From the IMG/VR virus record IMGVR_UViG_3300010396_000041: a stretch of DNA of 64,000 bases; one strand, given 5' to 3'. This DNA comes from a virus. Taxonomy: Duplodnaviria > Heunggongvirae > Uroviricota > Caudoviricetes. Below the pieces are notes generated by a model. The model worked only from the letters and a program-made list of their open reading frames with translations, had not been told where the DNA came from and ran no database searches. Shown here in pieces: positions 1 through 64,000 of this stretch (position 1 is the first letter of the stretch; the number at the start of each line of letters is the position of its first letter). A program made the position numbers and the translations under genes.

Positions 1-2341
1 GCTGCGGCGCCCCGGTCGGAACCGGCGCCGCAATGATGTCGCTCGCCTTGTTCGACGGCGAGTCAGCAGCCCGGCCAGCGGTCAGGTAACCCCGGTCGAA
101 CTGGGCAGCGTCGATCGAAGACTGAGGCACCGAGTGCGTGTTCGGGCCGTCATAGTCCATACCCGGAACCGCGCGGCCAGCCGACTGGAACGGCCGGTTG
201 AACGACCCCGGCTTGATCTGCGTCGGGTTCGGGAAGTTCGCAGGCCCAGGGTTCGCGTCACGGAACGCCTTGTGCGCCTCCAACGCGGCACCGAAGTACG
301 AATCCGAGTCCATGCCCTTCAGCGCGGTGGCCTGACGCAGCAGCGCCGCAGCTACCCGCGCCTGCTCGAACGACCCGCCGTACACGGCGTTCTCGGCCTT
401 CTCCGACCAGTACCGCAGATCCAACGTCGGGAACGTCACACCCGGGTGGCACTTCGCTGCATCTACCGGGTGGAACCCAGCGCACAGCAGATCGTGCAAC
501 GCACCCAACTCATACGGCGCGCCTGCATCCTTGATCCGGCGTGCCGCCTTCATCTCCATCAGGTACGGGCCGTCAGGGTCCGTCGGCAGCTGGGCGTCGT
601 GCTCCAGCGACTCGATGAACGGACCGTCAGGCTCACGGTGCGCAGGCACCGGCTGAATATCCACCGCGCCGACACCGACCGCGTCGCCGTCAGGCGTGGG
701 CTTGCCTTTCTCCACAGTGCCTCCTTCCGCACCCTTGACCTTGTTGTCCGCCATCGGCAGGTAGCCAGGGTTCTGCTTGCCGCACCCCGGGCAGAACTTC
801 TCACCCTTATCCAGCTGCTTCTCGCAGCCAAGGCACGTGAAATCGTGGTTCTTCGACAAAGCCTTCTTAATCGGCTTCGCCTTCGCCATCGACCCACCAC
901 ACTCAGGGCAGAACGCGTGCTTCGCGTGAATGTTCGCGCCGCACCCCGGGCACATGTTCTTCGCCTTCGCAGCCTTCTCCGACGCGACCTCGGCGGCCTT
1001 GTTCGCCTTCGGGAGCTTCGTGCCGCAGTTCTCGCACGTCTTCTGCTTCGAATCCGCGTGATAGTTCTTCCCGCAGTTCGGGCAGGCCTTCGCGCCGGTC
1101 TTCTCGACGTCGGGCTCTTCCATCTCCTCGGTCGCCTTCGCGCCCTTCTTGGAGCTGCCCGGCTTCACCTTCGGTTCCTTGCCGGTGTCATCCAGCTTGG
1201 AACCAGGCTTATCAGCGTCGGTGCCATCACCGTCAGAGTCGGTGCCGTCGAACGCGGGAGCAGCGCCAGGGAACGCCTTCTTACCCTTAGTCGACTTCTC
1301 CTCGTCGTCGCTCTCCGGCTTCGACCCGCCCATGTTCGAGGTCGGGGTCTCGTCGTCCTCGGTATCGTCCTGAGCGCCGGAAGCAGCGTCAGCGTTCATT
1401 CCCTTGTTGCTGCTCATCTCGTCCTTCCACGCCTGTGGCAGCTCAGCGACAAACGACGGGCCCTTACGCTTGGCGATCCGGATGATGTTCGACTTCAGCT
1501 TGTCGCTGGAGTAGTTGTCCGGTCCTGCCCGCCCGATCGAGGAAGCAGCGTCGGAGACGTCGCCAGGGGTCACGATCGGGAACGAGCGGTCCTTGCCAGC
1601 GAAGTCCTCAGCCGGGATCTTGTCGCGGTCCACCCCGCCACCGACGTCCGGGTCCATCTTGCGCTTCTCTACCTCGACCTCAAGGTCCTTCTTCACACCG
1701 AGCAGCTTGGCCATATCGGCGGGAGAGAAGGCGGTGGAGATCTCTTCCGGCATCTCATACGTGGTGGTGGTGGTCTTCGTGATCGACTTGGTGATCATGC
1801 GGGGGGTCTCGTCCTCAACACCCCAGACCTTGCCCACCCACTCCGGCTCACCGCTGTCAGCGGACTTCACCAGCTGGATGCCACAGTTCTTATTTGCCGG
1901 ACGGTCTACGAGGGAAATCTCAACGATCTGCCCGTCCACGATCCGCCCACCCCGGGCGACACCATCACGCACGATCTTCGGCCGGGCGATACCCACGCTG
2001 TAAGCGCGCAGAGCGCCCTTCTCCACCAGCCGCTGCGCAACAGGCTCCACCACCAAGGACTTCACCCAGGTCGAGCCGTCAGCGTCCGTGTTTGCCTCAA
2101 CCCCCACACCGGCAGGGTCGCGCTGCGAATTGTGCTGAACCCGGACGTTAGCGCCCGACGCCAGCCAATCCTGAATGGCCTTCGAAGAGAAGTCGGGATC
2201 GACGATCTGCTCGTCAGAATCAACCGAGCCGTCAGTGGCCTTGCCGTATACAACCAGGTCACCGTCGTCGTTCTTCTCGAACTTAGTGATCGGGAACGAC
2301 AGGTACGTCAGCTCGTTGGTGTTGGTCAGCGTCGCTGCCAC
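1..2341 (-). CDS. capsid maturation (prohead) protease, HK97 family, with a long C-terminal extension carrying three CxxC..CxxC zinc ribbons; 3' end runs off window start
   Basis: Manual minus-strand translation from GTG at 2341-2339 (GAAGGAG 4 nt upstream, in-frame TGA just before) stays open to nt 1. Contains the prohead protease motif ...GRIVDGQIVEISLVDRPAN, then CPNCG..CENCG, CPGCG..CPECG, CLGCE..CPGCG. Absent from the ORF track because it is truncated by the window edge. The antisense + ORF 134..2386 is R-rich junk. Confidence 0.7.
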   Translation of the reverse strand, partial: MAATLTNTNELTYLSFPITKFEKNDDGDLVVYGKATDGSVDSDEQIVDPDFSSKAIQDWLASGANVRVQHNSQRDPAGVGVEANTDADGSTWVKSLVVEPVAQRLVEKGALRAYSVGIARPKIVRDGVARGGRIVDGQIVEISLVDRPANKNCGIQLVKSADSGEPEWVGKVWGVEDETPRMITKSITKTTTTTYEMPEEISTAFSPADMAKLLGVKKDLEVEVEKRKMDPDVGGGVDRDKIPAEDFAGKDRSFPIVTPGDVSDAASSIGRAGPDNYSSDKLKSNIIRIAKRKGPSFVAELPQAWKDEMSSNKGMNADAASGAQDDTEDDETPTSNMGGSKPESDDEEKSTKGKKAFPGAAPAFDGTDSDGDGTDADKPGSKLDDTGKEPKVKPGSSKKGAKATEEMEEPDVEKTGAKACPNCGKNYHADSKQKTCENCGTKLPKANKAAEVASEKAAKAKNMCPGCGANIHAKHAFCPECGGSMAKAKPIKKALSKNHDFTCLGCEKQLDKGEKFCPGCGKQNPGYLPMADNKVKGAEGGTVEKGKPTPDGDAVGVGAVDIQPVPAHREPDGPFIESLEHDAQLPTDPDGPYLMEMKAARRIKDAGAPYELGALHDLLCAGFHPVDAAKCHPGVTFPTLDLRYWSEKAENAVYGGSFEQARVAAALLRQATALKGMDSDSYFGAALEAHKAFRDANPGPANFPNPTQIKPGSFNRPFQSAGRAVPGMDYDGPNTHSVPQSSIDAAQFDRGYLTAGRAADSPSNKASDIIAAPVPTGAPQ

Positions 2342-2382
2342 AGAGCTCCTTCAAGTGAAAGGCGGGGCCCGTTGGCTGCCCG

Positions 2383-2598
2383 CTAAAGGTCGTCCTCTTC
2401 CAACGGCTCAAACTCTGTATACACCAAAGTTCGAGCTACCCACTCGGAATCAGTCGGAAGCACATACCCATAGTCGGTGAATACTGCATTGTGTCGTAGT
2501 TTGATTTTCATGCCCGCTGCTTCAAGGGCAGTCAGCGCCGCCGCCGCCTCCGTCAAAAGACGAGAGGCGACGGCAGGGTCAATGCGCTGCTTACCCAT
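2383..2598 (-). CDS. hypothetical protein (71 aa)
   Basis: ORF track. ATGA overlap with the upstream portal stop. Balanced composition. Confidence 0.5.
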   Translation of the reverse strand: MGKQRIDPAVASRLLTEAAAALTALEAAGMKIKLRHNAVFTDYGYVLPTDSEWVARTLVYTEFEPLEEDDL

Positions 2599-5500
2599 CA
2601 GTCATCCCGAGGGTTCGGCTTACCAGTGGCCTGGATGTGCCGCTCCTGGCAGAACCCCCACGCCTGGTCACTCGACATGTGCCGTGAGGCAATCGCGTGA
2701 CACGCCGTAAGGTCGCCAGGTCCACCCCAATTGATCGCCCCACCAGCGCCAGAGGCATACCAGTTACGCAGCGCCGTCGGGTTACCGCCATCCTTATGCA
2801 GCTGCTCCGCCATCTTCAGCACCGTAGGACTGATGCCCTTCGTTGCCTCCGGAGCCCACTCGTCACACACCATCTCCGGCAGGATGCTGCCTTCAACCAG
2901 AGTGCACGAATAGGTCTCGAAGTCCGGCGGGTTGATCCGGATCATCGAGCAGGTGCCGCACGCCCGCTCAGCGCTGGCAGACTCCCGGTAGTTCACCGAA
3001 GCCTTCGACACCTTGCCCTTGTTCGCAGGGTCATCACCCTGATGCAGCTGAGAGGAGTGCGTCTCTTCCCAGTCCTTATCACCAGCGGTAACCCGCGCGA
3101 TGTAGGCAGGTACCGGCTTACCCAGCGCCTTGTACGCCAGAGTGCGGTGGTGCCCATCGACGACCTTCAGCTTCGGATCGCCAGGCTCCTTCACCATGAT
3201 CGCCGGATGCAGCGCCTCACCAGCCTGGATCTTGTCCTTGAAGTGATCAACCTTGTCCCGCTGGTGATGAGCCGCCCACTTCTCCTCATCGTCGAAGTCG
3301 ATATCCGACAGCGCCACCTCGGTAGGGCCAGACCAGTCAGCCCGATCCACCCAGCCCAAAGCCGACGCCGGGAAGTTGCTGAGCATCAGCTCCTTCACCT
3401 TCGAACCGAGCGAGTCCTTCCGCGCGCCAGGGATACCCGTCACCGGTGAAGTACTCGTCCCGATCGAAGCCATCGACGGCGCCCCACCCCGAGGACCACC
3501 ACCCTGAGAAGGCTGCGGTGCCCTCGACTGCGGGTAGTCAGCGTCATCCTCGTCCGGCGGAGCGCTACGCACCCGCCGCCTCGGCTTCGACATCGTCTCA
3601 CCCGACGAGGTGCCCTCCGCAGGAGCCCAACGCGGCGGCTCTCCACCCGCACTGGGACCTGGCACCCCGCCGGGAACCTCCGGCTGCACCGGCTCATCCA
3701 TCACGACCCTACGTCCGGCACCCACCTCGATCCCGTTGACGTCGTGAGCTGGGAACACCCGGCCCCCACCGCCAGCAGGCACCCGCGCGGCAGCGGTCGG
3801 CAGCTCGTCATAGTCCGGGGCGGGTACCTCAACCACCTGCCCGTTCGTCAACACCCGCCGCAGCGTCGGACCCTTGGCGATCTCGATCGCCTGCTCGATC
3901 GACAGGCCCTTGGTCACATCCTCCTCGATGCTCATCAGCATCATCGAAGAGATGTGCTTCGGCTTCCACGAGATGATCGACCGACCCTTGCGGTAGTGCC
4001 GCGCCAGCGCAGCCAGCTCGGCATCCATCGCCTTGACCAGTCCGGGGATCAACTCGCCCTTGCCCATCTGGTCGACGACCTCGGCGATCTGAGCGGCGGT
4101 GATATCACCCCACTCCACCGACACGCCGTGGTAGCCGCCACCGGCACGGATCGCTTCGTTCTCCAGCGCAGCCAGCTCGGCGGCGATCTGGTCGCGGGTC
4201 ATCGCTTCCACAGCCGCCTGCTCGGGGATACCGGCGAGGAAGTCAGCGCGGTTAGCGATCGTCTGATCCCGCATCGCAGTAATGTCCTGCAACTGCTCGG
4301 CGTAGTAGTTCGACGCCCAGGGGCGCTGGACGTTCTCACCCCACAACGAGTCCATGTCCGGCTGGGTGTACTCCAGTGAGCAGTGGCAGTTCGGGCCGCC
4401 CAGACACACCGGGCCGCCGAACCCTCCGTTACCGGGGTAGCCAGGCAGGTTATCGAACGTGAACTTCTTGCCGTCCCGGGCGACACACAGCGAGCAGTGC
4501 TCTGCGTTCCCGAGATGCCAGATGATCGCGTACTCAGGGTGCGAGCCTTGGATCGTCTGCCCGAACGCCTGGTTGTACGCCATGTTCACGGTGTTCTCGT
4601 AGGCAGTAAGCCGGGAGTTGAGCCAGTCGAGCTCAGCCTGAGCCATACCCATCGCCGCGTAGAACAGCCCGCCGAGGAACGTCTGCTGGCTGGTCGCCAG
4701 CGTGACCGCGAGACCGGCAAAGTCCATCAGCGCGGTATCGGCATAGTCAGCGACAGCGTCTTCGCTGGCAGCGGCCATCGCCTGCTGATAGCCGTCGGCG
4801 AGGGTGTCGGTCGCGTCCGTCATCGCCTGGGCGTGAGTGATCTGCCCTGCCTGGTAGGCGGCGACAGTATCGCGCAGCGTCTGGCGCACCTGAGAGGCAG
4901 CGTCGTTCACCCGCTGCTCTCGACGGGCCTGGTGCGTCTCCTGAGCCTTGGAGATCACCGGGGTGATCGACTTCGAGGTGCCTGATGCGTCAGCTGCCTG
5001 CGCTGCCGCGTGCCCCGGGTTCGCTGATGCCCCACCCGACCCGCTCGGCTTCTTAGGGGCAGGCTTAGCGGGGGCGGAGCCGCCTCCTGAGGGCTTCCCC
5101 GGCCCGCCCGTGGGCTTGGCAGGGGCAGCGCCGTTTGCGGGCGGCTGACCGCCTCCAGCGGGCTTCGCTCCGGTCGCGCCAGGCTGCTGCCCGGCCGGGT
5201 TCTGCGCCGTCGGCTGCTGCCCCGGTGCCACATCTCCGGTCGTGGTGAGCTGACCCAGCGGAACAAACCCGGTCGCCGTCGCCCAACCCGGGTCGACAGT
5301 CTCGGGAAGACCCCACGGCTGGAGACCGAGTTCGCCGCGCGCCTCGTCAATCGAACGAAGACCCGCACCGATCTGAGTCACCAGCATCGTTGTCTGGCGC
5401 TCTTCGTCCTCGTCCTCCTCCAGGCCTTCGAAGACGAACTGCATGTCGTCCTGCTCGCAGACGTCCTGGAGCACCATGTTGAAGATCGAGGTGAGGAACG

Positions 5501-6884
5501 TCAGCAGCGGCTTGGTGGCCTTACGCTCCTGAGTCGACTGGCTTGCCTTCGCCATCTGGTTGGAAGCGCCAGGGGAGGTCGTGGTGCTCACCTTCGGCTG
5601 GATACCCAGCTCCATCGGCTGCACCCCGAATGCCATACACACCTGCGTCATGACGATCTCGTCGAACTGGTCCGCCAGCTCGGTCGGCTTCTGCGGCATC
5701 ACCTTCGAGTCGGCAGGCAGCACGATGATCTTGTGCTTCCAGGCGACATCACCAGCGATAGCGTTCAGCGCGTCCTGCAACTCACGGATCTGATTCGGCG
5801 TCATATTCGAGTTCGCGCCACCAGGCGAGACATATACCGCAGGGACCGTGCCCTCACGGAAGAAGTCCAGCTGATAGCCCTGCTTCTGCAAGCCAGCCAT
5901 CACCGGGATAAGCGCCTGCTCGATCGGCGCGAACCCGTACGGCGTCCACCGGCGAGGCGTCATCCGGTGATACAGCAGCTGATCGCCTCGGAACGCCGGA
6001 CCCTCCAGGCCCTTGTAACGCTCGATGTCCTCCTGCGTGATCATCGTCTGCAAGTCCGTACGCGGCACCCCGTACAGGTACTGCTGGAACGCCGGAGCAG
6101 GCGGGCGAGGCTTCGCGCCGTGCATATCCACCAGCGGGCGGATCGTCGGCGCCGTCACCAGACGAAGGTGCTTGAGATCAGTGCCGAACACGCCCTTGCT
6201 GTTTCCCCACGACGGCTGCATCAGCAGGGCGCAGGTGTCGTAGACCAAGACCTCTTCGAGGACCACACCGAGCCATTCAGTCCACGTATCATAGTCGGGG
6301 TCTGCGTGGTTGAAGAACTTGATCGCTTCGGCGCGGCGCTTACCGAAATCAGCTGCCTTCGTGGGGGAGCCGCGCATCGCTTTCGCGGCGTCCTTCGTCG
6401 GCATGATGTCCCAGTTCAGGCCCCGGATCTCGTTCTTACGCAGCTCGATACAAGCACGGGCGACCGAGTAGAGGTCTGCCAGGGTCCGCAGCGTCGAGAA
6501 GTCCGCCAGCTTGACCCCGCCCTCGGACCCAGGGGTGCCTACCGGAAGGTTCCAGCCGACCGGGTACTCCCACCAGCGCGGTTCCGCACGCGGGGTGTCC
6601 GGCGAGGCGGGAGCGTCAACAGGGACCGGCAGGATCGGGGAGAACGGCCCGAACGCGCCTTCAGTGAAGTCCTGAGGCAGCCGAGGCAGGAACCCGCCAT
6701 ACGCATACGACCATGACGGCCCCTGGCTGCCGCCGGTCTGGAGCTGCGCTGTCAGCGGTGAAAGCTGCCCGAAGTTGGGGTTAGCCATCTGCGGAGGCAT
6801 AGAGCCCTGGGCTCCGCCAGGGACGTGCTTAGAGAGCGGCGAGAGAGCACGAGCCACCCGGCGGGCATCCGAAGCCACAGACAA
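2598..6884 (-). CDS. portal protein fused to a MuF-like head-morphogenesis domain and a C-terminal ParB/Srx-like (DGHHR) nuclease domain (1428 aa)
   Basis: N-terminal portal-like region (GYQLDFFREGTVPAVYVSPG). G/P/A/K low-complexity linker. MuF-like region (HCSLCVARDGKKF, CLGGPNCHCSLEY). C-terminal KVVDGHHRTLAYKALG, a ParB/sulfiredoxin-type motif. Confidence 0.85.
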   Translation of the reverse strand: MSVASDARRVARALSPLSKHVPGGAQGSMPPQMANPNFGQLSPLTAQLQTGGSQGPSWSYAYGGFLPRLPQDFTEGAFGPFSPILPVPVDAPASPDTPRAEPRWWEYPVGWNLPVGTPGSEGGVKLADFSTLRTLADLYSVARACIELRKNEIRGLNWDIMPTKDAAKAMRGSPTKAADFGKRRAEAIKFFNHADPDYDTWTEWLGVVLEEVLVYDTCALLMQPSWGNSKGVFGTDLKHLRLVTAPTIRPLVDMHGAKPRPPAPAFQQYLYGVPRTDLQTMITQEDIERYKGLEGPAFRGDQLLYHRMTPRRWTPYGFAPIEQALIPVMAGLQKQGYQLDFFREGTVPAVYVSPGGANSNMTPNQIRELQDALNAIAGDVAWKHKIIVLPADSKVMPQKPTELADQFDEIVMTQVCMAFGVQPMELGIQPKVSTTTSPGASNQMAKASQSTQERKATKPLLTFLTSIFNMVLQDVCEQDDMQFVFEGLEEDEDEERQTTMLVTQIGAGLRSIDEARGELGLQPWGLPETVDPGWATATGFVPLGQLTTTGDVAPGQQPTAQNPAGQQPGATGAKPAGGGQPPANGAAPAKPTGGPGKPSGGGSAPAKPAPKKPSGSGGASANPGHAAAQAADASGTSKSITPVISKAQETHQARREQRVNDAASQVRQTLRDTVAAYQAGQITHAQAMTDATDTLADGYQQAMAAASEDAVADYADTALMDFAGLAVTLATSQQTFLGGLFYAAMGMAQAELDWLNSRLTAYENTVNMAYNQAFGQTIQGSHPEYAIIWHLGNAEHCSLCVARDGKKFTFDNLPGYPGNGGFGGPVCLGGPNCHCSLEYTQPDMDSLWGENVQRPWASNYYAEQLQDITAMRDQTIANRADFLAGIPEQAAVEAMTRDQIAAELAALENEAIRAGGGYHGVSVEWGDITAAQIAEVVDQMGKGELIPGLVKAMDAELAALARHYRKGRSIISWKPKHISSMMLMSIEEDVTKGLSIEQAIEIAKGPTLRRVLTNGQVVEVPAPDYDELPTAAARVPAGGGGRVFPAHDVNGIEVGAGRRVVMDEPVQPEVPGGVPGPSAGGEPPRWAPAEGTSSGETMSKPRRRVRSAPPDEDDADYPQSRAPQPSQGGGPRGGAPSMASIGTSTSPVTGIPGARKDSLGSKVKELMLSNFPASALGWVDRADWSGPTEVALSDIDFDDEEKWAAHHQRDKVDHFKDKIQAGEALHPAIMVKEPGDPKLKVVDGHHRTLAYKALGKPVPAYIARVTAGDKDWEETHSSQLHQGDDPANKGKVSKASVNYRESASAERACGTCSMIRINPPDFETYSCTLVEGSILPEMVCDEWAPEATKGISPTVLKMAEQLHKDGGNPTALRNWYASGAGGAINWGGPGDLTACHAIASRHMSSDQAWGFCQERHIQATGKPNPRDD

Positions 6885-6894
6885 CCCCTTCCTG

Positions 6895-9528
6895 TTAATC
6901 CAGCACCCAAGCTGTCGTGGGAGCCGTGCCGGTCGAAGCGTTGACCACCCACCAGCAGCCCGCAGGCACCCGGAACGTGATCAGCGGGAGCGCGCCAGCG
7001 GCCTGCGAGTAGATCGTCGTGAGCGCAGGAGCAGTAGCACTACCCGCCAGCGACGATACCTGGATGGAGGTGATATTGGTGCCGCCGGAAGCCACCACCG
7101 TGGCATCACGCCAGAACGTGTTGGCCTGTGCGGTGTTCAGAGTGAAGCTCGGCGAAGCGACCGCGCCGCGCACCTGCTGCTCTTTGATGATCCGCAGGTT
7201 CGTTGCGAACGTCGGGGTGATCGACGAAGGCGACCCGGTGAACCTGATCTCACCCGCTGCCGCCGCGAGGCTGGTGCCGGTGTTCGGGTTGTCGCGCAGC
7301 TGGACGGTGCCTTCAGTGTCGAGCACTGCGTGAACGATCGGGCCGATACCGGCGGCGCCGGGTCCGAAGAAGTTCAGGTGGTAGGTGCATGCCTCCACGC
7401 ACGCCTGGTCGAACCAGGAGGCGTGCAGCGCGGAGACCACTCCGGCCGAGCCGCCGTCGCCGTAGTTACCGACCGGGCACAGCCCAGACCAGCAGTACAG
7501 CAGGGTGACGTTGTTGCCGACGGTGTGTTCCATCGCCAGCAGGGCGTAGGTGTAGCCGCCGTTGCACACCACGTTGTTGAGGTAGTTCGAGGCGTTGTTG
7601 CCGTTCGACGGCATGATCAGCCCAGCCGACAGGCCGCCGGAGAACAATGTCACGTTCGTGAAGTCGCCGCTGTTGCCGTTGTACAGCTCGATCACGCCTG
7701 TGGTGCCGTACGCGAAGTTCCGGGCGTGGAAGCGGGCAGCGCCGAACATGTTCGCGGCGCTGTAGGTCCACCCGGCGTTCGAGTGCGTGGTCAGGATCGA
7801 GATGTCCTGGAAGACCACGCAGGTGTTCGAGTACACCGGGGTGGGGGTGCCGACCCCGAACCCGTTGAACCCGGTGCCGCAGCCGATCACCGAGGGGTTG
7901 CCTCCGAAGCCGCCAGAGGTTCCGGCGATTGATTGCGACTGAAGGGCGGCAGTGGTGAACACCCCGAAGGAGACCAGCGGCGACCCGGACCAGAACGGGT
8001 AGGAGGCGTTCCAGTAGCGGGTCTGCCCGCCGTCTCCTGCGCCCTTGAACACCAGGGTGACACCCGGGTTGCGTTCCGGGTTGATCGGAATGGTCAGCTG
8101 GGAATTAAACGCGATGTTGGTGCCGTCGGTGTGCTTGAGCGGGCCGCCGATCCCGAAGAACTTGCCCGTCGGGCTCGGGATGGTGATCTCTGCCAGCCCG
8201 TGCGCCTGGGCGTAGGTGTTCGCTGCCGCGATAGCCGACTGGAACGCGGCAGTGTCATCGGTGGCCCACAGCACCTGGAGACCGGACGCGGTCAGCGTGG
8301 GCGTGGTGTTCCAGGTGGCGGTGAAGCTGGTTGCGGAGTTCACGGCGGTGATGGTGCCCACCGAGGTGGTCTGCCCGCTGGTGGTCTGATTCTGGAGGGC
8401 GTTTTTGACCATGACGACCTTGCCGACGTCGCCGGAAGTCAGGACCGACTCGCCGATAGTGACGGTGCTGGAGGTCGCGGTGGTCGCCCCAGTGTTGCTG
8501 ACCTTCCCATCGCCTTTGGCGCCGTAGGCGTAGACGCTGAACTGGTAGGCCTGCAAGGGGTGGGTGTGCCCGAGGTCTGCTGCGGTGTTGGTGGTGCCGA
8601 GCGCGGCAGGTCCGTCAGGCTGAAGCAGCGTGGCGTTCGAGCCGTATTCCACTGCGCCTTGCGCGAGGGTGGTCGCGGCCGGGAGATCGGCTGCCTGGAT
8701 CGCTGCCAGCGCCGCGTTGACGCCATCGGAACGCAGGTAGTGCCCTGCCGACTGGGTGCCGGTGAGGGTGTTGATGGCTGCCTGCGCGGTGGCTGCTGCT
8801 GTACCGCCCTGGGCGAGGGGCAGCGGCGCGGCAAGGTGGGTGGCGGTGACCTGTGGGCTGCCTGCGATGCCGCCGAGGTCTCCGGTCAGCTGGACGATTC
8901 CTTCAGCGGCGTTCGTCGCGGCAGGTAGCTGGGTGGGGGTGGCGGTGCCGGAGATCTGCGCGAAGGAGTAGTCGCCGGTCTGTGCGGTGACGGCTCCGGT
9001 GCGGGTGAAGACGGAGGAGACTCCGCCGCTGATGGTGTGCCAGGTTCCGTCGCCTGCCAGGAACTCGGTGCTGATTCCTGGCGGGGTGGTGATGGGGGTG
9101 GTGCCGAGGGTGAAGGTGCCGGTGAAGGTGTTGGCACCGCTCCAGGTGTTGGGTCCTGCCAGGGTGCCGTAGGCGGTGAGGGTGGGCGCGGTGGAGTACT
9201 GGGCGAGGTCGGCGATATTGAGGGTGCCGGTGCCGGTGGGCTTGATGTAGTAGCTGGAGGTGACGGTGCTGATGGAGTTGTACTGGATGGTCTCGACGAC
9301 CTTGTAACCCCAGCCGGTGGGGGTGACGCCTGCGGTGTCGGTGGGTAGCAGCGCGACGGAGAGGGCTCCGTTGGTCAGGGCGGCGGTGATGGTCAGCTGC
9401 GGGAGCATGACGCCTTGGGTGGTGGCGGCGAGTTCTGCGGTGGGGGTGAAGGTGACGGTGCCTCGTACGGGGTTGCCGGAGGCGTCGCTGTAGGTGCCGA
9501 TCACGGTACAGGTCGGCGGAAAGCTCAT
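6895..9528 (-). CDS. tail fibre/tailspike-like protein with pectate-lyase-type right-handed beta-helix (877 aa)
   Basis: T/G/S/A-rich. Motif YAYGAKGDGKV...TDDTAAFQSAIAAANTY is typical of the pectate-lyase-3 / tailspike beta-helix N-cap. The + ORFs 6775..7932 and 7933..8928 are antisense artefacts. Confidence 0.7.
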   Translation of the reverse strand: MSFPPTCTVIGTYSDASGNPVRGTVTFTPTAELAATTQGVMLPQLTITAALTNGALSVALLPTDTAGVTPTGWGYKVVETIQYNSISTVTSSYYIKPTGTGTLNIADLAQYSTAPTLTAYGTLAGPNTWSGANTFTGTFTLGTTPITTPPGISTEFLAGDGTWHTISGGVSSVFTRTGAVTAQTGDYSFAQISGTATPTQLPAATNAAEGIVQLTGDLGGIAGSPQVTATHLAAPLPLAQGGTAAATAQAAINTLTGTQSAGHYLRSDGVNAALAAIQAADLPAATTLAQGAVEYGSNATLLQPDGPAALGTTNTAADLGHTHPLQAYQFSVYAYGAKGDGKVSNTGATTATSSTVTIGESVLTSGDVGKVVMVKNALQNQTTSGQTTSVGTITAVNSATSFTATWNTTPTLTASGLQVLWATDDTAAFQSAIAAANTYAQAHGLAEITIPSPTGKFFGIGGPLKHTDGTNIAFNSQLTIPINPERNPGVTLVFKGAGDGGQTRYWNASYPFWSGSPLVSFGVFTTAALQSQSIAGTSGGFGGNPSVIGCGTGFNGFGVGTPTPVYSNTCVVFQDISILTTHSNAGWTYSAANMFGAARFHARNFAYGTTGVIELYNGNSGDFTNVTLFSGGLSAGLIMPSNGNNASNYLNNVVCNGGYTYALLAMEHTVGNNVTLLYCWSGLCPVGNYGDGGSAGVVSALHASWFDQACVEACTYHLNFFGPGAAGIGPIVHAVLDTEGTVQLRDNPNTGTSLAAAAGEIRFTGSPSSITPTFATNLRIIKEQQVRGAVASPSFTLNTAQANTFWRDATVVASGGTNITSIQVSSLAGSATAPALTTIYSQAAGALPLITFRVPAGCWWVVNASTGTAPTTAWVLD

Positions 9529-9549
9529 GGTGGGCGCACCCTCTCCGTT

Positions 9550-9564
9550 ATGCTACGCTACTCA
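9550..9564 (+). promoter_or_regulatory. conserved 15-bp upstream motif ATGCTACGCTACTCA (plus orientation)
   Basis: 36 nt upstream of ATG 9601. One of about 27 copies. Confidence 0.6.
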
Positions 9565-9600
9565 CAGGCTGTCAGATCGGCAGCGCAGAAGGGTCCTGCT

Positions 9601-9930
9601 ATGACGTTGTTCCACATCGAAAACAAGCTCACCAGCGACCGGCACCGCTACGTCCAGTACCACCGCCTCGGCGGGTTGACGTTCTGCATCGACGTCACCT
9701 TCTACCCCGAGGGTATCGAGTACTCGCAGGCAGACATCTCGGTCCTGTCCGAAGGACGCGAGTGGACCGAGCTCGCCGAGTTCACCGCCGACAACTGGCA
9801 CGCCGGAGCCAAGGCCGTCGAAGGCGACGAGCGGATCGCGGTGTTCAAGCAGATCTGCGCGTTCCTCCTCGAAGTCGGCTGCCAGGCCACCGGGCTGATG
9901 GCCGCGACCGCAGCGGAGGACGAGGAGTAG
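9601..9930 (+). CDS. hypothetical protein (109 aa)
   Basis: ATG 9601 follows the motif plus a GAAGGG RBS. Balanced composition (MTLFHIENKLTSDRHRYVQYHRLGG...). Confidence 0.5.
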   Translation: MTLFHIENKLTSDRHRYVQYHRLGGLTFCIDVTFYPEGIEYSQADISVLSEGREWTELAEFTADNWHAGAKAVEGDERIAVFKQICAFLLEVGCQATGLMAATAAEDEE

Positions 9931-10175
9931 TGCGTACCCGGGTGCGCGCCTACCTGGCGCGGGTGATCAAAAGCACGTTCGGGTTCCACGCCCGGGGCGA
10001 CGTCGAGTTCTCCAACGCCGAGGTGGTCAACGGCATGGTCGTGATGACCATGACGATGACCGCGATCAACGCGACGCTGCGGCTGACCCTGAAGCCCGAG
10101 ACCGCGTGGCTGGTCGGCAACCGGCTGAGCGACGCGGGACACGAGGCGAGCAAGGACCGCGATGGCAGCCGGTGA
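9930..10175 (+). CDS. hypothetical protein (81 aa)
   Basis: GTG start overlapping the upstream stop (TAGTG). Real-looking part of ORF 9762..10175 (VRTRVRAYLARVIKSTFGFHARGD...). Confidence 0.45.
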   Translation: MRTRVRAYLARVIKSTFGFHARGDVEFSNAEVVNGMVVMTMTMTAINATLRLTLKPETAWLVGNRLSDAGHEASKDRDGSR

Positions 10176-10338
10176 CGTCTACAGCGTCACCTGGTTAGAA
10201 GAGGACCAGGAATGGGTGGCGACCCACAACGGGTTCCCCTCCCTCTCCTACCTCGCCCCGATGCCGGTGCACGCACTCGCTGGGCTCCAGCGGTTGATCG
10301 CTGACTACCGCAAGGAGCAGGCGCAGCAGCAGAAGTAG
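10162..10338 (+). CDS. hypothetical protein (58 aa)
   Basis: Manual: ATG 10162 to TAG 10336-10338 (MAAGDVYSVTWLEEDQEWVATHNGF...). Below the ORF-track length cutoff. Confidence 0.4.
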   Translation: MAAGDVYSVTWLEEDQEWVATHNGFPSLSYLAPMPVHALAGLQRLIADYRKEQAQQQK

Positions 10339-10345
10339 CGCAACG

Positions 10346-10370
10346 CCCCCGCCCGCCTGGGCGGGGGTTC
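10346..10370 (+). terminator. rho-independent terminator-like hairpin (CCCCCGCCC/GGGCGGGGG)
   Basis: Perfect 9-bp GC stem plus TT, immediately after the stop at 10338. Confidence 0.55.
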
Positions 10371-10393
10371 CTCATCTCAGAGATGGAGGCACC

Positions 10394-10543
10394 ATGACCA
10401 CCCCGCCTAAGAAGCCGCAGTCCGACAGCTACAAGACCCGGCGCGGCAAGGACGCGGTCTATCAGCAGGAGCGGGCGTACAAGAGCTCGCAGCGGGAGCG
10501 GCTGCCGCGCCTGCGTGAGAAGCGCGAGAAGAAGGACAAGTGA
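10394..10543 (+). CDS. hypothetical basic protein (49 aa)
   Basis: Manual: GGAGG RBS then ATG 10394 (MTTPPKKPQSDSYKTRRGKD...). TGATG overlap with the next gene. Confidence 0.4.
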   Translation: MTTPPKKPQSDSYKTRRGKDAVYQQERAYKSSQRERLPRLREKREKKDK

Positions 10544-10797
10544 TGGGGCGCGTCCGTAGCTGGTGGAACGGGTCGATCAAGCACGTTGGCTGGTCTCCGT
10601 GGCATGTCACGAAGGTGGTGTCGGTCACGGTGGAGGTCAACTCTGGCGGGGCGACTCCGCCTGGCCAGCGCGGACGCGTCATTCACTGCGCGATGACTCC
10701 CGAGCGGGCTCGGGTGCTGGCGCTGCTCTTGATGAAGTACGCGATGGAGGCGGAGGCTGAGCAGCGGCGACTTCTGGGTGGTGCCGACCCCGACTAG
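10543..10797 (+). CDS. hypothetical protein (84 aa)
   Basis: ORF 10540..10797. ATG at 10543. Confidence 0.5.
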   Translation: MGRVRSWWNGSIKHVGWSPWHVTKVVSVTVEVNSGGATPPGQRGRVIHCAMTPERARVLALLLMKYAMEAEAEQRRLLGGADPD

Positions 10798-10799
10798 TC

Positions 10800-10814
10800 A
10801 TGCTACGTTGCTCA
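10800..10814 (+). promoter_or_regulatory. conserved upstream motif variant ATGCTACGTTGCTCA
   Basis: Abuts ATG 10816. Confidence 0.5.
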
Positions 10815-10815
10815 C

Positions 10816-11034
10816 ATGACTTCGACAGTGCCCGCCGCCAAGCTCGCCAAGCTCACCACCGCCGCGCTCATCGAGCAGTACGAGATCGCCGTGGCCGACC
10901 GCGTCACCGTATTCGCCGCCGAGGGCTCGAAGCACGGCGGGCACTCCCCGAAGCAGAAGCGCGTCGACCGGATCGTGGACCTGCTCTCCACCCGCGCCGA
11001 TCAGGGAGACGCTGACGCGCTCGCCTGGTTCTAG
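10816..11034 (+). CDS. hypothetical protein (72 aa)
   Basis: ORF track. Motif immediately upstream, hairpin downstream. Confidence 0.55.
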   Translation: MTSTVPAAKLAKLTTAALIEQYEIAVADRVTVFAAEGSKHGGHSPKQKRVDRIVDLLSTRADQGDADALAWF

Positions 11035-11042
11035 ATCCACTA

Positions 11043-11075
11043 AGGCCCCCCGCCCGCAAAGGTGAGGGGCCTCCT
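11043..11075 (+). terminator. terminator-like GC hairpin (AGGCCCC...GGGGCCT)
   Basis: Follows the stop at 11034. Confidence 0.5.
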
Positions 11076-11127
11076 TCATGCCCAGAACGCTCGGAGAGCG
11101 CGTCTCCCGGTCTCCCAGCGCTTTCAG

Positions 11128-11319
11128 CTAGACCAGGGCGGGCGCGGGCTTGAAAGCGCCCTCACAGCGCCCCTCGTGCTCCTGACGGGAGCGCACCGCA
11201 TCCGCCCACACCTCGACGTGGTTCACCGTCCACGCCGCCTGGCAGCAGCGGTGACAGATCAACACCCACGGCAGCCGAGGCGGCAGCGTCGCAGTCTCGT
11301 CGTACTCTTCCTCGCTCAT
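11128..11319 (-). CDS. hypothetical Cys/His-containing protein (63 aa)
   Basis: Real part of ORF 11128..11424 from M36 (MSEEEYDETATLPPRLPWVLICHRCCQ...). Upstream part is a wrong-frame R-rich run. Confidence 0.45.
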   Translation of the reverse strand: MSEEEYDETATLPPRLPWVLICHRCCQAAWTVNHVEVWADAVRSRQEHEGRCEGAFKPAPALV

Positions 11320-11765
11320 GCCAACTCCGGTCCATCTCGAAAGATCACGTTCTCGGTAGGCCAGGCGCCGTCCGGCCAGTACTCCACCCGCTTGAGGGAG
11401 CCGTTCTCCTGATACTCGACGCACTTGACCCTAGGGCAGGCGCGGGCGTGGATGCCCTGGCAGTGCTGGCAGGCTTCGCCCTTGTCGAAGTACTCCATCA
11501 CCCGGTCGCGGTCAGCGCCTTCCAGCGCCACCTCGGGCGGCGCCATCGCCCGCAGCGCCATCAGGTAGGAGGCGGCGTCTTCCCCGACCGGGGTGGCCCC
11601 CTTCTCGTATGCCTCGATACGGGCGGGAGAGACCCCTAGGAGCTCCGCAAGCCGAGCGCGCGTGATACCCGCCCCCTCACGGGCTGCGCGCCGCTCCTGC
11701 GCGCTCATAGCGGTCAGCGCGCGATGAGCGACCGACCACTCAGCCAGCGTGTTCAGGACGCTCAC
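11316..11765 (-). CDS. XRE/Cro-CI-type helix-turn-helix transcriptional regulator (149 aa)
   Basis: HTH signature ITRARLAELLGVSPARIEAYEKG. Confidence 0.7.
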   Translation of the reverse strand: MSVLNTLAEWSVAHRALTAMSAQERRAAREGAGITRARLAELLGVSPARIEAYEKGATPVGEDAASYLMALRAMAPPEVALEGADRDRVMEYFDKGEACQHCQGIHARACPRVKCVEYQENGSLKRVEYWPDGAWPTENVIFRDGPELA

Positions 11766-12067
11766 GAACCCACCGCCTGATCGGTGCCGTCCCAGGTGAA
11801 CTCAGCCACCGGCAGATGCTTCGAGCAGGCGACGCAGTAGGTAGCGCCGTAGAACTTCGGATCACGTGCGTAGGTCTCTGCCAGCGCGGTACCCATCGTG
11901 GTGAGCGATCCGCAGGCCTTGTGGATGTAGGAGCGGCGAACCGGGCGCACGAAGCCCTTGGCACGTTCTTCCTCCGACAAGACAAGGTAGACCTCTGCTT
12001 GCGACACCTGGTGCTCATCGACGCCGTGAGTCAGGCGCGGGTCGTCAGGGTCAGTGGTCAGCGACAT
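11762..12067 (-). CDS. hypothetical protein (101 aa)
   Basis: ORF track, balanced composition. Confidence 0.55.
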   Translation of the reverse strand: MSLTTDPDDPRLTHGVDEHQVSQAEVYLVLSEEERAKGFVRPVRRSYIHKACGSLTTMGTALAETYARDPKFYGATYCVACSKHLPVAEFTWDGTDQAVGS

Positions 12068-12088
12068 CTAGGCTCCTTGGAACGAGCT

Positions 12089-12119
12089 GTAGGGCGCCCC
12101 GTCCCCGTGGGCGCCCTAC
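12089..12119 (-). terminator. perfect inverted repeat GTAGGGCGCCC..GGGCGCCCTAC
   Basis: 11-bp stem. Lies between the tRNA block and gene 11762..12067. Confidence 0.45.
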
Positions 12120-12126
12120 ATGATCA

Positions 12127-12203
12127 TGGTAGCGGTGACGGGGTTCGAACCCGTGCTCTCTGCATTGAAAGTGCAGTGTCTTAGGCCACTAGACGACACC
12201 GCC
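12127..12203 (-). tRNA. tRNA-Glu (anticodon TTC), CCA encoded
   Basis: Manual fold: acceptor GGCGGTG/CACCGCT, anticodon loop CTTTCAA, T-arm ACGGG-TTCGAAC-CCCGT. Confidence 0.65.
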
Positions 12204-12204
12204 G

Positions 12205-12279
12205 TACCCCCGGTCGGACTCGAACCGACGACCCGCGCATTAAGAGTGCGCTGCTCTAGACCAGCTGAGCTACAGAGGC
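12205..12279 (-). tRNA. tRNA-Lys (anticodon CTT)
   Basis: Acceptor GCCTCTG/CGGGGGT (3 G-U pairs), D-arm TAGCTCAGCTGGTCTAGAGC, loop CTCTTAA. Confidence 0.6.
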
Positions 12280-12289
12280 TTGCCTTGCG

Positions 12290-12364
12290 TACCCCGTACC
12301 GGACTTGAACCGGTGTCCTCCGCCTTGAGAGGGCGGCGTCCTAGACCATCTAGACCAACGGGGC
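12290..12364 (-). tRNA. tRNA-Glu (anticodon CTC)
   Basis: Acceptor GCCCCGT/ACGGGGT, loop CTCTCAA, T-loop TTCAAGT. Confidence 0.6.
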
Positions 12365-12381
12365 GCTGTCTGCTACGTGAC

Positions 12382-12687
12382 TCATTCTAGCTCAAAGCCG
12401 AGCGCGCCCGCCACCGCCTTCACCGTCGCACACGGCCAGGCAACCGCGTACTCATCCGGCACTCCGCATGCCGCGCACACCGCCCGCATCGGCCCGTACG
12501 TAGCCAGGTCAGTACCAAAGCCCATCCCGTGCTCCACGCAGTCGTGGATCTCCAGGACCGCCAGCAGCGCATCCACCGCCGCCGAGCACTGCTGGCAGCC
12601 ACAGTCGAACTCGCAGCCTTCACAATGCCCCCGATCGTCCGTCAGCGCTGCCAGCCGCTCACGCAAAGCTTCAACAGTGTTGATCAT
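12382..12687 (-). CDS. hypothetical Cys-rich protein (101 aa)
   Basis: ORF track (HCEGCEFDCGCQQCS...). Confidence 0.55.
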   Translation of the reverse strand: MINTVEALRERLAALTDDRGHCEGCEFDCGCQQCSAAVDALLAVLEIHDCVEHGMGFGTDLATYGPMRAVCAACGVPDEYAVAWPCATVKAVAGALGFELE

Positions 12688-12688
12688 G

Positions 12689-12776
12689 CGGAAGGGGGGA
12701 GGGTCGAACTCCCACGAGTGTTACCTCAAACGCTTTTCGAGAGCGTCGCCGCCGCCATCTATCGGCTGGCCCTTCC
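12689..12776 (-). tRNA. tRNA-Ser (anticodon CGA), class II
   Basis: Acceptor GGAAGGG/CCCTTCC, loop CTCGAAA, long variable arm. Confidence 0.6.
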
Positions 12777-12786
12777 AGGAACTACG

Positions 12787-12861
12787 TACCGTCGGCGAGA
12801 CTCGAACTCGCAACCACCGCCACCTGAAGACGGCGCCTCTACCAGATTGGGCTACGACGGC
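12787..12861 (-). tRNA. tRNA, anticodon read as CAG (identity uncertain; short variable arm, irregular D-stem)
   Basis: Acceptor GCCGTCG/CGACGGT, T-arm GCGAG-TTCGAGT-CTCGC, best loop TTCAGGT. Confidence 0.4.
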
Positions 12862-12862
12862 G

Positions 12863-12945
12863 CGGAGGGCACAGGGATCGAACCTGTGCTGGTGACCCAG
12901 GCCTCTGCTTAGCAAGCAGGCCCCTTACCTCTCGGGCAGCCCTCC
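12863..12945 (-). tRNA. tRNA-Ser (anticodon GCT), class II
   Basis: Acceptor GGAGGGC/GCCCTCC, loop TTGCTAA, variable arm GGCCTGGGTCACCAGC. Confidence 0.6.
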
Positions 12946-12948
12946 AAG

Positions 12949-13146
12949 TCACGAAGATCGTGACAGGAGACTCCGAAGGTCCTCGACCAGCAGCTCGTGG
13001 TAGAAGCCGTCCTCGCCCCGGACACCAGCGACGCCCGCAGGTTCCAGCGGCGACTTCTCCCGAGCCCCGACAGCATCCAGGAAAGCCTGCACCCGATCAC
13101 GGGGCGACTCACCGGGATACGGAGGCAGCTGGTTCACGCTTGGCAT
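12949..13146 (-). CDS. hypothetical protein (65 aa)
   Basis: ORF track. Confidence 0.4.
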   Translation of the reverse strand: MPSVNQLPPYPGESPRDRVQAFLDAVGAREKSPLEPAGVAGVRGEDGFYHELLVEDLRSLLSRSS

Positions 13147-13321
13147 CGTCGCACACCTTGTGGCACGGCGCCAGCTTTACCGGGTGCCGCAGGATCGCCG
13201 GTCGCCCGCAGTGCATACACGGCCCCGCGTAGTCCCTGGCAGCAACCGGAGCGTGAGACCAGTCGACAGTGCCCCACGTCGTACGACCCGGTTCCGTCGC
13301 GGTCGTCTTCCGTGGGGCCAT
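13109..13321 (-). CDS. hypothetical Cys/His protein (70 aa)
   Basis: ORF track (GPCMHCGRPAILRHPVKLAPCHKVCDD). Confidence 0.4.
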   Translation of the reverse strand: MAPRKTTATEPGRTTWGTVDWSHAPVAARDYAGPCMHCGRPAILRHPVKLAPCHKVCDDAKREPAASVSR

Positions 13322-13379
13322 GCCGTACTCCTTCGCGCTGAGGGCTTGGCATGCCCGGCACGCTGTCTAGAGCTCCAGC

Positions 13380-13589
13380 CTAGCTGGTAGGCCGGGAGAG
13401 CGCCTGATACGCCCGCTCCGCCCGCGCCCAGCGATCCAGCGGGTCAGAGTCAAGACCAAGCGCCTGATCCTGCGAGAGGAACCCGTCAGCGAGCAGCTTG
13501 GTCGCCGTATACCGCTGAAGGTCTTCCCACGTGGTCTCCGGCGGGTCAGGGTAGCGGCGCGCCTGCCAGCGGCCAGCCACCTCAGTCAC
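13380..13589 (-). CDS. hypothetical protein (69 aa)
   Basis: GTG start in a GTGA overlap with the upstream stop. Real part of ORF 13380..13715. Confidence 0.4.
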   Translation of the reverse strand: MTEVAGRWQARRYPDPPETTWEDLQRYTATKLLADGFLSQDQALGLDSDPLDRWARAERAYQALSRPTS

Positions 13590-13927
13590 TCGTCGCGTCC
13601 ATACGCGGCATCCCGAGCCTTGCGCAGCAGCCGGATCAGCCGGTTCAGCTGATCGCGCTCCAGGTTCGCGGTATACAGCTCGTCCTGCGGGGTCTCCGGC
13701 GGCGGAGGCCAGCACGTTGCCTGGTCGTAGTCTTCCTTCGACACCGGCGGGTAGGGCAGGATCGAGAGAGAGACCCCGCCACTGAGTTCCATGTCACTGG
13801 AGGACAACGTCGACCAGTGCAGCGTCAGGCGGGGGGAGGTGATCATCACCTTGCCGGTGACTTCGCCCAGCTCGTTCCAAGAGTTCGACTCTTCGCTGTG
13901 CGGCCATGCAATGACTTCTTTCGGCAT
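13586..13927 (-). CDS. hypothetical protein (113 aa)
   Basis: ORF track. Confidence 0.5.
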   Translation of the reverse strand: MPKEVIAWPHSEESNSWNELGEVTGKVMITSPRLTLHWSTLSSSDMELSGGVSLSILPYPPVSKEDYDQATCWPPPPETPQDELYTANLERDQLNRLIRLLRKARDAAYGRDE

Positions 13928-13937
13928 CGCGCCGAAC

Positions 13938-13988
13938 CTCCATCGCGGAGTAGAGGCAGCCTCGCGCCGCCTACTACTCCGCGATGGT
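13938..13988 (-). terminator. long inverted repeat CCATCGCGGAGTAG...CTACT(ACT)CCGCGATGG
   Basis: 14-bp stem between the genes ending at 14011 and starting at 13927. Confidence 0.4.
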
Positions 13989-14010
13989 ACTAGCTAGAGC
14001 TCACCCACGC

Positions 14011-14202
14011 TCAGGCTTCGAACTCTTCCCACTCGAAGCCGCAGCCAGGCTGAAGGCATCGCAGCAGGACGAGTACCTGCTTGTTCAGGGTCCGGCGGCT
14101 GACTGCGACGTTGCGGTTGTGCGAGCAGCCAGGTGCGGGCCTGGTCGACCCTGCGGGAGCCCCCGACCAGGTGTTCGGGGTCTCCTTCTTCCGCCAGCCC
14201 AT
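14011..14202 (-). CDS. hypothetical protein (63 aa)
   Basis: Real C-terminal part of ORF 14011..14436 from M79 (MGWRKKETPNTW...CLQPGCGFEWEEFEA). TGATG coupling. Confidence 0.45.
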   Translation of the reverse strand: MGWRKKETPNTWSGAPAGSTRPAPGCSHNRNVAVSRRTLNKQVLVLLRCLQPGCGFEWEEFEA

Positions 14203-14321
14203 CAGGCGTACTCCTCGTAGGTGCCCTGGCAGTCGTTGCACCGGTAAATGATGATCGTGTACCCGCCTTCGGTGCGGCGGGAGATCTCGGTGCGCGAGCC
14301 GGTGTGACGGCAGTTCGGCAT
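14202..14321 (-). CDS. zinc-ribbon mini-protein (39 aa)
   Basis: Manual: MPNCRHTGSRTEISRRTEGGYTIIIYRCNDCQGTYEEYA. TAG-ATG junction with the upstream gene. Confidence 0.4.
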   Translation of the reverse strand: MPNCRHTGSRTEISRRTEGGYTIIIYRCNDCQGTYEEYA

Positions 14322-14513
14322 CTAGATCGCCTCGTCCCAGTTCGAGCCGCAGGCCTGGCAGGTCATGTGCTTGATGCCCTTGGAGGCGTCGCGGCCGTAC
14401 TCGCTGACCGCGCCGACGTGGCTGTTGCCCTGGCACTGGGGCGGGGTGTACAGGTTCTCGGTGCCGGGGTTGCGGGTGTCGTAGTTGTTGTCGCCGCTGC
14501 GGTGCTTGGCCAT
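14322..14513 (-). CDS. hypothetical Cys-containing protein (63 aa)
   Basis: ORF track. Motif copy 49 nt upstream. Confidence 0.5.
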   Translation of the reverse strand: MAKHRSGDNNYDTRNPGTENLYTPPQCQGNSHVGAVSEYGRDASKGIKHMTCQACGSNWDEAI

Positions 14514-14562
14514 AGGTGGCCTCCCTTGTGGATCAGTGGTTTCTGATGGGCGTTCAGCCCTA

Positions 14563-14577
14563 TGAGTAATGTAGCAT
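14563..14577 (-). promoter_or_regulatory. conserved upstream motif TGAGTAATGTAGCAT (minus orientation)
   Basis: Upstream of ATG 14513. Confidence 0.55.
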
Positions 14578-14601
14578 CAGAACCCTGATCTTGCACGTAG
14601 G

Positions 14602-14677
14602 GCGGGCAGGCGGGACTCGAACCCGCAGAAGTACCACGCCAACTAAGGCGCCGCTCTACCAATTGAGCTACTGCCCG
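14602..14677 (-). tRNA. tRNA with atypical anticodon arm (apparent 6-nt loop TTAGTT); identity unresolved
   Basis: Acceptor CGGGCAG/CTGCCCG, D-arm TAGCTCAATTGGTAGAGC, T-arm GCGGG-TTCGAGT-CCCGC. Confidence 0.45.
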
Positions 14678-14680
14678 ACG

Positions 14681-14753
14681 TGCGCCTGAAGGGACTCGAA
14701 CCCCTGACTCGCCGCTTAGGACGCGGCAGCTCTATCCACTGAGCTACAGACGC
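14681..14753 (-). tRNA. tRNA-Arg (anticodon CCT)
   Basis: Acceptor GCGTCTG/CAGGCGC, loop GTCCTAA. Confidence 0.6.
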
Positions 14754-14758
14754 TTGCG

Positions 14759-14837
14759 TACGCTCGGCGGGAGTCGAACCCGCACCCCGAAGGAGCGGCT
14801 TTTGAGGCCGCCGTGTCTGCCGTTCCACCACGAGCGC
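14759..14837 (-). tRNA. tRNA-Leu (anticodon CAA), class II
   Basis: Loop CTCAAAA, variable arm TCCTTCGGGGT, T-arm GCGGG-TTCGACT-CCCGC. Confidence 0.6.
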
Positions 14838-14843
14838 CAGCGT

Positions 14844-14976
14844 CGGGCAGGGCAGGAGTTGAACCTGCCTCGGCGGGGCCAATCACCGCTGTCAACAACC
14901 GCAGGCCCCTATTCGGCCACTGCCATCCACCAGGACGCACCGGAATCGAACCGGCTACCGCCCACTCTGCCCGACG
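14844..14976 (-). ncRNA. about 132-nt tRNA-like structured element with two T-arm-like hairpins and paired termini GTCGGGCAG/CTGCCCGAC
   Basis: Contains GCAGG-TTCAACT-CCTGC and GCCGG-TTCGATT-CCGGT. No canonical cloverleaf found. Confidence 0.35.
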
Positions 14977-15049
14977 TAGGCGCTGAGAGACTTGAACTCC
15001 CGACATCCGGTTTGTAAGACCGGCGCTCTTCCAACTGAGCTAAGCACCC
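14977..15049 (-). tRNA. tRNA-Val (anticodon TAC)
   Basis: Acceptor GGGTGCT/AGCGCCT, loop CTTACAA. Confidence 0.6.
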
Positions 15050-15169
15050 ATCACCACCCACATTCTTAGCAGCACTTTGCGGGCCGCGCCCCACCATAGA
15101 CCTGGCCACGAAGACCTGGTCACAGGCGAGGTGCGAGTCTGCACCCGGAGGGTGGCCCCACCGTCCCGT

Positions 15170-15242
15170 TGGCGTAGAGGGAATTGCACCCCCGCGCAAC
15201 ACTGCTTATCAGGCAGCTGCTCTACTGCTGAGCTATACGCCT
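15170..15242 (-). tRNA. tRNA-Ile (anticodon GAT) with non-canonical T-loop TGCAATT
   Basis: D-arm TAGCTCAGCAGTAGAGC, loop CTGATAA. Confidence 0.5.
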
Positions 15243-15252
15243 TCGTCGTGCG

Positions 15253-15326
15253 TGGATGTGGGAGGAGTTGAACCTCCGACCCCTGCCTTATCAGGGCAGT
15301 GCTCTCACCACCTGAGCTACACATCC
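15253..15326 (-). tRNA. tRNA-Ile (anticodon GAT)
   Basis: Acceptor GGATGTG/CACATCC, loop CTGATAA. Confidence 0.6.
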
Positions 15327-15415
15327 GGGTGCGGGCGGCCGAGAGCTTCCGCGCGGTAGTCCTCTCGGTATCCGGCCCAGGCTTCGCCATGCACAGCTCA
15401 GCCAGCTTTCCCGCG

Positions 15416-15488
15416 TGGACGCTACAGGATTTGAACCTGCGACCCCCTGCTTGCAAGGCAGGTGCTCTACCAGCTGAGCTAAGCGCCC
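15416..15488 (-). tRNA. tRNA-Ala (anticodon TGC)
   Basis: Acceptor GGGCGCT/AGCGTCC with G3-U70, loop CTTGCAA. Confidence 0.65.
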
Positions 15489-15497
15489 TGGTGTGAC

Positions 15498-15553
15498 GGG
15501 CAGACGTTGCTTCCGTGGATGCGCCGTTCCCGGCTCATCGCCAACGTCTGCCC
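15498..15553 (-). other. 12-bp inverted repeat GGGCAGACGTTG...CAACGTCTGCCC with a 32-nt loop in a tRNA spacer
   Basis: Seen directly. Shares CAGACG with the hairpin at 16583-16620. Confidence 0.4.
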
Positions 15554-15557
15554 ATCG

Positions 15558-15631
15558 TGGCTGGAGGCGGGTTCGAACCGCCGACCCCTCGCTTTTCAGG
15601 CGAGTGCTCGTACCAACTGAGCTATCCAGCC
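15558..15631 (-). tRNA. tRNA-Phe (anticodon GAA)
   Basis: Acceptor GGCTGGA/TCCAGCC, loop CTGAAAA. Confidence 0.65.
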
Positions 15632-15733
15632 ATGCTGCGCCGCCTCTGATTCATGACGGATCGTCCCCCGCTCCTGGAAGGGGTGCCCACGCTGCCACAG
15701 GATCTCCCTGGACAACACAACAGCGGCGCTGCG

Positions 15734-15806
15734 CTGCCCACCGTGGATTCGAACCACGAACCGCCTGATTCAGAGTCAGGTGCGCTGCCAATTGCGCTAG
15801 CGGGCA
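15734..15806 (-). tRNA. tRNA-Gln (anticodon CTG)
   Basis: Loop CTCTGAA, T-arm CGTGG-TTCGAAT-CCACG. Confidence 0.6.
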
Positions 15807-15823
15807 TCGATATCAAGTTGTAG

Positions 15824-15898
15824 AGCTGATGGCCGGACTCGAACCGGCGACCGCCCGATTACGAGTCGGGTGCTCTAGGCCAGCTGAGCTACACCAGC
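15824..15898 (-). tRNA. tRNA-Thr (anticodon CGT)
   Basis: Acceptor GCTGGTG/CATCAGC, loop CTCGTAA. Confidence 0.6.
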
Positions 15899-15899
15899 G

Positions 15900-15972
15900 T
15901 CCGGATGGCAGGACTCGAACCTGCGATCTCCTGGTCCCAAACCAGGCGCCTTTCCAACTAGGCCACATCCAG
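15900..15972 (-). tRNA. tRNA-Pro (anticodon TGG)
   Basis: Anticodon stem CCTGG/CCAGG, loop TTTGGGA. Confidence 0.6.
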
Positions 15973-15995
15973 TCTTGCTATGTTTCTGTACTGCG

Positions 15996-16069
15996 TCGGG
16001 GTAGCCGGACTTGAACCGACGACCTCTTGTCCCCCAGACAAGCGCCCTACCAAGCTGGGCCATACCCCG
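15996..16069 (-). tRNA. tRNA-Pro (anticodon GGG)
   Basis: Acceptor CGGGGTA/TACCCCG, loop CTGGGGG. Confidence 0.6.
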
Positions 16070-16120
16070 GTGGAGCCGAAGGGGGCGGGGTTGCGCGCCC
16101 CGGCGCTTCCCCCCTCGACG

Positions 16121-16193
16121 CTCCCTCGGCAGGGCTCGAACCTGCGACCCACGGATTAACAATCCGTTGCTCTGCCAACTGAGCTACAAGGGA
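16121..16193 (-). tRNA. tRNA-Asn (anticodon GTT)
   Basis: Loop TTGTTAA. Confidence 0.6.
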
Positions 16194-16214
16194 ATGCTAT
16201 GAAGTTGGCAGGCC

Positions 16215-16312
16215 CGTTTCCCCTAACGCTGGTACGGCCAGCGCAAACAGGGCACGAACTGAGTTCGGACCTCAGCCTTCCGGCGTTCAAACCCCACGGG
16301 CCAACAGGGTCA
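16215..16312 (-). ncRNA. tRNA-like element without canonical T-arm (paired ends GGCCCG/CGGGCC, anticodon-like hairpin CTGAG-GTCCGAA-CTCAG reading CCG)
   Basis: Manual folding only. Confidence 0.3.
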
Positions 16313-16322
16313 TCGCCTTAGT

Positions 16323-16402
16323 GGCAGGAGCAGGATTCGAACCTGCGAAGCGTGAGCGATCGGTTTACAGCCGACTTCCATTGGCCACTCGGACACCCTG
16401 CC
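16323..16402 (-). tRNA. tRNA-Tyr (anticodon GTA), class II
   Basis: Acceptor GGCAGGG/TCCTGCC, loop CTGTAAA, variable arm CGCTCACGCTTCG. Confidence 0.6.
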
Positions 16403-16422
16403 ATTGCTGTTCAGTTGTAACG

Positions 16423-16493
16423 AGTCGCTGGCCGGATTTGAACCGGCGTCCACGGCTTTGCAGGCCGTTGCCTCGCCTCTCGGCCACAGCGAC
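16423..16493 (-). tRNA. tRNA-Cys (anticodon GCA)
   Basis: Acceptor GTCGCTG/CAGCGAC, loop CTGCAAA. Confidence 0.6.
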
Positions 16494-16503
16494 ACCTCTT
16501 GCG

Positions 16504-16576
16504 AGCCGAGGACGGGACTTGAACCCGCAACATCCTGATTGGAAGTCAGGCTCCCTACCAATTGGGCGACCTCGGC
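16504..16576 (-). tRNA. tRNA-Gly (anticodon TCC)
   Basis: Acceptor GCCGAGG/CCTCGGC, loop CTTCCAA. Confidence 0.65.
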
Positions 16577-16582
16577 GAGGTG

Positions 16583-16620
16583 AAGCAGACGTTCGCTGGG
16601 GTCAGCTGTCCTGGCTATCC
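16583..16620 (-). other. 10-bp inverted repeat GAAGCAGACG...CGTCTGCTTC in a tRNA spacer
   Basis: Seen directly. Confidence 0.35.
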
Positions 16621-16630
16621 GTCTGCTTCG

Positions 16631-16704
16631 CGGTCCTGACGGGACTTGAACCCGCGACCTCCACCTTGACAGGGTGGCGAGCACTCCAACTGCTCTACAG
16701 GACC
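16631..16704 (-). tRNA. tRNA-Asp (anticodon GTC)
   Basis: Acceptor GGTCCTG/CAGGACC, loop CTGTCAA. Confidence 0.65.
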
Positions 16705-16788
16705 TTGTGATGGCAGCACGGTGATCAGTGAACTGACGGAACAGCAGCGCCCTGGGATCTCTCCAGGTTCTACTCCGTACTGCCTTCG

Positions 16789-16864
16789 TAGCGGTGGTCG
16801 GATTCGAACCGACGATCTCAGGATTATGAGCCCTGCGGGGACGACCGAGCTCCCCTACACCGCG
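16789..16864 (-). tRNA. tRNA-Met (anticodon CAT); 1-72 mismatch and GGG in the anticodon stem hint at initiator-like features
   Basis: Loop CTCATAA, T-arm GTCGG-TTCGAAT-CCGAC. Confidence 0.55.
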
Positions 16865-16868
16865 TCGT

Positions 16869-16948
16869 TGGTGCCTGACCCCTACGAGAGTAGTCAGGCA
16901 CCGGGTCGGCTGGGAGCGCTTTTCCTCGGGCGAGGTTCGCTTTCGCCC
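16869..16948 (-). terminator. two tandem GC hairpins (GGTGCCTGAC...GTCAGGCACC and GGGCGAGGTTCGCTTTCGCCC)
   Basis: Directly downstream of the toxin-gene stop at 17003. Confidence 0.5.
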
Positions 16949-17002
16949 CGCTCCCTGCCGATGCCTCTATATTACGCTACTCGCTTCGGTGTACGCCAGT
17001 GA

Positions 17003-17239
17003 CTACGGGTGGGCGCGCTCAACCATACGGATGAACGTGATCGAGTCGGCGTGCAGAGCGAACACGGTGCGGTGCCGGTAGTCCTTGAAGTACACGAACC
17101 GCTTGTCGTCTCCCCGGGCGTCGTTGCCTGCCTGCCAGTACAGCGCGGTGATCTTCTCGACTACCGGGATGTTGTCCAGGCCGTGATGGACGTAGGAGAC
17201 CTCGAAGGTGTGCATGTCGCTGGCGACAGCTTCAGTCAT
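17003..17239 (-). CDS. YoeB/Txe-like (RelE superfamily) toxin (78 aa)
   Basis: Real part of ORF 17003..17296 from M20. ITALYWQAGNDARGDDKRFVY and HRTVFALHADSITFIRMVERAH resemble YoeB (DYLYWQETDKRIV; HRLVYAVTDDSLLIAACRYHY). AAGGAAAG RBS. Confidence 0.55.
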   Translation of the reverse strand: MTEAVASDMHTFEVSYVHHGLDNIPVVEKITALYWQAGNDARGDDKRFVYFKDYRHRTVFALHADSITFIRMVERAHP

Positions 17240-17249
17240 GAGCTTTCCT

Positions 17250-17534
17250 TCATGGTTGGTTGGTAGGCCACGACGGGTGCTCGTCTGACCAGTCATCTGG
17301 CAGCCGGTCCCAGCCGTGGGCGTCCTTGATCGCAGCGACCAGCATGCCGTACAGAGCGCCCGCAGGAGCCATGTGAAGCCCGCCAGAGGCTAGATGGATA
17401 TAGCGGGCTCTCTCAGCCTCGTAGAACGCCCTGTGAGAGCTCTCTAGGGCTACCGCATCCTGGGGCCCGTCTTCGGGCGGGAGACCCAGCGCGGCGAGGC
17501 GCTTGTGTCCCCTGACCTCTTCTGCCTGACTCAT
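17250..17534 (-). CDS. hypothetical protein (94 aa); position suggests a possible antitoxin
   Basis: Real part of ORF 17250..17594 from M21. No recognisable YefM/Phd motif. Confidence 0.4.
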   Translation of the reverse strand: MSQAEEVRGHKRLAALGLPPEDGPQDAVALESSHRAFYEAERARYIHLASGGLHMAPAGALYGMLVAAIKDAHGWDRLPDDWSDEHPSWPTNQP

Positions 17535-17666
17535 GGTTGCCACCTGCATCGGAGATGATAGATGTCCGGTTCTGTCATGGTTCAACCTGGGCACTGCCGC
17601 CTGCCGTAGGAGCAGCTTACGGAAACGCCCAGGTCGTCGTTATGCCACCTGCGGTTATGTGGCACC

Positions 17667-19097
17667 CTAGTTCTCGCAGCCGCACTTCGGGCAGCGGTCG
17701 TGAATCTCAGGCAGGTACGGGTGCTTGCACTCCTGACAGGTGATCGCCCCGTACCCCTCCATCCACGAGCCCTCCGTCAGCCCCGTCAGCTCCGTCGCCG
17801 CCCACACCAGCGCATCCATCCGGTCCGGGCTGCCCGAGAGGCCAGGCACGTAGGTGCACAGCTGGTCCTCCAGCTCCGGCAACGTCCCGACATGATGCAT
17901 ACGGCCCTGCTCGTACAGGGAAGAGATCGGCTCCGCCCTGATGGTCTTGCCCCTGGAGGCACGCACCTGCTTGTAAGGAACGTTACGGTCCACAGCCCGC
18001 AGAGTCCGGCCGATGTAGTCGCCGCCGTTGTTCACCTCAGCAACGATGCAGTCAGCTTTGAACTCCCGGTACACCCACAGGGCCCGGCGCATCACCTCGT
18101 CAGGGGTGCCCCGGAACGAGTAGTCACCCAGGACGTAGCCGTGATCACCCTGATGCCCGACCACGACGATGCCTGACTCGTCCGACTCATCGCCGGAGGT
18201 CACCGCAGGGTCGATCGCTACCACGACGCGGGTGAGGTTCGGGACCTCTTCCTTCCCGACCCGGTACTGGTCGATCACCGTGCGCGACCACAGGGCGCCC
18301 TCAATGTCCTCCAACAGCTCGCCTTCGAGCTCCTGGCGGCCCAGGCGGGAACCTTCGTAGCGATGCTTGAGCTCCGCCAGCGCTGTCGCCGAGAGGTTCA
18401 GCGCGTTCTCCCAGGTCGATCCCCGGGTGATGTGGACCGAGCCGTCCTTGCGGCCGAACAGGTCCCGGATCAGCTTCGTCGGGCGCGGGGTGGTGGTGAC
18501 CACGATGCGGGGTTTCTCGCCTTTACGCAGCGCAGGGACCAGTCCCTCATGCCAGGTGGCTTCGTAGCGCCAGGAGCCGAGCTCATCACACCAGGCGCCC
18601 CACAGGTTCGCGCCTCGGGCGCGTTCGGGCTGGTCGGCGGAGTAGCCGTAGATCACGGAGTTGTTCTTCAGCATGATCTGTAGCTCGTTGCGGCGGTAGT
18701 TCGCCAGCTGGTCCTCGCCGAGGGCTTTCAGCACGCCGGTGGAGCCTTCGAGGCAGGTCTTGCGCACGTCACGGAACGTGGGTGCGAACACCGCCCATTC
18801 GGAGCCGGGGAACTTCAGCGCCTGCTTCACCAGCCAGGTCGAGCCGACCAGGGACTTGCCGAATCCTCGGCCGGACATCAGCAGCCAGATCACGAAGTCG
18901 TCGTCTGGGCCTTGGCAGCCGCAGGTGAAGCCGTTGCCGTCAGGCTTGTGGTGGTCTGGGTGGTCGGGGGGTAGCTGCTTGGGTCGGAAGGTGTCGGGGT
19001 AGCGGGAAGCGCGAAGCACGCCGAGTCTGGCTTGTAGGGCCATGTACTCGGCGTGCTTCTGCTCTAGCAGGCGTTTAATCTCCCGTGGGTCATCCAC
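17667..19097 (-). CDS. terminase large subunit (476 aa)
   Basis: Terminase-like N-terminal region (SGRGFGKSLVGSTWLVKQALKFPGSEWAVFAPTF). C-terminal Zn ribbon (CQECK...CPKCGC). Confidence 0.9.
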   Translation of the reverse strand: MDDPREIKRLLEQKHAEYMALQARLGVLRASRYPDTFRPKQLPPDHPDHHKPDGNGFTCGCQGPDDDFVIWLLMSGRGFGKSLVGSTWLVKQALKFPGSEWAVFAPTFRDVRKTCLEGSTGVLKALGEDQLANYRRNELQIMLKNNSVIYGYSADQPERARGANLWGAWCDELGSWRYEATWHEGLVPALRKGEKPRIVVTTTPRPTKLIRDLFGRKDGSVHITRGSTWENALNLSATALAELKHRYEGSRLGRQELEGELLEDIEGALWSRTVIDQYRVGKEEVPNLTRVVVAIDPAVTSGDESDESGIVVVGHQGDHGYVLGDYSFRGTPDEVMRRALWVYREFKADCIVAEVNNGGDYIGRTLRAVDRNVPYKQVRASRGKTIRAEPISSLYEQGRMHHVGTLPELEDQLCTYVPGLSGSPDRMDALVWAATELTGLTEGSWMEGYGAITCQECKHPYLPEIHDRCPKCGCEN

Positions 19098-19593
19098 GCT
19101 GTTCCTCGGCGGCGATCTGCTCGTTGAGTTCGGCGATAGCGGCGTCGAACGCGGAGGAGATGTTCACCTCTGCCTTCACGTTGATCTTCAGGGCTGCGTC
19201 CAGGCCGAGGAGCTTGGCGCGGCGTTCCTGGATCGCCAGTAGGTCCCTACGGGCACGGGAGTTGGGTGCCGTGTCGTAGATGGGGGTGCCGTCGGGGTTG
19301 ACGGCGATGCGGCCTGACTGGGTGACGTGGGGGTGGCGGGTGAGGGCTTCGCGCCAGGCGATGGCGCGCAGGGAGTCGAGTTCTTCGAGCTGTTCGGCAA
19401 CGATCTCGTCGACGGTGGAGCGGAGTTCGGCGGCGCGCTGGGAGAAGCCGAGGGAGGCGTCTTTGCGTGCGGTGCCTTCGGTGATGCCGAGTTCGCGTGC
19501 GATGTCCGCGTATCGGGCGCCGCGTGCTTTCATGGCGATGACTCGGGTGCGGCGCTCGGCGACCTCGGCCTGCTTTGCGATGTTCGCAGGCAT
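19090..19593 (-). CDS. terminase small subunit (HTH) (167 aa)
   Basis: HTH ARGARYADIARELGITEGTARKDASLG. 8-nt overlap with terL. Confidence 0.75.
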   Translation of the reverse strand: MPANIAKQAEVAERRTRVIAMKARGARYADIARELGITEGTARKDASLGFSQRAAELRSTVDEIVAEQLEELDSLRAIAWREALTRHPHVTQSGRIAVNPDGTPIYDTAPNSRARRDLLAIQERRAKLLGLDAALKINVKAEVNISSAFDAAIAELNEQIAAEEQRG

Positions 19594-19629
19594 GGAGTTC
19601 TCCTGTATGTGTGAAGTGTTGTAGCTAGT

Positions 19630-19803
19630 TTACTGGTTGGGTGGCTGCTGTGTCGTGTTGATCTTGATGAGTGCGGCGATCAACTCGATAGCTTCGGAGC
19701 GGTCGAAGCCAGCGGCACGGTAATTCTTGTACATCTCGTAGGTGGCGATGGCTCCGGCGAGGGCGTCGGGGAGTGCTTCGTTGATGTGCTGTTCTTCGTC
19801 CAT
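19630..19803 (-). CDS. hypothetical protein (57 aa)
   Basis: Manual: MDEEQHINEALPDALAGAIATYEMYKNYRAAGFDRSEAIELIAALIKINTTQQPPNQ. Confidence 0.4.
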   Translation of the reverse strand: MDEEQHINEALPDALAGAIATYEMYKNYRAAGFDRSEAIELIAALIKINTTQQPPNQ

Positions 19804-19807
19804 TGGC

Positions 19808-19966
19808 CTAGTGGAAGTAGTCGCGGCGGGCGAAGTGCAGGGCGAGGAACGTCAGTCCTGCCAGCGCCAGGGTGGTGGGGGTGAACCAGGCGTTGTTGAT
19901 GTGCGCCTGGGTGCCTTGCAGGATCGTGGCGACGGCGAGGAGTACGGCTGCGACGACGGCGAACAT
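19808..19966 (-). CDS. small membrane protein (52 aa)
   Basis: Manual: MFAVVAAVLLAVATILQGTQAHINNAWFTPTTLALAGLTFLALHFARRDYFH. AAGGAGG RBS. Confidence 0.4.
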   Translation of the reverse strand: MFAVVAAVLLAVATILQGTQAHINNAWFTPTTLALAGLTFLALHFARRDYFH

Positions 19967-20242
19967 TTAGTCCTCCTTGGGGCGGCCACTGATCTTGTCC
20001 ATCAGGTTGTTGATGGCGTCAGTGTCCATGACCTGTGCCCCGTGGATCTTGAAAGTATGCTCGTCGCGCTTCGCCCGGTACTCCGTGACGATTTCGCCGA
20101 TGACATGCAGGATCATCTCGTCGTCCCAGTCATCGAACCTCGGGTCATCGAGGTTGCGGGCAAGAGACTTGATCGCCTGGCGTAGGGTCTTGCGGGCCAT
20201 CGCGTAGTTACCTCCGATGGGCCAGCGCTTCATGTCGCTCAT
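19967..20242 (-). CDS. hypothetical protein (91 aa)
   Basis: ORF track. Confidence 0.55.
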   Translation of the reverse strand: MSDMKRWPIGGNYAMARKTLRQAIKSLARNLDDPRFDDWDDEMILHVIGEIVTEYRAKRDEHTFKIHGAQVMDTDAINNLMDKISGRPKED

Positions 20243-20502
20243 CTGCTGCTCCGGTAGGTCGCGAGGGTCGCGTGGATCTGGGCTCTAGCGAGGGTCCAGG
20301 TCATGCCGATCTCGGACATGCGGGTCGGGTCGGCAGCGAGGAGGCGTTCAGCTTCCAGGTAGTGCTCTTCCGGGGTGAACGTGGGTGCCTCGGTGCGGCG
20401 GGTGACCCGTAGCTCGGTCATCTCCTGCTCCAGCTTCTCAACCCGGTAGGCCAGCGATTGGAGGAGCTGGGTGGGGTTGCGCGGCTCGGGCCAGTCTGTC
20501 AT
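20239..20502 (-). CDS. hypothetical protein (87 aa)
   Basis: ORF 20239..20568 from M23. Confidence 0.5.
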   Translation of the reverse strand: MTDWPEPRNPTQLLQSLAYRVEKLEQEMTELRVTRRTEAPTFTPEEHYLEAERLLAADPTRMSEIGMTWTLARAQIHATLATYRSSR

Positions 20503-20852
20503 CCGCCGATGATCCTGTATCCGGCTTGTGGGCGGGCGGCTGCTGCTTTCAACGCCTTGACTTCGCATTCGAGCTGGTGAAGGCGGGAGATCAGGGTGGA
20601 GGCGAGTTCTTTGGACACGTGGGTCAAGGCGACCTCTGCCGGGAACGGGATCACCACGACCTGGCGTTCCAGTTTGGCTTCGAGGTACTGCTGGTACTCG
20701 CGTGCCTGGTTCGGGGTCAGCGCCTGGTGTAGCGGGCGGATGAACACGATGTCGTCGGGGCCGATGTTCGCCGAGCCGATCGGTGCCCAGGCGGGTCCGG
20801 CTTCGATCTTGTCGAGGCGGGCGGCGAGGGTGTGGAGCGCTTCGTCGGTCAT
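20499..20852 (-). CDS. hypothetical protein (117 aa)
   Basis: ORF 20499..20942 from M31. Confidence 0.5.
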   Translation of the reverse strand: MTDEALHTLAARLDKIEAGPAWAPIGSANIGPDDIVFIRPLHQALTPNQAREYQQYLEAKLERQVVVIPFPAEVALTHVSKELASTLISRLHQLECEVKALKAAAARPQAGYRIIGG

Positions 20853-21112
20853 CCGGTCACCGCGATCGTGTGGGCATCGCAGAAGTACTCGCCGGTCTCG
20901 GCGGGGCGGGGGCAGCGGCCCAGGCCGAGCGGGCTCATGCACAGCCCTGCGTTGCGGTGCGCTTTCGCGCGGCGGCGGCCAGGCCCGGAAGTCGGGATGA
21001 GCCGGTCAGCGTTCTGCTGGAGTAGCCGCAGGGTACGACGGTGGTTGGCCAAGCGGGCTTCGACCTTGAACAGGGCTGCCTGGCGGTTGCGGTCGCGGTA
21101 GCGGGGGGTCAC
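20849..21112 (-). CDS. hypothetical protein (87 aa)
   Basis: ORF track. Confidence 0.45.
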   Translation of the reverse strand: MTPRYRDRNRQAALFKVEARLANHRRTLRLLQQNADRLIPTSGPGRRRAKAHRNAGLCMSPLGLGRCPRPAETGEYFCDAHTIAVTG

Positions 21113-21178
21113 GTGGCTGCCTCCGTGGTTGATGGTGGGGTGCCGACCGGCGGTGCTGATCCGCCGGTCGGCGGTGGG

Positions 21179-21400
21179 TCATGGTGCGTAGATGATGCGG
21201 GTGGCGCCGCCATGTCCGTGGATCGTCTCGACGTCTTCGATGCTGGCGTAGATCGCGGTTGAGGCGACCGTGGTGCGCCAGCGTAGGGCGCAGGCACCGT
21301 CGGTGAAGATGATCCCTTCGGCGACGGTGCCGGTGCCGGAGGTGCCGGTGACGTCTTCCTCGCGGTAGAGGTAGAAGATCCGCATGCTGGGGTCGTTCAC
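21179..21400 (-). CDS. hypothetical protein (73 aa)
   Basis: ORF track (GTG start). Confidence 0.5.
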   Translation of the reverse strand: MNDPSMRIFYLYREEDVTGTSGTGTVAEGIIFTDGACALRWRTTVASTAIYASIEDVETIHGHGGATRIIYAP

Positions 21401-21549
21401 GGCTCTCGGCCTGCTCCCTCGCAGCGGGGGGCGAATGGTAGGTGGCTGGTGAGGTTCTTGTTCACGTGGTGGCGTACCAGGCCTTTGCGGGTGAGTTGGA
21501 ATTCTCGTCCGCAGACCGGGCAGATCACCCGTTCGATGTGCCTGCTCAC
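21397..21549 (-). CDS. zinc-finger mini-protein (50 aa)
   Basis: Manual: VSRHIERVICPVCGREFQLTRKGLVRHHVNKNL... GTGA overlaps at both ends. Confidence 0.4.
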   Translation of the reverse strand: MSRHIERVICPVCGREFQLTRKGLVRHHVNKNLTSHLPFAPRCEGAGREP

Positions 21550-21788
21550 GCGTGCAGGTCGGTCACTGCCTGCTCAGCTGCCGCGATAACGGCAGGAGCG
21601 GCGTTCTCCGCTGCCTTCTCCGCGTCCTGGGCCAGACCCTCGCCTGCCTTCTCCGCGTCGGCCAGAACCGCTTCTCCGGCGGTTTCTGCCGCCTCCTCGG
21701 CGATCGGGGCGTCCTTCTTAAAGACGGCCTCGAACTTGTCGGCGAACTCGTGGATCAGGTCTGCGAGGTCGTGGAAGGGGTTAGCCAT
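21546..21788 (-). CDS. hypothetical acidic protein (80 aa)
   Basis: ORF track. Confidence 0.5.
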   Translation of the reverse strand: MANPFHDLADLIHEFADKFEAVFKKDAPIAEEAAETAGEAVLADAEKAGEGLAQDAEKAAENAAPAVIAAAEQAVTDLHA

Positions 21789-21972
21789 GGTGATCCTTAC
21801 GTTTCGCTGCCTGGCAGTCCGCTGCCTGGCGCAGGGCTGTTAGGTCGTACAGGCGGCGCCGGGGATGGCTCGGGTCCTTCTGGGAGGGGACCTTGTAGAT
21901 CGAGACCCAGTACCGGATGGTGCCCGGGGCGACCTTGAACATCACGGCTGCTGCTTGAGCGTCGGCGTACAA
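21781..21972 (-). CDS. excisionase/MerR-like HTH DNA-binding protein (63 aa)
   Basis: MFKVAPGTIRYWVSIYKVPS resembles Xis-type HTH. Confidence 0.45.
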   Translation of the reverse strand: MYADAQAAAVMFKVAPGTIRYWVSIYKVPSQKDPSHPRRRLYDLTALRQAADCQAAKRKDHHG

Positions 21973-21973
21973 C

Positions 21974-22105
21974 AGGCGCCTCCCCCGGTTACTCTCTGTC
22001 GCGGGGGCGCCCAGTTCGCGCCAACTAGCAGCACTATTGTTGGTGATCTTGAAACTGTCAAGCTGGGCAACGCGAAGACCCCCGGGCCGCTAGGGCACCG
22101 GGGGT
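21974..22105 (-). terminator. two GC hairpins (GGCGCCTCCCCCG...CGGGGGCGCC at 21974-22012; GACCCCCGG...CCGGGGGTC at 22076-22105) flanking a locally AT-rich island containing TTGACA
   Basis: The second hairpin directly follows the stop at 22120. The AT-rich 22020-22070 could hold a sigma70-like promoter reading leftward. Confidence 0.4.
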
Positions 22106-22119
22106 CTGGCAGGGGTAGA

Positions 22120-22548
22120 TCAGGGCTTCGGCGCAGCGTTGCGCAGCCGCTCAGGCTCCGCCACCATGCCCGCCACCCCAAGCAGGCACGACTCCTGCAC
22201 ATCCTTGAGCTCATCGGTCACCGTGATCAACACACCGCCGTTGATCCAGATCTCGCCGACCTTCTCGATCAACGACAGCTTGGACGCAGCCTGATGCAGC
22301 CCAGGCACCACCAGCGAACGCATATACACGTTCGTCAGCGGCCACAGCGCGTCCTTCGCCGCGTCCAGGTGCCGCGCCGCCCGCTGGTAGTCCTCGTCAT
22401 CGACCGCAGAGCCAGCGGCGCGCAGAGCCTTCGCTGCCGTACCCAGCGCCGCGTACTGCTCGGGGCGCTCCAGGATCAGCGCGTCGGCGCCCAGGGAGCA
22501 GCAGCGCGCCATCGACTCCAGGCGCAGGCGGGTGCTGGAGAGATCCAT
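22120..22548 (-). CDS. hypothetical protein (142 aa)
   Basis: ORF track. Confidence 0.55.
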   Translation of the reverse strand: MDLSSTRLRLESMARCCSLGADALILERPEQYAALGTAAKALRAAGSAVDDEDYQRAARHLDAAKDALWPLTNVYMRSLVVPGLHQAASKLSLIEKVGEIWINGGVLITVTDELKDVQESCLLGVAGMVAEPERLRNAAPKP

Positions 22549-22964
22549 CAGAACCCTCCGTTCAGCTTGAGGTACTTGGCCAGGGCGGTCAGCTCGGTCA
22601 CCATCGCCGAGCCGGTCGTGTTGATCCAGTCCTCGTCGGCGGCCACCTTCGGGTGCCCCTCGGAGTAGCCGAAGCCGGACAGCACCTCGGCGAACACGGC
22701 GACAGCGGCAATCTCGTCGCTCAGTCCGCCGCCCTGGAGCGCTTCCATCGCCATCGCCAGGTACATCGTCGCGGTGCCGCTAGCGTCGATGGAGGGGTTC
22801 GCCAGCAGGCCCGTCGCCGCGCGGTAGGGGGCGGCCATGCGGATCAGGCACAGCGTGATCTCGGCGGTCTGGATGTCGCAGGCGGCGTTCTCGAAGGCTT
22901 CGGCGACTCGGGCGAGGTAGGTCGCGGCCATCGCGCGCCGCTGCCAGCCGGGTGCGTCGCTCAT
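22548..22964 (-). CDS. hypothetical protein (138 aa)
   Basis: ORF track. Confidence 0.55.
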   Translation of the reverse strand: MSDAPGWQRRAMAATYLARVAEAFENAACDIQTAEITLCLIRMAAPYRAATGLLANPSIDASGTATMYLAMAMEALQGGGLSDEIAAVAVFAEVLSGFGYSEGHPKVAADEDWINTTGSAMVTELTALAKYLKLNGGF

Positions 22965-23122
22965 GACTGCACCTCGCCGTCGGTCAGCTCGATCACGGTG
23001 CCCTCCGGCACGAGCGCGTCCAGGGACTGCTCGAAGTCCCGAGCCGCCTTACGCGCCGGGTCGGGCATGCTGGCGGATGCGTCGATGATGAACCCGAGGT
23101 CGGGGTTGATCTCGTCGGTCAT
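22961..23122 (-). CDS. hypothetical protein (53 aa)
   Basis: ORF 22961..23188 from M23. GGAAGGAG RBS. Confidence 0.5.
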   Translation of the reverse strand: MTDEINPDLGFIIDASASMPDPARKAARDFEQSLDALVPEGTVIELTDGEVQS

Positions 23123-23154
23123 GGTTCTCCTTCCGGGGCGGGCATCTCCCGCTA

Positions 23155-23169
23155 TGAGTAGCGTAGCAT
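23155..23169 (-). promoter_or_regulatory. conserved upstream motif TGAGTAGCGTAGCAT
   Basis: 32 nt upstream of ATG 23122. Confidence 0.6.
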
Positions 23170-23214
23170 GACGAAAGCCCGCCAGCACGGGGCCAGCGGG
23201 CTTTGGGAAGTTGA

Positions 23215-23634
23215 TCAGGCGCGCTCGGCAGCGACGAACTCCGCCAGGATGACCCGAATCTCCGCCACTGTCACCACCCCGCGCATGCGGCCGATCACCT
23301 GCTTGATCGCCGAGGCGGCGTCAACGAGGTCGCGCACCCTCGGCTTCTCGCCAAGGTCGTCGACCAGCTGACGCAGCCAGGCGAACTGACCCGGGCGGCC
23401 ACTGCCGGAGATCAGCATCAGGTCCTCGGCGAGGATCATCAGGCGGTGCTCGTAGGAGCCCTCCTCGACCTCGACCAGGTCCTTGGCGAAGACCAGGCTC
23501 TGGAAGTTGGGGCGCGAAAGCCAGAAGGAGAGGTAGATCCGGTCGTTTCCGTCGATGTCGTTGTAGCCGTGGGCGACCCGACCCCACTCGGTACCGTCGG
23601 TGCTGACCATCAGCTTGCCGGTCATCTCGTTCAT
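23215..23634 (-). CDS. hypothetical protein (139 aa)
   Basis: ORF 23215..23790 from M53. GAGAGGAG RBS. Confidence 0.55.
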   Translation of the reverse strand: MNEMTGKLMVSTDGTEWGRVAHGYNDIDGNDRIYLSFWLSRPNFQSLVFAKDLVEVEEGSYEHRLMILAEDLMLISGSGRPGQFAWLRQLVDDLGEKPRVRDLVDAASAIKQVIGRMRGVVTVAEIRVILAEFVAAERA

Positions 23635-23668
23635 GTTCTGCTCCTCTCGGGTGAGCGTCCTTCGCTCT

Positions 23669-23683
23669 GTGAGCAATGTAGCA
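23669..23683 (-). promoter_or_regulatory. conserved motif variant TGAGCAATGTAGCAC
   Basis: 34 nt upstream of ATG 23634. Confidence 0.5.
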
Positions 23684-23711
23684 CAACCGACCGGGGTGCG
23701 CACCGGTCCTG

Positions 23712-23735
23712 CGGTTGGCCAACTGGCCAAACCCA
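23712..23735 (-). terminator. palindromic hairpin GGTTTGGCCAGTTGGCCAACC
   Basis: Follows the stop at 23842. Related palindrome at 27268-27300. Confidence 0.45.
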
Positions 23736-23841
23736 GGACCGTCAGCGAAGCGCCAGGAGCGCCGCTCCCGCGCTGGCGACCCCTGGGCAAGGCAATGCCC
23801 CCCGGGCGGCTCCCGAGGGGCGGAGAAGCGCTCCTGAAGGC

Positions 23842-24408
23842 TTAGAGCGCCTTGATAGCGGCGATGGCCGCCCGCGCCTGCCGCGTACGCAGCGGTGCCA
23901 GAACCTTGCGGGCCGCGACCAGCTCGTCAGTCTCGACCAGGCCCGCCGCCTCCTTCAGCGCGTCCTGCGAAGCCTTGGTCAGCGCCTTCGCCGAGGCCTC
24001 CAGCAGCGTCTCGACGATCGCCTTGCGCGCCCACTGGCGGGGGAAGATCTCTTCGTCCTCGACCGCCGCGTCCTCAGCCTCGGTGATCGTCTTGGCGACC
24101 TCGGCGACCGCCTTGACCAGCTCGACCTCGACCAGCGAAACCTGCCCGGCGCCTTCGAGGTCAGCCAGCTGAGCGCGCAGGCCCATCAGCTCGTACTCGA
24201 CCTCGGCGAGCTCGGCGGTCAGCTCCTTGATCTTGTCGTCCCACCGCAGCTCGGCCTGCGAGGCGACCCGGTGGGCCTGACCCTTGGCCCAACGGCGCTT
24301 GTCGCGGGCCAGGCCCCGGCGCCCCTCGGCGTTCTCGATCTGCTCGGCCAGGCGGGCGGAGCGGGCGGTGAGGGTCTGGATCTTCTTGGCGATCTGCGTG
24401 GCGTTCAT
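23842..24408 (-). CDS. PLRTR-tail family paralog 1 (188 aa), coiled-coil N-terminus
   Basis: C-terminus AARKVLAPLRTRQARAAIAAIKAL. Confidence 0.6.
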   Translation of the reverse strand: MNATQIAKKIQTLTARSARLAEQIENAEGRRGLARDKRRWAKGQAHRVASQAELRWDDKIKELTAELAEVEYELMGLRAQLADLEGAGQVSLVEVELVKAVAEVAKTITEAEDAAVEDEEIFPRQWARKAIVETLLEASAKALTKASQDALKEAAGLVETDELVAARKVLAPLRTRQARAAIAAIKAL

Positions 24409-24447
24409 GGTTTCTGCCTCCGTCTCTGTCGCGCGTCCTTCGCGCTA

Positions 24448-24462
24448 TGAGTAATATAGCAT
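24448..24462 (-). promoter_or_regulatory. conserved motif TGAGTAATATAGCAT
   Basis: 39 nt upstream of ATG 24408. Confidence 0.55.
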
Positions 24463-24490
24463 AGCGGCGCCGGAGGTCGCACCTCCCTCT

Positions 24491-25021
24491 CTACAGCGCC
24501 CGGATCAGCGCAATCGCCTTCAGGGCCGCCTTCGTGCGCAGCGGAATCAGCACCCGCCGAGCCGCCTGCGCATCGCCGCCCTGAAGCTCCATCGCCGCGT
24601 CCAGCAGCGCCTCCCGGCTGGCCTCGGTGCGCGCCGAGCACGCAGCAGAGAACACGAAGAACCGGATCTCGTCGAGCTCGGGAGTCTCGATCACCTCGGC
24701 GGGGGCAGGCGCCTCGGTGTTCTCGATGCACTCGATCATGGAGATGTTCTCCAGCAGCGCCAGCTCCTCGCGCAGCGCGGCGATGTGGCTGGTCAGCTGG
24801 GCGATACGCACCGAGGGGCGGGAGGTCTTGCGCGCCGCCTGATAGCGCACCAGCGCCCGACCGGCGACCGCGATGTCGTGGTACAGGCCGTTGATGTTCG
24901 CCTGCTCGGCTGCGGCACGCTGGGCGTCGGTCATGCTCGCGGCGTTGCGCTCGGCGCAAGCGGTGATCGCCGCGTAGCCGGAGTGGCGCTTGCCGCAGGT
25001 CACGCAGTACATCGCGCTCAT
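24491..25021 (-). CDS. PLRTR-tail family paralog 2 (176 aa)
   Basis: ORF 24491..25096 from M26. C-terminus AARRVLIPLRTKAALKAIALIRAL. Confidence 0.6.
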   Translation of the reverse strand: MSAMYCVTCGKRHSGYAAITACAERNAASMTDAQRAAAEQANINGLYHDIAVAGRALVRYQAARKTSRPSVRIAQLTSHIAALREELALLENISMIECIENTEAPAPAEVIETPELDEIRFFVFSAACSARTEASREALLDAAMELQGGDAQAARRVLIPLRTKAALKAIALIRAL

Positions 25022-25056
25022 GATCTTCTCCCTTCCGGCGAGCGTGTTTCGCTCTG

Positions 25057-25071
25057 TGAGTAGCGTAGCAT
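25057..25071 (-). promoter_or_regulatory. conserved motif TGAGTAGCGTAGCAT
   Basis: 35 nt upstream of ATG 25021. Confidence 0.6.
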
Positions 25072-25136
25072 TGCCGCACCTGGGCTGGCACGACAAAGGC
25101 GCCCGCCTCTTTCGAGGGGGCGCCTTCGCGCGGGTC

Positions 25137-25586
25137 TTACAGGGCCTTGATCGCCGCGATGCCCGCCAGCGCCACCCGGGTGCGCAGCGGCACGAGCACC
25201 TTGCGCGCCTCCTCGGTCTTGCCTTCGAGCACCAGCGCCGCCGCCTTGGTCAGCGCGCTCATCGACTCGTGCGTCTTCGCGGCGTGGGCGCCCTTGTCCA
25301 GCTTCTCGGCGATCTCCGCCAGCGCCGGGTTCACCGGGGCCTCGACCTCGACCGGAGCCGCCTCGGCGCCTTCGATCTTGACTTCGACCACCAGCGCGAC
25401 CGGGCCGTACTCGTTCTTGCGCGAGGCCTGAGCGGCGGAGCCGTGGAAGGTGACCCCGTAGCCGCCCGACTGGTACGGGCCGCGCACGGCCGCGTGGGTG
25501 TAGGCGCGGTGGCTGGTGCGGGTGGAGCGGATCTCGGTGCCGTTGATGGTGGCTTCGGCGATGTAGGTGATCTTCTTGGCGGCCAT
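25137..25586 (-). CDS. PLRTR-tail family paralog 3 (149 aa)
   Basis: ORF 25137..25715 from M44. C-terminus EEARKVLVPLRTRVALAGIAAIKAL. Confidence 0.6.
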   Translation of the reverse strand: MAAKKITYIAEATINGTEIRSTRTSHRAYTHAAVRGPYQSGGYGVTFHGSAAQASRKNEYGPVALVVEVKIEGAEAAPVEVEAPVNPALAEIAEKLDKGAHAAKTHESMSALTKAAALVLEGKTEEARKVLVPLRTRVALAGIAAIKAL

Positions 25587-25626
25587 TGTGATCTTCTCCT
25601 TCTCTGCGGCGCGTCCCTCGCGCACA

Positions 25627-25641
25627 TGAGTAATGTAGCAT
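25627..25641 (-). promoter_or_regulatory. conserved motif TGAGTAATGTAGCAT
   Basis: 40 nt upstream of ATG 25586. Confidence 0.6.
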
Positions 25642-25773
25642 GGCTGCACCTGGGCGCGCACCCCCCTGGCCACAGCGACTTTCCGCCCCTCTCCCACCCT
25701 GGCGAGCCCAGGCATGCGCGAAGCCCTCGGGAAGCTCTCCCGAGGGCTCCTAGCGCGCGCTCCGCGCCTCCTG

Positions 25774-26082
25774 CTAGCGGCGGAAGGCGATGGCGCTCTC
25801 TTCGATGTGAGCGGTCTTGCCGCTGGGCAGCTTCACGAAGATCTGGATGCCGTTGAAGCCAGCGTTCGAGGTGGAGAGCACTTCGACCTCGGCGCCCGCC
25901 TCGACCCACTCGTCATCGACGACCTCGTTGTTGACGAAGTTGGTGAAGTAGGCCCGCTGCATCGTCACCAGGGTCTTGCCCTTGAACAGCGTCGAGAGAA
26001 TCCAGGCCGCGTCGTGCGGGATCTTGCGGTTCTGGGCGATCTTGGCGGTGTCGACCCGGCTCAGCGTGATCAGCTCGGACAT
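25774..26082 (-). CDS. hypothetical protein (102 aa)
   Basis: ORF 25774..26121 from M14. GAGAGGAG RBS. Confidence 0.55.
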   Translation of the reverse strand: MSELITLSRVDTAKIAQNRKIPHDAAWILSTLFKGKTLVTMQRAYFTNFVNNEVVDDEWVEAGAEVEVLSTSNAGFNGIQIFVKLPSGKTAHIEESAIAFRR

Positions 26083-26120
26083 CGTCTGCTCCTCTCGGTG
26101 GGCGCCCCCTTGGCGCCACA

Positions 26121-26135
26121 TGAGTAATGTAGCAT
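26121..26135 (-). promoter_or_regulatory. conserved motif TGAGTAATGTAGCAT
   Basis: 38 nt upstream of ATG 26082. Confidence 0.6.
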
Positions 26136-26154
26136 CATGGCGCCGGTGCTGGCA

Positions 26155-26466
26155 CTACCGCATGCAGAGGCAGGTTCCGCCAGCAGGACCGCAAGCAGGG
26201 GTATCGTGCGGCCATTCGATCTTCGGCCAGGGCATCGCCTTGACCACCCGCTCCAGCTCATCACGCACCGCCTGCGCACGCTCGTACGTCTCCCGCGCCG
26301 AGCGGGCATGATCTTCCGGGATCTCCAGCTGCTTCGGCGGCTGCTCGAAGAACAGCGCATCGCTGCACAGCCGCTCCACCCCGGTGCCCAGCGCGTAGCG
26401 CAGCGCCAGCAGTTGATCGGCACTCAGCCTCAGTAGGTAGTCGCCTTGGTTGTAGCTGATCTCCAT
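26155..26466 (-). CDS. hypothetical protein (103 aa)
   Basis: ORF 26155..26769 from M102. AAGGAG RBS. No motif; lies behind the hairpin at 26476-26510. Confidence 0.5.
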   Translation of the reverse strand: MEISYNQGDYLLRLSADQLLALRYALGTGVERLCSDALFFEQPPKQLEIPEDHARSARETYERAQAVRDELERVVKAMPWPKIEWPHDTPACGPAGGTCLCMR

Positions 26467-26475
26467 CGTGCTCCT

Positions 26476-26510
26476 TAAAAGCGAGAGGGGCGCCCCCCTT
26501 GCGGAGGGCG
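26476..26510 (-). terminator. twin palindrome GGGCGCCC..GGGCGCCC hairpin
   Basis: Follows the stop at 26523. Confidence 0.45.
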
Positions 26511-26522
26511 CCCTGTGAGGGT

Positions 26523-26720
26523 TTAGAGGATCATGAACTCGTCGTCGTCGACCAGGACGTTCAGGCGCCGGTCGGCGTAGGGCGAGTCCCACTTGACCTC
26601 GATGACCTTGAGTGCCGGGTGCCAGGCCCTGATGATGCCGGTGGCGCCGTCGGGGATCGGGTCGGAGTCGGTGGAGTGCAGGAGCTTGATCTTTTGGCCC
26701 TTGAGGTACTGCTCGGTCAT
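26523..26720 (-). CDS. hypothetical protein (65 aa)
   Basis: ORF track. GGAAAGGA RBS. Confidence 0.55.
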   Translation of the reverse strand: MTEQYLKGQKIKLLHSTDSDPIPDGATGIIRAWHPALKVIEVKWDSPYADRRLNVLVDDDEFMIL

Positions 26721-26754
26721 GGAGATCCTTTCCGTCGCGGGACCTTCCCGCTAC

Positions 26755-26769
26755 GGAGTAGCGTAGCAT
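26755..26769 (-). promoter_or_regulatory. conserved motif variant GGAGTAGCGTAGCAT
   Basis: 34 nt upstream of ATG 26720. Confidence 0.55.
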
Positions 26770-26814
26770 GACGAGAGGGGTCCGGCACGAGGCACGGACC
26801 CCTCTCTTTGCAGG

Positions 26815-27189
26815 TCAGCTGGAGTGACTGGCGATCTCTCGCGCCCGCCCCAGCACAGCCACCAGCGCGTTCGACAGGTTCATCCGGACCGAGGTGACGA
26901 TGGCGTCAGCCTGCATCGCGGTGCCGTAAGCCAGCAGGGCCGCGCCGAGCTCGTCGAGGTTGAACCCGTGACCCTCCCAGCTGCGCACCGTGCCGCGCAG
27001 CAGCTCCAGCGCCAGCTCGTACTGCTCGGCTTCAATGTTGCTCACGATGCCGTAGAAGTCGAGCGCCAGGGCTTCCAGGGTCCGCTTCACCGAGGTGTCG
27101 GCGACCCCCGGCTCGTCCGCCACCTGCTCCAGGTGCCAGGCGCACGCGTTGAGGTGGGCGCGGGCGACGGTGGCGGTCAGTCGGTTCAT
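26815..27189 (-). CDS. hypothetical protein (124 aa)
   Basis: ORF 26815..27240 from M18. GAAGGGAG RBS. Confidence 0.55.
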   Translation of the reverse strand: MNRLTATVARAHLNACAWHLEQVADEPGVADTSVKRTLEALALDFYGIVSNIEAEQYELALELLRGTVRSWEGHGFNLDELGAALLAYGTAMQADAIVTSVRMNLSNALVAVLGRAREIASHSS

Positions 27190-27225
27190 GTTCGCTCCCT
27201 TCGTGAGCCGGCCTCTCCGGCTACG

Positions 27226-27240
27226 TGAGTAGCGTAGCAT
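27226..27240 (-). promoter_or_regulatory. conserved motif TGAGTAGCGTAGCAT
   Basis: 37 nt upstream of ATG 27189. Confidence 0.6.
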
Positions 27241-27267
27241 GACGGCCCATCAGATGGCACTACAACG

Positions 27268-27300
27268 GAAAGACCCCGCAGTTGGCCAGTTGGCCAACTG
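27268..27300 (-). terminator. 15-bp perfect palindromic hairpin CCCCGCAGTTGGCCA GT TGGCCAACTGCGGGG
   Basis: Follows the stop at 27381. Confidence 0.55.
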
Positions 27301-27380
27301 CGGGGCCCTACCCGGGGTCGGCTGAAGGGAGGAGCAGCCCGACCCATCTACCGCCGAGACGTCTAACCGGCGGGAACCTA

Positions 27381-27728
27381 TCAGGGAGTTACCAGCCCAA
27401 GATCCACCACACTGAACCCACGCGGCCCAGCCTGCTGCATCTCCGTGCCTTCACTCACCCGAGCCTGATAATCAACCGCGTGCGCCCCAATCGAAAGCAA
27501 CTGCATGTAGATCAGCCCATACTCCGTCGGGGCCTTCACCACCTCCGTGCCATCGATCACGAACCGCACCCACGCGTCCTCACCCAGACCCAGCACATAG
27601 CCCTGGAGCTGAACGACAAACCCCAAGCCCGTGATGGTCAGCGGACCGCCCACCAGCGAAACCCAGGCATCGTCCGTGACCAGAGTGCTGGTCGTCGAAG
27701 CGAAGGCGACATCAGTCAGCAGCGCCAT
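27381..27728 (-). CDS. hypothetical protein (115 aa)
   Basis: ORF track. Coupled to the upstream gene (TGATCATG). Confidence 0.5.
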   Translation of the reverse strand: MALLTDVAFASTTSTLVTDDAWVSLVGGPLTITGLGFVVQLQGYVLGLGEDAWVRFVIDGTEVVKAPTEYGLIYMQLLSIGAHAVDYQARVSEGTEMQQAGPRGFSVVDLGLVTP

Positions 27729-27730
27729 GA

Positions 27731-29758
27731 TCAGATCCGCATACCGGGATCGCGCGAGTCACGCGGGTCGCGGTCGTAGTCATCGCCAGCGCGCGAGGAA
27801 GCAGCGTACGAACGCGCCCGGTTCCAGTTCACGGACCGGTTCGAGTCCTCGATCACGACGTTCACGTACTGGCGCGGGTCATCGCGGTCGCGCTCACGCC
27901 GCCCGCCACACCCGCAGGGGTCTTCCTTCTTGCAGCAGCACGCCAGCTGCAACTCCAGCGTGTCGATCTTGGTCTTCAGCTGCGTCTCGGTCGCCAGACC
28001 CCGCGCAAAGCGCCGCTCAGCGCCTTCCTCGTCGAGGTGCCGGATAAGGCTGCGGGTGCGGTCCTCATCGTCGCGGGAACGGCGCTCGAAGCCGCGCATC
28101 TCATCCAGGTTGCGGTCAGCCAGAGCACGCAGCAGGTCGTGCGTGCGGTCCTCGCGGTCCCGGAGGTAAAGACGCGTCTCCAGGTCCGTCTTGGTGTTGT
28201 GCTCCCGCGTGCGGTCACCCTGGTGCCGCACCTCGTCGCTGATGTGGATCAGCCGCTCCGAGGTACGCCGGTCGTGGTCACCCAGCGACTCGGACAGTTC
28301 CTCCAGGTTGTGGGTGACCTGCCGCTCAATCTGGTGCTCGATGCGGCGCTCAGAGTCATCCAGGTTCTTGGTGGAACGACGCTCGAACGCATCCAGGTTG
28401 TGCGTCTGACGCCGCTCGGCGTCGTCCGCGTTCTTGGTGAGCCGCAGCTCCTCCTGGTAGATGTCGCGTTCGATGTTGCGCTGGACCATGTCCAGGCGCT
28501 CCTGATCGCGCCGTTCTGCGTCACGCTGGTAGTTGCTCAGGCGCCGCTCAGCGTCACCAAGCTGTTCCTGCGTTTCCTCACCCACGTGCCGCACCACGCC
28601 GTCGATCCGGCGTTCGGTGTCACACAGGTCCTTCTCCAGCGCACCGAACGCCTCGGCGTTCTCCTCGCCGTAGTGGTCGACCTTGTCACCAAGGCGCCGC
28701 TCGGAGTTGGTGATGTGCTCTGCCAGCCGCTCGCGGCCGAAAGCACCTTCACGGCGGTCCTCGTCGATATCGCGTTCGATCCGGCGTTCCGCGTTGGCAA
28801 GGTGCTCGTTGGTGTGACCGAAGCCGTGTACCGACTCGCGGCGACCGCCATCGATGTTGCCATCCAGCCAGCGGGCGTTGGCGTCAGCACCTTCGTGCAG
28901 GTAACGGGTGTTCGCACCGTTCTGCTCCGCCAGGCGCCACGCGTTCGCGTCCTGACCCGAGTGCAGCCAGCGGGCGTTGGCATCCTGTCCGGTGTGCAGC
29001 CAGCGCGCGCTATCGCCGACCTCGTCTTCGACGTCGTCGATCTCACGGGAAAGGTAGCGGGTGTTGGCATCGACGTTCGCGTCAGTGCGACGCTGCCCGT
29101 CACCAAGCCAGCGGGCGCTCTCCTCGACGCGGTGATCGGTGCGGCGCTGGCCTTCGTGCAGCCAGCGGCCGTTGGCGTTGACGTCCTTCTCTACGTCATC
29201 GACTTCACGCGCCACCCACCAGGCGTTCTGGTTGACGTTTGCGTCGGTCTGGCGCTGGCCGTCGCCGAGCCAGCGGGCTTCACTGTCGGACTGGCGCGAA
29301 GCGCCGAGGAATCCGTGATCGACGTTGCGGTCGGTCGCGGCCTGGCCCTTGGCGGTGCCGTAGAAGCCTGCTGCGGTCTCGGCGCTCATCGCGCGGTGCT
29401 CGCCCGACAGGAACCGGCCGTTGGCATCGACGTTACGGTCGGTCGCCGCCTGGCCTGCGGCGGTGTTCTGGAAGCCTCGGTCGATCTCGTTGTCGAGGAA
29501 CAGCGCGTCGCGGTTGATCTCAGCAGACAGGTGCTGGGTGTTACGGTTCGCCTCGGCGTCGATGTAGCCGGTGCTGTCGGCGATGGCACGGTTGGTGTGC
29601 AGGAATTCGTTGTCGACGTTGCGGAAGCCAGCGTCGACGTTGTTGTCCGTGTGGCGCTGGCCTTCAAGAATCAGGGCAGTGTCATAGGAGGGTACGGGTA
29701 CGGGGATGGGCACCGGGTGGTTGTGGTGGTGCCAGGGGCCCGGCATGGAATCGCTCAC
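27731..29758 (-). CDS. large D/E/R/N-rich tandem-repeat protein (about 675 aa) with C-terminal Cys cluster CCCKKEDPCGCGG
   Basis: About 10 repeats of ..ARWL..GQRRTD.NVD.N.. then ERR/coiled-coil-like repeats. N-content argues against a GC-driven spurious frame. Antisense + ORF 28037..29836 is junk. Start GTG 29758 (GGAGG 8 nt upstream) or ATG 29746; the ORF track's TTG 29827 start is less likely. Confidence 0.6.
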   Translation of the reverse strand: MSDSMPGPWHHHNHPVPIPVPVPSYDTALILEGQRHTDNNVDAGFRNVDNEFLHTNRAIADSTGYIDAEANRNTQHLSAEINRDALFLDNEIDRGFQNTAAGQAATDRNVDANGRFLSGEHRAMSAETAAGFYGTAKGQAATDRNVDHGFLGASRQSDSEARWLGDGQRQTDANVNQNAWWVAREVDDVEKDVNANGRWLHEGQRRTDHRVEESARWLGDGQRRTDANVDANTRYLSREIDDVEDEVGDSARWLHTGQDANARWLHSGQDANAWRLAEQNGANTRYLHEGADANARWLDGNIDGGRRESVHGFGHTNEHLANAERRIERDIDEDRREGAFGRERLAEHITNSERRLGDKVDHYGEENAEAFGALEKDLCDTERRIDGVVRHVGEETQEQLGDAERRLSNYQRDAERRDQERLDMVQRNIERDIYQEELRLTKNADDAERRQTHNLDAFERRSTKNLDDSERRIEHQIERQVTHNLEELSESLGDHDRRTSERLIHISDEVRHQGDRTREHNTKTDLETRLYLRDREDRTHDLLRALADRNLDEMRGFERRSRDDEDRTRSLIRHLDEEGAERRFARGLATETQLKTKIDTLELQLACCCKKEDPCGCGGRRERDRDDPRQYVNVVIEDSNRSVNWNRARSYAASSRAGDDYDRDPRDSRDPGMRI

Positions 29759-29917
29759 GTGAGATGCCTCCGGAAAGAGATGTGCCGTGGCTCGGAGGTA
29801 GCCAGGCGCTGGCACATTATCACGCAAAGAATGTAACGATCTTGGGATTGAGTGAACCCTTCGTGGACAGCTTAGAACCCCAGCCCGAAGGCTGGGGTTG
29901 CGCAGGTCAGAGGCCTA

Positions 29918-30220
29918 TCACGACTCGTTGTTCAGCACCCTGCGATTGACCATCAGAACTGCCGCCGCGTTCCGCGCCAGCTCGAATATCCACTCGCTGG
30001 TGTCCTGCCGCGTGATCGATTCGAGGGTGGTGCGGGCCAGCTCCAGGTGCTCGCTGGCGGCGATTGGGGTGCGGGTGAGGTGCACGGCGGCCAGTCGGGT
30101 CTCCCCAGCTGCCTTGGTGAGCTTCACGGCGGTCTGATAGGAGACATCGTCGCGGGAAACGAGCTGGTCAAGGGAGGTAGCCCAGTGGCGCAGCTGGGTC
30201 GCGTCGCTGCCGAGGTTCAT
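29918..30220 (-). CDS. hypothetical protein (100 aa)
   Basis: ORF 29918..30424 from M69. GAAGGAG RBS lies inside the end of the upstream mini-gene. GC hairpin AACCCCAGCC..GGCTGGGGTT downstream. Confidence 0.55.
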   Translation of the reverse strand: MNLGSDATQLRHWATSLDQLVSRDDVSYQTAVKLTKAAGETRLAAVHLTRTPIAASEHLELARTTLESITRQDTSEWIFELARNAAAVLMVNRRVLNNES

Positions 30221-30222
30221 CT

Positions 30223-30369
30223 TTAGTTCTCCTTCACGCGCAGAACGTAAACGGTGACCGTTGCGACCGCGCCGAGGATCAGGGTGGGCATGGCGTAGCG
30301 CCACTCGACGAAGTCGGTCAGCGCGGTGCCGACGCCGTTGAAGACGTCGGAGAGCAGGCGGGTGATCAT
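30223..30369 (-). CDS. small membrane protein (48 aa)
   Basis: Manual: MITRLLSDVFNGVGTALTDFVEWRYAMPTLILGAVATVTVYVLRVKEN. Confidence 0.4.
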   Translation of the reverse strand: MITRLLSDVFNGVGTALTDFVEWRYAMPTLILGAVATVTVYVLRVKEN

Positions 30370-30409
30370 GGTTCACTCCTTTCGGTGGCTCGGGCGGTCC
30401 GAGCGGATA

Positions 30410-30424
30410 TGAGTAACGTAGCAC
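30410..30424 (-). promoter_or_regulatory. conserved motif TGAGTAACGTAGCAC
   Basis: 40 nt upstream of ATG 30369. Confidence 0.55.
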
Positions 30425-30605
30425 AGCGCCACGGGGGACGCACTATCAGCCCTACCTCGCCCCTTCCCGCCTCGGAGCGGGCTTCTGCGCCCCTCCCAGC
30501 CCGCCCCCTTGCCCCAGGGCTAGAGCCCTCTCGGGAGCGCGGGAGAGCGCCCCATGGCAGCGCGAAGGCCCCCGCCCGGGTGAGGGGCGGGGGCCTTCGG
30601 TCAGG

Positions 30606-30914
30606 CTAGTTCGAGTCCGGACGGTTCGCCTTGATCAGGTTCATCACCCAGCGCGGGACGTTCTCCATCTTCGAGTAGCGCCAGATGATCCGGTCGTTCG
30701 GACGAAGCTCGCCGCGCACGATGTGAGCACCGACGACGGAGACCGCAACCGGTGCCCAGTCACCCTTGTTCACCCGCGACCAGGTGGCCATGATCGTGTC
30801 GGCCTCCATCTTGGTCCGGCCCTGCTCCATCACCTTGTCGGGGTGATCGATGACTTCGATCTCCACCGAGCAGGCGTAGCTCTTGGTGATGGCGCCGACC
30901 TCGTAAGCCGTCAT
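30606..30914 (-). CDS. hypothetical protein (102 aa)
   Basis: ORF 30606..30992 from M27. GAGAGGAG RBS. Confidence 0.55.
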   Translation of the reverse strand: MTAYEVGAITKSYACSVEIEVIDHPDKVMEQGRTKMEADTIMATWSRVNKGDWAPVAVSVVGAHIVRGELRPNDRIIWRYSKMENVPRWVMNLIKANRPDSN

Positions 30915-30953
30915 GTGCTGCTCCTCTCCGCTGCCCGGCGCTTCCGGGCTACG

Positions 30954-30968
30954 TGAGTAGCGTAGCAT
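30954..30968 (-). promoter_or_regulatory. conserved motif TGAGTAGCGTAGCAT
   Basis: 40 nt upstream of ATG 30914. Confidence 0.6.
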
Positions 30969-30988
30969 TGCTGCACGCTCGGTGGCAC

Positions 30989-31129
30989 TCACGGCTTCTT
31001 TTCCCGCTCCGCCTGCTCCCGAGCCTCCTCCTCCGCCAGCCTCCGCCGACCCTCCTCGGCAACCCGCACCGCCTCAGCAATCTGCCGCGCAGTCTCACGC
31101 GAGTACTCCGCATCGCTCTGCTCGCCCAC
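30989..31129 (-). CDS. possible small E/R-rich protein (46 aa)
   Basis: Manual. GTG start with GGAGGTG RBS. Low-complexity. Confidence 0.3.
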   Translation of the reverse strand: MGEQSDAEYSRETARQIAEAVRVAEEGRRRLAEEEAREQAEREKKP

Positions 31130-31131
31130 GA

Positions 31132-31464
31132 CTACACCTCCGAATTCAGCAGCTGAGCACGGCTCGCCGCCTCCAGCCGCGCCTTAAGCACCTGGTCTTC
31201 CCAATCCTCAGCGCCATCCGGGACGCTCGCCACCACCACCCGGCCCAGCACCTCACCCTCGTCCGTCACCCGCTGCACCACAATCAGCATCGCCTGACGC
31301 GTCGAGATATCAGCCACCTGCCACTGCGCCGACCGCTTGACCTCCGCACGCTTCACCGCCTCCACCCGCGTCTGGCCACGCACGGCCCGGCCGATGACAA
31401 GGATCGTCACGGCCAGGCCGACGCACAGCAGCCCGATGGACATGGCTGCCAAAACTACATCCAT
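31132..31464 (-). CDS. membrane-anchored protein (110 aa)
   Basis: ORF track. N-terminal TM helix. Confidence 0.5.
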   Translation of the reverse strand: MDVVLAAMSIGLLCVGLAVTILVIGRAVRGQTRVEAVKRAEVKRSAQWQVADISTRQAMLIVVQRVTDEGEVLGRVVVASVPDGAEDWEDQVLKARLEAASRAQLLNSEV

Positions 31465-32456
31465 TACTTCGCGCCCACCGCGAGACCAGCACCCGGCGCA
31501 TACGTCGTGATACCCGGCGGCAGCGCCTGCTCCTCAGCGATCACCCCGCACACCGGGCACGCGCTGTAGCCCTGCTGAGTGATCTCGTTCGCCTGTGCCG
31601 TGAGCTTCGCAGCGTTCACCTTCGCCTGCGCCGTGGAGACCTGAGCGAACGCGGCCTGAGCCGAGTCGATCGCCGACTGGACCCCACCAGGCAGCGTCAC
31701 CGTCGAGATCGTGAACCGCAGACCCGTCAGGTAGTTACCGCCGAGCTGGGACTTCAAGTCGCTCGCCAGCTCGGTGTTGATCGTGTTCTGGATGTTCGCC
31801 AGATTCCCGTTGCTCGACGCGCTCGCCACCGCCGCCACCGACGTGTTCGTCGCGTTCTTCACCAGCGCACACGCAGGGTCCACGTCAGCGCAGCTGACCG
31901 CGCTCATCGCGGTGCGCAGCTCGTTCTGGAGCGTCGGGCGAACCACCGCGTTGATGAACGCGTTCCAGCCGTCGCTCCCGTCGTACGGGTGCAGCGCCTT
32001 CCCATCCCACACGTAGGTCTGGGTACCGTACGAGTCATCGAACGTACCGAGCACATCGTGCTTGAGGTTCAGCGAGTAGTACAACGTTCCCTGGATCGTG
32101 ATCTCCACCCCGTCGCTCGACGGGACGTTGATCGAGTCGGAGGAGTTCGTCTGCCCCTGCTTCGGGTCAGCGCTGATCGTGTACACCTGCTGCTGCGCCG
32201 GGTAGATGTGCTCCGTGCTGTAAAGCCCGGTGTAGGTCATTCCGGCGCCCGGGTCCAAGAACCCCCGGACGTTCTGGTTGGCGAAGCCGCCGTTGCGCAG
32301 CACCGCGATGTGCCCGCCGTCGATCGAGTCGAGCGACCCGACCGCCGCGAAGCAGACCGACAGGCCCACGATCAGTCCGGTGGCGCCGAGGACCGATCCC
32401 ACGCCCCACCGAGCCACACGGCCCGGGGTCCACTCCTTGTCATAGCTCATGGTCAA
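31464..32456 (-). CDS. membrane-anchored/exported hypothetical protein (330 aa)
   Basis: ORF track. N-terminal TM helix; S/T/N/Q-rich body. Confidence 0.6.
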   Translation of the reverse strand: MTMSYDKEWTPGRVARWGVGSVLGATGLIVGLSVCFAAVGSLDSIDGGHIAVLRNGGFANQNVRGFLDPGAGMTYTGLYSTEHIYPAQQQVYTISADPKQGQTNSSDSINVPSSDGVEITIQGTLYYSLNLKHDVLGTFDDSYGTQTYVWDGKALHPYDGSDGWNAFINAVVRPTLQNELRTAMSAVSCADVDPACALVKNATNTSVAAVASASSNGNLANIQNTINTELASDLKSQLGGNYLTGLRFTISTVTLPGGVQSAIDSAQAAFAQVSTAQAKVNAAKLTAQANEITQQGYSACPVCGVIAEEQALPPGITTYAPGAGLAVGAK

Positions 32457-32515
32457 TCCTTGATAGATGGTTGATAGGAGAAGGGCGGGCCCCCGAAGGA
32501 ACCCGCCCGTGGTGC

Positions 32516-34129
32516 CTAGAACGGCCAGGTGCCGTTACGACCCGCCTCCAGCAGCGGAATCAGGCGGAACGCCTGGTCCGTCAGCCCGCCGAAGGTGTGC
32601 CGGTTCTCACTGCCCGACGGAGCGTGCCCGTAGCGGTAGCCCGCCAGGTTCCAGGTGTAGACCGGCACCGTCTTCGGGACCGCTGCCGTCACATCCCAGG
32701 CGCCGTGGTAATCCGCCTGCTCGTCCGTCAGGATGATCACCCGGTCGTGTGCCTTGTAGTGCGTCGAGACCGCCTGCTGCGTCGAGGTACCACCCAGGTC
32801 GGTGAACCGGTCGATCAGCTTGAGCACCGAGTCGCCCGTGCGGAAACGCACCTCATGCGAGGAGGAGCCGAACTGAACGAGGTCAGCCTTCTCCGCGCGC
32901 AGCGCCAGCGCCGTACCGAACAAGGCTGCCGAGTCGGCGCGGTTCAACTGCGTCTTCTCGGAGATCCCGCCGAACATCGATCCGGAGCGGTCTACCAGCA
33001 CCAGAGTGCGGCCCGGCAAGCTCGGGACGTTCTCCAGCGACATGTTCAGCGCCTGCTCCAGCGGCCACGCCCAGCGCAGCCCGGAGTGCTTGTACGCGGC
33101 GAGGAACCGGAACGGGAACTGGCGCGACTTGCGGACCTCGTCGAGGTTGGCGATCCGCGCGGCGACCGCGTTCGCGGCGCCTTCGCTGATCTTCTTCTCG
33201 TCGAAGTTACGCAGGTTCCTGATCAAGGCCATATAGCCCATGGTCGGGATCTGCTTCTCCCAGGTGGCGCCGTCCATCGCGCCCTGCTTCCACCCGGCCG
33301 TCGCCTCCCAGGTCATGCCAGCCTTCGCCAGCTGCTCCGAAGCGTCGTCCGAGGCGAGCAGAGCCGCCTTCTCCTCGGCGTCGAGGGACGTCAGCTCCTT
33401 ACGGGCGGTGATGGTCTTGAGCCGTGCCGACGCCGGGTTCTCCGGGTCCTCACGGTCGTGACGGCGGTCGATCGCGTGCTCGAACAGGTCACCCTGCCAG
33501 GCCTTACCGACCGCCGGGCCCGGGTGCACCAGCTCCAGCACATCGCCCATACGCACCGCGTCGCCCTTGCTGTCGTACTTGAGCAGGCTGCGCTCGTTGT
33601 ACAGGCGCCGGGTCGCGTCGCCGAGACCGCGCTTGACCGGCTTCGGCATGGCCTTGCCGTACTTCGAGATCCAGTACGCCAGCAGCTCGGCAGGCTCGTC
33701 GGCGCGCTGGCAGGCAGCGTCGATCGCGCGGCGGTTGAAGCCGCGCACCTCGAAGACGGTGCCGACTCCCTCGCCGTCCTCGACCACCTTCGCGTCGATA
33801 CGGGCCTTCACCAGCTCGGCGGCCATGACCAGAGAAGCCGAGCGCATGTTGGCCTCGTTGCGCAGCCACGGGATCATCCGGACCAGCCAGTCCGGGTCCT
33901 CCAGCGCCACCTGGTGCACCAGCTGCTCGAAACGCGCGTCGCGCTGGTCGGCGCGCTCGTAGTAGGTGTTCTCGCCCACCATGTTGGTCACCGCGAGCAG
34001 GAACAGCTCAGACTTCGCGTCGCGGGCGAAGCCGGGGGCGCCGTTGAAGGTACGGCCGGTCGGGGTCTTCGCGGTCTTCACCGGGGAAGTGGTACGCGGC
34101 TTGGCGGTGGCGGTGTTGAACTTCGACAT
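32516..34129 (-). CDS. rsr: Ro60/Rsr ortholog (TROVE domain + C-terminal vWA/MIDAS), about 537 aa
   Basis: MSKFNT...TNMVGENTYYE TROVE-type N-terminus. C-terminal LVLVDRSGSM MIDAS. ATG 34129 with GAGGGGAG RBS; alternative GTG 34165. Confidence 0.85.
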   Translation of the reverse strand: MSKFNTATAKPRTTSPVKTAKTPTGRTFNGAPGFARDAKSELFLLAVTNMVGENTYYERADQRDARFEQLVHQVALEDPDWLVRMIPWLRNEANMRSASLVMAAELVKARIDAKVVEDGEGVGTVFEVRGFNRRAIDAACQRADEPAELLAYWISKYGKAMPKPVKRGLGDATRRLYNERSLLKYDSKGDAVRMGDVLELVHPGPAVGKAWQGDLFEHAIDRRHDREDPENPASARLKTITARKELTSLDAEEKAALLASDDASEQLAKAGMTWEATAGWKQGAMDGATWEKQIPTMGYMALIRNLRNFDEKKISEGAANAVAARIANLDEVRKSRQFPFRFLAAYKHSGLRWAWPLEQALNMSLENVPSLPGRTLVLVDRSGSMFGGISEKTQLNRADSAALFGTALALRAEKADLVQFGSSSHEVRFRTGDSVLKLIDRFTDLGGTSTQQAVSTHYKAHDRVIILTDEQADYHGAWDVTAAVPKTVPVYTWNLAGYRYGHAPSGSENRHTFGGLTDQAFRLIPLLEAGRNGTWPF

Positions 34130-34171
34130 GGTGGTGCTCCCCTCTTTCTGGGTGGCAGAGGGCACACGAAA

Positions 34172-34313
34172 GGGTGATGCCCGAGATCAAATCGTCGACT
34201 GTGTTAGCGCTCTACCGTTGAGCTATACGGCCCGAAGGCCATAACCGGATTCGAACCAGCAACCTCTTCATTACAAGTGAAGTAACAGTCAACATACGCA
34301 CCGGGCATCACCC
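34172..34313 (-). ncRNA. Y-RNA-like unit A with tRNA-like module (T-arm, loop-closed acceptor GGCCATA-TTCG-GGCCGTATA, D-arm)
   Basis: Termini GGGTGATGCCCGG/TCGGGCATCACCC pair (13 bp). Shares the GAAGTAAC...CGCACCGGG and GAGATCAAATCG blocks with units B-F. Confidence 0.5.
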
Positions 34314-34323
34314 TGACGTGGTC

Positions 34324-34447
34324 CCTCCCGAGATCAATTCGACGACGGTTTTAGAGTTCTGCGCTCAGTTGCGCGGAACGGGATTCGAACCCGAAGCCCC
34401 CGAAGGAGCTGTTCACCAGAAGTAACCGTCATCTGCGCACCGGGAGG
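34324..34447 (-). ncRNA. Y-RNA-like unit B with tRNA-like T-arm GGGTTCGAATCCCG
   Basis: Termini CCTCCCG/CGGGAGG plus GAUGACGG/CCGUCGUC pair around an internal loop. Confidence 0.5.
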
Positions 34448-34470
34448 TGCAAGTCTGTGGGTGCTGCGGT

Positions 34471-34569
34471 GGGAGGTCCCGCCTGAGATCAAATCGGCTG
34501 GGGTGTCTTGTTTTTGAATTGCGATCAATTGAAGTAACCCCGTCCTGCGCACCAGGCAGGACCTCCCAC
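34471..34569 (-). ncRNA. Y-RNA-like unit C (short, no tRNA-like module)
   Basis: Termini GGGAGGTCC/GGGACCTCCC pair. Same conserved end blocks. Confidence 0.4.
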
Positions 34570-34582
34570 TTTTCCGCGACGG

Positions 34583-34726
34583 GGCGTCCCCGAGATCAAA
34601 TCGGCGACGGGCTTTTTTACTAATGCTCTACCAGCTGAGCTATCCGGCGGCGAGCCGCCGGACTAGGACTCGAACCTAGGACCCTTAGTGCCTCATGAAG
34701 TATCCGTCGCCTGCGCACCGGGAACT
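34583..34726 (-). ncRNA. Y-RNA-like unit D with tRNA-like module (T-arm CCTAGGTTCGAGTCCTAG, loop-closed stem TCCGGCGGC-TCG-CCGCCGGA, D-arm TAGCTCAGCTGGTAGAGC)
   Basis: Manual folding. Confidence 0.45.
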
Positions 34727-34744
34727 CCCTATCAGCGGAATGAG

Positions 34745-34893
34745 GTCTCGCCAGAGATCAAATCGGGGAAGGAGACGTAGCGTGCTATCCATTACACTAC
34801 CCCTGCTTGTTCTGGTGCAGGGGGCGGGAATCGAACCCACTCTGCCGGTTCCGTAGACCGAAGTAGCCTTCTCCTACGCACCTGGCGAACCTC
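34745..34893 (-). ncRNA. Y-RNA-like unit E with tRNA-like module (GGGTTCGATTCCC T-arm, loop-closed CCCCTGC...GCAGGGG, D-arm-like TAGTGTAATGGATAGCAC)
   Basis: Manual folding. Confidence 0.45.
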
Positions 34894-34914
34894 ATATGCA
34901 GTTATCAAGAATCA

Positions 34915-34995
34915 GCCTGGCCAGAGATCATCATGGCTCTGGTGTTGGTTTCTTTAGCGAAGAAGTAACCAGTGCCTTCGCACCTAGCCAGGCAA
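34915..34995 (-). ncRNA. Y-RNA-like unit F (short)
   Basis: Variant end blocks GAGATCATCATGG and GAAGTAACCAGTGCCTTCGCACCTAGCCAGG. Confidence 0.35.
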
Positions 34996-34999
34996 GCTA

Positions 35000-35040
35000 G
35001 CGAGGCGGGGGGCGGAGCGCTTCGGGGTTGCCCCCCGCTC
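35000..35040 (-). other. GC hairpin GCGGGGGGC...GCCCCCCGC between the motif copy and the Y-RNA array (5' leader structure)
   Basis: Seen directly. Confidence 0.35.
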
Positions 35041-35050
35041 CCTGCCTCTG

Positions 35051-35065
35051 AAAGTAGCGTAGCAC
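35051..35065 (-). promoter_or_regulatory. conserved motif variant AAAGTAGCGTAGCAC heading the Y-RNA array/rsr unit
   Basis: Only copy followed by noncoding RNAs rather than an RBS. Confidence 0.5.
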
Positions 35066-35195
35066 AGCGCCAGAGCGCCCCGCCAATCGCTTTAGCGCCT
35101 ACCCCGCACGCCCCGCGTCCCGAGCGCTCTAAGCCCCCTCTCCGAGGCTCCCAGCGCCCTTCTCCCGCCCTGCCGCGCCCCGGGCATAGCGAGAG

Positions 35196-35216
35196 CCCAC
35201 GGGCGCGACCCGTGGA
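35196..35216 (-). terminator. hairpin CCACGGGCGCGACCCGTGG
   Basis: Follows the stop at 35237. Confidence 0.4.
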
Positions 35217-35236
35217 CTCTCAGAGCTCGATTGTAC

Positions 35237-35515
35237 TTACAGCTGGTTGGGCAGGCGCCCTATCGCCTCTAGCCGAGCCAGCGCCAGGCGCGAAGCGCGG
35301 GTGCGCAGCGGCCCCAGGAACTCCCGCGCCCGGTCCAGATTCTCGTTCGCCTCGATGGTCTTGCCCACCTTGATCCAGTCGGCTGCCGAATTCAGGTACA
35401 GATGGCAGACCCACAGGGTCACCTTCGCGCGTTCTCGCCTGGCCGAGCTGGAGGCGGTGGCGAGTTCTTCGCTCGCCCCCTCCAGCTCGATCAGCGTGGT
35501 CTGACGGCGGGTCAC
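35237..35515 (-). CDS. PLRTR-tail family divergent member (92 aa)
   Basis: C-terminus REFLGPLRTRASRLALARLEAIGRL. ATGA-coupled to the upstream paralog. Confidence 0.5.
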   Translation of the reverse strand: MTRRQTTLIELEGASEELATASSSARRERAKVTLWVCHLYLNSAADWIKVGKTIEANENLDRAREFLGPLRTRASRLALARLEAIGRLPNQL

Positions 35516-36069
35516 AGCAGACCCAGCGTCTTGATGTCCTTGATCGCCTTGGTGCTCACGCGGGTGCGCAGGGGACTGAGGATCTTGTGGGCGACGTGCA
35601 GGCGGACGTTCGCGTCGCCGTTGACCCCGCGCAGCAGGAACCCGCGCGCCAAGCGCACCTCGTGGGCGGCGCTGGCCAGCTGCGACTCGGCCTCGTAGGT
35701 GCGGGCGCGCTTCGAGCCGTCCATGAGCGCGAGGAACATCTGATCCAGCTTCTCCATCGCCGCCGCCTTCAGCGCGCTCGGCTGGTGCTCGGCGATGGCT
35801 TCCAGCGCCTCGGTCACCTGCCCGTCGGGCACCTCCTGCGGGTAGAAGCAGTTGAAGACCTGGTCCCAGTCGGCGAGCTCCAGCGTCGAGGTGCGCAGGT
35901 TGGACTTGTCGCGCAGGTACTGCTTCGCGTTGATCTCGAACGCGGCGCGCTCGGTGCCCATGTGCTCGAAGGCACGGCCGTAGCGGGAGCTGCGGTCGGC
36001 GCCTCCGTCGGGCCAGAAGTCCATGTCGAGGTTGCGGATCACCGCGCGGGTGGCGCCCTTGTTCGCCAT
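35512..36069 (-). CDS. PLRTR-tail family paralog 5 (185 aa)
   Basis: ORF 35512..36147 from M27. C-terminus HKILSPLRTRVSTKAIKDIKTLGLL. AAAGGAGA RBS. Confidence 0.6.
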   Translation of the reverse strand: MANKGATRAVIRNLDMDFWPDGGADRSSRYGRAFEHMGTERAAFEINAKQYLRDKSNLRTSTLELADWDQVFNCFYPQEVPDGQVTEALEAIAEHQPSALKAAAMEKLDQMFLALMDGSKRARTYEAESQLASAAHEVRLARGFLLRGVNGDANVRLHVAHKILSPLRTRVSTKAIKDIKTLGLL

Positions 36070-36106
36070 GATCGTCTCCTTTCTGTGGGCTGGTCTCTCC
36101 AGCCTA

Positions 36107-36121
36107 TGAGTAACGTAGCAG
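36107..36121 (-). promoter_or_regulatory. conserved motif TGAGTAACGTAGCAG
   Basis: 38 nt upstream of ATG 36069. Confidence 0.55.
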
Positions 36122-36210
36122 AGCGCGCGGGAGGTGGCACCATTCACTTCGCCGCCCCCTCAAAGTGAATGAGCCCGCCCCCGTGCTGGGGGCGGGCTCG
36201 GCGACCTGTC

Positions 36211-36708
36211 TTACAGGGCCTTGATCATGTGAATCGCCTTCAGGGCGACCCGGGTGCGGATCGGGTAGAGCGTCTTGCGCGCGTCGTCGAGCTGGCCCGC
36301 CTTCAGCTGCCCGGCCGCCTTGGTCAGCACCGTCTTGGACACGTCGGTCTTCGCGGTCTGCACCCCGCCGAGCACGAACTGGATGATCTCGGCGACCGCC
36401 GAGGGCACTTCGGGCTTCGCGGCCTTGCGGATGCGCTTGGCCGGAGCCTTGGGCGCCTCGACGACCGGCTCGGCCGGGGTCTCGGCGACCCTCGCCTGCG
36501 CCTTGGCCTCGTTCTTCGCGCACATCTGGCAGAAGCGACCGCCCTTGGCCATCAGCCGCTCGACCTCGGCGGGGGTGATGTGCTTGCCGCTGACGTCGCC
36601 GTAGCCCCGAGAGACCATGGAACGCGAGGCGGTGGGGCAGTAGGTCGTGTGGACGGTGCCGGTGCCGGTGAGGATGGCGTACTCGTTGTTCTGGCCGTCG
36701 ATCATCAT
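36211..36708 (-). CDS. PLRTR-tail family paralog 6 (165 aa)
   Basis: ORF 36211..36807 from M34. C-terminus DARKTLYPIRTRVALKAIHMIKAL. AGGAGGAAG RBS. Confidence 0.6.
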   Translation of the reverse strand: MMIDGQNNEYAILTGTGTVHTTYCPTASRSMVSRGYGDVSGKHITPAEVERLMAKGGRFCQMCAKNEAKAQARVAETPAEPVVEAPKAPAKRIRKAAKPEVPSAVAEIIQFVLGGVQTAKTDVSKTVLTKAAGQLKAGQLDDARKTLYPIRTRVALKAIHMIKAL

Positions 36709-36748
36709 CTGAATCTTCCTCCTGTTCGGGGCCCGTCTCTCGGGCACA

Positions 36749-36763
36749 TGAGTAATGTAGCAC
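36749..36763 (-). promoter_or_regulatory. conserved motif TGAGTAATGTAGCAC
   Basis: 41 nt upstream of ATG 36708. Confidence 0.55.
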
Positions 36764-36806
36764 AGCCGCAAGAGATGCCGCACCCCCATCTTGAACAGGG
36801 GAAACA

Positions 36807-37196
36807 CTACTTCGTGCGCTCCGGGCGGTCAGGATCAATCGAGACAGTCAGCCACACCCCGTGCAGCTCGAACGCCCTTAACTGGGCAAACATCGCCAGC
36901 TTGAACGCGTCCTCATACGAGTAGCACAGCAGGTGAAGGTCATCGCCCCACGGGACCACCACATTCACCATGTAGTCCTCCCGCAGCACCTTCGGCTCCT
37001 TCGGCGCCGGAAAGAAGATCGAGCCCATCGCCAGCAGCGTGCAGTACCCGCCCAGTGCAGCGATCACCACTGAAACCCGGGTGCCGCCATCCCACGCCGT
37101 GCCCCAAGCCCAGTAAGCGCCAGCGCCGCACAAGCCAGTGACGAACCCCATATAGCCATACGCCTGCCAGGGGCGTCGCCAGGCTGGGTACTTCAT
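36807..37196 (-). CDS. membrane protein (129 aa)
   Basis: ORF 36807..37445 from M84. AAAGGAGG RBS. W/G-rich TM helices. Confidence 0.5.
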   Translation of the reverse strand: MKYPAWRRPWQAYGYMGFVTGLCGAGAYWAWGTAWDGGTRVSVVIAALGGYCTLLAMGSIFFPAPKEPKVLREDYMVNVVVPWGDDLHLLCYSYEDAFKLAMFAQLRAFELHGVWLTVSIDPDRPERTK

Positions 37197-37287
37197 GATC
37201 AAACCTCCTTTCCGTTCCGGACCTTCCGGACTAGGCGGGCGCCGCCCCCCGGGGGGAAAGGGGGCGGTTCCCACCTGGCCCGTTCTG

Positions 37288-37638
37288 TCAGCAGGCCAAG
37301 CCTTCCGGCGAGAAGCGCACCGGCAGTTCATACAGTCGAGGGCTGAAGTCGTACACCCGCACCCCGCCATCGTCCGAGGCGGGCGCGAGCACTTCTGCCA
37401 CCACCAGCTCACGCACCACGCGGGCCATCGCATCCTCCCGGTCAAGGCGGCGCAGCGCTTCGGTCAGCGCGTCCTCGGGCACCTCGACCGGCCCGGTGAC
37501 CTTGCGTGCCTCAGCACACTGATCCCGCCGCGCCTCAGCCAGGCCCCAATACTCGGCCATCGCCTCTCGTCCTTCCTGCGTGCCCGCCAGCGCGACAGCG
37601 CGTTCGTAGGCTGCTTGCAGGTCGTCCTCAGTCACCAT
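37288..37638 (-). CDS. hypothetical protein (116 aa)
   Basis: ORF 37288..37761 from M42. Confidence 0.5.
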   Translation of the reverse strand: MVTEDDLQAAYERAVALAGTQEGREAMAEYWGLAEARRDQCAEARKVTGPVEVPEDALTEALRRLDREDAMARVVRELVVAEVLAPASDDGGVRVYDFSPRLYELPVRFSPEGLAC

Positions 37639-37643
37639 GGCGA

Positions 37644-38027
37644 TCACCGGTTCGGGATGTCGATCGGGTCCATCGGCAGCAGCGTGAAGCCGATGATCGT
37701 GACAGTCCTGGGGTCGCTCACGCGCACCTCGGCGGCGATCTCGTCGCGCATGCGCATGCACAGGTGCGCGGTGGTCTCACCCTCCTGTACCCGCAGCGCA
37801 CCGAAGGAGCTGTGCAGCCGGTGCACCCCAGCGCCCTCAGTCAGCGGGTAGGACACCTGCGCCTGGTAGAGCAGCCAGAGCACCGAGCGGAACTCCCGGC
37901 GGCAGTCGAGGCAGTCGACGTCGCTGTAGGTGGTGCTGGCGCCTTCAGAGGCGACCTCTTCCGGGTCGAACGGTTCGCCAAGCAGGGTGCAGACTGCGGC
38001 GGAGTTGTCGAAGAACTTCAAGTGCAC
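37644..38027 (-). CDS. hypothetical protein (127 aa)
   Basis: ORF track. GTG start with GAGGGAGG RBS. Confidence 0.5.
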   Translation of the reverse strand: MHLKFFDNSAAVCTLLGEPFDPEEVASEGASTTYSDVDCLDCRREFRSVLWLLYQAQVSYPLTEGAGVHRLHSSFGALRVQEGETTAHLCMRMRDEIAAEVRVSDPRTVTIIGFTLLPMDPIDIPNR

Positions 38028-38065
38028 GGTGCCTCCCTCGCTGTTTGCCCGGACCGTCCGGACTA

Positions 38066-38085
38066 GCCGAGCGCCACCCGGTGGG
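38066..38085 (-). terminator. palindrome CCACCCGGTGGGTGG
   Basis: Follows the stop at 38109. Confidence 0.4.
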
Positions 38086-38108
38086 TGGTTCTCAGCTGAC
38101 CCGGACAG

Positions 38109-38396
38109 TTACCGGCACATCGCGTAGGCGAGCAGCGGGACCTGGATCGTGATCGGCTCGTTGAAGGTGCGCATCGCGCCGGTCGGCATCGGGTCGCGCA
38201 TCAGCGCATAGGAGCCGAGGTTGGTGGTGTCGATGAACTCGGCGGCCTGGAGCAGGGTGGGGAACTCGATGTCGACGATGCCGTTCTGGTCGGTGCCGCC
38301 GTGGCGTACGCCGTTGTAGATCTGGGCGGCGGTGGACAGGTCGGTGAGCAGCTGCTCCTCGGCGGCCTTGGCGCGCTCGTTGATGTCGGTGGCCAT
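38109..38396 (-). CDS. hypothetical protein (95 aa)
   Basis: ORF 38109..38813 from M140. AAAGGAGAA RBS. Confidence 0.55.
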   Translation of the reverse strand: MATDINERAKAAEEQLLTDLSTAAQIYNGVRHGGTDQNGIVDIEFPTLLQAAEFIDTTNLGSYALMRDPMPTGAMRTFNEPITIQVPLLAYAMCR

Positions 38397-38431
38397 GGGG
38401 GTTCTCCTTTCGGGGCCCGTACCTCGGGCTA

Positions 38432-38446
38432 TGAGTAACGTAGCAT
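38432..38446 (-). promoter_or_regulatory. conserved motif TGAGTAACGTAGCAT
   Basis: 36 nt upstream of ATG 38396. Confidence 0.6.
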
Positions 38447-38477
38447 GCCTGACGGGGGAGGGGAACCCCCCGGAAGG

Positions 38478-38512
38478 GACAGGGCCCCGGGTAATGCCCC
38501 CCGGGGCCCTGC
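38478..38512 (-). terminator. 10-bp GC hairpin GGGCCCCGGG...CCCGGGGCCC
   Basis: Follows the stop at 38519. Confidence 0.5.
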
Positions 38513-38518
38513 TTGGCG

Positions 38519-38683
38519 CTACTTGCGGCGCCGCTCGACGGCGGCAGCCGCGTCGGCGACGTCCACCTTGGCGTTGGCCACCGCGATGGTGTCGGGGTCG
38601 GCGTTGTCGAGCATCGCCTGCGCCCGCTCCAGGTGCGCGTCGGCCTGGGCCGGGGTGGTCTCGCCCCGGTTGTCGGTGGGCAT
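38519..38683 (-). CDS. hypothetical protein (54 aa)
   Basis: ORF 38519..38758 from M26. GAGAGGAGA RBS. Confidence 0.5.
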   Translation of the reverse strand: MPTDNRGETTPAQADAHLERAQAMLDNADPDTIAVANAKVDVADAAAAVERRRK

Positions 38684-38723
38684 ATGGTCTCCTCTCGTTC
38701 GCGCTCGACAGTTCCGAGCGATA

Positions 38724-38738
38724 CGAGTAACGTAGCAT
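38724..38738 (-). promoter_or_regulatory. conserved motif variant CGAGTAACGTAGCAT
   Basis: 41 nt upstream of ATG 38683. Confidence 0.55.
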
Positions 38739-38764
38739 AGGGCTGCGAGGGGCGGCACGTCCCC

Positions 38765-39226
38765 CTACCAGCGCCGACGCCACCAGAACCCATGGCAGCG
38801 AACCGCCCCGCACATGTCGCAGTGCTCATGCCCAAAGCACTGATCCGCCGAGAACCCACATCCATCAGTGCAATCACGCAGACACCGCCGAGGTTCGCCA
38901 TGCCGCGTCGGACAGGCAGAGATCGGCCCCAGCCACGCCACGATCCGCCCCTGCCTGATGTACATCTGAGCCAGCGTCTTGCTATTGAGCTTCCAATGCT
39001 CCAGATCCTTCTGGAGCCTGCGCACCCACGCCAGGTGTGCCGTCGCCTCCGCCCGCGCCGCCGTCACCTGACCAGTCAGACGGGCACAACGAGCCCTCTC
39101 CGTGGCCAGAGCCTCCTCCGCCCTCTCACGGGCAAGCCGCTCCGCTTTCAGCTCGGCAACCGCGCTCTCCGCCCGCTCCCGCCAGGCATCCCGGCGGCGG
39201 GTCATCTCCTCAACGCCGGTCATCAT
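38765..39226 (-). CDS. coiled-coil protein with Cys/His-rich C-terminus (about 153 aa)
   Basis: ORF 38765..39259; start likely M12 (GGAGGA RBS). C-terminal CLRDCTDGCGFSADQCFGHEHCDMCGAVRCHG. Confidence 0.5.
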   Translation of the reverse strand: MMTGVEEMTRRRDAWRERAESAVAELKAERLARERAEEALATERARCARLTGQVTAARAEATAHLAWVRRLQKDLEHWKLNSKTLAQMYIRQGRIVAWLGPISACPTRHGEPRRCLRDCTDGCGFSADQCFGHEHCDMCGAVRCHGFWWRRRW

Positions 39227-39467
39227 CCATCCTCCACCGTGCGTCATAGCGCTCAGCACACCTCTTACACTGCTTCATCCGCCACCAATGCGGGTTATCG
39301 CTATTGACCTCACTGTCATACGGGCTGACGACCAATGATCGGTAAAACTCGCCGACCTTAATCGAACGAGCATCGCAAGGGTCACACCAGTGCGGCTTAC
39401 GTGCCTTGCGGACCGTCGCCTTGATCACGGCGCCTCGTACAGCTCGTAGCGCACCTTCTGAAGCCAC
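39210..39467 (-). CDS. hypothetical Cys-containing protein (85 aa)
   Basis: ORF track. Confidence 0.5.
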   Translation of the reverse strand: MASEGALRAVRGAVIKATVRKARKPHWCDPCDARSIKVGEFYRSLVVSPYDSEVNSDNPHWWRMKQCKRCAERYDARWRMDDDRR

Positions 39468-40108
39468 TGCTCGATCATCCAGAAGTCAGGCTCCTGCGGC
39501 AGCACCGTCGTAGCGCGCTTGAACGCCTCCTCAGCCGTCGCCATGAACGGCACCGCCGCCTGCGGGTCCTTCTCCACCGCCTCCCCGAAATCCCGGTACC
39601 GCTGCGGGTCAGCCAGACGCACTGTCAGCTCGCCCGTGGTGTAAAGCGAGAACCCTTGATCCACCAGGCGCATCAGATGACGGGCGTGCTTGGCCACCCG
39701 ACGCTCCGGAACATCACTGTCGAACTTCCCCCGGTTCAGCAGTCTGCGGAATTGCTCGGTGGCGTACCCCAGGTACGCGCCCTTGACCCGGTGAGCGCAC
39801 AGGAACGAGCTACGAATCCCGATCAGTTCAGAACCCAGCGGCGTGGTGACCTCGTACTCCTCCAGCCACAAGATCTCATTGACCGTCGGGTTCCCACCCA
39901 GCAGCAGCCGCACCGCCTTCCCAGCCTCGTGCAGGCAGATATCCGGGTCGTGCGAGTCCAGGGTGCTCTTCGGCACCACCAGCCCAAGCAGCCGGGAAGT
40001 GGGCCAAGCGAAGATCCCGAGCCGGTCCACGTCCGACTCCGGGGTCGCCAGCCCATATGCGGTCGAACCGACCACGCCCTGAAGCAGGACCTGCTCTCTC
40101 ACCTTCAC
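39425..40108 (-). CDS. nucleotidyltransferase-fold protein (Pol-beta-like NTase), about 227 aa
   Basis: GSTAYGLATPESDVD matches the GS-x9-13-[DE]x[DE] NTase signature. GTG start with GGAGG RBS (ORF 39425..40222 trimmed). Confidence 0.6.
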   Translation of the reverse strand: MKVREQVLLQGVVGSTAYGLATPESDVDRLGIFAWPTSRLLGLVVPKSTLDSHDPDICLHEAGKAVRLLLGGNPTVNEILWLEEYEVTTPLGSELIGIRSSFLCAHRVKGAYLGYATEQFRRLLNRGKFDSDVPERRVAKHARHLMRLVDQGFSLYTTGELTVRLADPQRYRDFGEAVEKDPQAAVPFMATAEEAFKRATTVLPQEPDFWMIEQWLQKVRYELYEAP

Positions 40109-40695
40109 GGCGCCTCCTTCGCCAACTCGATCAGCTGCTCCTGCGACACCGGCGTGTAATCCCACTGGTCCACCCCTACGTTGATCATCAGCGTGCCTGC
40201 CTCGGTACGCTTGGTTTTCCATGCCTCATGCACATGCCCGCACAGCAGAAGCTTGCCGTCGTCCTCTAGACGCTGCTCGCTGTAACGTTCGGTCCTGGTG
40301 TGATCCCCCGTCCCGCGATACGGCAGATGTGCGATATTCACGCGATCCCGACCAAGCGCGTAGCCCACGGCGGTGCCTTCGGTGTGGATGATGGAGAACC
40401 CTGCCTCCATGTACTCCCGTACCCACCGCTTCCACCGCTTGTGATACTCCCAGCAGGCGTCGTGGTTCCCGGCGACCAGGATCTTCGTTCCGTTCAAGCG
40501 GTTGACGTTGAGCAGACCAGGGCGCCCGATCGCAACGTCGCCGAGCACCCACACCATGTCCTCGGGAGCGACCACCTGGTTCCAGCGGTAGACCATCTCG
40601 TCGTTCATCTGCGTCACCGTCTTGAACGGCCGGTAGCACAACTCGATGATCCGCTCGTGGCCGAAGTGATGGTCCGAGGTGTAGAACACGTTCAT
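40105..40695 (-). CDS. calcineurin-like metallophosphoesterase (196 aa)
   Basis: GDVAIG...GNHD...GHVH motifs. ATGA-coupled to the NTase gene. Confidence 0.8.
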   Translation of the reverse strand: MNVFYTSDHHFGHERIIELCYRPFKTVTQMNDEMVYRWNQVVAPEDMVWVLGDVAIGRPGLLNVNRLNGTKILVAGNHDACWEYHKRWKRWVREYMEAGFSIIHTEGTAVGYALGRDRVNIAHLPYRGTGDHTRTERYSEQRLEDDGKLLLCGHVHEAWKTKRTEAGTLMINVGVDQWDYTPVSQEQLIELAKEAP

Positions 40696-41021
40696 CCCTG
40701 CTTACCCTCCCTCTTCTCCTTACGCTCCCGCGCCGCCTTCGCCTTCGAGTAGCGGTCCCAGCGGTTGAGCTTGTGCGGCCTGGTGCGCTGATACTCCCGG
40801 TTCGCGGTCGTGCACAGCTCACACCGGCACTTCCAGTTGACATAGCCGTTGTATGTTCCATGTGGAACAAGCTCCGGGTTCGCCTCGGTGATCGCCTTCT
40901 GCTTCTCCCGGCGCTCCCGCGATGCCCTAGCTGCCGCAGCCCTGCACTCCTGACAGCGACAGCCCTTCGTGTACATCGACCGGGTGCCGTGCTCAGCAGT
41001 GCCTTTCTTGCCCGCCGCCAT
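40692..41021 (-). CDS. tandem CRC-motif zinc-ribbon protein (109 aa)
   Basis: HGTRSMYTKGCRCQEC and HGTYNGYVNWKCRCELC; K/R-rich tail. Confidence 0.55.
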   Translation of the reverse strand: MAAGKKGTAEHGTRSMYTKGCRCQECRAAAARASRERREKQKAITEANPELVPHGTYNGYVNWKCRCELCTTANREYQRTRPHKLNRWDRYSKAKAARERKEKREGKQG

Positions 41022-41280
41022 CCCGCTTCTCCCTCCGCTTCCTGTTCCCGATGCTGCCCACCGCCTTGCAGCGCTCGCAGCGGCACCCCCAGTTGAAGTA
41101 GCCGCTATCAGTACCGTGCGGAACCCGGGAGTCGCCAGCGGCGACCATTGCCGTGCGCTGCGCCCGGTAGTGCTTCATGCGGTCCGAGTGGCCTGCCTTG
41201 CATGCCTCGCACCGGCAGCCCTTGGCGTAGGCGGAAGGAGTGCCGTGCTTCAGGTCACGCTCTTTCTTCACGCGAGCCAT
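40993..41280 (-). CDS. tandem CRC-motif zinc-ribbon protein (95 aa)
   Basis: ORF 40993..41304 from M9. HGTPSAYAKGCRCEAC, HGTDSGYFNWGCRCERC. Confidence 0.55.
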   Translation of the reverse strand: MARVKKERDLKHGTPSAYAKGCRCEACKAGHSDRMKHYRAQRTAMVAAGDSRVPHGTDSGYFNWGCRCERCKAVGSIGNRKRREKRDGGGQERHC

Positions 41281-41447
41281 CCGTCCTTCACCAGCTCGTA
41301 GCACAAGTCGAGTCGTACTACGAGGTCAGGGTCAAGGTATTTCGACCAGTCGACCTTCTCGCCGCACGCCCCGCAGGTGGCCCCTTCGCCAGGGACGACC
41401 TCGATCTCACACGTCGGGTGCCAGCAGGCGCCTATCTCTTGTCCCAT
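41268..41447 (-). CDS. Cys-rich mini-protein (59 aa)
   Basis: Manual: MGQEIGACWHPTCEIEVVPGEGATCGACGEKVDWSKYLDP... Confidence 0.4.
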   Translation of the reverse strand: MGQEIGACWHPTCEIEVVPGEGATCGACGEKVDWSKYLDPDLVVRLDLCYELVKDGWLA

Positions 41448-41863
41448 CCAAGATCACGCTCCATCAGCTCGATCTCCTTCGCCTTCTCCTGCGCTGCCGC
41501 CTCCCGCTGGCGCTTCGAGCTACGCCCCGACCCTGTCGCGAACCGCGCCACGCCCTTAAGCCACCAGCGCGACCCGATGAACATCCACGCCAGCGGCCAG
41601 AAGAACCCAAATACTGACGCGCCGATCAAATCGCTTTTGTGCTCGTTCTTCTGATAGTGGCGCTGTGCTTCAGAAAGGTTCGGGAACTTCTGGCGGTACT
41701 GAACGCTCCCGCCCCAGGTGCGACCATCAGGCACGTGAATGCCGCACTCCAGGTAGTTGTCGATCGTCACTGAACGCCACAGCCCGTAGAGGTACCGCGT
41801 CGTGAGAAGGCTGGCGCCGCCCTGCGCGGCCACCAGCCCAAGCACGAGTAAAGCAGTGCTCAT
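41432..41863 (-). CDS. membrane protein (about 143 aa)
   Basis: ORF 41432..41890, likely from M10. Confidence 0.5.
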   Translation of the reverse strand: MSTALLVLGLVAAQGGASLLTTRYLYGLWRSVTIDNYLECGIHVPDGRTWGGSVQYRQKFPNLSEAQRHYQKNEHKSDLIGASVFGFFWPLAWMFIGSRWWLKGVARFATGSGRSSKRQREAAAQEKAKEIELMERDLGWDKR

Positions 41864-42072
41864 CGCACCCCCAGGCCTTTGTAAAGCCACTCGATTGCCG
41901 CACCGACTCGATCATCCAGGTAGAACGGGTCGATACCTGCTTCCCGCATCCGGTTGGCCAGCTCCACATCCAACGTGCTGACCGCGTTGAACAGAGCCTG
42001 ACCCACCCGATACTGCGGGTAGCGTTCCAACATCTCCCGCCACAGGTTGAAGATCTCTTCCATCGAGTTCAT
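41860..42072 (-). CDS. hypothetical protein (70 aa)
   Basis: ORF track. Confidence 0.5.
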   Translation of the reverse strand: MNSMEEIFNLWREMLERYPQYRVGQALFNAVSTLDVELANRMREAGIDPFYLDDRVGAAIEWLYKGLGVR

Positions 42073-42875
42073 CGGACCGGCTTCGTCGGGTGCGGCGGGT
42101 ACTCGATCTCAGCCCAGTGCGTCACCTCGTCATCCAGGTGCGTGCCATTGCACTCGATGAAGCTGTCGCCGTCGAAGTAGCCGATCTCAACCGGGTAGTA
42201 GTCACCGTCCATCTTCTGCCGAGGCTTGAGCGCCAGCCACAGCGGCTCATCCCAGATGATCGCCGCCCGGTCCGTCACCGACCGCCAGGTCACCGTATGC
42301 GGGTGCGCCACCCGGATCGGGCCGAGCCAGCCAGGCGGAGGCGCCGTCACCACCACCTGCGGGCCGCGTGCGTCGATGTCGTCCAACGCTTCGTTGAACT
42401 TCTTACGCAGCTCGACGGTATGCGGGTGATCGTCTGGAAGGAACCGCCACGGGCCAGCCAGCAGCTCCTCCAGGTCCTTGTCGCCGTCAGCGTCGTACGG
42501 CTGGGATTCGACGAACTTCTTCAGCGCCTCGGTCTCCTCCGCCGTGATCGGCTTCTTCGGGTCGCGGCAGCAGCCGTCGCAGCCATGGACCGATTCGGTG
42601 CTGGCGAACTCCTCACCGCCGTTACGACGGGCGAAAGCAAGCGAGTCCGGGTCCGGATGCCCGCAGCCGTGCGGGCAGGTGCGCTCCGCCAGAACGAACA
42701 CCGGGCCGCGTACCACCGCCGTCGCGGTAGAGCCTTCGATGGTGATGGCAGGCATCTCCACCGCGCGGTCGATGCGGTAGACGATCGGCCATTCGTTCAT
42801 GTGGTGATCACTTGGGTTGTGCACCACGCAGGGATGCCCGTCACACTGCATCGGGCTGTGCGTCCTTACCGTCAT
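42069..42875 (-). CDS. hypothetical protein with Cys/His clusters (268 aa)
   Basis: ORF 42069..42920 from M16. Confidence 0.55.
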   Translation of the reverse strand: MTVRTHSPMQCDGHPCVVHNPSDHHMNEWPIVYRIDRAVEMPAITIEGSTATAVVRGPVFVLAERTCPHGCGHPDPDSLAFARRNGGEEFASTESVHGCDGCCRDPKKPITAEETEALKKFVESQPYDADGDKDLEELLAGPWRFLPDDHPHTVELRKKFNEALDDIDARGPQVVVTAPPPGWLGPIRVAHPHTVTWRSVTDRAAIIWDEPLWLALKPRQKMDGDYYPVEIGYFDGDSFIECNGTHLDDEVTHWAEIEYPPHPTKPVR

Positions 42876-43326
42876 CGGCGTGTTCCTCTCTGTTGATCTG
42901 CCGCTGCCGCCATGCCTCATATGCGTTCAACACCTCAGCAAACCCGTGCATGATCGAGCCGTTGCGGCGGTGATCTTTACCGGCGACCCGATCGAACACC
43001 GTCTTCACCTCATCGGGCACCGTCTGCGCGGTGAACGTCATCTGCTGCATCGCCGCCAGCCGTGCCGCTTTCGCTTTCGCTCGGCGGGCACGGTCGTACT
43101 CCCGTGCGTAGGCCTTGCATTCCTCACACCGGCACCGCCACATCGCGTACGCGGTAAGCGTGCCGTGCTCAGGTACCTGATTCGGGTCTACTGCCGCCAG
43201 CGCCTGGCATACCTTCCGCTGCTTCGCCGAGACCTCGGCGTTCGCGGTCTTGCACGGTTGGCAGCGGCACCCCTGGGCGTAGCGCTCAGGAGTACCGCAC
43301 TGCCGCTCGATCTTGCGAGCTACCAC
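42841..43326 (-). CDS. tandem CRC-motif zinc-ribbon protein (161 aa)
   Basis: CGTPERYAQGCRCQPC, HGTLTAYAMWRCRCEEC. Confidence 0.55.
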   Translation of the reverse strand: MVARKIERQCGTPERYAQGCRCQPCKTANAEVSAKQRKVCQALAAVDPNQVPEHGTLTAYAMWRCRCEECKAYAREYDRARRAKAKAARLAAMQQMTFTAQTVPDEVKTVFDRVAGKDHRRNGSIMHGFAEVLNAYEAWRQRQINREEHADDGKDAQPDAV

Positions 43327-43327
43327 A

Positions 43328-43501
43328 TCACTCCTTGCTCTCCTCGTAGTTGAACGAGGACCAACCGCCGAGCACAGCGGCGAACCCGGTCACGGCCGAG
43401 TACTGCCACGTGTGCAGATGCAGCACGAACCTACCGATCACGAAGGCGACCACGCCCCACACGATCAAGCCGATGAGTCCGTAGGTGAGTTTCTGCCTCA
43501 C
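43328..43501 (-). CDS. small membrane protein (57 aa)
   Basis: GTG start in a GTGA overlap. Real part of ORF 43328..43669. Confidence 0.4.
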   Translation of the reverse strand: MRQKLTYGLIGLIVWGVVAFVIGRFVLHLHTWQYSAVTGFAAVLGGWSSFNYEESKE

Positions 43502-43689
43502 TGATGCGCACCCTTCGTCAGCTTGCGGCGCAGCATGAACGCCGCGAAGATCGCCAGCACCGCGTCGGCGGCAGCCACGTACCACGAGCCGCCGGTCCCG
43601 GCCTCGATGACCGCCGAGAGCACCATGGCGCCGAGGAAGAACCCCCACACCCCGGCACGGACCTGCCACACGAACCTAACCTTCGGCAT
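43498..43689 (-). CDS. small membrane protein (63 aa)
   Basis: ORF track. Confidence 0.45.
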   Translation of the reverse strand: MPKVRFVWQVRAGVWGFFLGAMVLSAVIEAGTGGSWYVAAADAVLAIFAAFMLRRKLTKGAHQ

Positions 43690-43846
43690 GCTTGACCTCC
43701 ACGATGTGGTAGTAGCCGCACTGACAGACCTTGACCTCGTGGTCCTTGCCCGTCAGCGCCGAGCGCTTCTCGCAGGGACCGCCCGGTCCTTCAGCGTCCT
43801 CACGGCGCGAGAACTTGAACGCGCCGGGGTGCTCACACTCGCCCAT
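43676..43846 (-). CDS. Cys-containing mini-protein (56 aa)
   Basis: Manual: MGECEHPGAFKFSRREDAEGPGGPCEKRSALTGKDHEVKVCQCGYYHIVEVKHAEG. Confidence 0.4.
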   Translation of the reverse strand: MGECEHPGAFKFSRREDAEGPGGPCEKRSALTGKDHEVKVCQCGYYHIVEVKHAEG

Positions 43847-44133
43847 CACTTACCTACCAAGACCTGGTGGATACCGGGGGCCAGCTTCTGCTCGAAGAAC
43901 ACGACGATCTCGTCGTCGCCGACCTTCACCCTGATCTCGTTGTCGGGCACCGAGATGCACCGGTCGTCCTGGGCATTGATCCGCGCGGTCTCCTGGTTCA
44001 GCTCCAGCCACTTCGTCTTGGCCTGGTTGATGGCCCGCTGAACCTCGTTCCAGCAGGCGCCGAAGCCGGGGTCGACCGGCACCACCCACTCATGCCGCAG
44101 CGTGACGGCGCTGCGGTGGTACACATCAGTCAT
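43846..44133 (-). CDS. hypothetical protein (95 aa)
   Basis: ORF 43846..44169 from M13. AGGAGGAAC RBS. Confidence 0.5.
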   Translation of the reverse strand: MTDVYHRSAVTLRHEWVVPVDPGFGACWNEVQRAINQAKTKWLELNQETARINAQDDRCISVPDNEIRVKVGDDEIVVFFEQKLAPGIHQVLVGK

Positions 44134-44441
44134 TCGGTTCCTCCTGTTCCGGGGTGGGGGGGTTCCCACCTGCTAAGGATCGGTGCGGGCTTCGGTACCC
44201 GCGCCGGTGTCGAGTGCACCACGCGGTCAAAGAACCGGCACAGGCACAGATCGCAGATGTTGATCACCAGACGGGAGCCGTCCATCTCGTCGAAGACAGC
44301 CGATCCGAAGTTGCCGGGAGAGGAGAACATCACCGCGCCCCATGCCTGGGTCGAGGGGAAGTCGCCGTCAGGTACGTCGAACGCGGCAGGCAGCTCCTTG
44401 CCGCAGGTGAAGCACGGCGGGGGCAGCGTCAGGTCAGTCAT
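44130..44441 (-). CDS. hypothetical protein (103 aa)
   Basis: ORF track. Confidence 0.5.
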   Translation of the reverse strand: MTDLTLPPPCFTCGKELPAAFDVPDGDFPSTQAWGAVMFSSPGNFGSAVFDEMDGSRLVINICDLCLCRFFDRVVHSTPARVPKPAPILSRWEPPHPGTGGTE

Positions 44442-44766
44442 CGATCCCTTCCGTCCAGTACTCGTTGAGGATGTAGCCGGTGGCGAACATGTCGCCGGTG
44501 AAGCCCAGGCGCTTGGCTCCGGGGCGTCGCTCGGCGAACAGAGACCAGAACCGGTTGGCGAACCCGAAGCCTCTCGGAGAGGTCTGCTCGCGCCATTCCA
44601 GGCGCTGCGGGGTCGAGTTGGGGTTGCGTTCGCGGTCGCGTCGGACGTAATGCTCTTCTGCGTCGCGCTGTGCCTGTTCGAGGGTGCCGCGCAGACGCGG
44701 GCAGATCACCACTCCCGATTTGCCGTAGGACCAGCCGTAGGCGACCTTGTGGGCTACTTCACCCAT
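44434..44766 (-). CDS. hypothetical protein (110 aa)
   Basis: ORF 44434..44817 from M18. Confidence 0.5.
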   Translation of the reverse strand: MGEVAHKVAYGWSYGKSGVVICPRLRGTLEQAQRDAEEHYVRRDRERNPNSTPQRLEWREQTSPRGFGFANRFWSLFAERRPGAKRLGFTGDMFATGYILNEYWTEGIDD

Positions 44767-44939
44767 GGGCCGGTCACCCCCATATGCCGGTGCTGGGTGC
44801 GCAGGCAGCGCGAGCACAGGCGCGCCTCGGTCTCCGGGTCGCCGGTGGGGTACCAGGGCTCGGGCGTGTGGGCGCGGTGCTTACAGATGAGGTAGTAAGC
44901 CAGCCACTCGATCACGTCCAAGATCCATTCAGGCACCAT
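44754..44939 (-). CDS. hypothetical protein (61 aa)
   Basis: ORF 44754..45044 from M36. GAGGAGACC RBS. Confidence 0.45.
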   Translation of the reverse strand: MVPEWILDVIEWLAYYLICKHRAHTPEPWYPTGDPETEARLCSRCLRTQHRHMGVTGPWVK

Positions 44940-45075
44940 CGTCGGTCTCCTCGTCCTCGCGCGGCAGGCAGGCTGCATCGAGCCGGTTGCAGATCCAGTA
45001 GCGGATCGGCTTGGGCAGGTGAAGCCGGTGGCTGGTCTGGTCAATGAAGATCCAGGCCCGCAGGGGCAGCCGCAT
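44929..45075 (-). CDS. hypothetical protein (48 aa)
   Basis: ORF 44929..45282 from M70. GAGAGGAGAG RBS. Confidence 0.4.
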   Translation of the reverse strand: MRLPLRAWIFIDQTSHRLHLPKPIRYWICNRLDAACLPREDEETDDGA

Positions 45076-45090
45076 GATCTCTCCTCTCTC

Positions 45091-45105
45091 GGAGTAGCGT
45101 AGCAT
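45091..45105 (-). promoter_or_regulatory. conserved motif variant GGAGTAGCGTAGCAT
   Basis: Only 16 nt upstream of ATG 45075, the shortest spacer of the family. Confidence 0.5.
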
Positions 45106-45259
45106 TGCCCAGCCTGAGTACGCGAGGACCGCTACTAGGAGCCCTTCTCCCGCGCTCTCCCCCCGCCCGTGGGGCATGAGCCCAGAGAGCTCGGGAAAGC
45201 GCGGGAGAAGCCCGGAGAACGCCGCAGGGCCCCCGTAGGGGCCCTGGGCTTCGAGCGGG

Positions 45260-46078
45260 TCAGCTGCCGAGCGCGTGGTCAAGCTCCTTCAGCGCGGTCT
45301 CGTACTGCCCCGCCTCGATGTACTCGACCGCCTTGTCCATCGACGCGCACTGCTCTGGGAAGGCTGAACGCCACTCGTTCGCCAGCTCCATCAGCTTCAT
45401 GGTGATGTCGTCCGCGTGCACACCCGCCGCCTGCCCCGGCCAGATCTTGGCGGCGATCTTGTCGAGCATGTCGCGGTCGGCCGAGCGCACGACCTCGACG
45501 TTGTCAGCCGAGGTGAACACCCGCTGCCCCTGGTAGTCGAAGCCGACCCGGTAGAAGCTCGCCCAGCGGCTGGAGCGGTACTTGTCCTCGCCGAACCAGG
45601 TGATCACCAGCTCGGTGCCTACCGGGATGTTCAGCCCGCCCTTGTTCTTCGGGGTCTTGATCACCTTGACCGTCTTGACGGTACGACCGGCACGGGGGGT
45701 GTTCGCCTCCTGCTCGAACGCCCGCTCACGCTGCGCCCTGCGCTGCTCGACCTGATAGGCCTTGTACGCGGCCTTGACCTCCTCGGTCGCGTCCACGCTG
45801 GCGCTGTTGGCATAGGTCCAGCCTCGGGTGGTCGCGTACTCGATCTCGCGCGGGCCGCCGAGCTCAGCGTCCCAGACGATCGCGTAGAAGTCGCTGTCGT
45901 CATGGTGGTTGTGCTCGCCGAGGGAGAGCACGCAGCCGACCCATGTGGTCTCGAAGTACTCGGGCTTGGAGTGCTTGACGCTGGTCAGGCGCTCCAGCTC
46001 GGCGGGGTTGACCAGCTCGTAGGTCGGGCTGCCGAGGCGGGTGGGGTCCTGCTGGCTGGTCAGCCGCTTGATCGCCAT
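45260..46078 (-). CDS. hypothetical protein (272 aa)
   Basis: ORF track. GGAAGGAG RBS. Confidence 0.6.
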   Translation of the reverse strand: MAIKRLTSQQDPTRLGSPTYELVNPAELERLTSVKHSKPEYFETTWVGCVLSLGEHNHHDDSDFYAIVWDAELGGPREIEYATTRGWTYANSASVDATEEVKAAYKAYQVEQRRAQRERAFEQEANTPRAGRTVKTVKVIKTPKNKGGLNIPVGTELVITWFGEDKYRSSRWASFYRVGFDYQGQRVFTSADNVEVVRSADRDMLDKIAAKIWPGQAAGVHADDITMKLMELANEWRSAFPEQCASMDKAVEYIEAGQYETALKELDHALGS

Positions 46079-46115
46079 GGTGTTCGTCTCCTTCCGGGCG
46101 CGTCTCTCGCGCTAT

Positions 46116-46130
46116 GGAGTAGCGTAGCAT
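46116..46130 (-). promoter_or_regulatory. conserved motif variant GGAGTAGCGTAGCAT
   Basis: 38 nt upstream of ATG 46078. Confidence 0.55.
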
Positions 46131-46193
46131 AGCCCGCCTGGTCTGGCACAACGCCCAAAGACCCCGCCGTAGCGGGGCCCCCGGGGTCCTAGC

Positions 46194-47108
46194 TCACGCC
46201 GAGGCGTGGGCCGCGTTGTACAGGTCGTACAGCTTGACCGGCACGTAGTTCGGGCCGAGCTCGTCCTTCTTCACGTGCCCCTGCTCGATCGCCCAGTTGC
46301 GCACCTGCGCCTTGGTCGGGGCCTTGCCCTCGGCCGCCGGGCGAGCCGAGCGCACCGCCGGAGCGGTCGGGTTCCAGCTGGCCGGGTCCTTGACGTAGTC
46401 GTTGAACAGGCGCACCGCCCGCTTGAACGCGTCCTTGTACGACCGGCGGGTCGACTCCAGCAGCTCCTGCTTGGCCGCGTCGAACTTCGTCAGCGTCGCC
46501 GCCACGTCGATCGTGGTCAGGTCGGTCTTCTCCAGGTCACCGCCAGTCGCCACCAGCACCGCCTTGACCTTGAGCCGGTAGGCGCTCAGGGCACCGTCCG
46601 GCAGCTTGCCGTCGGCGTCGGCCTTGGCGAAGACCTCGAACAGGCTGATCGCGTTCTTGCCGTTGCCCTTGCCCTCGACCTTGGCGGGCTTGGCGGGCTT
46701 CGCCTCAGCCGCCGGGGTCTCGGTCTTCGGCTCCGGCTTGGCCGCCGCCGCCTTCTTGGCCGCCTTGGCGGGCTTGGCCTCGGGCTTCGCGCTCTCCAGC
46801 ACCGCGACGTCGCCGTTGGTCAGCTCCGGCAGGCCGGGGATGTTCGCCGACTCGGCCGCCTTCTTCTCGGCCTCCTGCTGCGCGATCTTCACGCACATCC
46901 CGCAGTGCTGCGCGCCCTTGGTGACCCGCTCGAACGCGTCGGTCAGGGAGATCTTCATGGCGCCGACCTTGGCCTGCTGCGCCGGGGTGACCGCCTTCTC
47001 GATCTGCTTGAAGTTCATGCAGAGCGGCTGCGTGTGGATCATGCCCGACTTGGCCAGGTAGGCGTAGGGCTCGGTCTCGACGACCTCGGTGTTCGGCTGC
47101 TCGGTCAT
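46194..47108 (-). CDS. Lsr2-like nucleoid-associated protein with K/A/P-rich linker (304 aa)
   Basis: ORF 46194..47183 from M26. Linker AKPAKAAKKAAAAKPEPKTE. C-terminus AQVRNWAIEQGHVKKDELGPNYVPVKLYDLYNAAH resembles the Lsr2 DNA-binding domain. Confidence 0.6.
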   Translation of the reverse strand: MTEQPNTEVVETEPYAYLAKSGMIHTQPLCMNFKQIEKAVTPAQQAKVGAMKISLTDAFERVTKGAQHCGMCVKIAQQEAEKKAAESANIPGLPELTNGDVAVLESAKPEAKPAKAAKKAAAAKPEPKTETPAAEAKPAKPAKVEGKGNGKNAISLFEVFAKADADGKLPDGALSAYRLKVKAVLVATGGDLEKTDLTTIDVAATLTKFDAAKQELLESTRRSYKDAFKRAVRLFNDYVKDPASWNPTAPAVRSARPAAEGKAPTKAQVRNWAIEQGHVKKDELGPNYVPVKLYDLYNAAHASA

Positions 47109-47147
47109 GGTCTCTAGCTCCTCTCGTTCGCCCCCCTGTGGGGCGAT

Positions 47148-47162
47148 GTGAGTACAGTAGCA
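47148..47162 (-). promoter_or_regulatory. conserved motif variant TGAGTACAGTAGCAT
   Basis: 40 nt upstream of ATG 47108. Confidence 0.5.
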
Positions 47163-47210
47163 TGACCGACAGGCAGGCCACACCCCCTGCCTGAACAGGG
47201 GGAATGGGGA

Positions 47211-47792
47211 CTAGCAGCAGCGAGTATGAGCCAAGAACTCGGCTCGCGTGGGGTCCTGCTCGCGGAAAACCCCCGTCAGCGACGTGGTCCGCATGATCGA
47301 CCCAGGCTTACGCGCGCCGCGCGTGACCATACAGCTATGGGTCGCGTGAATCGCGCAGGCAGCGCCGAGCACATCCAGATGCTTCTCTATAGCGCCCGTC
47401 ACCTGAGCCGTCAGCCGCTCCTGGATCTGGAGCGACCGCGCATACCAGTCGACCAGCCGAGCCAGCTTAGACAGACCAACCACCGCGCCGGTCGGGCCAG
47501 GGATGTACGCGACGAAGGCGTGACCCCAGAACGGCAGCAGGTGATGCTCACAGGTGCTGGAGAACTCGATCGGGCCGAGCGTGATCATCTGATCCGGCGC
47601 AGGTGAAGCGTCCGAGAACGTCACCGCCAACAGCTCCTCAGGAGCTGGCCCCGTGGGGGTCGTCGCCTCGATCAGAGCCTTCAGTACCCGACGCGGGGTA
47701 TCGAAAAGGCCCGGGCGGTCCGGGTCCTGGCCCGCCGCGATCAGAAGATCGCGCACCCCGTCGAGCGCGAACCCCTCGGTCACATGATCCAT
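47211..47792 (-). CDS. folE: GTP cyclohydrolase I (193 aa)
   Basis: ORF 47211..48026 from M79. [33 protein letters not shown]. Confidence 0.8.
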
Positions 47793-48205
47793 GCTGCCTC
47801 GTTCACATGAGTCTCCCGAACCACGCACCGAGAGATCACCGCATAGGGGGCACGCACCAAATCGCGCAGCACCTTCTGCCCCTCCTCGGCGATCATCGCG
47901 GCAACGTTCTCCACCGTCGGCCAGCCGTGCACCACGTAGACCTTGCAGCCCTCGGCGCGCAACAGCGGCACCAGCGGGTCGTCCGGGCCGAGCATCGACC
48001 CGTGATCCAGATTGTGGTCGATCCACTGGCGAAGCCCAGCCTTGAACGGCCCGAACTCAACCAGCACCCCGCCCGAAGCCAGCTGCGGCGCCTGCGCGGT
48101 CACCTCAACCCACCATGAATGACCGTGCAGAGACTTGCACTTTCCCTCAAGGTGCGGCAGCCGATGCGCGGTCTCGAAGTTATGACGCACCGTCACCTCA
48201 TGCAT
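47780..48205 (-). CDS. queD: 6-carboxy-5,6,7,8-tetrahydropterin synthase (141 aa)
   Basis: ORF 47780..48256 from M18. [12 protein letters not shown]...[13 protein letters not shown]. Confidence 0.8.
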
Positions 48206-48944
48206 CTGCCAGCACCCCCTCGGCGAAGTCGCGGTCCTCGTACTCGGTCGGGTCAATCAGTCCAGCGTCGCGGAACGCTTCGATCCGCTCGACGCAGGTG
48301 CCACACCGGCCGCAGTGCTTCGCTGGCGCTCCGTCAGTCAGGTAGGCATCGCCGTGCTTCGGAACCTGCCCGCCCTTGTAGCACGACCAGGTCAATCCGA
48401 GGGGCACCCCGAGCCGAGCCCCCTCACGGGCGATATCAGCCTTCGACCAAGTCACGAACGGCGTCACGATCCGGGGAACGTGGAACCCGTCGAGTCCCTG
48501 CGCTGCCAACTCCCGAAGCGCACCAACCCACTGCGGGCGGCAGTCGGGGTACACGGCGTGATCTCCCGCGTGGATGCCGAGCGCAACCAGCTCAGCACCG
48601 CGCGCCGAAGCAATCCCGATAGCGATATTCGCCATGATCGAGTTGCGGTTCGGCACGACCGTGGCACGCATGTTCTCTTCGGCATAGTGCCCTTCCGGGA
48701 CCTCGATCGACTTGTCGGTCAAAGCCGAGCCAGTCAGCTGCTTCCCAACCGACCGCAGATCGATCTCGTGCCACTCGGCGTCGTAATGATCGGCGATCTG
48801 AACCGCTGCCGTGAGCTCACGCTCGTGCCGCTGCCCATAGTTGAACGACAGCGCCAAGACGTCATACGTCTGATGGATGTGCGCCAAGAGCGTCGAGGAG
48901 TCCATACCCCCCGACAGCGACACAACCGCGAGTGCCCTGCCCAT
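48198..48944 (-). CDS. queC: 7-cyano-7-deazaguanine (preQ0) synthase (248 aa)
   Basis: SLSGGMDSSTLLA PP-loop. C-terminal CGRCGTC zinc site. Confidence 0.85.
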   Translation of the reverse strand: MGRALAVVSLSGGMDSSTLLAHIHQTYDVLALSFNYGQRHERELTAAVQIADHYDAEWHEIDLRSVGKQLTGSALTDKSIEVPEGHYAEENMRATVVPNRNSIMANIAIGIASARGAELVALGIHAGDHAVYPDCRPQWVGALRELAAQGLDGFHVPRIVTPFVTWSKADIAREGARLGVPLGLTWSCYKGGQVPKHGDAYLTDGAPAKHCGRCGTCVERIEAFRDAGLIDPTEYEDRDFAEGVLADA

Positions 48945-48991
48945 CTAGTGCTCCTTAGTTCGTAGTACGACCACTGTATTCGCTACATGCC

Positions 48992-50116
48992 TCATGTGCC
49001 ATCGACGGCTTCGAGGTGACCGGCGACAGTCTTCAAGTTCACCGGGATCGTCTCGGCGAGGAACACCTGCGTGCCCTCCTGCTCGCTGGCGTACTGACCG
49101 GCGCCCTTCAAGTTGAATGACAGAGAGTTCGCCAGGTACACGTTCGTGCCCGCCTCAGCCTGGTTCGTGATCTCGATCGCGTCCTTCAGGCAGTTGCCTC
49201 CCTGATCGGCGGCGAGGAACACCCCGGTGCCGTTGACCACCGGCGCGGCGGTGATCAGGTGCTGTGAGGCATCGACCGCCAGGTAGACCGAGGTGCCGCG
49301 CTGCGTGAGCGACTTCGGGGCGGGTACCTTGTGTCGCTTGGCGAGGTAGTCGCCCATGCGCAGGTAGGCGATAGCGGGAGCGCCGCGCATCATCGCGACC
49401 TCCTTGCGGAACTGAGGTTCAGTACGCTGCGACTTCTGGGCGAACCCGGGACGTCCGACCAGAGCGGGGTCAGCGCCGTGAGCGCGCAGCAGACGGGCGT
49501 GCTTGCGGGCGGCGAGCCGGTCACCTCCCTGGAGCTGGATCAGCTTGTTGGCACGGTCATCCCACAGCGTGATGGTGCCGTAGCGCATCCCTGATGCCCA
49601 GGCGGAAGAGTCCACGCTGTAGAACGGCAGCTTGCGCAGCGTCTCCAGGCGGGTCTGGCCGAAGCCGTGGAACACCGTGCCGGTCTCCTGGGCGATCTTG
49701 AAGCATTGGATCAGCCAGCGCAGCACCGCAGGGGCGTCCTTCGCGTGCGGCACCATCCCGCCAAGCGCCATGTAGTCGTACTGCTTGACTAGCTTCTCCA
49801 GCTCCGCATAGGGGGTGCCGGTGTGGAACACTGGCAGCACCGGGAGACCCTGCCGTTCGAGGGCAGCCGTGTTACGCGCGGTAGCGGCAGGGTCCCCGAT
49901 CACATCCAAGGTCGCCCGCACCGTCAGCAGGTGGTCCCATTCCTTCAGCCACGCGGCGTAGTCCGCCAGCTTGATCGTCGCGCCCAGGGTTGCTGCCGAG
50001 AACGCCCCGGAGTCAGCGAACACCTCGCACGGCCCGTGGTAGGAGTCGACGATCTCTTGAAGGTTGGTCTTCTGGTGATAGTGGAACGAGACCAGGAACC
50101 GGAATACCCCGCTCAC
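48992..50116 (-). CDS. tRNA-guanine transglycosylase-like (DpdA-like) paralog 1 (374 aa) with C-terminal about 20-aa repeats
   Basis: TGT-like FADSGAFS and ALGGMVP. C-terminal repeats TSVYLAVDAS/TGVFLAADQG/TNVYLANSLS/TQVFLAETIP. Confidence 0.6.
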   Translation of the reverse strand: MSGVFRFLVSFHYHQKTNLQEIVDSYHGPCEVFADSGAFSAATLGATIKLADYAAWLKEWDHLLTVRATLDVIGDPAATARNTAALERQGLPVLPVFHTGTPYAELEKLVKQYDYMALGGMVPHAKDAPAVLRWLIQCFKIAQETGTVFHGFGQTRLETLRKLPFYSVDSSAWASGMRYGTITLWDDRANKLIQLQGGDRLAARKHARLLRAHGADPALVGRPGFAQKSQRTEPQFRKEVAMMRGAPAIAYLRMGDYLAKRHKVPAPKSLTQRGTSVYLAVDASQHLITAAPVVNGTGVFLAADQGGNCLKDAIEITNQAEAGTNVYLANSLSFNLKGAGQYASEQEGTQVFLAETIPVNLKTVAGHLEAVDGT

Positions 50117-50994
50117 AGCTCACCCGCCGAGATCGCCGCTGGAACGTCGTCGGGGAACACCGCGAGATATAGCACGGTGCCTTTCGTCCGCCAGCCCTCC
50201 GGCGGCGTGACCTTGTGGCGAACGGCCATAGCCTCCCCCATTTTCATGTGCGCGACCATACCTGCTCGTTTCAGCATCGCACGTTCTAACTTGAATTGTT
50301 CAGGTGTGCGACGCTTCGCCTGGGCGAACCCGACCGCGCCGATCAGGTGAGTGGAGATCCCGTGCGCGGTCAGCAGCTGCCGGTCCGTTGGCGACCTGAC
50401 GGGCCGCCCACATAGCACCACCCTGAACCGGCGGGTCGAAGGGTTCCACAGCCGTGCCTCGCCGAAGCGCACCCCAGCCGACCAGGTACTGGAGTCGACG
50501 CTGTAGAACGGTAGGGCGCTAAGAAGCTGCGGGGAGGTCTGTCCGAAGCCGTGGAAGCGGGTGCCGTACTGCTCGCCGATCTTGAAGCAGCGGATCAGCC
50601 AGCGGCCCAGCGTCGAGACCTGGTTGCCGAACGGCACCATCCCGCCGAGCGCGATGTACGGGTACTCCTGACACAGCTTCTCCAGCCGGTCGAACCCGGA
50701 GCCGGTGTGGAACACCGGGATCACCTTCAGGCCGTCAGCGTTGAGTTTCACGGTGTTGCGTTGGGTGGCCTCGGGGTCGCCGATCACGTCCAAGGTGGCT
50801 GCGGTGGTGATGAACCGGCGGTGCTCGCCCAGCCAGGCCTTGTAGTCGGCGAGCTTCACCTGAGCGCCGATCGAGGCAGCCGAATACGCCCCCGAGTCGG
50901 CGAAGATCTCCGAACCCGGGGGCAGCTTGCGACTCAGCGCCGCGACGTCGGTATCACGGTGATAGTGAAAGGAGAGCAGGACCCGGACTCTCAC
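50113..50994 (-). CDS. tRNA-guanine transglycosylase-like (DpdA-like) paralog 2 (293 aa)
   Basis: Alignable with paralog 1 over about 270 aa (FADSGAYSAASIGAQVKLADYKAWL..., ALGGMVPFG...). Confidence 0.6.
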   Translation of the reverse strand: MRVRVLLSFHYHRDTDVAALSRKLPPGSEIFADSGAYSAASIGAQVKLADYKAWLGEHRRFITTAATLDVIGDPEATQRNTVKLNADGLKVIPVFHTGSGFDRLEKLCQEYPYIALGGMVPFGNQVSTLGRWLIRCFKIGEQYGTRFHGFGQTSPQLLSALPFYSVDSSTWSAGVRFGEARLWNPSTRRFRVVLCGRPVRSPTDRQLLTAHGISTHLIGAVGFAQAKRRTPEQFKLERAMLKRAGMVAHMKMGEAMAVRHKVTPPEGWRTKGTVLYLAVFPDDVPAAISAGEL

Positions 50995-51599
50995 GCATCG
51001 GCCCGCGCCTTCTGGATCAGATGCATAAACCGGTCATTGTCGTCGTTCGGGTTCATACAGCCGTTGGTCAGCTCATAGAAGTCATCGCGGACGTTCGGGG
51101 GGACCTTGAACCGCAGGGTGGGCCAGAGGTCTTCCTCGTCGTGCTCGCCGAACTCGGTCTCCAGGTCGTCGAGGGAAGGCGGCTCATCGCCTTCCTCACC
51201 GCCGAGGAGCGCTGCCAGCTCCTCGAAGTCCTCGGCGTGGTAGCCGGTGCCGGAGAAGTCGCCGTCCAGCCGCTCCAGGAGCACCAGGAGGGCGTCGTCG
51301 TCGTAGGTGGCGATGTCGCTGGTGCGGTTCGCCGAGAGCATGATCTTCAGGGCGCGGGCGTCGTCCACGTCGACCAGTACCACGTCGATGGTGTCCCAGC
51401 CGAGCTGGCGCGCGGCCAGCAGGGTGTGGTTACCCGACAGTACATATCGGGTGGATGCCTGGACGACCAGGGGGGAGTACTGGCCGTTCTCTTTCAGCGA
51501 CTCGGCGATGATGTTCGGGTCGCCCCGGCGTGCATTCTCGGGATGCGTGATGAGTGAGTCGGTTTCTACCGTCTCGATATTGTCAAGGAGGGAACCCAT
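50991..51599 (-). CDS. ParB-like nuclease-domain protein (202 aa)
   Basis: LITHPENARRGD...VLSGNHTLLAARQLG ParB N-terminal motifs. Acidic C-terminus. Confidence 0.7.
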   Translation of the reverse strand: MGSLLDNIETVETDSLITHPENARRGDPNIIAESLKENGQYSPLVVQASTRYVLSGNHTLLAARQLGWDTIDVVLVDVDDARALKIMLSANRTSDIATYDDDALLVLLERLDGDFSGTGYHAEDFEELAALLGGEEGDEPPSLDDLETEFGEHDEEDLWPTLRFKVPPNVRDDFYELTNGCMNPNDDNDRFMHLIQKARADA

Positions 51600-51656
51600 G
51601 GCGCCCAGGGTAGCGAACCCTGGGCGCCATGCTCCTGATCTGGCTCCGCTGAAGGT

Positions 51657-51821
51657 CTAGAAGGCGACCAGGCGCCGACGAGCGGCACGGCGGGCACGAA
51701 GATCGTGCATATAGTCGGTGTTGGCCTGGGTGCAGCGGGGGCAGCGGCACTTGTGGTTCACATAGCCGTTGCGCGTCCCGTGCTTGATGTCAGGAGCGAC
51801 GTACCGCTTGGTGGTGGTCAT
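51657..51821 (-). CDS. single CRC-motif zinc-ribbon protein (54 aa)
   Basis: ORF 51657..51992 from M58. HGTRNGYVNHKCRCPRC. GAGGAGAC RBS. Confidence 0.5.
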   Translation of the reverse strand: MTTTKRYVAPDIKHGTRNGYVNHKCRCPRCTQANTDYMHDLRARRAARRRLVAF

Positions 51822-52414
51822 GCCTTGTCTCCTCGGGCCTTGACGAAGTCCCCGAGCCGCGCCCGTGCCCATTGAGAGGGTAGGGCGCTGATGTCCGCAG
51901 GCTGAACATTGTCGGTGCCCAGACGCATGGCGAGCTTGGCCAGGGAGTCGGCGCACTCGTTGAGAGGGTGGCCGATGTGACCGGGCTGCCACAGGTAGTC
52001 GATCTCCGGGTGCGTAGCGACGAGCGCTGCGAAGTCTTCCAGTCTCGGCTGGGGGACGTTCTCCGGCTGATAGAACAGGGGACGGTGGCGCTTGTACTCC
52101 GGGGGGAGTATGTCCTGGTCACCGTTGCGCCAGGCCGTCAAGAACTTCACCGCGTCCTGAGAGTCAGTCAGTACGGTGATACGTGCGCCGAGCCCACGCT
52201 TGTGGAGCGCGTAGTAAACGGCGTACAGCTCATATACGGCGTTGTCAGCGAGCACCGGTTTCACGGTGCGTAGACGTGCCGCCCACGTGCCGTCAGTGGC
52301 GACGTGGGCAAGACCGATGCAGCCGGTCTCTGAACTGATGGCAGCGTCAGCGGCGATGATCAGATCGCCGGGGATGGGCTCGACGGCGCCGTCCATGGTG
52401 TATCGACGCCGCAT
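51818..52414 (-). CDS. ribonuclease H (198 aa)
   Basis: DGA...GC.G...TDSQ...QPGHIGHPLNECADSLAK. Confidence 0.7.
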   Translation of the reverse strand: MRRRYTMDGAVEPIPGDLIIAADAAISSETGCIGLAHVATDGTWAARLRTVKPVLADNAVYELYAVYYALHKRGLGARITVLTDSQDAVKFLTAWRNGDQDILPPEYKRHRPLFYQPENVPQPRLEDFAALVATHPEIDYLWQPGHIGHPLNECADSLAKLAMRLGTDNVQPADISALPSQWARARLGDFVKARGDKA

Positions 52415-52427
52415 GGAGGTCTCCTTT

Positions 52428-52598
52428 CTAGGTGCGTGCCCGGTGGCGGGCGCGCGCGGCGGTCAGGCTTTCGGGGGTGGTGACTGAGCAGTAGATGGTC
52501 GGGTCTACCTGGGAGCGCAATTCTTTGAGCGCCGCTCGCACGCTGGCGTGATTGAGCTTGCCAGCGCGCTGGAGCAACAGCGTCGGGTCCTTACGCAA
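52428..52598 (-). CDS. possible small protein (about 56 aa, TTG start)
   Basis: GGAAGGAG 10 nt upstream of TTG, downstream of the motif copy at 52647. Weak. Confidence 0.25.
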   Translation of the reverse strand: MRKDPTLLLQRAGKLNHASVRAALKELRSQVDPTIYCSVTTPESLTAARARHRART

Positions 52599-52646
52599 GG
52601 TTGCCGAGCTCCTTCCGCTTAATCGGTAGCGGCGGGAATGCCGCTT

Positions 52647-52661
52647 TGAGTAGCGTAGCAC
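52647..52661 (-). promoter_or_regulatory. conserved motif TGAGTAGCGTAGCAC (leftward member of a divergent pair)
   Basis: Back-to-back with 52706-52720. Confidence 0.55.
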
Positions 52662-52705
52662 GCGAGAGGGGGTGTACCCCAGAGTCAGGCCCTCGCGCTG
52701 GTCTC

Positions 52706-52720
52706 ATGCTACGCTACTCA
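52706..52720 (+). promoter_or_regulatory. conserved motif ATGCTACGCTACTCA (rightward member of a divergent pair)
   Basis: 31 nt upstream of GTG 52752 (queE). Confidence 0.6.
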
Positions 52721-52751
52721 GGTAAGGATCAGCTCACCCCGAAAGGCCCCC

Positions 52752-53495
52752 GTGGACAACCTTCTCGTCAACGAGATCTTCGGACCCACCATTCAAGGAG
52801 AGGGCGCAGCCGCTGGCAGGCACTGCCTGTTCGTGCGCCTGGCCCTGTGCAACCTCGAATGCTCCTGGTGCGACACCCCCTACACCTGGGCGCTGACCCC
52901 GCAGAAGGCAGCCAAGCACGCCAGCGGCAAGCAGTACGACAAGACCACCCAGGTACGCGAGATGACTCCGGGCCAGGTCATCGACGCACTCACCAACCTG
53001 TGGAACATCAAGGTCAGTCCGACCATGGTGGTGGTCTCCGGCGGCGAACCGCTGATGCAGCGCAATCAGCTTCCCGAGCTGGCGCGCAGGCTTCATGACC
53101 TGGGCTGCCCGCTGCACATCGAAACTGCGGGCACGCTCATTCCCCCGAGTGAGCTCACCGACGGGGTCGCTCAGTACAACGTCTCGCCCAAGCTGGCCAA
53201 CAGCGGCAATGTGTTGACCAAGCGGTTCAAGCCCTCCGTGCTCGCTCACTTCGCCAGCCTCGATCAGGCGTGGTTCAAGTTCGTCGCGACCTCTCCCGCT
53301 GACCTCGATGAGATCGATGGGATTGTGGCGATGACCGGCATTCGTGCCGATCGGGTCATGATCATGCCTGAGGGGGTGACCCCTGGCGGGAACCTGGCCG
53401 TGGGCAGGGCAATCGCCGATGCTGTGATCGGCCGTGGCTTTGGTCTGACCTTGAGGAGCCATATCTTGCTTTGGGGCGATGAGAGAGGGCGCTAG
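52752..53495 (+). CDS. queE: 7-carboxy-7-deazaguanine synthase, radical SAM (247 aa)
   Basis: CNLECSWCDTPYTW cluster. SGGEPL. Confidence 0.85.
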   Translation: MDNLLVNEIFGPTIQGEGAAAGRHCLFVRLALCNLECSWCDTPYTWALTPQKAAKHASGKQYDKTTQVREMTPGQVIDALTNLWNIKVSPTMVVVSGGEPLMQRNQLPELARRLHDLGCPLHIETAGTLIPPSELTDGVAQYNVSPKLANSGNVLTKRFKPSVLAHFASLDQAWFKFVATSPADLDEIDGIVAMTGIRADRVMIMPEGVTPGGNLAVGRAIADAVIGRGFGLTLRSHILLWGDERGR

Positions 53496-53534
53496 AGAAA
53501 GCTGGGCGGGCCTCTTTGCGGAAGCCCGCCCGCC

Positions 53535-53549
53535 ATGCTACGCTACTCG
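53535..53549 (+). promoter_or_regulatory. conserved motif variant ATGCTACGCTACTCG
   Basis: 63 nt upstream of GTG 53613. Confidence 0.5.
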
Positions 53550-53612
53550 ACATCGGCAACGCCCCCACAGCTGAACCTCCATTCACCACAACCCAGCGAA
53601 AGGACACCACTG

Positions 53613-54461
53613 GTGCCCGAAACCCTGATCAACCCGGTCGTCAACGCGCCGGACCCCACGTGGGTGCTCATCACTCCCGAGATGGCCGCAGAGTGGCTGA
53701 AGGAGCTCAACACCCACAACCGGCGGCTCAACATGGGCCACGTCGAGTCGCTGTCGCGCGACATGATGGCCGGTAAGTGGCTGCCGAACAACAACGCCAT
53801 CGCCTTCGGCATCAACCCGGAAGGCCGGGAAGTCCTCCTCGACGGACAGCACCGCCTGGCCGCCATCCGCCGCGCCGGGGTCGCCATCCCGATGCTGGTC
53901 CAGCGTGGCCTGCCCATGGACTCGCAGAAGGCCATGGACATCAACCGGGCGCGCACCTACAAGGACCAGCTGCACCTGGACGACATCAAGAACTCCTCGA
54001 CCATCGCCGCCGTGCTCCGGCGCATCTGCCTGTGGGAGGCAGGGTCCTACCGTTCCAACAACTCGACGTTCAAGCCCACGCGCGCCGAGATGGACGAGAT
54101 GTTCGCCGCGCACCCCGACCTCGTCAAGGACGCGGACTGGGCACGGGGCCGGGCAGCTTCACTCCAGCTGGCCCCGACGGTGGCAACCTTCGTGCGGTGG
54201 CTGCTGCGCGAGACCAACGAGAAGGAAGGCATCTGGTTCACCGACCGGATGTACGACCTGCACGAGCTGCCGCGCGACCACATCATCCAGGTGCTTCACC
54301 GGCGTATCTCTCGGGAGCGGGAGATGCGCGCGTACGGGCCGGATGACTACACGGCTCTGATCATCAGGGCCTGGAACTACTACCGGCGCGGCGAGACCCC
54401 CGTGAAGATCCAGATGCCGGGAATGCTGACCAACGAGACGTTCCCGCGTCCGGTGGTCTGA
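53613..54461 (+). CDS. DGQHR-domain (DndB/ParB-like) protein (282 aa)
   Basis: ORF 53535..54461 trimmed to GTG 53613 (GAAAGGA RBS). LLDGQHRLAAIRRAG. Confidence 0.6.
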   Translation: MPETLINPVVNAPDPTWVLITPEMAAEWLKELNTHNRRLNMGHVESLSRDMMAGKWLPNNNAIAFGINPEGREVLLDGQHRLAAIRRAGVAIPMLVQRGLPMDSQKAMDINRARTYKDQLHLDDIKNSSTIAAVLRRICLWEAGSYRSNNSTFKPTRAEMDEMFAAHPDLVKDADWARGRAASLQLAPTVATFVRWLLRETNEKEGIWFTDRMYDLHELPRDHIIQVLHRRISREREMRAYGPDDYTALIIRAWNYYRRGETPVKIQMPGMLTNETFPRPVV

Positions 54462-54473
54462 ACGCACGTTCGC

Positions 54474-54500
54474 TCTGGCCCCCTGCTTCGGCGGGGGGCC
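54474..54500 (+). terminator. hairpin GGCCCCCTGCTTCGGCGGGGGGCC
   Basis: Follows the stop at 54461. Confidence 0.55.
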
Positions 54501-54520
54501 AGCGTCATATAGGGGTAATC

Positions 54521-55012
54521 ACTGTGTTGATTTCACGGGGCGACGCGATCGTCGCCATCGCCATGTCCATCGAAGCCGGTCAGTATGTGATCTCTATCCC
54601 ACCGGCTATAGCCGTGTCGGTGATGGAGTCGCTGACGGAACTCAATCCGACGCACTATCTGGATAAGGGCGCGCCGGAGATCATGGTCGCTGACGGGGAG
54701 AATGCGATCACCGCCGTAGGGGCGATGGGCATGTATCAATCGATCTTCGGAGAGCAGAACATCGCCTCGGTGGCGGTGCTGCCCCCTGGCACCCCGCCGG
54801 AGCGGGTGAAGGCGGCGATCTCACGGGGGAGCATCGCGCCGGTGGAGCAGGTGCCGAGCCTGATTCTGCTCTCGCAGCCGGACGCGGCGGACCCGGAGAT
54901 CACCTATGTGGTGGACCTGATGATCGAGGCGCTGGCGGCCTCGGAGCCTGAGCACGCGGCGTACCTGAAGGAGGCCGCGAAGGCATACGAGGAGAAGTAC
55001 GGCGACGAGTAA
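54521..55012 (+). CDS. hypothetical protein (163 aa)
   Basis: ORF 54524..55012 extended to GTG 54521 (AGGGG RBS). Confidence 0.5.
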   Translation, partial: TVLISRGDAIVAIAMSIEAGQYVISIPPAIAVSVMESLTELNPTHYLDKGAPEIMVADGENAITAVGAMGMYQSIFGEQNIASVAVLPPGTPPERVKAAISRGSIAPVEQVPSLILLSQPDAADPEITYVVDLMIEALAASEPEHAAYLKEAAKAYEEKYGDE

Positions 55013-55025
55013 CGCTGGTGCCGGT

Positions 55026-55052
55026 GGCGCCCTATCGATCTTGGTAGGGCGC
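55026..55052 (+). terminator. hairpin GGCGCCCTA TCGATCTTGG TAGGGCGC
   Basis: Follows the stop at 55012. Confidence 0.5.
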
Positions 55053-55102
55053 TACTGTGTCATGCCGGGAGGTGGCCGAGCGGGAACGTCGCCCGGCCCG
55101 AT

Positions 55103-55117
55103 AGAGTGACGTAGCAT
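55103..55117 (-). promoter_or_regulatory. conserved-motif-like sequence AGAGTGACGTAGCAT in the minus orientation, upstream of a + gene (anomalous orientation)
   Basis: Seen directly. No convincing minus-strand gene to its left. Confidence 0.3.
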
Positions 55118-55207
55118 GACATGAGATCCGAAAGAGAGGCCCCCGGGTCAGTGGGGGCCGCTCTCGGATGCACAGGATCACGCACAACCAGCAACAGGGA
55201 GGCTAGC

Positions 55208-56401
55208 ATGACCAACGGGCAGCCGCAGCCCATCGCCCGCCAGACCCATGGGCCCGAAAGCGCCCCAGAAACGCCCGGAGAGCGCTTCTCCGCCGCTCCC
55301 GACCCCGCCGCCGCCCCTGACATCGCTCAGGCAGTAATCGCCTCTCAGCTGCCTTCCTCGTCCAAGCTGACGATGCTCACGCTCGCCGCGCTCGGCGACG
55401 TCGTTCAGATCGGCCTGGAGAGCCTGGTGAAGCTCACCGGGTTGACCAAGCCGACGGTACGGGTGCATTTGTCCGCCCTGGAGAACGACGGCTGGTTGCT
55501 GATTGACCGGCCCAGCGCCGAGGACAGCGCCCGTCGTATCCCCCCTATTTACCGCCTCGCCGTACCGGCCGAGATCTTTCACACGGGTCAAATGGCTTGC
55601 CCTGTTAACGTGTTTACAGGTCAAGCCATTATCCCCGTCACGGGTGAAATGACTTACCCTGTTAAGGCCTTTACAGGTCAAGTCATTTCACCCCCGCGCG
55701 GGAGCGCGCGCGCGCACTGCCTTTCTGAAAACCTAGATATCTATACTTCAGTTAGTTCTTCTCTCTCAGTGAGCGAAGCGAACGGTAACGCGCGAGGAGT
55801 GATCGACGAAGCGGCTGCGCCGCTGCCGCTCCCTTCGGTCGCTGAGATCGAACTCCGCACGGTGCCGTCGAAGCCCACCCGCAAGGCCACCCCGAACGAC
55901 TCGATGGAGTTCGACCGGTTCTGGAAGGGCTACCCCCGGAAGATCGGCAAGGGCGCCGCCCGCCAGGCCTGGGCGAAGCACGTCATCGCCGCCCGGATCG
56001 ACGTCGAACTGGTGATCTCCGCCGCCGAGTTCTTCGGACTCACCCGGGCCGGGCAGGACCCGAAGTACACCCCGCATGCCTCGACCTGGCTTAGCCAGCA
56101 GCGCTGGGAGGACACCCCGGACCCCGAGTACCGGGAGCTGAACAAGGCTGAGCAGCGTACGGCGCACAACCTGTCGCTGGTCGTCGCCGCTGCCGAGCGC
56201 GAAGGCACCAACCCGTTGTCGCTGCTCTTCCCGGACGAGGCTGAGCAGGCGCGGCTGAAGGCGGAGGCCGATGCCTGGTACCGGGGAGAGCCGCTGCCGC
56301 CGCGCCCGGTCGCCCCCAGTGCCCCCCAGGAGGCGCGGAGAGGCGGCTCTCCCGCCCTCGAAGGGGCAGAGTGGGGCCAGGGAAGGGGTCGCCTTTTCTG
56401 A
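55208..56401 (+). CDS. replication-initiator/replisome-organiser-like protein (397 aa)
   Basis: ORF 55121..56401 from M30 (GGGAGG RBS). Winged-HTH (LTMLTLAALGDVVQIGLESLVKLTGLTKPTVRVHLSALENDGWL). Three about 12-aa repeats (xPVxxFTGQ). C-terminal FDRFWKGYPRKIGKGAARQAWAKH. Confidence 0.55.
   Translation: MTNGQPQPIARQTHGPESAPETPGERFSAAPDPAAAPDIAQAVIASQLPSSSKLTMLTLAALGDVVQIGLESLVKLTGLTKPTVRVHLSALENDGWLLIDRPSAEDSARRIPPIYRLAVPAEIFHTGQMACPVNVFTGQAIIPVTGEMTYPVKAFTGQVISPPRGSARAHCLSENLDIYTSVSSSLSVSEANGNARGVIDEAAAPLPLPSVAEIELRTVPSKPTRKATPNDSMEFDRFWKGYPRKIGKGAARQAWAKHVIAARIDVELVISAAEFFGLTRAGQDPKYTPHASTWLSQQRWEDTPDPEYRELNKAEQRTAHNLSLVVAAAEREGTNPLSLLFPDEAEQARLKAEADAWYRGEPLPPRPVAPSAPQEARRGGSPALEGAEWGQGRGRLF
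55560..55770 (+). repeat. two about 55-bp direct repeats, each an inverted repeat (AATGGCTTG..CAAGCCATT; GAAATGACTT..AAGTCATTTC), followed by a locally AT-rich patch (55731-55770)
   Basis: Seen directly. Lies inside the initiator-like gene. Confidence 0.55.
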
Positions 56402-56450
56402 GCGCTCCTAGCCCCCGGTTGTACCGATCGACCAGAGACCAGGAGTGATC

Positions 56451-56975
56451 ATGAACCAGGACCAGGCGGCAGCCCTGCTCGCCTACATCTCGGCCATCGA
56501 CCGCCGCCCGATCCAGGACGGCGACTCGGTGCTATGGGCCGATCTGCTTGACGACATTCCGTATGACCCGGCCAAGGCGGCGGTGCGGGCTCACTACCGC
56601 GAAGAGTCGCGGTGGATTACTCCGGCAGAGGTTCGGCGGCGGGCGCTGGCGAGCCGAGCCGAGGCGACTCGCCGCCCCCTACCGCCCGGGCCCGAAGCCG
56701 TGCCAGACGCTGACCCAGACGATGAGCCCGGATACAGGCGGGCGCTGGCTGAAGGCCGCTGGCGCGAACCCGACCCGGAGGCAAGACCGCGCCCGGTCGC
56801 CGAGCTTCTGGCGGGCTACGGCGCAGTCACCGTGATCCCGCCAGAAGAGCCCTCCGGCCCGCTGGCGGTGCCCTGCCCGATGCGCTCGTGCGGCGCGAAG
56901 GCGGGCGAGGCCTGCCGGAATATGTTCGGGCGGGAAAGGGACCCGCATCCGGTACGACGCCGCGACCCTGGGTGA
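56451..56975 (+). CDS. hypothetical protein (174 aa)
   Basis: ORF 56445..56975. ATG 56451 with AGGAGTG RBS. Confidence 0.5.
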   Translation: MNQDQAAALLAYISAIDRRPIQDGDSVLWADLLDDIPYDPAKAAVRAHYREESRWITPAEVRRRALASRAEATRRPLPPGPEAVPDADPDDEPGYRRALAEGRWREPDPEARPRPVAELLAGYGAVTVIPPEEPSGPLAVPCPMRSCGAKAGEACRNMFGRERDPHPVRRRDPG

Positions 56976-57028
56976 TCTTGACCATTGGTCAATGATTTGG
57001 CTACACTGCTCCCGAAAGGAGGGGCGCC

Positions 57029-57463
57029 ATGGAAAAGCCCGTTACCTCAAAGGCCTGTAGTCGGTGCGGGAAGATGCGTCCCGCCAACCAGTACCGAGTG
57101 ATCCGTTCCCGCAAGACCGGGAAAACCCGGCTCCACTCGTGGTGTATGCAATGCCAGAGCGAATACATGGCATTGAAATGGGAGGCCACTGATACGCCCG
57201 CGCGGCGCACCAGTGAAGCCAAGCGAGTGCGCGCCTACCAGAAGGACCCGAAGGTAGCCGCACGGCGCTCCGCACGCTCGGGAGCCCAGTACCGGGCTCT
57301 CGCAGCGCTGCGGGTGCGTCACCCTGATGAGTACGAGGTCTTGCGCACCCGCCTCGGTGCACGCTCGTACCCGGCTCTCGCCGCTCTGCGCGAAGCGCAC
57401 CGCGACGAATACCAGCAGCTGTACGACGAGCAGCTGCGGGTGGCCGGAATTGAGCTGGCGTAA
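57029..57463 (+). CDS. zinc-ribbon protein (144 aa)
   Basis: CSRCGK...CMQCQ. GAAAGGAGGGG RBS. Confidence 0.5.
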   Translation: MEKPVTSKACSRCGKMRPANQYRVIRSRKTGKTRLHSWCMQCQSEYMALKWEATDTPARRTSEAKRVRAYQKDPKVAARRSARSGAQYRALAALRVRHPDEYEVLRTRLGARSYPALAALREAHRDEYQQLYDEQLRVAGIELA

Positions 57464-57674
57464 GTCAGCCGCGTGCCTCGCTGTCGAGGAGAAATGGATC
57501 TTCAATGAGATCCGCCCCGACAGCGAGGACGCATATCGTGCCGGTAGAATCTGTGCTGATTGTCCAGTCCTCCGTGAGTGCTACCAGTGGGCATTGGACG
57601 AGAAACATTACGAGGGAATCGCCGCCGGTTGGATCTGGCTCGATTCGGCATGGCATCGGAGGCAGCGGTGTTGA
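57450..57674 (+). CDS. WhiB-like Fe-S transcription factor (74 aa, TTG start)
   Basis: Frame of ORF 57327..57674. C-x19-C-x2-C-x5-C (CLAV...ICADCPVLREC). No ATG/GTG in frame after the upstream stop. Confidence 0.5.
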   Translation: MSWRKSAACLAVEEKWIFNEIRPDSEDAYRAGRICADCPVLRECYQWALDEKHYEGIAAGWIWLDSAWHRRQRC

Positions 57675-58042
57675 AGCGTAAGTCTCGGCGCCCCACGGGC
57701 CCGAGCGTCGGGGTACGCGAAGAGGTCTGGGAGCGCGCCGGGGGGTACTGCGAGAGGTGCGGGAAGGCGATCGGCACCTCTGCTATGTCAGTGCATCACC
57801 GGCGCCCCCGCCGCATGGGGGGCACCACTGATCCGACGGTGAACACCCCCGCCAATCTGGCGATCTTGTGCGGGTCGGGCACCACGGGGTGTCACGGGGA
57901 GATCGAAAGCCACCGCACCGAGGCGTACGCCGACGGCTGGCTGCTGCATGCAGGACAGGACCCTGCTGACGTTCCGGTGCGCCTGCGCGGCGGGCCGATG
58001 ATCTTCCTGACCCCCGACGGCGGGTACCGCTCTCTGGTCTAA
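57650..58042 (+). CDS. HNH endonuclease (130 aa)
   Basis: ORF 57578..58042 from M25. CERCGK...HHRRPRRMGG...N...CGSGTTGCHGEIE. Confidence 0.75.
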   Translation: MASEAAVLKRKSRRPTGPSVGVREEVWERAGGYCERCGKAIGTSAMSVHHRRPRRMGGTTDPTVNTPANLAILCGSGTTGCHGEIESHRTEAYADGWLLHAGQDPADVPVRLRGGPMIFLTPDGGYRSLV

Positions 58043-58043
58043 A

Positions 58044-58066
58044 GGGTGGTGCGTTGAGCCACCCGC
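58044..58066 (+). terminator. hairpin GGGTGGTGCGTTGAGCCACCC
   Basis: Follows the stop at 58042. Confidence 0.45.
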
Positions 58067-58073
58067 TTGCGCT

Positions 58074-58088
58074 ATGCTACGCTACTCC
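58074..58088 (+). promoter_or_regulatory. conserved motif variant ATGCTACGCTACTCC
   Basis: 34 nt upstream of ATG 58123. Confidence 0.55.
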
Positions 58089-58122
58089 CGTGCCAGAGAG
58101 CCTGGCATGCGAAGGAGTACGC

Positions 58123-58374
58123 ATGAAGATCTACCTGCTCAGAGAATCCAGCGGAGCGCCCGAAGACTTCTGGCCGCTCTCCGCCCACCGCACCAAGGAC
58201 GGCGCGGTCACCCGCATGCGCGAAAAGGCCGACGAGTACGGCCTGACCGTACGTCCCTACGGGCCCAACGACGGACCCAGCGGACCCGACGGCTACACCG
58301 GCGAGCTCCAGGCGTTCCCCAAGTACCACGACGGGCGACACCTGTTCATCGGCGAGATGGAGCTGGAGGACTGA
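58123..58374 (+). CDS. hypothetical protein (83 aa)
   Basis: ORF 58054..58374 from M24. GAAGGAG RBS. Confidence 0.55.
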   Translation: MKIYLLRESSGAPEDFWPLSAHRTKDGAVTRMREKADEYGLTVRPYGPNDGPSGPDGYTGELQAFPKYHDGRHLFIGEMELED

Positions 58375-58790
58375 TGCCAACCGCAACCGACATGCGGGTC
58401 ATCCTCGACCCGGTCCTGAAGCCAACCGTCTCCTACGGCGACGGCTACACCATCTACCGCGAGATCGAATCAGCCTTCGGTCAAGCGATCCGCCGTTCCA
58501 TCACCATGGACGTCCGGCCGTTCTTCGTGCGCATGCACGCCGACATGACCGTACGGCCCTTCACCGACCCGCTTACCGGCACAGAGCGCTGGGCGCTGGT
58601 CGTCGACAATGACGACGTCGTGATCATGCGCGACTTCCCGGCCAAGCGACACGCGATCCGCTTCTACGAGCAGCTGGCCCGCGACCTCTCCGCCGACCAT
58701 CGCGCCATCCACGGCGACCGCGCCCACGTCTGGGACTTCAGCGACGTCACGGGCGTGCCAACCAACGGAAGGCACTCCGATGGTTGGTGA
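58374..58790 (+). CDS. hypothetical protein (138 aa)
   Basis: ORF 58074..58790 from M101. TGATG coupling. Confidence 0.55.
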   Translation: MPTATDMRVILDPVLKPTVSYGDGYTIYREIESAFGQAIRRSITMDVRPFFVRMHADMTVRPFTDPLTGTERWALVVDNDDVVIMRDFPAKRHAIRFYEQLARDLSADHRAIHGDRAHVWDFSDVTGVPTNGRHSDGW

Positions 58791-59085
58791 CCTCATCGAG
58801 CACCTGACCTCCCTGGGCATCCCGATCAAGGAATCCATAGAGGCCAGGCGACGCGGCGGCGTCACCGCCCGCTGGGTCGGCACCGAACTGCACGTCAGCG
58901 TGTACTACGGGTTCGACCGCTCCCCCGACTCCTGGGACATCAACGTCGTCGACTACACCGCGCAACTCGCCACCATCCTGCGCTCCCTTGGCAGGCACGT
59001 GGCGATGGTGAAGATGGACGAGCAACACGGGGCGATGCACACCTTCGTCCCGCCCACCGATCCCTGGAGCCCTCGTGCATCCTGA
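58780..59085 (+). CDS. hypothetical protein (101 aa)
   Basis: ORF track. Confidence 0.5.
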   Translation: MVGDLIEHLTSLGIPIKESIEARRRGGVTARWVGTELHVSVYYGFDRSPDSWDINVVDYTAQLATILRSLGRHVAMVKMDEQHGAMHTFVPPTDPWSPRAS

Positions 59086-59533
59086 CGAGATTGCCACCCT
59101 GCGACTCAACGGCCAGTTCTACGGCGAAGCCGGACTAGCTGAGCTACGAGAGTTCAGGATCGATCTCAACAGCAAGGACTGGGTAGTGCGCTGCCGCGAC
59201 TGCCGCACCGAGATCGTCGAGTACGCAGGCGGCCTTTGGGCGGACGTCAACGGCGAACACGCCTGCCAAGGTCTTGACGGCGATGGCACGCTACGCCCGC
59301 ACCAGCCAGGCGAGAAGCCTGTCCCGCTCGACTGGTGCGAGCGTGCCCTGATCATCCCCGACACCGCTCAGGACTCGGTCACCGCCCGCATCGACTTGCC
59401 AGGGGCAGCGTTCTGCCTGACCCTGCGGCGCGAAAGCGACGGGACCATCACCCTGCACCTGCCCCACCCCGAACACGCCAGCAGCCGCAAGCTCATCGAG
59501 CAGGCCCCTGGCATCTACGAAATCACCGAATAA
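59075..59533 (+). CDS. hypothetical Cys-containing protein (152 aa)
   Basis: ORF track, GTG start. Confidence 0.5.
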   Translation: MHPDEIATLRLNGQFYGEAGLAELREFRIDLNSKDWVVRCRDCRTEIVEYAGGLWADVNGEHACQGLDGDGTLRPHQPGEKPVPLDWCERALIIPDTAQDSVTARIDLPGAAFCLTLRRESDGTITLHLPHPEHASSRKLIEQAPGIYEITE

Positions 59534-59543
59534 GGAGCTACAC

Positions 59544-60074
59544 ATGGTTCAGAGCCCGAAGGTCCACCCCGACAAGGCCGCCAAGCGGATCGAGGAACTG
59601 CTGCGGGGAGGAGCGTCCATCAAGACCATCGCCGACGCGGCTGGCCTGCACCCGACCGTGCTCCACCGTATCCGCTCCGGCCGTATCGACCTGATCGAGC
59701 GCGAGACCCAGACGAAGATCCTCGCCGCGAAGCCGAAGATCGGCCCGCAGATCGAAGTCACCGGCACCCGCCGCCGCCTCCAGGCGATTGCCGCGCTCGG
59801 CTACTCGCTGGAAGACGCGTGCGGCGGCACCGGCATTAAGCAGCCGCTGATCACCAACATCCGCACCGGCAAGAACGTCACCACCTCGCCCGAGAACGCG
59901 GCGGCAGTTGCCGAGTTCTACGAGATCATCAAGGACACCCCGGCGGCGAACACCGCTGGCTCCCGCCGCGCGATCTCCTTCGCCCACAAGCACGGCTGGG
60001 TGCCCCCGCAGGCCTGGGAAGGGCTCGACATCGACGACCCGAATGTCGTACCCGGGGAATACGATGCCGACTAG
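59544..60074 (+). CDS. hypothetical protein, possible HTH (176 aa)
   Basis: ORF track. AAGGAG RBS. Confidence 0.55.
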   Translation: MVQSPKVHPDKAAKRIEELLRGGASIKTIADAAGLHPTVLHRIRSGRIDLIERETQTKILAAKPKIGPQIEVTGTRRRLQAIAALGYSLEDACGGTGIKQPLITNIRTGKNVTTSPENAAAVAEFYEIIKDTPAANTAGSRRAISFAHKHGWVPPQAWEGLDIDDPNVVPGEYDAD

Positions 60075-60306
60075 GGCAGGCGACGTCAGGCAGTTCATCC
60101 GTCGCGCCCGCAAGGCAGGAGTCGTGATCACCGGCCCCGATGGCTCCGGCCATTGGGCGGTGATACACGAAGGCCACAGATGCTCCACCATCGCTGGCTC
60201 ACCCAGCGACCACCGGTGGTTGAAGAACGCCGTCGCCGACATCAGAAGGTTCACAGGCATCGACCTGCGACCCGAGCACCAAAAGCGCAAACCCGCAACC
60301 CAGTGA
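60064..60306 (+). CDS. hypothetical protein (80 aa)
   Basis: ORF 59908..60306 from M53. Confidence 0.45.
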   Translation: MPTRAGDVRQFIRRARKAGVVITGPDGSGHWAVIHEGHRCSTIAGSPSDHRWLKNAVADIRRFTGIDLRPEHQKRKPATQ

Positions 60307-60313
60307 GGTAACT

Positions 60314-61321
60314 GTGCCGAACCCGCTCCACCTGATCGCCCCGGGTGTGCGGGTGCTGTCTGAGCCAGAGACCCCCCGACCGGAATGGCTAGAACTCCGG
60401 AAGGGGGGCCTTGGTGGCTCCGACGCACTCGCCATCGCCAACCTCGACCAGTACCGCAGCCCCTTGCGGGTGTGGCTGGAGAAGACCGGCGAAGACCTCA
60501 ACGAGGAAGGCGACAACCCGCTGCTGCACTGGGGTCGGATGATGGAGGCGCCGCTAGCCGACTGGTTCGCCGAGACCAGTGGTATCGAGATCTTCGAATG
60601 CGGGATGCTCGGGCACCCCTCCATCGACTGGATGCGCTTTTCTCCCGACCGGCTTACCGCCGACGACGCCATCTTGGAAATCAAGACTGTCGGTCCGTAC
60701 GCGGTTGCCGCTGCCTGGGAGAATGGAAAGACCCCCGACCGCGCGGTGGTACAGGTGCACCACGGCATGCACGTCACCGGCAAGCAGCGCGCCTACGTCG
60801 TCGGCGGGGTCTGGGGAGCCGAGCCGCAGCTGCGCGTCATCGAACGCGACGAGTCGATCATCGAAGAACTGGTGAAGCTGGAGACCGAGTTCTGGCAGTA
60901 CGTCATCGACCTCACTCCGCCGCCCCTGGGCCAACACCCCGACGAAGCAGCCCTCCTGCGCCTGCTCTACCCCCTCGGAGACCCCGACCTAGCCGTAGAG
61001 CTCTCCCCCCGCGCGTTCGCGGCTCTGAGCGCCTATCAGAAGCTCGGAGAGCAGGCTAAGACGCTCGACGCGCAGCGCCTGGCGATGCAGGCGATCGTTA
61101 CCGCCGAGCTCGGCGAAGCCACCGAAGGCACCTGGCAGGGCAAGCCGGTCGTCAGCTGGCGCAACAACGCCCCGCTTTCGGAGAAGACGCTGCGCACCGA
61201 ACACCCCGACCTCGCCACCGAGTACACGATCCAGAAAGACGCACTCGACCGGGATCGGCTCTACCGCGATCATCCCGAGCTGACCGCCCGCTTGCGGGCG
61301 CGCCGGTTCCTCGTCAACTAA
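60314..61321 (+). CDS. YqaJ-like (lambda-Exo family) viral recombinase exonuclease (335 aa)
   Basis: LRKGGLGGSDALAIANLDQY YqaJ signature. GTG start with GAGG RBS. Confidence 0.8.
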   Translation: MPNPLHLIAPGVRVLSEPETPRPEWLELRKGGLGGSDALAIANLDQYRSPLRVWLEKTGEDLNEEGDNPLLHWGRMMEAPLADWFAETSGIEIFECGMLGHPSIDWMRFSPDRLTADDAILEIKTVGPYAVAAAWENGKTPDRAVVQVHHGMHVTGKQRAYVVGGVWGAEPQLRVIERDESIIEELVKLETEFWQYVIDLTPPPLGQHPDEAALLRLLYPLGDPDLAVELSPRAFAALSAYQKLGEQAKTLDAQRLAMQAIVTAELGEATEGTWQGKPVVSWRNNAPLSEKTLRTEHPDLATEYTIQKDALDRDRLYRDHPELTARLRARRFLVN

Positions 61322-61329
61322 GGACACGC

Positions 61330-62382
61330 ATGGCCAGCCAGCGCGACACCACCAGCCGTCAGTCGCAGAACTACATCAACCACATCGTCATGGTGCTCGA
61401 CATGTCGTACTCGATGATGCCGCACCGTAGCAACCTGATCGCCGTCGCGGACGGTCAGATCTCCCACCTGGCCCGCCGCTCGAAGGAGCTCGACCAGGAG
61501 ACCCGCATCACCGTCTACGTCTTCGACGACGTCAACGAGTGCGTGATCTACGACAAGGACGTGCTGCGTCTTCCGTCGATCGCGAAGTTCTACCACCCGC
61601 GCGGCGGTACCGCGCTGCGCGACGCCACCGGTCAGGCGCTGATCGAGCTGGCCGAGACCCCGGAGCGTTACGGCGACCACGCGTTCCTGGTATACGTGCT
61701 GACTGACGGCGAGGAGAACCGCTCCCGGATGGTCAGCGCCGCGCAGCTGAAGTCCTCGATCGCGGCGCTGCCCGATCACTGGACGGTCGCGGCGCTGGTA
61801 CCGAACGCCATGGGCAAGCACGAGGCCAAGCAGTGCGGGTTCCCCTCGGACAACATCGCCATCTGGAACCCGGACGACAAGGGCGGTGTCGCCGAAGTCG
61901 GCGAAACGATCAAGCAGGCGACCGAGAACTTCATGACCAACCGCGCCAAGGGTGTACGCGGCTCGAAGTCCCTGTTCTCCGTCGGCGCGGACGTTCTCAA
62001 CACGCAGACCGTTGCCGCTGCCGGTCTCACGCCGTTGGACGTCGACTCCTACAACATCCTGCACATCGACCCCAAGCTGCCCGAGAAGACTCCCGTGAAG
62101 CAGTACATCGAGGATGAGCTTGGGCTCAAGTTCCGGATCGGCTCCGTGTACTACGAGCTGACCCGCACCGAGCGCATCCAGCCGGGCAAGAAGGTGCTGG
62201 TGCAGAACAAGAAGTCCGGACATGTCTACGGAGGTCAGCAGGCCCGTGACCTGCTCGGCCTGCCCGACATGCAGGTCACCGTGAAGCCCGACGGGGTCAA
62301 CAAGGACTATCGGGTGCTGATCCAGTCCACGTCCAGCAACCGGCACATGGACCCGAACACCACCGTGCTCATCATGAAGTAG
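61330..62382 (+). CDS. von Willebrand factor A domain protein (350 aa)
   Basis: IVMVLDMSYSM MIDAS (DxSxS) and downstream VLTDGEEN. Confidence 0.65.
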   Translation: MASQRDTTSRQSQNYINHIVMVLDMSYSMMPHRSNLIAVADGQISHLARRSKELDQETRITVYVFDDVNECVIYDKDVLRLPSIAKFYHPRGGTALRDATGQALIELAETPERYGDHAFLVYVLTDGEENRSRMVSAAQLKSSIAALPDHWTVAALVPNAMGKHEAKQCGFPSDNIAIWNPDDKGGVAEVGETIKQATENFMTNRAKGVRGSKSLFSVGADVLNTQTVAAAGLTPLDVDSYNILHIDPKLPEKTPVKQYIEDELGLKFRIGSVYYELTRTERIQPGKKVLVQNKKSGHVYGGQQARDLLGLPDMQVTVKPDGVNKDYRVLIQSTSSNRHMDPNTTVLIMK

Positions 62383-62428
62383 CACCTTGAGAATCGCTCC
62401 CAGCATCACTTCGTGGTAGTGTTGTGCC

Positions 62429-62677
62429 GTGGAGGAAATGACTGGGAGCCAGCTCAAGGCTCTTGAAAACCGGATGCGGCGCGTCGCCGAGCGGCAGGGA
62501 CTAACCCTGACCAAGTCTCGGCGACGCGACCCGCGCGCTATCGGCTATGGCACGTTCACCCTCACGGACGGAATCGTCGTCCTCGGGGAACGGCTCACCC
62601 TGACTCAGGTGGGCCAGCTCCTCCGCGAAGACCCGGCACCCGGACCTTCGAAGGAGCGCAACGTTGCCTACTACTGA
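62429..62677 (+). CDS. hypothetical protein (82 aa)
   Basis: ORF track. Confidence 0.45.
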   Translation: MEEMTGSQLKALENRMRRVAERQGLTLTKSRRRDPRAIGYGTFTLTDGIVVLGERLTLTQVGQLLREDPAPGPSKERNVAYY

Positions 62678-63563
62678 ACTCGCCCAGCGCCTGGCCAACC
62701 GACCCGTCGAACAGGTTGACCTTCGTACGCAGCTGATGGGCATGACCGAGCAGTTCCAGCTGGCCATGCCGCGCGGCTTCGAAGCCAAGCAGCTGGTACG
62801 CGACGCCCTGACCTGCCTGCGCGAGACCCCTAAGCTCGCGCAGTGCGACCCCGCGTCGGTGCTCGGTGGCCTGATGACCGCCGCGCAGCTGGGACTTCGC
62901 CCGGCAGTACTCGGACAGTGCTGGCTGCTGCCGATGTGGAACCGGCGCGCTGGCGGACATCAGGCGACGCTCGTAGTCGGCTACCTCGGCTACCTGGAGC
63001 TGATCAACCGCTCCCAGCGGGTCGCGAAGATCACCGCGCGGAAGGTCTACGAGTTCGATAAGTTTGACGTCGAATACGGCGACAGCGAGCGGTTGAAGCA
63101 CAAGCCGATGCTCTTCGGCGACCGGGGCAGTGTCGTGGCGTACTACGCCACCGCTCAGCTGGTCCCGAAGGCCACCACCTTCCACGTGATGACGAAGGCT
63201 GAGGTCGAGGAGCACCGCGACAAGTTCGCTATGGCCAAGACCAAGGACGGCACCGTCATCGGGCCGTGGCGGGATCACTTCGACCAGATGGCGTTGAAGA
63301 CCGTCATCCTGCGTCTGGTCCGGCTGCTGCCGAAGACCCCGGAGCTGGCAGCGGCGAGCATCGCTGACGGAGCGGTACGCCAGGATCACGACCCGCGCGC
63401 CGATGTGATCACGGTGACGCAGGACGAGCCGCTGGAGGAGCCGACCCCGGCGCTGTCGCTGGAAGCAGCGAAAGCGGCACTCGGCCCGGTCAGCGACGAG
63501 GTGTGGGCTCGGGCCGAGGAGCAGGCGAAGCAGGCTGCCGCCGAAGCAGGATACGAGTCCTGA
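62664..63563 (+). CDS. RecT-family single-strand annealing recombinase (299 aa)
   Basis: GHQATLVVGYLGYLELINRS... TTG start with AAGGAG RBS. Confidence 0.8.
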   Translation: MPTTELAQRLANRPVEQVDLRTQLMGMTEQFQLAMPRGFEAKQLVRDALTCLRETPKLAQCDPASVLGGLMTAAQLGLRPAVLGQCWLLPMWNRRAGGHQATLVVGYLGYLELINRSQRVAKITARKVYEFDKFDVEYGDSERLKHKPMLFGDRGSVVAYYATAQLVPKATTFHVMTKAEVEEHRDKFAMAKTKDGTVIGPWRDHFDQMALKTVILRLVRLLPKTPELAAASIADGAVRQDHDPRADVITVTQDEPLEEPTPALSLEAAKAALGPVSDEVWARAEEQAKQAAAEAGYES

Positions 63564-63614
63564 CGTGGGTGTACCGCCACAGTGGGGGGGAGGCTGTGGC
63601 GGTACGCTCCCCAG

Positions 63615-64000
63615 TATGGTCCCTTGTGTGCGCTGCCGCCATTCGAACGAGAAGCGGCTGTGCCAGCGCTGCACCCAGGCAGTCGATGAACAACTCGCCT
63701 CTCTCCCGGGCTTCTATGCCGACCTGGCCCGGTTCCTCGCTCCAGGCTCGTCAGCGGGCGGAGAGGGCTTCTCCAAGCGCGTAGAGGCCCCCTTGCCTGC
63801 CAGGCTAGGGCCGCTCTCTTTGCGCGGCGCAGGGGGCATCGTAGGGGTTCTGGGGGCGTGGGAAGCAGACTGGCGTGACACCCTCGGCTGGTCGTCGACT
63901 CCGGCGCGTGGGCGGATTGAGCGCGCAGTTGAAGGTCATGCGACATTTCTGCGCAACAACCTGCTGTGGTGCGTCGATGAGCACCCGGCGGTCAAGGAGT
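63615..64000 (+). CDS. hypothetical zinc-finger protein, 3' end beyond the window
   Basis: Manual frame MVPCVRCRHSNEKRLCQRCTQAVDEQLASLPGFYADLARFLAPG... open to the window end. Alternative GTG start at 63582. Not in the ORF track (edge-truncated). Confidence 0.45.

Follow-up and report, generated by a model that had tools for sequence, protein, structure and literature searches.

A predicted four-helix tail domain carried by proteins with exchangeable heads in one clade of soil actinophages

We found that six proteins encoded by an uncultivated soil actinophage end in a common C-terminal domain, here called the tail, which constitutes a new sequence family, limited to a single clade of ~107-kb soil actinophages and present in five to six copies per genome. 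Tail types A to F are syntenic orthologs among these phages, and the N-terminal bodies they carry, here called heads, are swapped, replaced or missing from one phage to another. The domain is new, but its modular architecture is of a known kind. Throughout, the window is the whole 64,000-nucleotide stretch of DNA analyzed (IMG/VR record IMGVR_UViG_3300010396_000041).

Six minus-strand genes encode the tail

A first-pass annotation of the window had listed six ORFs with a shared C-terminus, and their coordinates proved right:

23842–24408, minus strand: member A, 188 aa, coiled-coil-like head and A-type tail (23845–24030; HMM E-value 3.8e-26)
24491–25021, minus strand: member B, 176 aa, head and B-type tail (24494–24679; 3.2e-28)
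25137–25586, minus strand: member C, 149 aa, head Y, linker and C-type tail (25140–25325; 5.8e-28)
35237–35515, minus strand: member F, 92 aa, tail with an insertion, essentially head-less (35240–35488; 6.7e-19)
35512–36069, minus strand: member D, 185 aa, head D1 and D-type tail (35515–35751; 1.1e-25)
36211–36708, minus strand: member E, 165 aa, head X, linker and E-type tail (36214–36399; 2.2e-32)

The E-values come from searching the six-frame translation of the window with an HMM of the six tails. This HMM separates exactly these six ORFs (2.2e-32 to 6.7e-19) from the next best window ORF (E = 1.1), and a 26-sequence HMM recovers the same six. The string P[LIVM]RT[RK] occurs in these six ORFs of the window, in one spurious ORF opposite tRNA genes, and nowhere else in it. 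The head of B has a conserved C-x2-C-x3-H-x8-C pattern and a helical stretch, head Y of C reads KKITY..TRTSHRAYTHAA.. and is followed by an Ala/Pro/Glu linker, and head X of E has the Cys/His pattern H-x3-C ... C-x2-C and a basic Ala/Pro/Lys linker. The GTG start of F overlaps the TGA stop of D (GTGA at 35512–35515).

It could be argued from the many long spurious ORFs of a high-GC genome, and from the 68–80% DNA similarity among the tails, that the family is made of fragments of one frame-shifted gene, of a DNA-level repeat read as protein, or of GC-rich chance. We regard this as almost inconceivable. GC3 is 0.85–0.96 in the named frames of the six genes (0.92 in A), which in a genome of 65% GC marks these as the true coding frames; conserved residues of the tails are encoded by differing codons, and the tail HMM E-values are very low (1e-19 to 1e-32). 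Frame-shifted fragments of a single gene, a doubt raised with the initial listing, are rejected because coding GC3 is accompanied by orthologs that keep identical boundaries in at least six metagenomic phage genotypes. Moreover, starts, stops, RBSs and promoter motifs are separate for A to E, F has a distinct start and stop, and the A/B/C and F/D/E groups lie ~10 kb apart.

Expression signals

The signals found around the genes are as follows:

24448–24461, minus strand: promoter-like motif TGCTATATTACTCA upstream of A, with a GC hairpin and a GGAG RBS after it
25057–25070, minus strand: promoter-like motif upstream of B
25627–25640, minus strand: promoter-like motif upstream of C
36107–36120, minus strand: promoter-like motif upstream of D, serving D and F
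36171–36199, minus strand: terminator-like GC-rich 12-bp hairpin between the E stop and the D promoter motif
36749–36762, minus strand: promoter-like motif upstream of E

Members A to E form separate units, each equipped with its own promoter-like motif, 5′ hairpin and RBS. The earlier claim of a separate motif copy and RBS for every member is right for these five and fails for F, whose start overlaps the D stop. Strong hairpins lie 3′ of A, C, E and F. The window contains 24 copies of the motif family (expected number 0.01), and a canonical sigma-70 scan gave no promoter in either gene cluster, an indication that the phage motif is unlike the E. coli consensus. The neighbors of the tail genes are non-structural accessory genes (Ro/TROVE, SPFH and a Y-RNA-like array), and the same promoter-like motif precedes them.

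Predicted fold and conserved residues of the tail

AlphaFold2 (AF2), run on a nine-sequence alignment of the tail, predicts a compact up-down four-helix bundle with high confidence (pLDDT 89.5, pTM 0.74), with helices at residues 8–23, 27–41, 45–52 and 58–69. The predicted model has the four antiparallel helices and nearest-neighbor connections that define this fold class. Structure prediction of the C-terminal part, the check proposed with the original description, thereby revised that description: the tail is indeed shared, but it is a predicted bundle of ~62 aa rather than a single helix in a module of ~40 aa. In the AF2 model of full-length E (pTM 0.39), pLDDT is 65–78 in the head, ~50 in the linker (residues 76–102) and ~90 in the tail. 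The predicted independent fold, this low-confidence linker, the head-less copies described below and the differing heads strongly support a tail that would be an autonomous module able to fold alone. The tails of D and F have 14–16 additional residues inserted between helices 2 and 3, and they end in a short C-terminal extension (GLL in D).

The six C-termini align with an invariant A..L..AA...A...L.P.RT. Across 26 non-identical tails, L25, L44, P46 and T49 are invariant and T18 (25 of 26), [RK]17 (24 of 26), R48 (24 of 26) and [RK]50 (26 of 26) nearly or fully so. The last 23 residues have a net charge of +4 to +6 in all members, the remaining part of the tail being neutral or acidic in most. 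In comparisons of paralogous tails, pN is close to pS (0.35–0.46 and 0.29–0.48), which implies little constraint beyond the motif, and between orthologous tails dN/dS is 0.4–1.0, a weak overall constraint. From the helix order and bundle topology of the predicted tail, we infer that helices 2 and 4 are capped by [RK]-T and P-L-R-T-[RK] at a single pole, across the bundle from where the head is attached.

The tail is a new sequence family

Approximately 26 non-identical tail copies were found across collections of roughly 15 billion predicted proteins. Among 1.84 billion cluster representatives, only ~19 have the tail, and all belong to the small clade of ~107-kb soil phages. The module had initially gone unrecognized, and profile and structure searches agree. 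Pfam-A gave nothing below E = 0.027 for the tail, with those weak matches falling in heads or coiled-coil noise, and PHROGs gave nothing below E = 0.003. Foldseek searches of the PDB and BFVD with the tail returned nothing at E ≤ 0.001. The best match of the tail profile among PDB sequences was the TPR of BepA, at E = 0.025 with six sequences and E = 1.7 with 17. A 34-residue TPR or helical-hairpin repeat is rejected, since this match fades with the richer profile and predicted helix 3 has just eight residues. The generic up-down bundles MMP1188 (2qzg), UPF0147 (2qsb) and plant pectin methylesterase inhibitor (1xg2_B) are 11–13% identical to the tail, a likeness at the level of fold only.

Nucleotide and translated searches were likewise empty: megablast of the region gave no match in GenBank phages, and tblastn against phages gave no significant match for member C or for five concatenated heads plus one L070 head. 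Single-tail searches of IMG/VR, GTDB genomes and JGI metagenome contigs found no relatives, a word-indexed search with head Y gave nothing, and the exact E-tail DNA pattern was absent from the metagenome contig collection, from which the source contigs are apparently missing. A DNA pattern for L-x-P-L-R-T-R gave 60 loci in IMG/VR, none with the module. Most belong to an unrelated major-capsid family ('..DKVLVPLRTRL..'; hhalign probability 29% over 18 columns), a match judged coincidental because the pattern itself had selected for that short motif. Two weak profile matches, P0022 (tail-fibre repeat 'KYMTPLKTKQAINAL') and P0023 (a WD40 protein with repeated 'ARKVLIPLR'), were judged short-motif matches and not members. 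A literature search for 'PLRTR' gave irrelevant papers only, and synteny around Ro in Streptomyces phage LuckySocke showed no comparable family.

Heads are exchanged between related phages

Two ~107-kb contigs (the window, and L001 with L070) have about six tail types per genome and the 23-kb contig L002 has five. Order and copy number vary: F is missing from L002 and C from L070, and B and C are not always in the same order. Comparing tail conservation with N-terminal diversity, as had been suggested, gave orthologous tails whose heads are swapped, replaced or lost, and the same tail type bears different heads in related phages, in line with the N-terminal halves having been called unrelated. 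Between phages the tails are 81–94% (E type), 84% (C type) and 69–71% (B type) identical. The A-type tails of L002 and L070 are 65–73% identical to that of window A and sit on two other unrelated heads, so that A-type tails have three unrelated heads across phages, or none (L069). The C-type tail of the window is 84% identical to that of L002 10001–10423, which bears the Cys/His head of window E, and in L002 and L070 it is the E-type tail that bears the head of window C. The D ortholog of L070 retains its head, and that of L002 has 378 aa and a different head matching phrog_30881. B-type orthologs in L002, L070, L074 and L075 keep both head and tail.

The exchange is best seen in E, where window and L070 DNA are 92% identical in the 5′ UTR (L070 1240–1329) and 94% in the linker and tail (L070 1611–1888), with no DNA match across the head between these near-identical flanks. 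Head replacement is clean at the sequence level, falling between a conserved promoter/5′ UTR and a conserved linker and tail, and unrelated, interchangeable N-terminal bodies are strongly supported by these alignments. Head-less tails also occur (F, P0004, P0013 and P0021; F-type orthologs are L070 2595–2864 and P0020). Conversely, two heads are found as tail-less proteins in other phages (phrog_5855, E = 1.6e-39; phrog_30881, E = 3.5e-11), with tblastn matches that span the head only.

Possible roles of the tail

A variable head, a flexible Ala/Pro-rich linker and a constant ~62-aa C-terminal domain would make a modular accessory protein in which the tail ties any attached head to one common partner. 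We tentatively favor, as the leading reading, a docking domain for one shared, probably anionic, partner. The candidate binding site in the predicted bundle is the pole at which helices 2 and 4 begin. The only invariant polar residues would lie there, in A-[RK]-T and in P-L-R-T-[RK], whose Pro is invariant, and would amount to two Thr caps flanked by Arg/Lys. This pole would be opposite both the head-bearing N-terminus and the loop that accommodates the insertion of D and F. Two neighboring helix N-termini that bear Thr caps and Arg/Lys typify sites for a phosphate-bearing or acidic ligand, and on this ground the partner is most likely a nucleic acid, a nucleotide-like molecule or an acidic host or phage protein surface. 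All members come from one narrow clade, in which co-occurrence analysis cannot point to the partner. Because head-less copies are conserved, the tail probably has a value of its own, to which heads would add variable functions at the same place. The conserved Thr and Pro at helix starts may serve folding alone, as N-caps and a helix breaker, and self-association, contact with a membrane or packing against the DNA in a capsid would be equally good roles for the basic last helix.

Self-assembly, in which the six or so tail types of a phage form homo- or hetero-oligomers, a hub showing several heads at once, is in our judgment unlikely. It would account for about six conserved types per genome in the two ~107-kb contigs and five in L002, for head-less tails as plain subunits, for the near-identical promoter motifs and RBSs across genes, and for the adjacent D and F, which overlap stop to start and share the insertion and extension; Ala-rich amphipathic helices also pack well. 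However, AF2 predicts a closed monomeric bundle with high confidence, the residues conserved in all types are loop Arg/Lys, Thr and Pro with no extra hydrophobic face, and copy number and gene order differ between phages. The conserved basic and Thr loop residues favor a shared ligand over pure self-association.

A virion-loading signal, the tail binding scaffold, coat interior or packaged DNA such that heads are packed into the capsid and injected, seems very unlikely. A constant basic C-terminal helical module on a variable body would suit it, as would fast-evolving, swappable bodies of the kind expected of injected anti-defense proteins, and it has a precedent in the T4 internal proteins. 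Those proteins (IPI, IPII, IPIII and Alt) have an N-terminal, unfolded capsid-targeting sequence of ~10 residues that is removed by the prohead protease. The likeness is one of small, fast-diverging, unrelated phage proteins with one short common module and one destination; the tail differs in being C-terminal, 62 aa long and a predicted folded bundle, with no sequence relation to the T4 module. A T4-type assignment is rejected, the common module being C-terminal and the six N-termini unrelated. The C-terminal helix-turn-helix of P22 scaffolding protein, when fused to foreign proteins, loads them into capsids. It too is a basic, helical, C-terminal module, one whose positive residues make the contact, but it has two helices rather than four, and homology to this coat-binding domain of gp8 is rejected (hhalign probability 0.2% for the tail profile). 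In addition, the tail genes sit among non-structural accessory genes and use their promoter motif, no copy of which precedes the minus-strand portal or 877-aa genes, and the tail is on no structural protein of the ~107-kb contigs. Conserved head-less tails would be tags without cargo; together with the shared promoter motif, they argue mildly against a pure capsid-packaging tag.

Within the docking reading, we also consider a more specific and quite unlikely scenario, in which the ~six loci of each clade genome are pre-wired 'sockets' into which arbitrary small ORFs recombine, a captured domain being immediately expressed and tethered to one phage-specific hub. Each socket would be framed by a conserved promoter with 5′ hairpin and RBS in front and by the linker and four-helix tail behind; the hub could be a nucleic acid or ribonucleoprotein, such as the Ro/Y-RNA-like particle encoded nearby, the host nucleoid or RNA polymerase. 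If this is true, the phages would have a plug-and-play means of evolving host-takeover or anti-defense effectors.

Significance and comparison with modular systems

The tail adds a protein domain with a confidently predicted fold and a small, sharply conserved candidate functional site, and for phage accessory genes it offers an unusually clean case of natural domain-cassette exchange, with 92–94% identical flanks around an unrelated head. If it docks to one partner, identifying that partner would show where a dozen orphan phage domains act, some of them widespread in actinophages (phrog_5855 and phrog_30881). The tail could also double as a ready-made tethering tag in Actinobacteria.

Polymorphic toxins and effectors (LXG, Rhs and MuF-fused) similarly combine a constant domain with cassettes exchanged by recombination at the domain boundary. 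In these families the constant domain stands at the N-terminus and is linked to a secretion or packaging machine, and the cassettes are toxins that come with immunity genes; the tail, by contrast, is C-terminal, the window proteins have just 90–190 aa, and Pfam profile searches found no toxin or immunity signature in the six tail proteins. The host-takeover and early modules of SPO1 and T4 consist of many small genes, each with its own strong promoter. The runs of small genes described here, each behind a near-identical promoter-like motif and a strong RBS, resemble these modules, which differ from the tail family in not being built on one common protein domain.

Six genes with a common C-terminal domain

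The six ORFs reported in the first-pass annotation as a paralog family, in which a common C-terminal module (the tail; ~62 aa by the present analysis, not the ~40 aa given there) is carried by unrelated N-terminal bodies (the heads), are all present in the window, and an alignment of their C-termini has nine invariant columns:

23842-24408, minus strand: member A
24491-25021, minus strand: member B
25137-25586, minus strand: member C
35237-35515, minus strand: member F, essentially head-less
35512-36069, minus strand: member D
36211-36708, minus strand: member E

When all stop-to-stop ORFs of the window were searched with a profile of the six tails, exactly these six were returned (E 2.2e-32 to 6.7e-19), the next-best ORF reaching only E 1.1, and a richer profile of 26 tails picks out the same six. 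The pattern P[LIVM]RT[RK] is found in the six ORFs and in one spurious ORF opposite tRNA genes, and nowhere else in the window. The named frames have GC3 values of 0.85-0.96, and conserved tail residues are encoded by differing synonymous codons; together with separate gene signals, these properties exclude frame-shifted fragments of a single gene. That the family is an artefact is exceedingly improbable.

The genes are independent units with common promoter-like and RBS signals. The highly conserved motif TGCTAYRYTACTCA has 24 copies in the window, where 0.01 would be expected (for example at 9551, 14563, 52647/52707 and 58075 and at 14 sites in 23155-38724), with a GTGCC/GTGCG element ~17-19 nt upstream and, downstream of most copies, a GC hairpin (5-6 bp, with a purine-rich loop of 5 nt) followed by a GGAG RBS. 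The assignment of a motif copy and an RBS to every gene is borne out for A, B, C, D and E, each preceded by one TGCTAYRYTACTCA copy, and fails for F, whose GTG start codon overlaps the TGA stop codon of D. Strong hairpins lie downstream of A, C, E and F. The motif reads as a promoter-like extended -10 element (TGn-TAnnnT) that would turn many small genes into separate transcription units. No copy was found upstream of the minus-strand genes for the portal protein and the 877-aa protein that precedes it.

Predicted structure and conservation of the tail

A confident AlphaFold2 model of the tail (pLDDT 89.5, pTM 0.74) was obtained for a 70-residue construct with a nine-sequence alignment, with predicted helices at residues 8-23, 27-41, 45-52 and 58-69. 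In the full-length model of E, the bundle has a pLDDT of ~90, the head a moderate 65-78 and the Ala/Pro/Lys linker between them (residues 76-102) a low ~50; the pTM is 0.39, and we therefore treat head and tail as two independent domains. Among 26 non-identical tails (62-residue tail numbering), L25, L44, P46 and T49 are invariant, position 50 is Arg or Lys in 26/26, and T18 (25/26), [RK]17 (24/26) and R48 (24/26) are nearly so; the remaining conserved positions hold small or hydrophobic residues of the core. A-[RK]-T begins helix 2 and P-L-R-T-[RK] begins helix 4. From the topology of an up-down bundle, the N-termini of these helices are predicted to share one end, and the chain N-terminus with its head, the helix 2-3 loop and the C-terminus would occupy the opposite end. 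D, F and the related-phage protein P0021 have an insertion of 14-16 aa in the helix 2-3 loop. Every member has a net charge of +4 to +6 over its last 23 residues, and the earlier portion of most tails is neutral or acidic.

Orthologous tails have dN/dS values of 0.4-0.75 (~1 for D) and paralogous tails have pN close to pS. Low dS, an effect of the strong codon bias of this GC-rich genome, inflates these ratios. Despite this inflation, the picture suggested by these comparisons is of a tolerant scaffold with few fixed positions.

Distribution of the tail

The tail domain has a family match in none of the libraries searched: Pfam and PHROG gave no match and PDB sequences nothing meaningful, the best (BepA TPR, E 0.025) dropping to E 1.7 once the profile was improved. 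Among 1.84 billion cluster representatives, 21 proteins matched a profile of the tail at E <= 0.001, of which 19 are true members; the other two, a tail-fibre repeat protein and a WD40 protein, were dismissed as short-motif matches. A word-indexed search of 5.8 billion clusters gave 5-7 matches. The tail was not found in GenBank phages by tblastn with member C, nor in IMG/VR and GTDB species genomes by pattern-seeded scans, a method that reaches close relatives only. Every member was recovered from a soil or forest metagenome, and together they represent at least six phage genotypes with a common promoter motif and synteny; an identical copy of F is present on JGI metagenome contigs of ~106.5 kb.

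Major-capsid-like proteins of ~290 aa in IMG/VR (L012, L015, L017, L020, L023, L030, L034, L037, L039, L042 and L043) contain ..(D)AYDKVLVPLRTRL.., nine residues of which are identical to the tail of member C. Comparison of this family with the tail profile gave an hhalign probability of 29% over 18 columns, and the similarity is probably a coincidence selected by the search pattern, the family being unrelated. The window does not include the capsid gene of this phage.

Exchange of heads between related phages

Long stretches were compared among three phages: the window, L002 (Logan SRR30003475), and L001 with L070 (JGI 3300062627, 107-kb contig). The tail types are positional orthologues across these phages, with identities of 81-94% for E, 84% for C, 69-71% for B, 65-73% for A, 47-51% for D and 56% for F. 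The conserved tails and diverse N-terminal bodies noted within the window recur in related phages, where heads do not track orthologous tails. The head of window C (KKITY..TRTSHRAYTHAA) is found on an E-type tail in L002, L070 and L067 and on another tail (P0014) in L074, and the Cys/His head of window E is on the C-type tail in L002. In the window the A-type tail bears a coiled coil; L002 and L074 have another head of ~100 aa on it and L070 a third, and the tail at this position in L069 (P0013) is head-less. D-type tails carry a head of 106 aa in the window and L070 and of 299 aa in L002, and the L067 member at this position (P0021) is almost without one. The window has the gene order C-B-A, L002 and L074 the order B-C-A. 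At the E locus, window and L070 DNA are 92% identical over the promoter and 5' UTR and 94% over the linker and tail. The head-coding DNA in between shows no match; the cassette has been replaced cleanly.

Two of the heads are members of tail-less families that are widespread in phages, phrog_5855 (E 1.6e-39), whose homologues include Mycobacterium phage Muddy gp37, and phrog_30881; tblastn matches of both cover the head portion only. The remaining heads were orphans in the searches made.

Possible role of the tail

These computations show an autonomous, conserved, basic C-terminal domain, predicted to be a helical bundle and joined by flexible linkers to heads that are interchangeable or absent. 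A constant module on variable, recombining bodies is a known principle, seen in T4 internal proteins, polymorphic toxins and scaffold-directed cargo. The present tail matches none of these, being C-terminal, 62 aa long and predicted to be folded, and the six-fold paralogy and socket-like gene organisation are likewise unlike them.

We tentatively favor, at a little under an even chance, a putative docking domain through which the heads would be tied to one shared partner, contacted at the pole bearing both [RK]-T helix caps. This pole is the candidate contact site because the only polar residues conserved in all types lie there and because it faces away from both the point where the head joins and the loop that tolerates insertions. 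Paired helix N-termini, Thr caps and Arg/Lys are typical of sites for phosphate or acidic ligands, so such a ligand may be bound. Several heads have a nucleic-acid-binding flavor (Cys/His knuckles, a possible winged helix, an AKP-rich linker), which is suggestive only. Head-less members are conserved at three or more positions, and the tail is therefore probably useful alone.

The tail might instead be a self-assembling hub, an unlikely reading to which the ~six tail types per genome and the D/F pair with its overlapping stop and start codons lend some weight. Less likely again is a virion-loading tag. Analogy with the capsid-targeting sequence of T4 and with fusions to the P22 scaffold speaks for it; the lack of similarity to P22 gp8, the non-structural neighborhood and promoter class, and the head-less copies speak against it. 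The probability left beyond docking, hub, tag and artefact falls to other functions.

Genome setting

The window (GC 63-68%) is part of a large tailed actinophage and has no megablast match among GenBank phages. Its features include a T4-type large terminase, an SPFH/Band-7 protein, a Ro/TROVE protein with ~50% identity to its counterparts in Streptomyces phages BRock and LuckySocke, and the following:

2598-6884 and 6895-9528, minus strand: gene pair, also present in L001, for an unusually long portal protein (1428 aa, Phage_portal match only at residues 141-519) and the preceding 877-aa protein without a Pfam match
12127-16864, minus strand: 24 tRNA genes in three clusters, the gene at 14600-14677 having an odd anticodon call
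27731-29827, minus strand: 698-aa protein without a Pfam match, with many charged repeats (..RWL..GQ..DAN(V/A)..) and a terminal Cys cluster, CCCKKEDPCGCGG
34166-35236, minus strand: stretch of 1.07 kb without ORFs that separates member F from the Ro/TROVE gene

Also encoded are GTP cyclohydrolase I, QueC, an RlaP-type nucleotidyltransferase and a YqaJ-type recombinase (47211-48944; 39425-40222; 60314-61321), the first two belonging to the 7-deazaguanine pathway and probably serving DNA modification.

The ORF-free stretch is an array of ~six Y-RNA-like repeats (YrlA-type, with a tRNA-like module) and has its own promoter motif, TGTGCTACGCTACTT. Rfam YrlA matches at 34598-34710 (46.6 bits, E 5.5e-9), 34206-34267 and 34782-34840 all fall below the gathering score of 69. 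Counterparts lie at 2143-3254 in L002 and 2865-3970 in L070, with 87% column identity over the three phages.

In related phages, genes for an Acb2/Tad1-hairpin protein, of the anti-CBASS/Thoeris sponge family, and an Rv2179c-like exoribonuclease lie between the tail family and the terminase gene (L002 14767-15021 and 15552-16124; L070 16046-16303 and 16836-17402; L069 2450-2698 and 3680-4267), and the surrounding region is therefore of an accessory, anti-defense type.

What the first reader, a model, noticed from the sequence alone, without database searches (positions are those of the whole stretch)
27731..29758. About 675-aa D/E/R/N-rich protein built from two tandem-repeat families plus a C-terminal CCCKKEDPCGCGG cluster, with its own AT-rich -10-like box
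Seen in sequence. About ten repeats of ..ARWL(G/H)xGQRRTDxNVDxN.. are followed by an ERR-punctuated repeat region. The frame is Asn/Asp-rich, which is unlike GC-driven spurious ORFs, and the antisense + ORF is junk. Upstream it lacks the 15-bp motif but has GTGATAATGTG at about 29800-29820 and a leaderless-like arrangement. I do not recognise the repeat. Inference: a highly charged repeat scaffold, possibly a nucleic-acid mimic/decoy, internal virion protein or anti-defence factor.
Basis: partly seen in the sequence, partly recalled or inferred. Interest (0 to 1): 0.6.

Follow-up and report, generated by a model that had tools for sequence, protein, structure and literature searches.

The report
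Long coiled-coil phage fibre protein
The gene is real and encodes a very long, proline-free helical rod, most likely a fibre on the phage particle that is capped by a small TNF/C1q-like protein from the next gene; it is a new protein family, but of a familiar kind.

Summary
The ORF is real: 27731-29758 on the minus strand, 675 aa from a GTG with GGAGG 8 nt upstream. It is conserved and under purifying selection. It has no match in Pfam, PHROGs, NCBIfam, PADLOC, PDB sequences or 50,697 cultured-phage records. An exhaustive profile search of 1.84 billion proteins gave 20 relatives, all from metagenomes.

The two "repeat families" are one alpha-helical periodicity of 11 and 18 residues (3.61-3.66 residues per hydrophobic turn). 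Residues 28-606 contain no proline. AlphaFold2 predicts almost continuous helix. Indels among 18 relatives cluster at 4, 7, 11, 18, 22 and 29 residues, which keep helical phase. Lengths run from 361 to 930 aa.

Best reading (confidence about 0.5): a virion fibre made of a coiled-coil shaft with a separately encoded head. A DNA-mimic or anti-defence role has no support. The gene is not leaderless.

The parts
29876..29899 (-). Terminator-like hairpin (AACCCCAGCC-TTCG-GGCTGGGGTT) that closes the upstream gene. It marks the 5' boundary of the cassette.
   Evidence: Seen in sequence. The fold gives a 10-bp GC-rich stem, z = -2.1. There is no clear U-tract.
29813..29825 (-). GCGTGATAATGTG, an extended -10-like box (TGATAATGT at 29814-29822). 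It is a candidate host-type promoter for the two-gene unit.
   Evidence: Single copy in the window. The consensus TGnTAWWnT occurs 2 times against 2.4 expected. No -35 was scored. Only its position supports it: it is intergenic, just after a hairpin and about 55 nt before the start.
29767..29771 (-). Shine-Dalgarno GGAGG, 8 nt upstream of GTG 29758.
   Evidence: Sequence.
27731..29758 (-). Rod protein CDS: 675 aa, 77.8 kDa, pI 5.25.
   Evidence: The frame is intact in all 16 further distinct loci read. It is identical in four independent assemblies of the same phage.
29678..29758 (-). Residues 1-27: Pro/His-rich N-terminal cap (MSDSMPGPWHHHNHPVPIPVPVPSYDT). It contains the family motif PV(L/I)PVV.
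   Evidence: Alignment. AF2 gives coil at pLDDT below 50. Some relatives carry an extra domain of 50-140 aa in front of this motif.
28829..29677 (-). Residues 28-310: polar-core helical array of 18-mers and 11-mers (xRWLxxGQRxTDxNVDxN; ARWLHxGQDAN).
   Evidence: Hydrophobic period 3.61, reached by 0 of 300 shuffles, and no Pro. Unit positions. AF2 predicts helix at pLDDT 45-68.
28199..28828 (-). Residues 311-520: ERR-punctuated hendecad helix.
   Evidence: Hydrophobic period 3.66, reached by 0 of 300 shuffles. ERR spacings are 11, 22, 29 and 33. AF2 predicts one helix for 367-606.
27941..28198 (-). Residues 521-606: conserved core of the family (ELETRLYLRDREDRTHDLxRALADRNLDEMRGFERRSRDDEDRTR...) and the end of the helix.
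   Evidence: Most invariant columns lie here. AF2 confidence is highest here, pLDDT 75-88.
27902..27940 (-). Residues 607-619: Cys cluster CCCKKEDPCGCGG, directly after the helix end.
   Evidence: Sequence. It varies among relatives, from none to seven Cys. The nearest match is CCCGTSDPCGCGG in P0003.
27734..27901 (-). Residues 620-675: non-helical tail with the conserved RINITLDD-like strand (YVNVVIED) and the C-terminal ...DPGMRI-COOH.
   Evidence: Alignment. The [M/Q][T/S/R][V/I]-COOH ending co-occurs with the downstream partner gene in 10 of 10 loci against 0 of 5.
27381..27728 (-). 115-aa partner gene, 2 nt after the rod's stop codon. It has a TNF/C1q-like jelly-roll fold.
27258..27314 (-). 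Strong intrinsic terminator that closes the two-gene unit: an 18-bp stem (CCCCGCAGTTGGCC...) followed by UCUUUCCGUUGU.
   Evidence: Free energy -45.6 kcal/mol, z = -5.6, reached by 0 of 200 shuffles. Sequence.

Best explanation
The gene encodes the shaft of an accessory virion fibre.

Inferred structure:
- About 580 residues (28-606) form one long alpha-helix that packs with copies of itself, most likely as a parallel trimer. The coiled coil is non-heptad (11- and 18-residue repeats) with a largely polar, Arg/Asp-rich seam. It would be roughly 85 nm long if fully extended.
- The invariant C-terminal segment (residues 521-606) is proposed as the assembly nucleus or docking site.
- The Cys cluster at the helix end is proposed as an inter-chain cross-link or metal site.
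- The extreme C-terminal peptide (...GM[T/S/R][V/I]-COOH) is proposed to recruit a trimer of the separately encoded 115-aa TNF/C1q-like protein as the fibre head. Which end faces the virion is not resolved.
- Fibre length changes in evolution by gain and loss of helix-phase-preserving units.

In this phage the two genes form a self-contained unit (hairpin, -10-like box, SD, rod, partner, strong terminator). The unit sits among genes driven by a different, phage-specific promoter-like motif.

Shown: reality of the gene, periodicity, absence of proline, predicted helix, partner fold, tail-partner co-occurrence, gene neighbourhoods.

Inferred: oligomer state, rod-partner binding, presence in the virion, adhesion function.
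For: 1. The gene is real and selected. There are 9 word-index hits and 20 exhaustive hits. The frame is intact in every locus read. Differences are mostly third-position or synonymous.

2. The protein has rod properties.
- Autocorrelation peaks fall at lags 4, 7, 11, 18, 22, 29, 33 and 36.
- The hydrophobic period is 3.61-3.66 in 16 of 18 relatives and never 3.5.
- Both halves are significant, reached by 0 of 300 shuffles, and residues 28-606 contain no Pro.
- AF2 predicts helix for residues 27-606 with few breaks.
- Pairwise indel lengths peak at 4, 7, 11, 18, 22, 29, 33, 36, 40 and 44.

3. Length is not tied to genome size. Rods run from 361 to 930 aa in phages whose complete contigs are all about 104-109 kb. 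This argues against a scaffold or a ruler and fits a fibre.

4. The partner has the fold of trimeric fibre heads.

5. Partner presence tracks the rod's C-terminal peptide in 10 of 10 loci against 0 of 5. This includes two within-subgroup contrasts: the window against P0003/L019, and P0024/L025 against P0006/L018 and P0023/L024.

6. In the nine distinct post-terminase loci read or listed (L001/L002 with its 104-kb contig, L003, L006, L007/L008, L009, L010, L012, L017 and the P0033 contig), the gene lies after the large terminase and before the portal.
- In most of these it precedes a protein homologous to window 6895-9528.
- That window protein is 38% identical to an annotated minor tail protein of Streptomyces phage Frankenweenie, E = 3e-48.

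7. Arg stays at 13-15% and Lys at 1-2% in phages from 46 to 69% GC. The composition is therefore selected, not driven by GC.
Against: - There is no sequence, profile or family link to any known fibre.
- In the window, L018, L024 and L025 the gene lies outside the terminase-portal block. It sits among RNA-repair-type or accessory genes (TROVE, thioredoxin, RNA ligase, MazG).
- In the window the gene carries a host-type -10-like box, not an obvious late signal.
- The partner is more conserved (58-80% identity) than the rod (35-56%), which is unusual for a receptor-binding tip.
- The hydrophobic seam is weak: 21% of residues are L, I, V, M, F, W or Y.
- Foldseek against PDB gave only marginal E-values (2e-3 or worse), with carbohydrate-binding jelly rolls mixed in.
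- AF2 confidence for the rod is low (mean pLDDT 58).
- The co-occurrence counts are not phylogenetically independent.
Confidence: 0.5

Rival explanations
1. An intracellular coiled-coil protein. It could be a filament or scaffold that reorganises the host cell, like the non-heptad cytoskeletal proteins FilP and Scy of actinobacteria. It could also organise the neighbouring RNA-handling proteins.
For: - In the window and in L018 the gene lies about 3 kb downstream of a TROVE/Ro60-like gene, in the same order and strand. These two genes are the only detectable matches between the two loci.
- In L018, L024 and L025 an RNA-ligase gene follows within one gene.
- The window copy has a host-type -10-like box and lacks the phage motif.
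- Non-heptad coiled coils are typical of actinobacterial cytoskeletal proteins (own knowledge; pointer).
Against: - The exhaustive profile search found no FilP-, Scy- or DivIVA-like relatives.
- The linked partner has a fold used almost only in extracellular or virion trimeric heads.
- Most relatives place the gene inside the terminase-portal block, beside a minor-tail homologue.
- A cysteine cluster at the helix end fits an oxidising, extracellular setting.
Confidence: 0.15
2. A morphogenetic helper: a capsid scaffolding protein or a tape-measure-like ruler.
For: The protein is long, helical and highly charged. In most relatives it is encoded in the packaging and head-gene region, between terminase and portal, with a protease/major-head-like gene after the portal. 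Tape-measure proteins are known to carry 11-residue aromatic periodicity (own knowledge).
Against: - Length varies 2.6-fold (361-930 aa) among phages with near-identical genome sizes of 104-109 kb.
- There are no hydrophobic or transmembrane segments.
- There are no PHROG or Pfam tape-measure or scaffold hits.
- The gene is not next to tail-chaperone-type genes.
- The gene moves about as an independent cassette, with an optional TNF-like partner and an optional N-terminal domain.
Confidence: 0.08
3. One reading: an acidic nucleic-acid mimic, decoy or anti-defence factor.
For: Net charge is -38 and D+E is 21%. Anti-defence-type small genes occur in these genomes, for example Acb5-like in the window phage and Tad2-like or Acb2/Tad1-like in relatives.
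Against: - The protein also has 15% Arg+Lys, and its hydrophobic seam is regular.
- It is a 580-residue helix, far larger than known DNA mimics.
- It has no PADLOC, Pfam or NCBIfam match.
- Its length varies in helix-phase units, and it is coupled to a TNF-like partner.
Confidence: 0.05
4. A hydrophilic 11-mer-repeat protectant or lipid-binding amphipathic helix (LEA-3, apolipoprotein or perilipin-like).
For: The protein has 11-residue periodicity and very hydrophilic composition. A weak Apolipoprotein match was seen for P0001: E = 0.068, 13 bits.
Against: - That match is far below the Pfam cut-off of 90 bits.
- Trp, Leu and Cys are conserved, and there is an invariant 45-residue core.
- The hydrophobic stripe is narrow, not a broad amphipathic face.
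- The protein is linked to a TNF-like partner.
Confidence: 0.04

Closest known systems
Tail needle of P22-like phages, Sf6/HS1 type (gp26 family)
   Same: A phage protein with a trimeric coiled-coil shaft that ends in a TNF-like jelly-roll knob (PMC3741392). The P22 needle has polar core layers that bind ions (PMC13580157). The knob is modular and is swapped between lineages.
   Different: - Shaft and knob are one chain of about 280 aa with heptad periodicity.
- The N-terminal domain plugs the portal channel.
- Here the shaft is 2-3 times longer, with 11/18-residue periodicity.
- Here the head is a separate gene product.
- There is no sequence or profile similarity.
Phage T4 fibritin (wac whiskers)
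   Same: A non-essential, roughly 50-nm parallel trimeric coiled-coil fibre. It has a small N-terminal anchor and a C-terminal element that nucleates trimerisation (own knowledge).
   Different: Fibritin has heptad segments separated by loops, a fused 30-residue foldon instead of a separate jelly-roll protein, and no Cys cluster. There is no sequence relation.
Chlamydia Pgp3; BclA and C1q family; PRD1 P5; adenovirus fibre; reovirus sigma1
   Different: In all of these the head is fused to the stalk. Sequence identity to the partner is 5-14%. The stalks differ in type or periodicity.
Stalks of trimeric autotransporter adhesins
   Same: Long extracellular trimeric coiled coils with many polar core residues. 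Some use hendecad or pentadecad units (PMC13580157). Repeat number varies.
   Different: They are bacterial outer-membrane proteins with head, neck and anchor domains, none of which is present here. No YadA_stalk or other Pfam match was found for the rod.
Tape measure proteins
   Same: Long helical phage proteins with reported 11-residue aromatic periodicity (own knowledge).
   Different: See the rival explanation: no family hit, wrong neighbourhood, and length uncoupled from genome size.

Membership tests
Non-heptad (hendecad / 18-residue) alpha-helical coiled coil (structural class) | Hydrophobic periodicity near 11/3 = 3.67 or 18/5 = 3.60 rather than 3.5, sustained over a long helix | tested here: met
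   Best periods are 3.61 (residues 28-310) and 3.66 (residues 311-606), each reached by 0 of 300 shuffles. Power at 3.50 is about 0. Autocorrelation peaks at 11, 18, 22 and 29.
Non-heptad (hendecad / 18-residue) alpha-helical coiled coil (structural class) | Continuous helix without breakers | tested here: met
   No Pro in residues 28-606. AF2 predicts helix for 27-606 with five short breaks, at low to moderate confidence.
Non-heptad (hendecad / 18-residue) alpha-helical coiled coil (structural class) | Assembly of two or more helices with knobs-into-holes packing, and a defined oligomer state | not testable with these tools
TNF/C1q-like trimeric head (the 115-aa partner) | Compact jelly-roll beta-sandwich of TNF/C1q topology | tested here: met
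TNF/C1q-like trimeric head (the 115-aa partner) | Sequence membership in Pfam C1q or TNF families | tested here: not met
   No Pfam, PHROG or NCBIfam hit. No PDB sequence hit.
TNF/C1q-like trimeric head (the 115-aa partner) | Homotrimer seated on a trimeric stalk | not testable with these tools
   Inferred only, from the fold and from co-occurrence with the rod's C-terminal peptide.
P22/Sf6 tail needle (gp26) | Sequence homology and the N-terminal portal-plug domain | tested here: not met
   No Pfam or PHROG hit for the rod. No tblastn match in 50,697 phage records.
T4 fibritin | C-terminal foldon and fibritin sequence family | tested here: not met
   No Pfam or PHROG hit. The C-terminus is instead a Cys cluster plus a 56-residue tail.
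Tape measure protein | Family hit, hydrophobic segments, and a position after tail-chaperone genes | tested here: not met
   No PHROG or Pfam tape-measure hit. Neighbours are terminase, small ORFs, a minor-tail homologue and portal. No hydrophobic stretch is visible in the sequence.
LEA_4 / apolipoprotein 11-mer amphipathic repeats | Pfam match above threshold | tested here: not met
   Only Apolipoprotein at E = 0.068 and 13.3 bits, against a cut-off of 90, and for P0001 only. Nothing was found for the window protein.
Known anti-defence or defence-associated proteins | Profile match | tested here: not met
   PADLOC gave 0 families for the rod, the partner and two homologues. PADLOC covers defence systems, so this is only weak evidence against an anti-defence role.

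The most novel reading that the evidence does not exclude
The rod is not a virion part. It is a phage-made intracellular filament or scaffold, analogous to non-heptad bacterial cytoskeletal coiled coils. It would work with the neighbouring Ro60/TROVE and RNA-repair genes, or remodel the host cell. The TNF-like protein would then be an optional cap or adaptor.
Probability: 0.12. Interest if true: 0.75.

Novelty: new variant of a known kind. Interest (0 to 1): 0.45.

Why it matters
If the model is right, this is a previously unrecognised fibre family in an uncultured clade of roughly 105-kb soil phages.

It would differ from known fibres in three ways:
- The stalk is a very long, polar-core, non-heptad coiled coil rich in Arg and Asp.
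- The TNF/C1q-type head is supplied in trans and appears to be recruited by a four-residue C-terminal peptide.
- The whole unit moves between genome positions as a cassette.

This would give coiled-coil structural biology a natural example of a long polar-core hendecad rod. It would also offer a simple plug-in logic for fibre heads. The rod family would be a marker for host-adhesion modules in metagenomic phages, where current annotation gives only "hypothetical protein".

Tried and rejected
**Searches with the rod that found nothing**
- Megablast and tblastn against INPHARED phages: no match.
- Pfam, PHROGs, NCBIfam and PADLOC: nothing.
- Family profile against PDB sequences: nothing meaningful.

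**Searches with the neighbours that found nothing**
- Partner profile against PDB sequences: nothing.
- 877-aa neighbour against PDB sequences: nothing.
- The 122-aa neighbour of relatives against phages: no match.

**Other tests that led nowhere or rejected an idea**
- Tandem Repeats Finder reports only a 33-bp unit of 2.1 copies, so the repeats are old at DNA level.
- The -10-like box is not a recurring motif.
- The optional N-terminal domain of P0001, P0004, L009 and P0033 has no homologue by tblastn in phages or by the word-index search.
- That domain shows no hhalign similarity to the N-terminus of a neighbouring fibre-like protein of L003. My recalled resemblance to tail-fibre W...W motifs is therefore not supported.
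- The 129-aa gene after P0002's rod is not a partner homologue. It belongs to the conserved 122-129-aa "LLPNNYT" family, phrog_1084.
- A rod-partner fusion by frameshift or readthrough is rejected. The stop-to-start gaps are 2, 12, 16, 19 and 20 nt, in different relative frames.
- No repeat-number variation was seen within the population. The gene is identical in four assemblies.
- The rod model was not fold-searched, because its pLDDT of 58 would give meaningless matches.
- My recollection that window 6895-9528 carries a pectate-lyase-type motif (YGAKGDG) was not confirmed by Pfam. The support for its tail role is a 38%-identity match to an annotated minor tail protein.
Full report
**Setting**

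The window is part of a high-GC (about 65%) phage genome.
- It encodes a portal fused to a long extension (2598-6884, minus strand), a large terminase (17667-19097, minus strand), a TROVE/VWA Ro60-like protein (32516-34165, minus strand) and an SPFH protein.
- The best portal match among cultured phages is only about 30% identical.
- The same phage was assembled as contigs of about 106.5 kb in several soil-type metagenomes. The gene studied here is identical in four of them.

Yes.
- ORF 27731-29827(-) is open.
It aligns with the M[AST]DS N-termini of homologues.
- The product has 675 aa, with R 13.8, D 11.4, E 9.6 and N 6.4 %, net charge -38 and pI 5.25.
- The xRWL/GQRxTD units, the ERR units and the CCCKKEDPCGCGG cluster (residues 607-619) are all present.
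- The minus frame is the conserved one: 601 against 273 bits for the antisense frame in L003.
- Differences from ten relatives are mostly third-position or synonymous, for example 135 synonymous against 192 non-synonymous codons with L003.
- The frame is intact in every related locus read.

**What the repeats are**

The two "families" are one helical periodicity.
- Self-similarity peaks at lags 4, 7, 11, 18, 22, 29, 33 and 36, with z up to 7.9.
- Strong hydrophobic residues recur with period 3.61 in residues 28-310 and 3.66 in residues 311-606. Each value was reached by 0 of 300 shuffles, and there is no power at 3.5.
- Residues 28-606 contain no proline. All 11 prolines lie in the first 27 residues or in the tail.
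- AlphaFold2, using the 10-sequence alignment, predicts helix from 27 to 606 with a few short breaks. Mean pLDDT is 58, rising to 75-88 in residues 500-600.
- Across 18 family members, internal indel lengths pile up at 4, 7, 11, 18, 22, 29, 33, 36, 40 and 44 residues. These lengths keep an alpha-helical seam in phase. Periodic sequences bias gap placement, and the pairs are not independent.
- At DNA level only a 33-bp unit of 2.1 copies is detectable, so the array is old.

**The family**
- A word-index search found 9 homologues of 372-930 aa.
- An exhaustive HMMER profile search of 1.84 billion representative proteins found only 20 at E <= 1e-3. The last few are unrelated repeat proteins.
- There are no hits in Pfam, PHROGs, NCBIfam, PADLOC, PDB sequences or INPHARED.
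- The architecture is shared, in this order:
  1. an optional N-terminal domain;
  2. a PV(L/I)PVV motif;
  3. a variable helical array;
  4. an almost invariant core (ELETRLYLRDREDRTHDLxRALADRNLDEMRGFERRSRDDEDRTR);
  5. the helix end, with a Cys or Cys/His cluster that ranges from none to seven Cys;
  6. an RINITLDD-like strand;
  7. a variable tail.
- Arg stays at 13-15% and Lys at 1-2% in members from phages of 46-69% GC.

**The neighbour is the main clue**

Two nucleotides after the stop codon starts a 115-aa gene (27381-27728).
- It has 13 homologues at 58-100% identity.
- Its AlphaFold2 model is confident (pLDDT 87.7) and all beta.
  - EDA, C1q and many TNF ligands;
  - cyanophage tail-fibre and mycobacteriophage TM4 receptor-binding domains.
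- BFVD matches are C1q-collagen, minor tail, tail-fibre and host-specificity proteins.
- Foldseek against PDB is weaker, with best E = 2e-3 and carbohydrate-binding jelly rolls among the hits. I therefore call the fold TNF/C1q-like rather than claim family membership.

**Linkage between the rod tail and the partner**

Every rod followed by a partner homologue ends in [M/Q][T/S/R][V/I]-COOH. The ten cases are:
- the window (GMRI);
- L003, L006, L008, L010, L012, L013 and L014 (GMTV);
- L009 (GMSV);
- L025 (SQTV; its partner is 41-45% identical).

The five rods without a partner end differently: L001 (NVNI), L017 (GNIG), L018 (TDVA), L019 (GVGVG) and L024 (SSLA).

Two contrasts lie within subgroups:
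- P0003/L019 shares the window's Cys cluster and tail up to NWNRxRS, but lacks both the terminal peptide and the partner.
- P0024/L025 has both, whereas its relatives P0006 and P0023 have neither.

The most divergent member, P0033 (ending RMSV), is followed by two small genes. That arrangement is seen elsewhere only when the partner is present, but no DNA was available to check. A fused product by frameshift or readthrough is unlikely, because the inter-gene gaps (2-20 nt) fall in different frames.

**Neighbourhoods**

Nine distinct loci were read or listed: L001/L002 with its 104-kb contig, L003, L006, L007/L008, L009, L010, L012, L017 and the P0033 contig. In the loci with gene calls (L003, L006, L008, L009) the usual order is:
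1. a small-terminase-position gene;
2. the large terminase (phrog_2);
3. a few small genes;
4. the rod;
5. the partner, where present;
6. a conserved 122-129-aa gene (phrog_1084);
7. a large variable protein;
8. the portal;
9. a small gene;
10. a roughly 900-aa protein with protease and major-head-like matches.

The large variable protein is homologous to window 6895-9528. That window protein is 38% identical to an annotated minor tail protein of Streptomyces phage Frankenweenie, E = 3e-48.

In the window the pair instead lies about 8.3 kb upstream of the terminase. In three low-GC relatives (L018, L024, L025) the rod also lies upstream of the terminase, next to RNA ligase, MazG and thioredoxin genes. 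In L018, as in the window, it lies about 3 kb downstream of a TROVE gene. The position is therefore not fixed, which weakens the structural-module argument.

**The cassette in the window**
- The upstream gene ends with a hairpin at 29876-29899.
- Then come the unique box GCGTGATAATGTG (29813-29825), GGAGG, the rod and the partner.
- An 18-bp-stem terminator with a U-rich tail follows: free energy -45.6 kcal/mol, z = -5.6.
- The 13-mer TGCTACGYTACTC occurs 24 times in the window against 0.06 expected. It flanks the cassette at 30411-30423 and 27227-27239 but is absent inside it.
- The -10-like box has no statistical support. The arrangement is not leaderless.

**Interpretation**

The anatomy has these elements:
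- a very long, phase-constrained helical rod;
- an invariant C-terminal segment;
- a Cys cluster at the helix end;
- a terminal peptide that co-varies with a TNF/C1q-like neighbour;
- an optional extra N-terminal domain;
- a usual position beside a minor-tail gene.

This matches trimeric fibres built as a stalk plus a jelly-roll head. Known examples are the Sf6/HS1 tail needle (PMC3741392), Pgp3, BclA/C1q, PRD1 P5, the adenovirus fibre and reovirus sigma1. Polar-core and hendecad-containing stalks are known from trimeric autotransporter adhesins and from the P22 needle (PMC13580157).

Two things are new here. The head is encoded separately, and the stalk is exceptionally long, non-heptad and Arg/Asp-rich.

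The 2.6-fold length range, in phages with the same genome size, argues against a scaffold or a ruler. I put about 0.5 on a virion fibre. Which end is virion-proximal is unresolved. The conserved C-terminal part and the conserved partner could equally be the anchor, with the variable N-terminus pointing outward.

The main rival is an intracellular coiled-coil role suggested by the TROVE/RNA-repair neighbourhoods, at about 0.15.

**Verdict**

This is a genuine and well-described observation. It is a new, narrowly distributed protein family, most likely a new variant of the coiled-coil-plus-TNF-like-head fibre theme. Interest is moderate at 0.45. The function is not demonstrated. The decisive tests are multimer prediction, biophysics of the recombinant rod, and virion proteomics or EM.

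Noticed in passing
window, 24 sites, e.g. 27227-27239(-), 30411-30423(-), 26756-26768(-), 52707-52719(+): The 13-mer TGCTACGYTACTC occurs 24 times against 0.06 expected. In most copies a GTGCC lies about 17-19 nt upstream. A short hairpin of variable sequence follows the motif, and a GGAG-type ribosome-binding site and start codon lie 35-50 nt downstream. It looks like a phage-specific two-part promoter. Relatives encode a GerE/Sigma70_r4_2 protein.
   Followed up: partly
window 32516-34165(-) and 31464-32456(-); L018 4837-6447: A TROVE+VWA (Ro60-like) gene sits next to an SPFH/Band-7 gene. A 49%-identical TROVE gene lies upstream of the rod homologue in a 46.6%-GC phage contig, in the same order and strand. 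These two genes are the only detectable matches between the two loci.
   Followed up: partly
window 2598-6884(-): The portal protein is 1428 aa. The portal domain covers residues 141-519 and is followed by a long C-terminal extension. Relatives carry a NUDIX domain in the same protein.
   Followed up: no
window 6895-9528(-): Residues 334-784 of this 877-aa protein are 38% identical to an annotated minor tail protein of Streptomyces phage Frankenweenie. This hints at an actinobacterial host. There is only a weak DUF5907 match.
   Followed up: partly
window 17667-19097(-) and 9500-17600: The window's large terminase (Terminase_6N/6C, 476 aa) shows no tblastn similarity to the 538-aa terminase (phrog_2) of close relatives. 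About 8 kb of small ORFs separate it from the tail and portal genes, some on the plus strand with their own 13-mer motif. This suggests a terminase replacement and a local rearrangement.
   Followed up: no
window about 21178-21384(-) (from the L020 gene call): A 68-aa gene has a precomputed Pfam Acb5 (PF26761) hit. Relatives carry Tad2-like and Acb2/Tad1-hairpin small genes near the terminase.
   Followed up: no
L015/L016 (JGI contig Ga0310811_10000041, 216,021 bp): The relative's locus occurs twice, 107.9 kb apart, on one contig. This is a head-to-tail concatemer assembly. It implies a circularly permuted or terminally redundant genome of about 108 kb.
   Followed up: no
L018 11507-12307: In a low-GC relative the gene after the rod encodes a 266-aa protein. 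It has a signal-peptide-like N-terminus and an HELGHAIGLDH zinc-protease motif. A thioredoxin gene lies upstream of the rod.
   Followed up: no
P0037: One weak hit of the family profile (E = 2e-4) is a low-GC protein with an HTH-like N-terminus and about 12 copies of an 18-residue CVD(G/R/E)N(V/I) unit. It may be a similar VD-x-N repeat arrived at independently, or a chance match.
   Followed up: no
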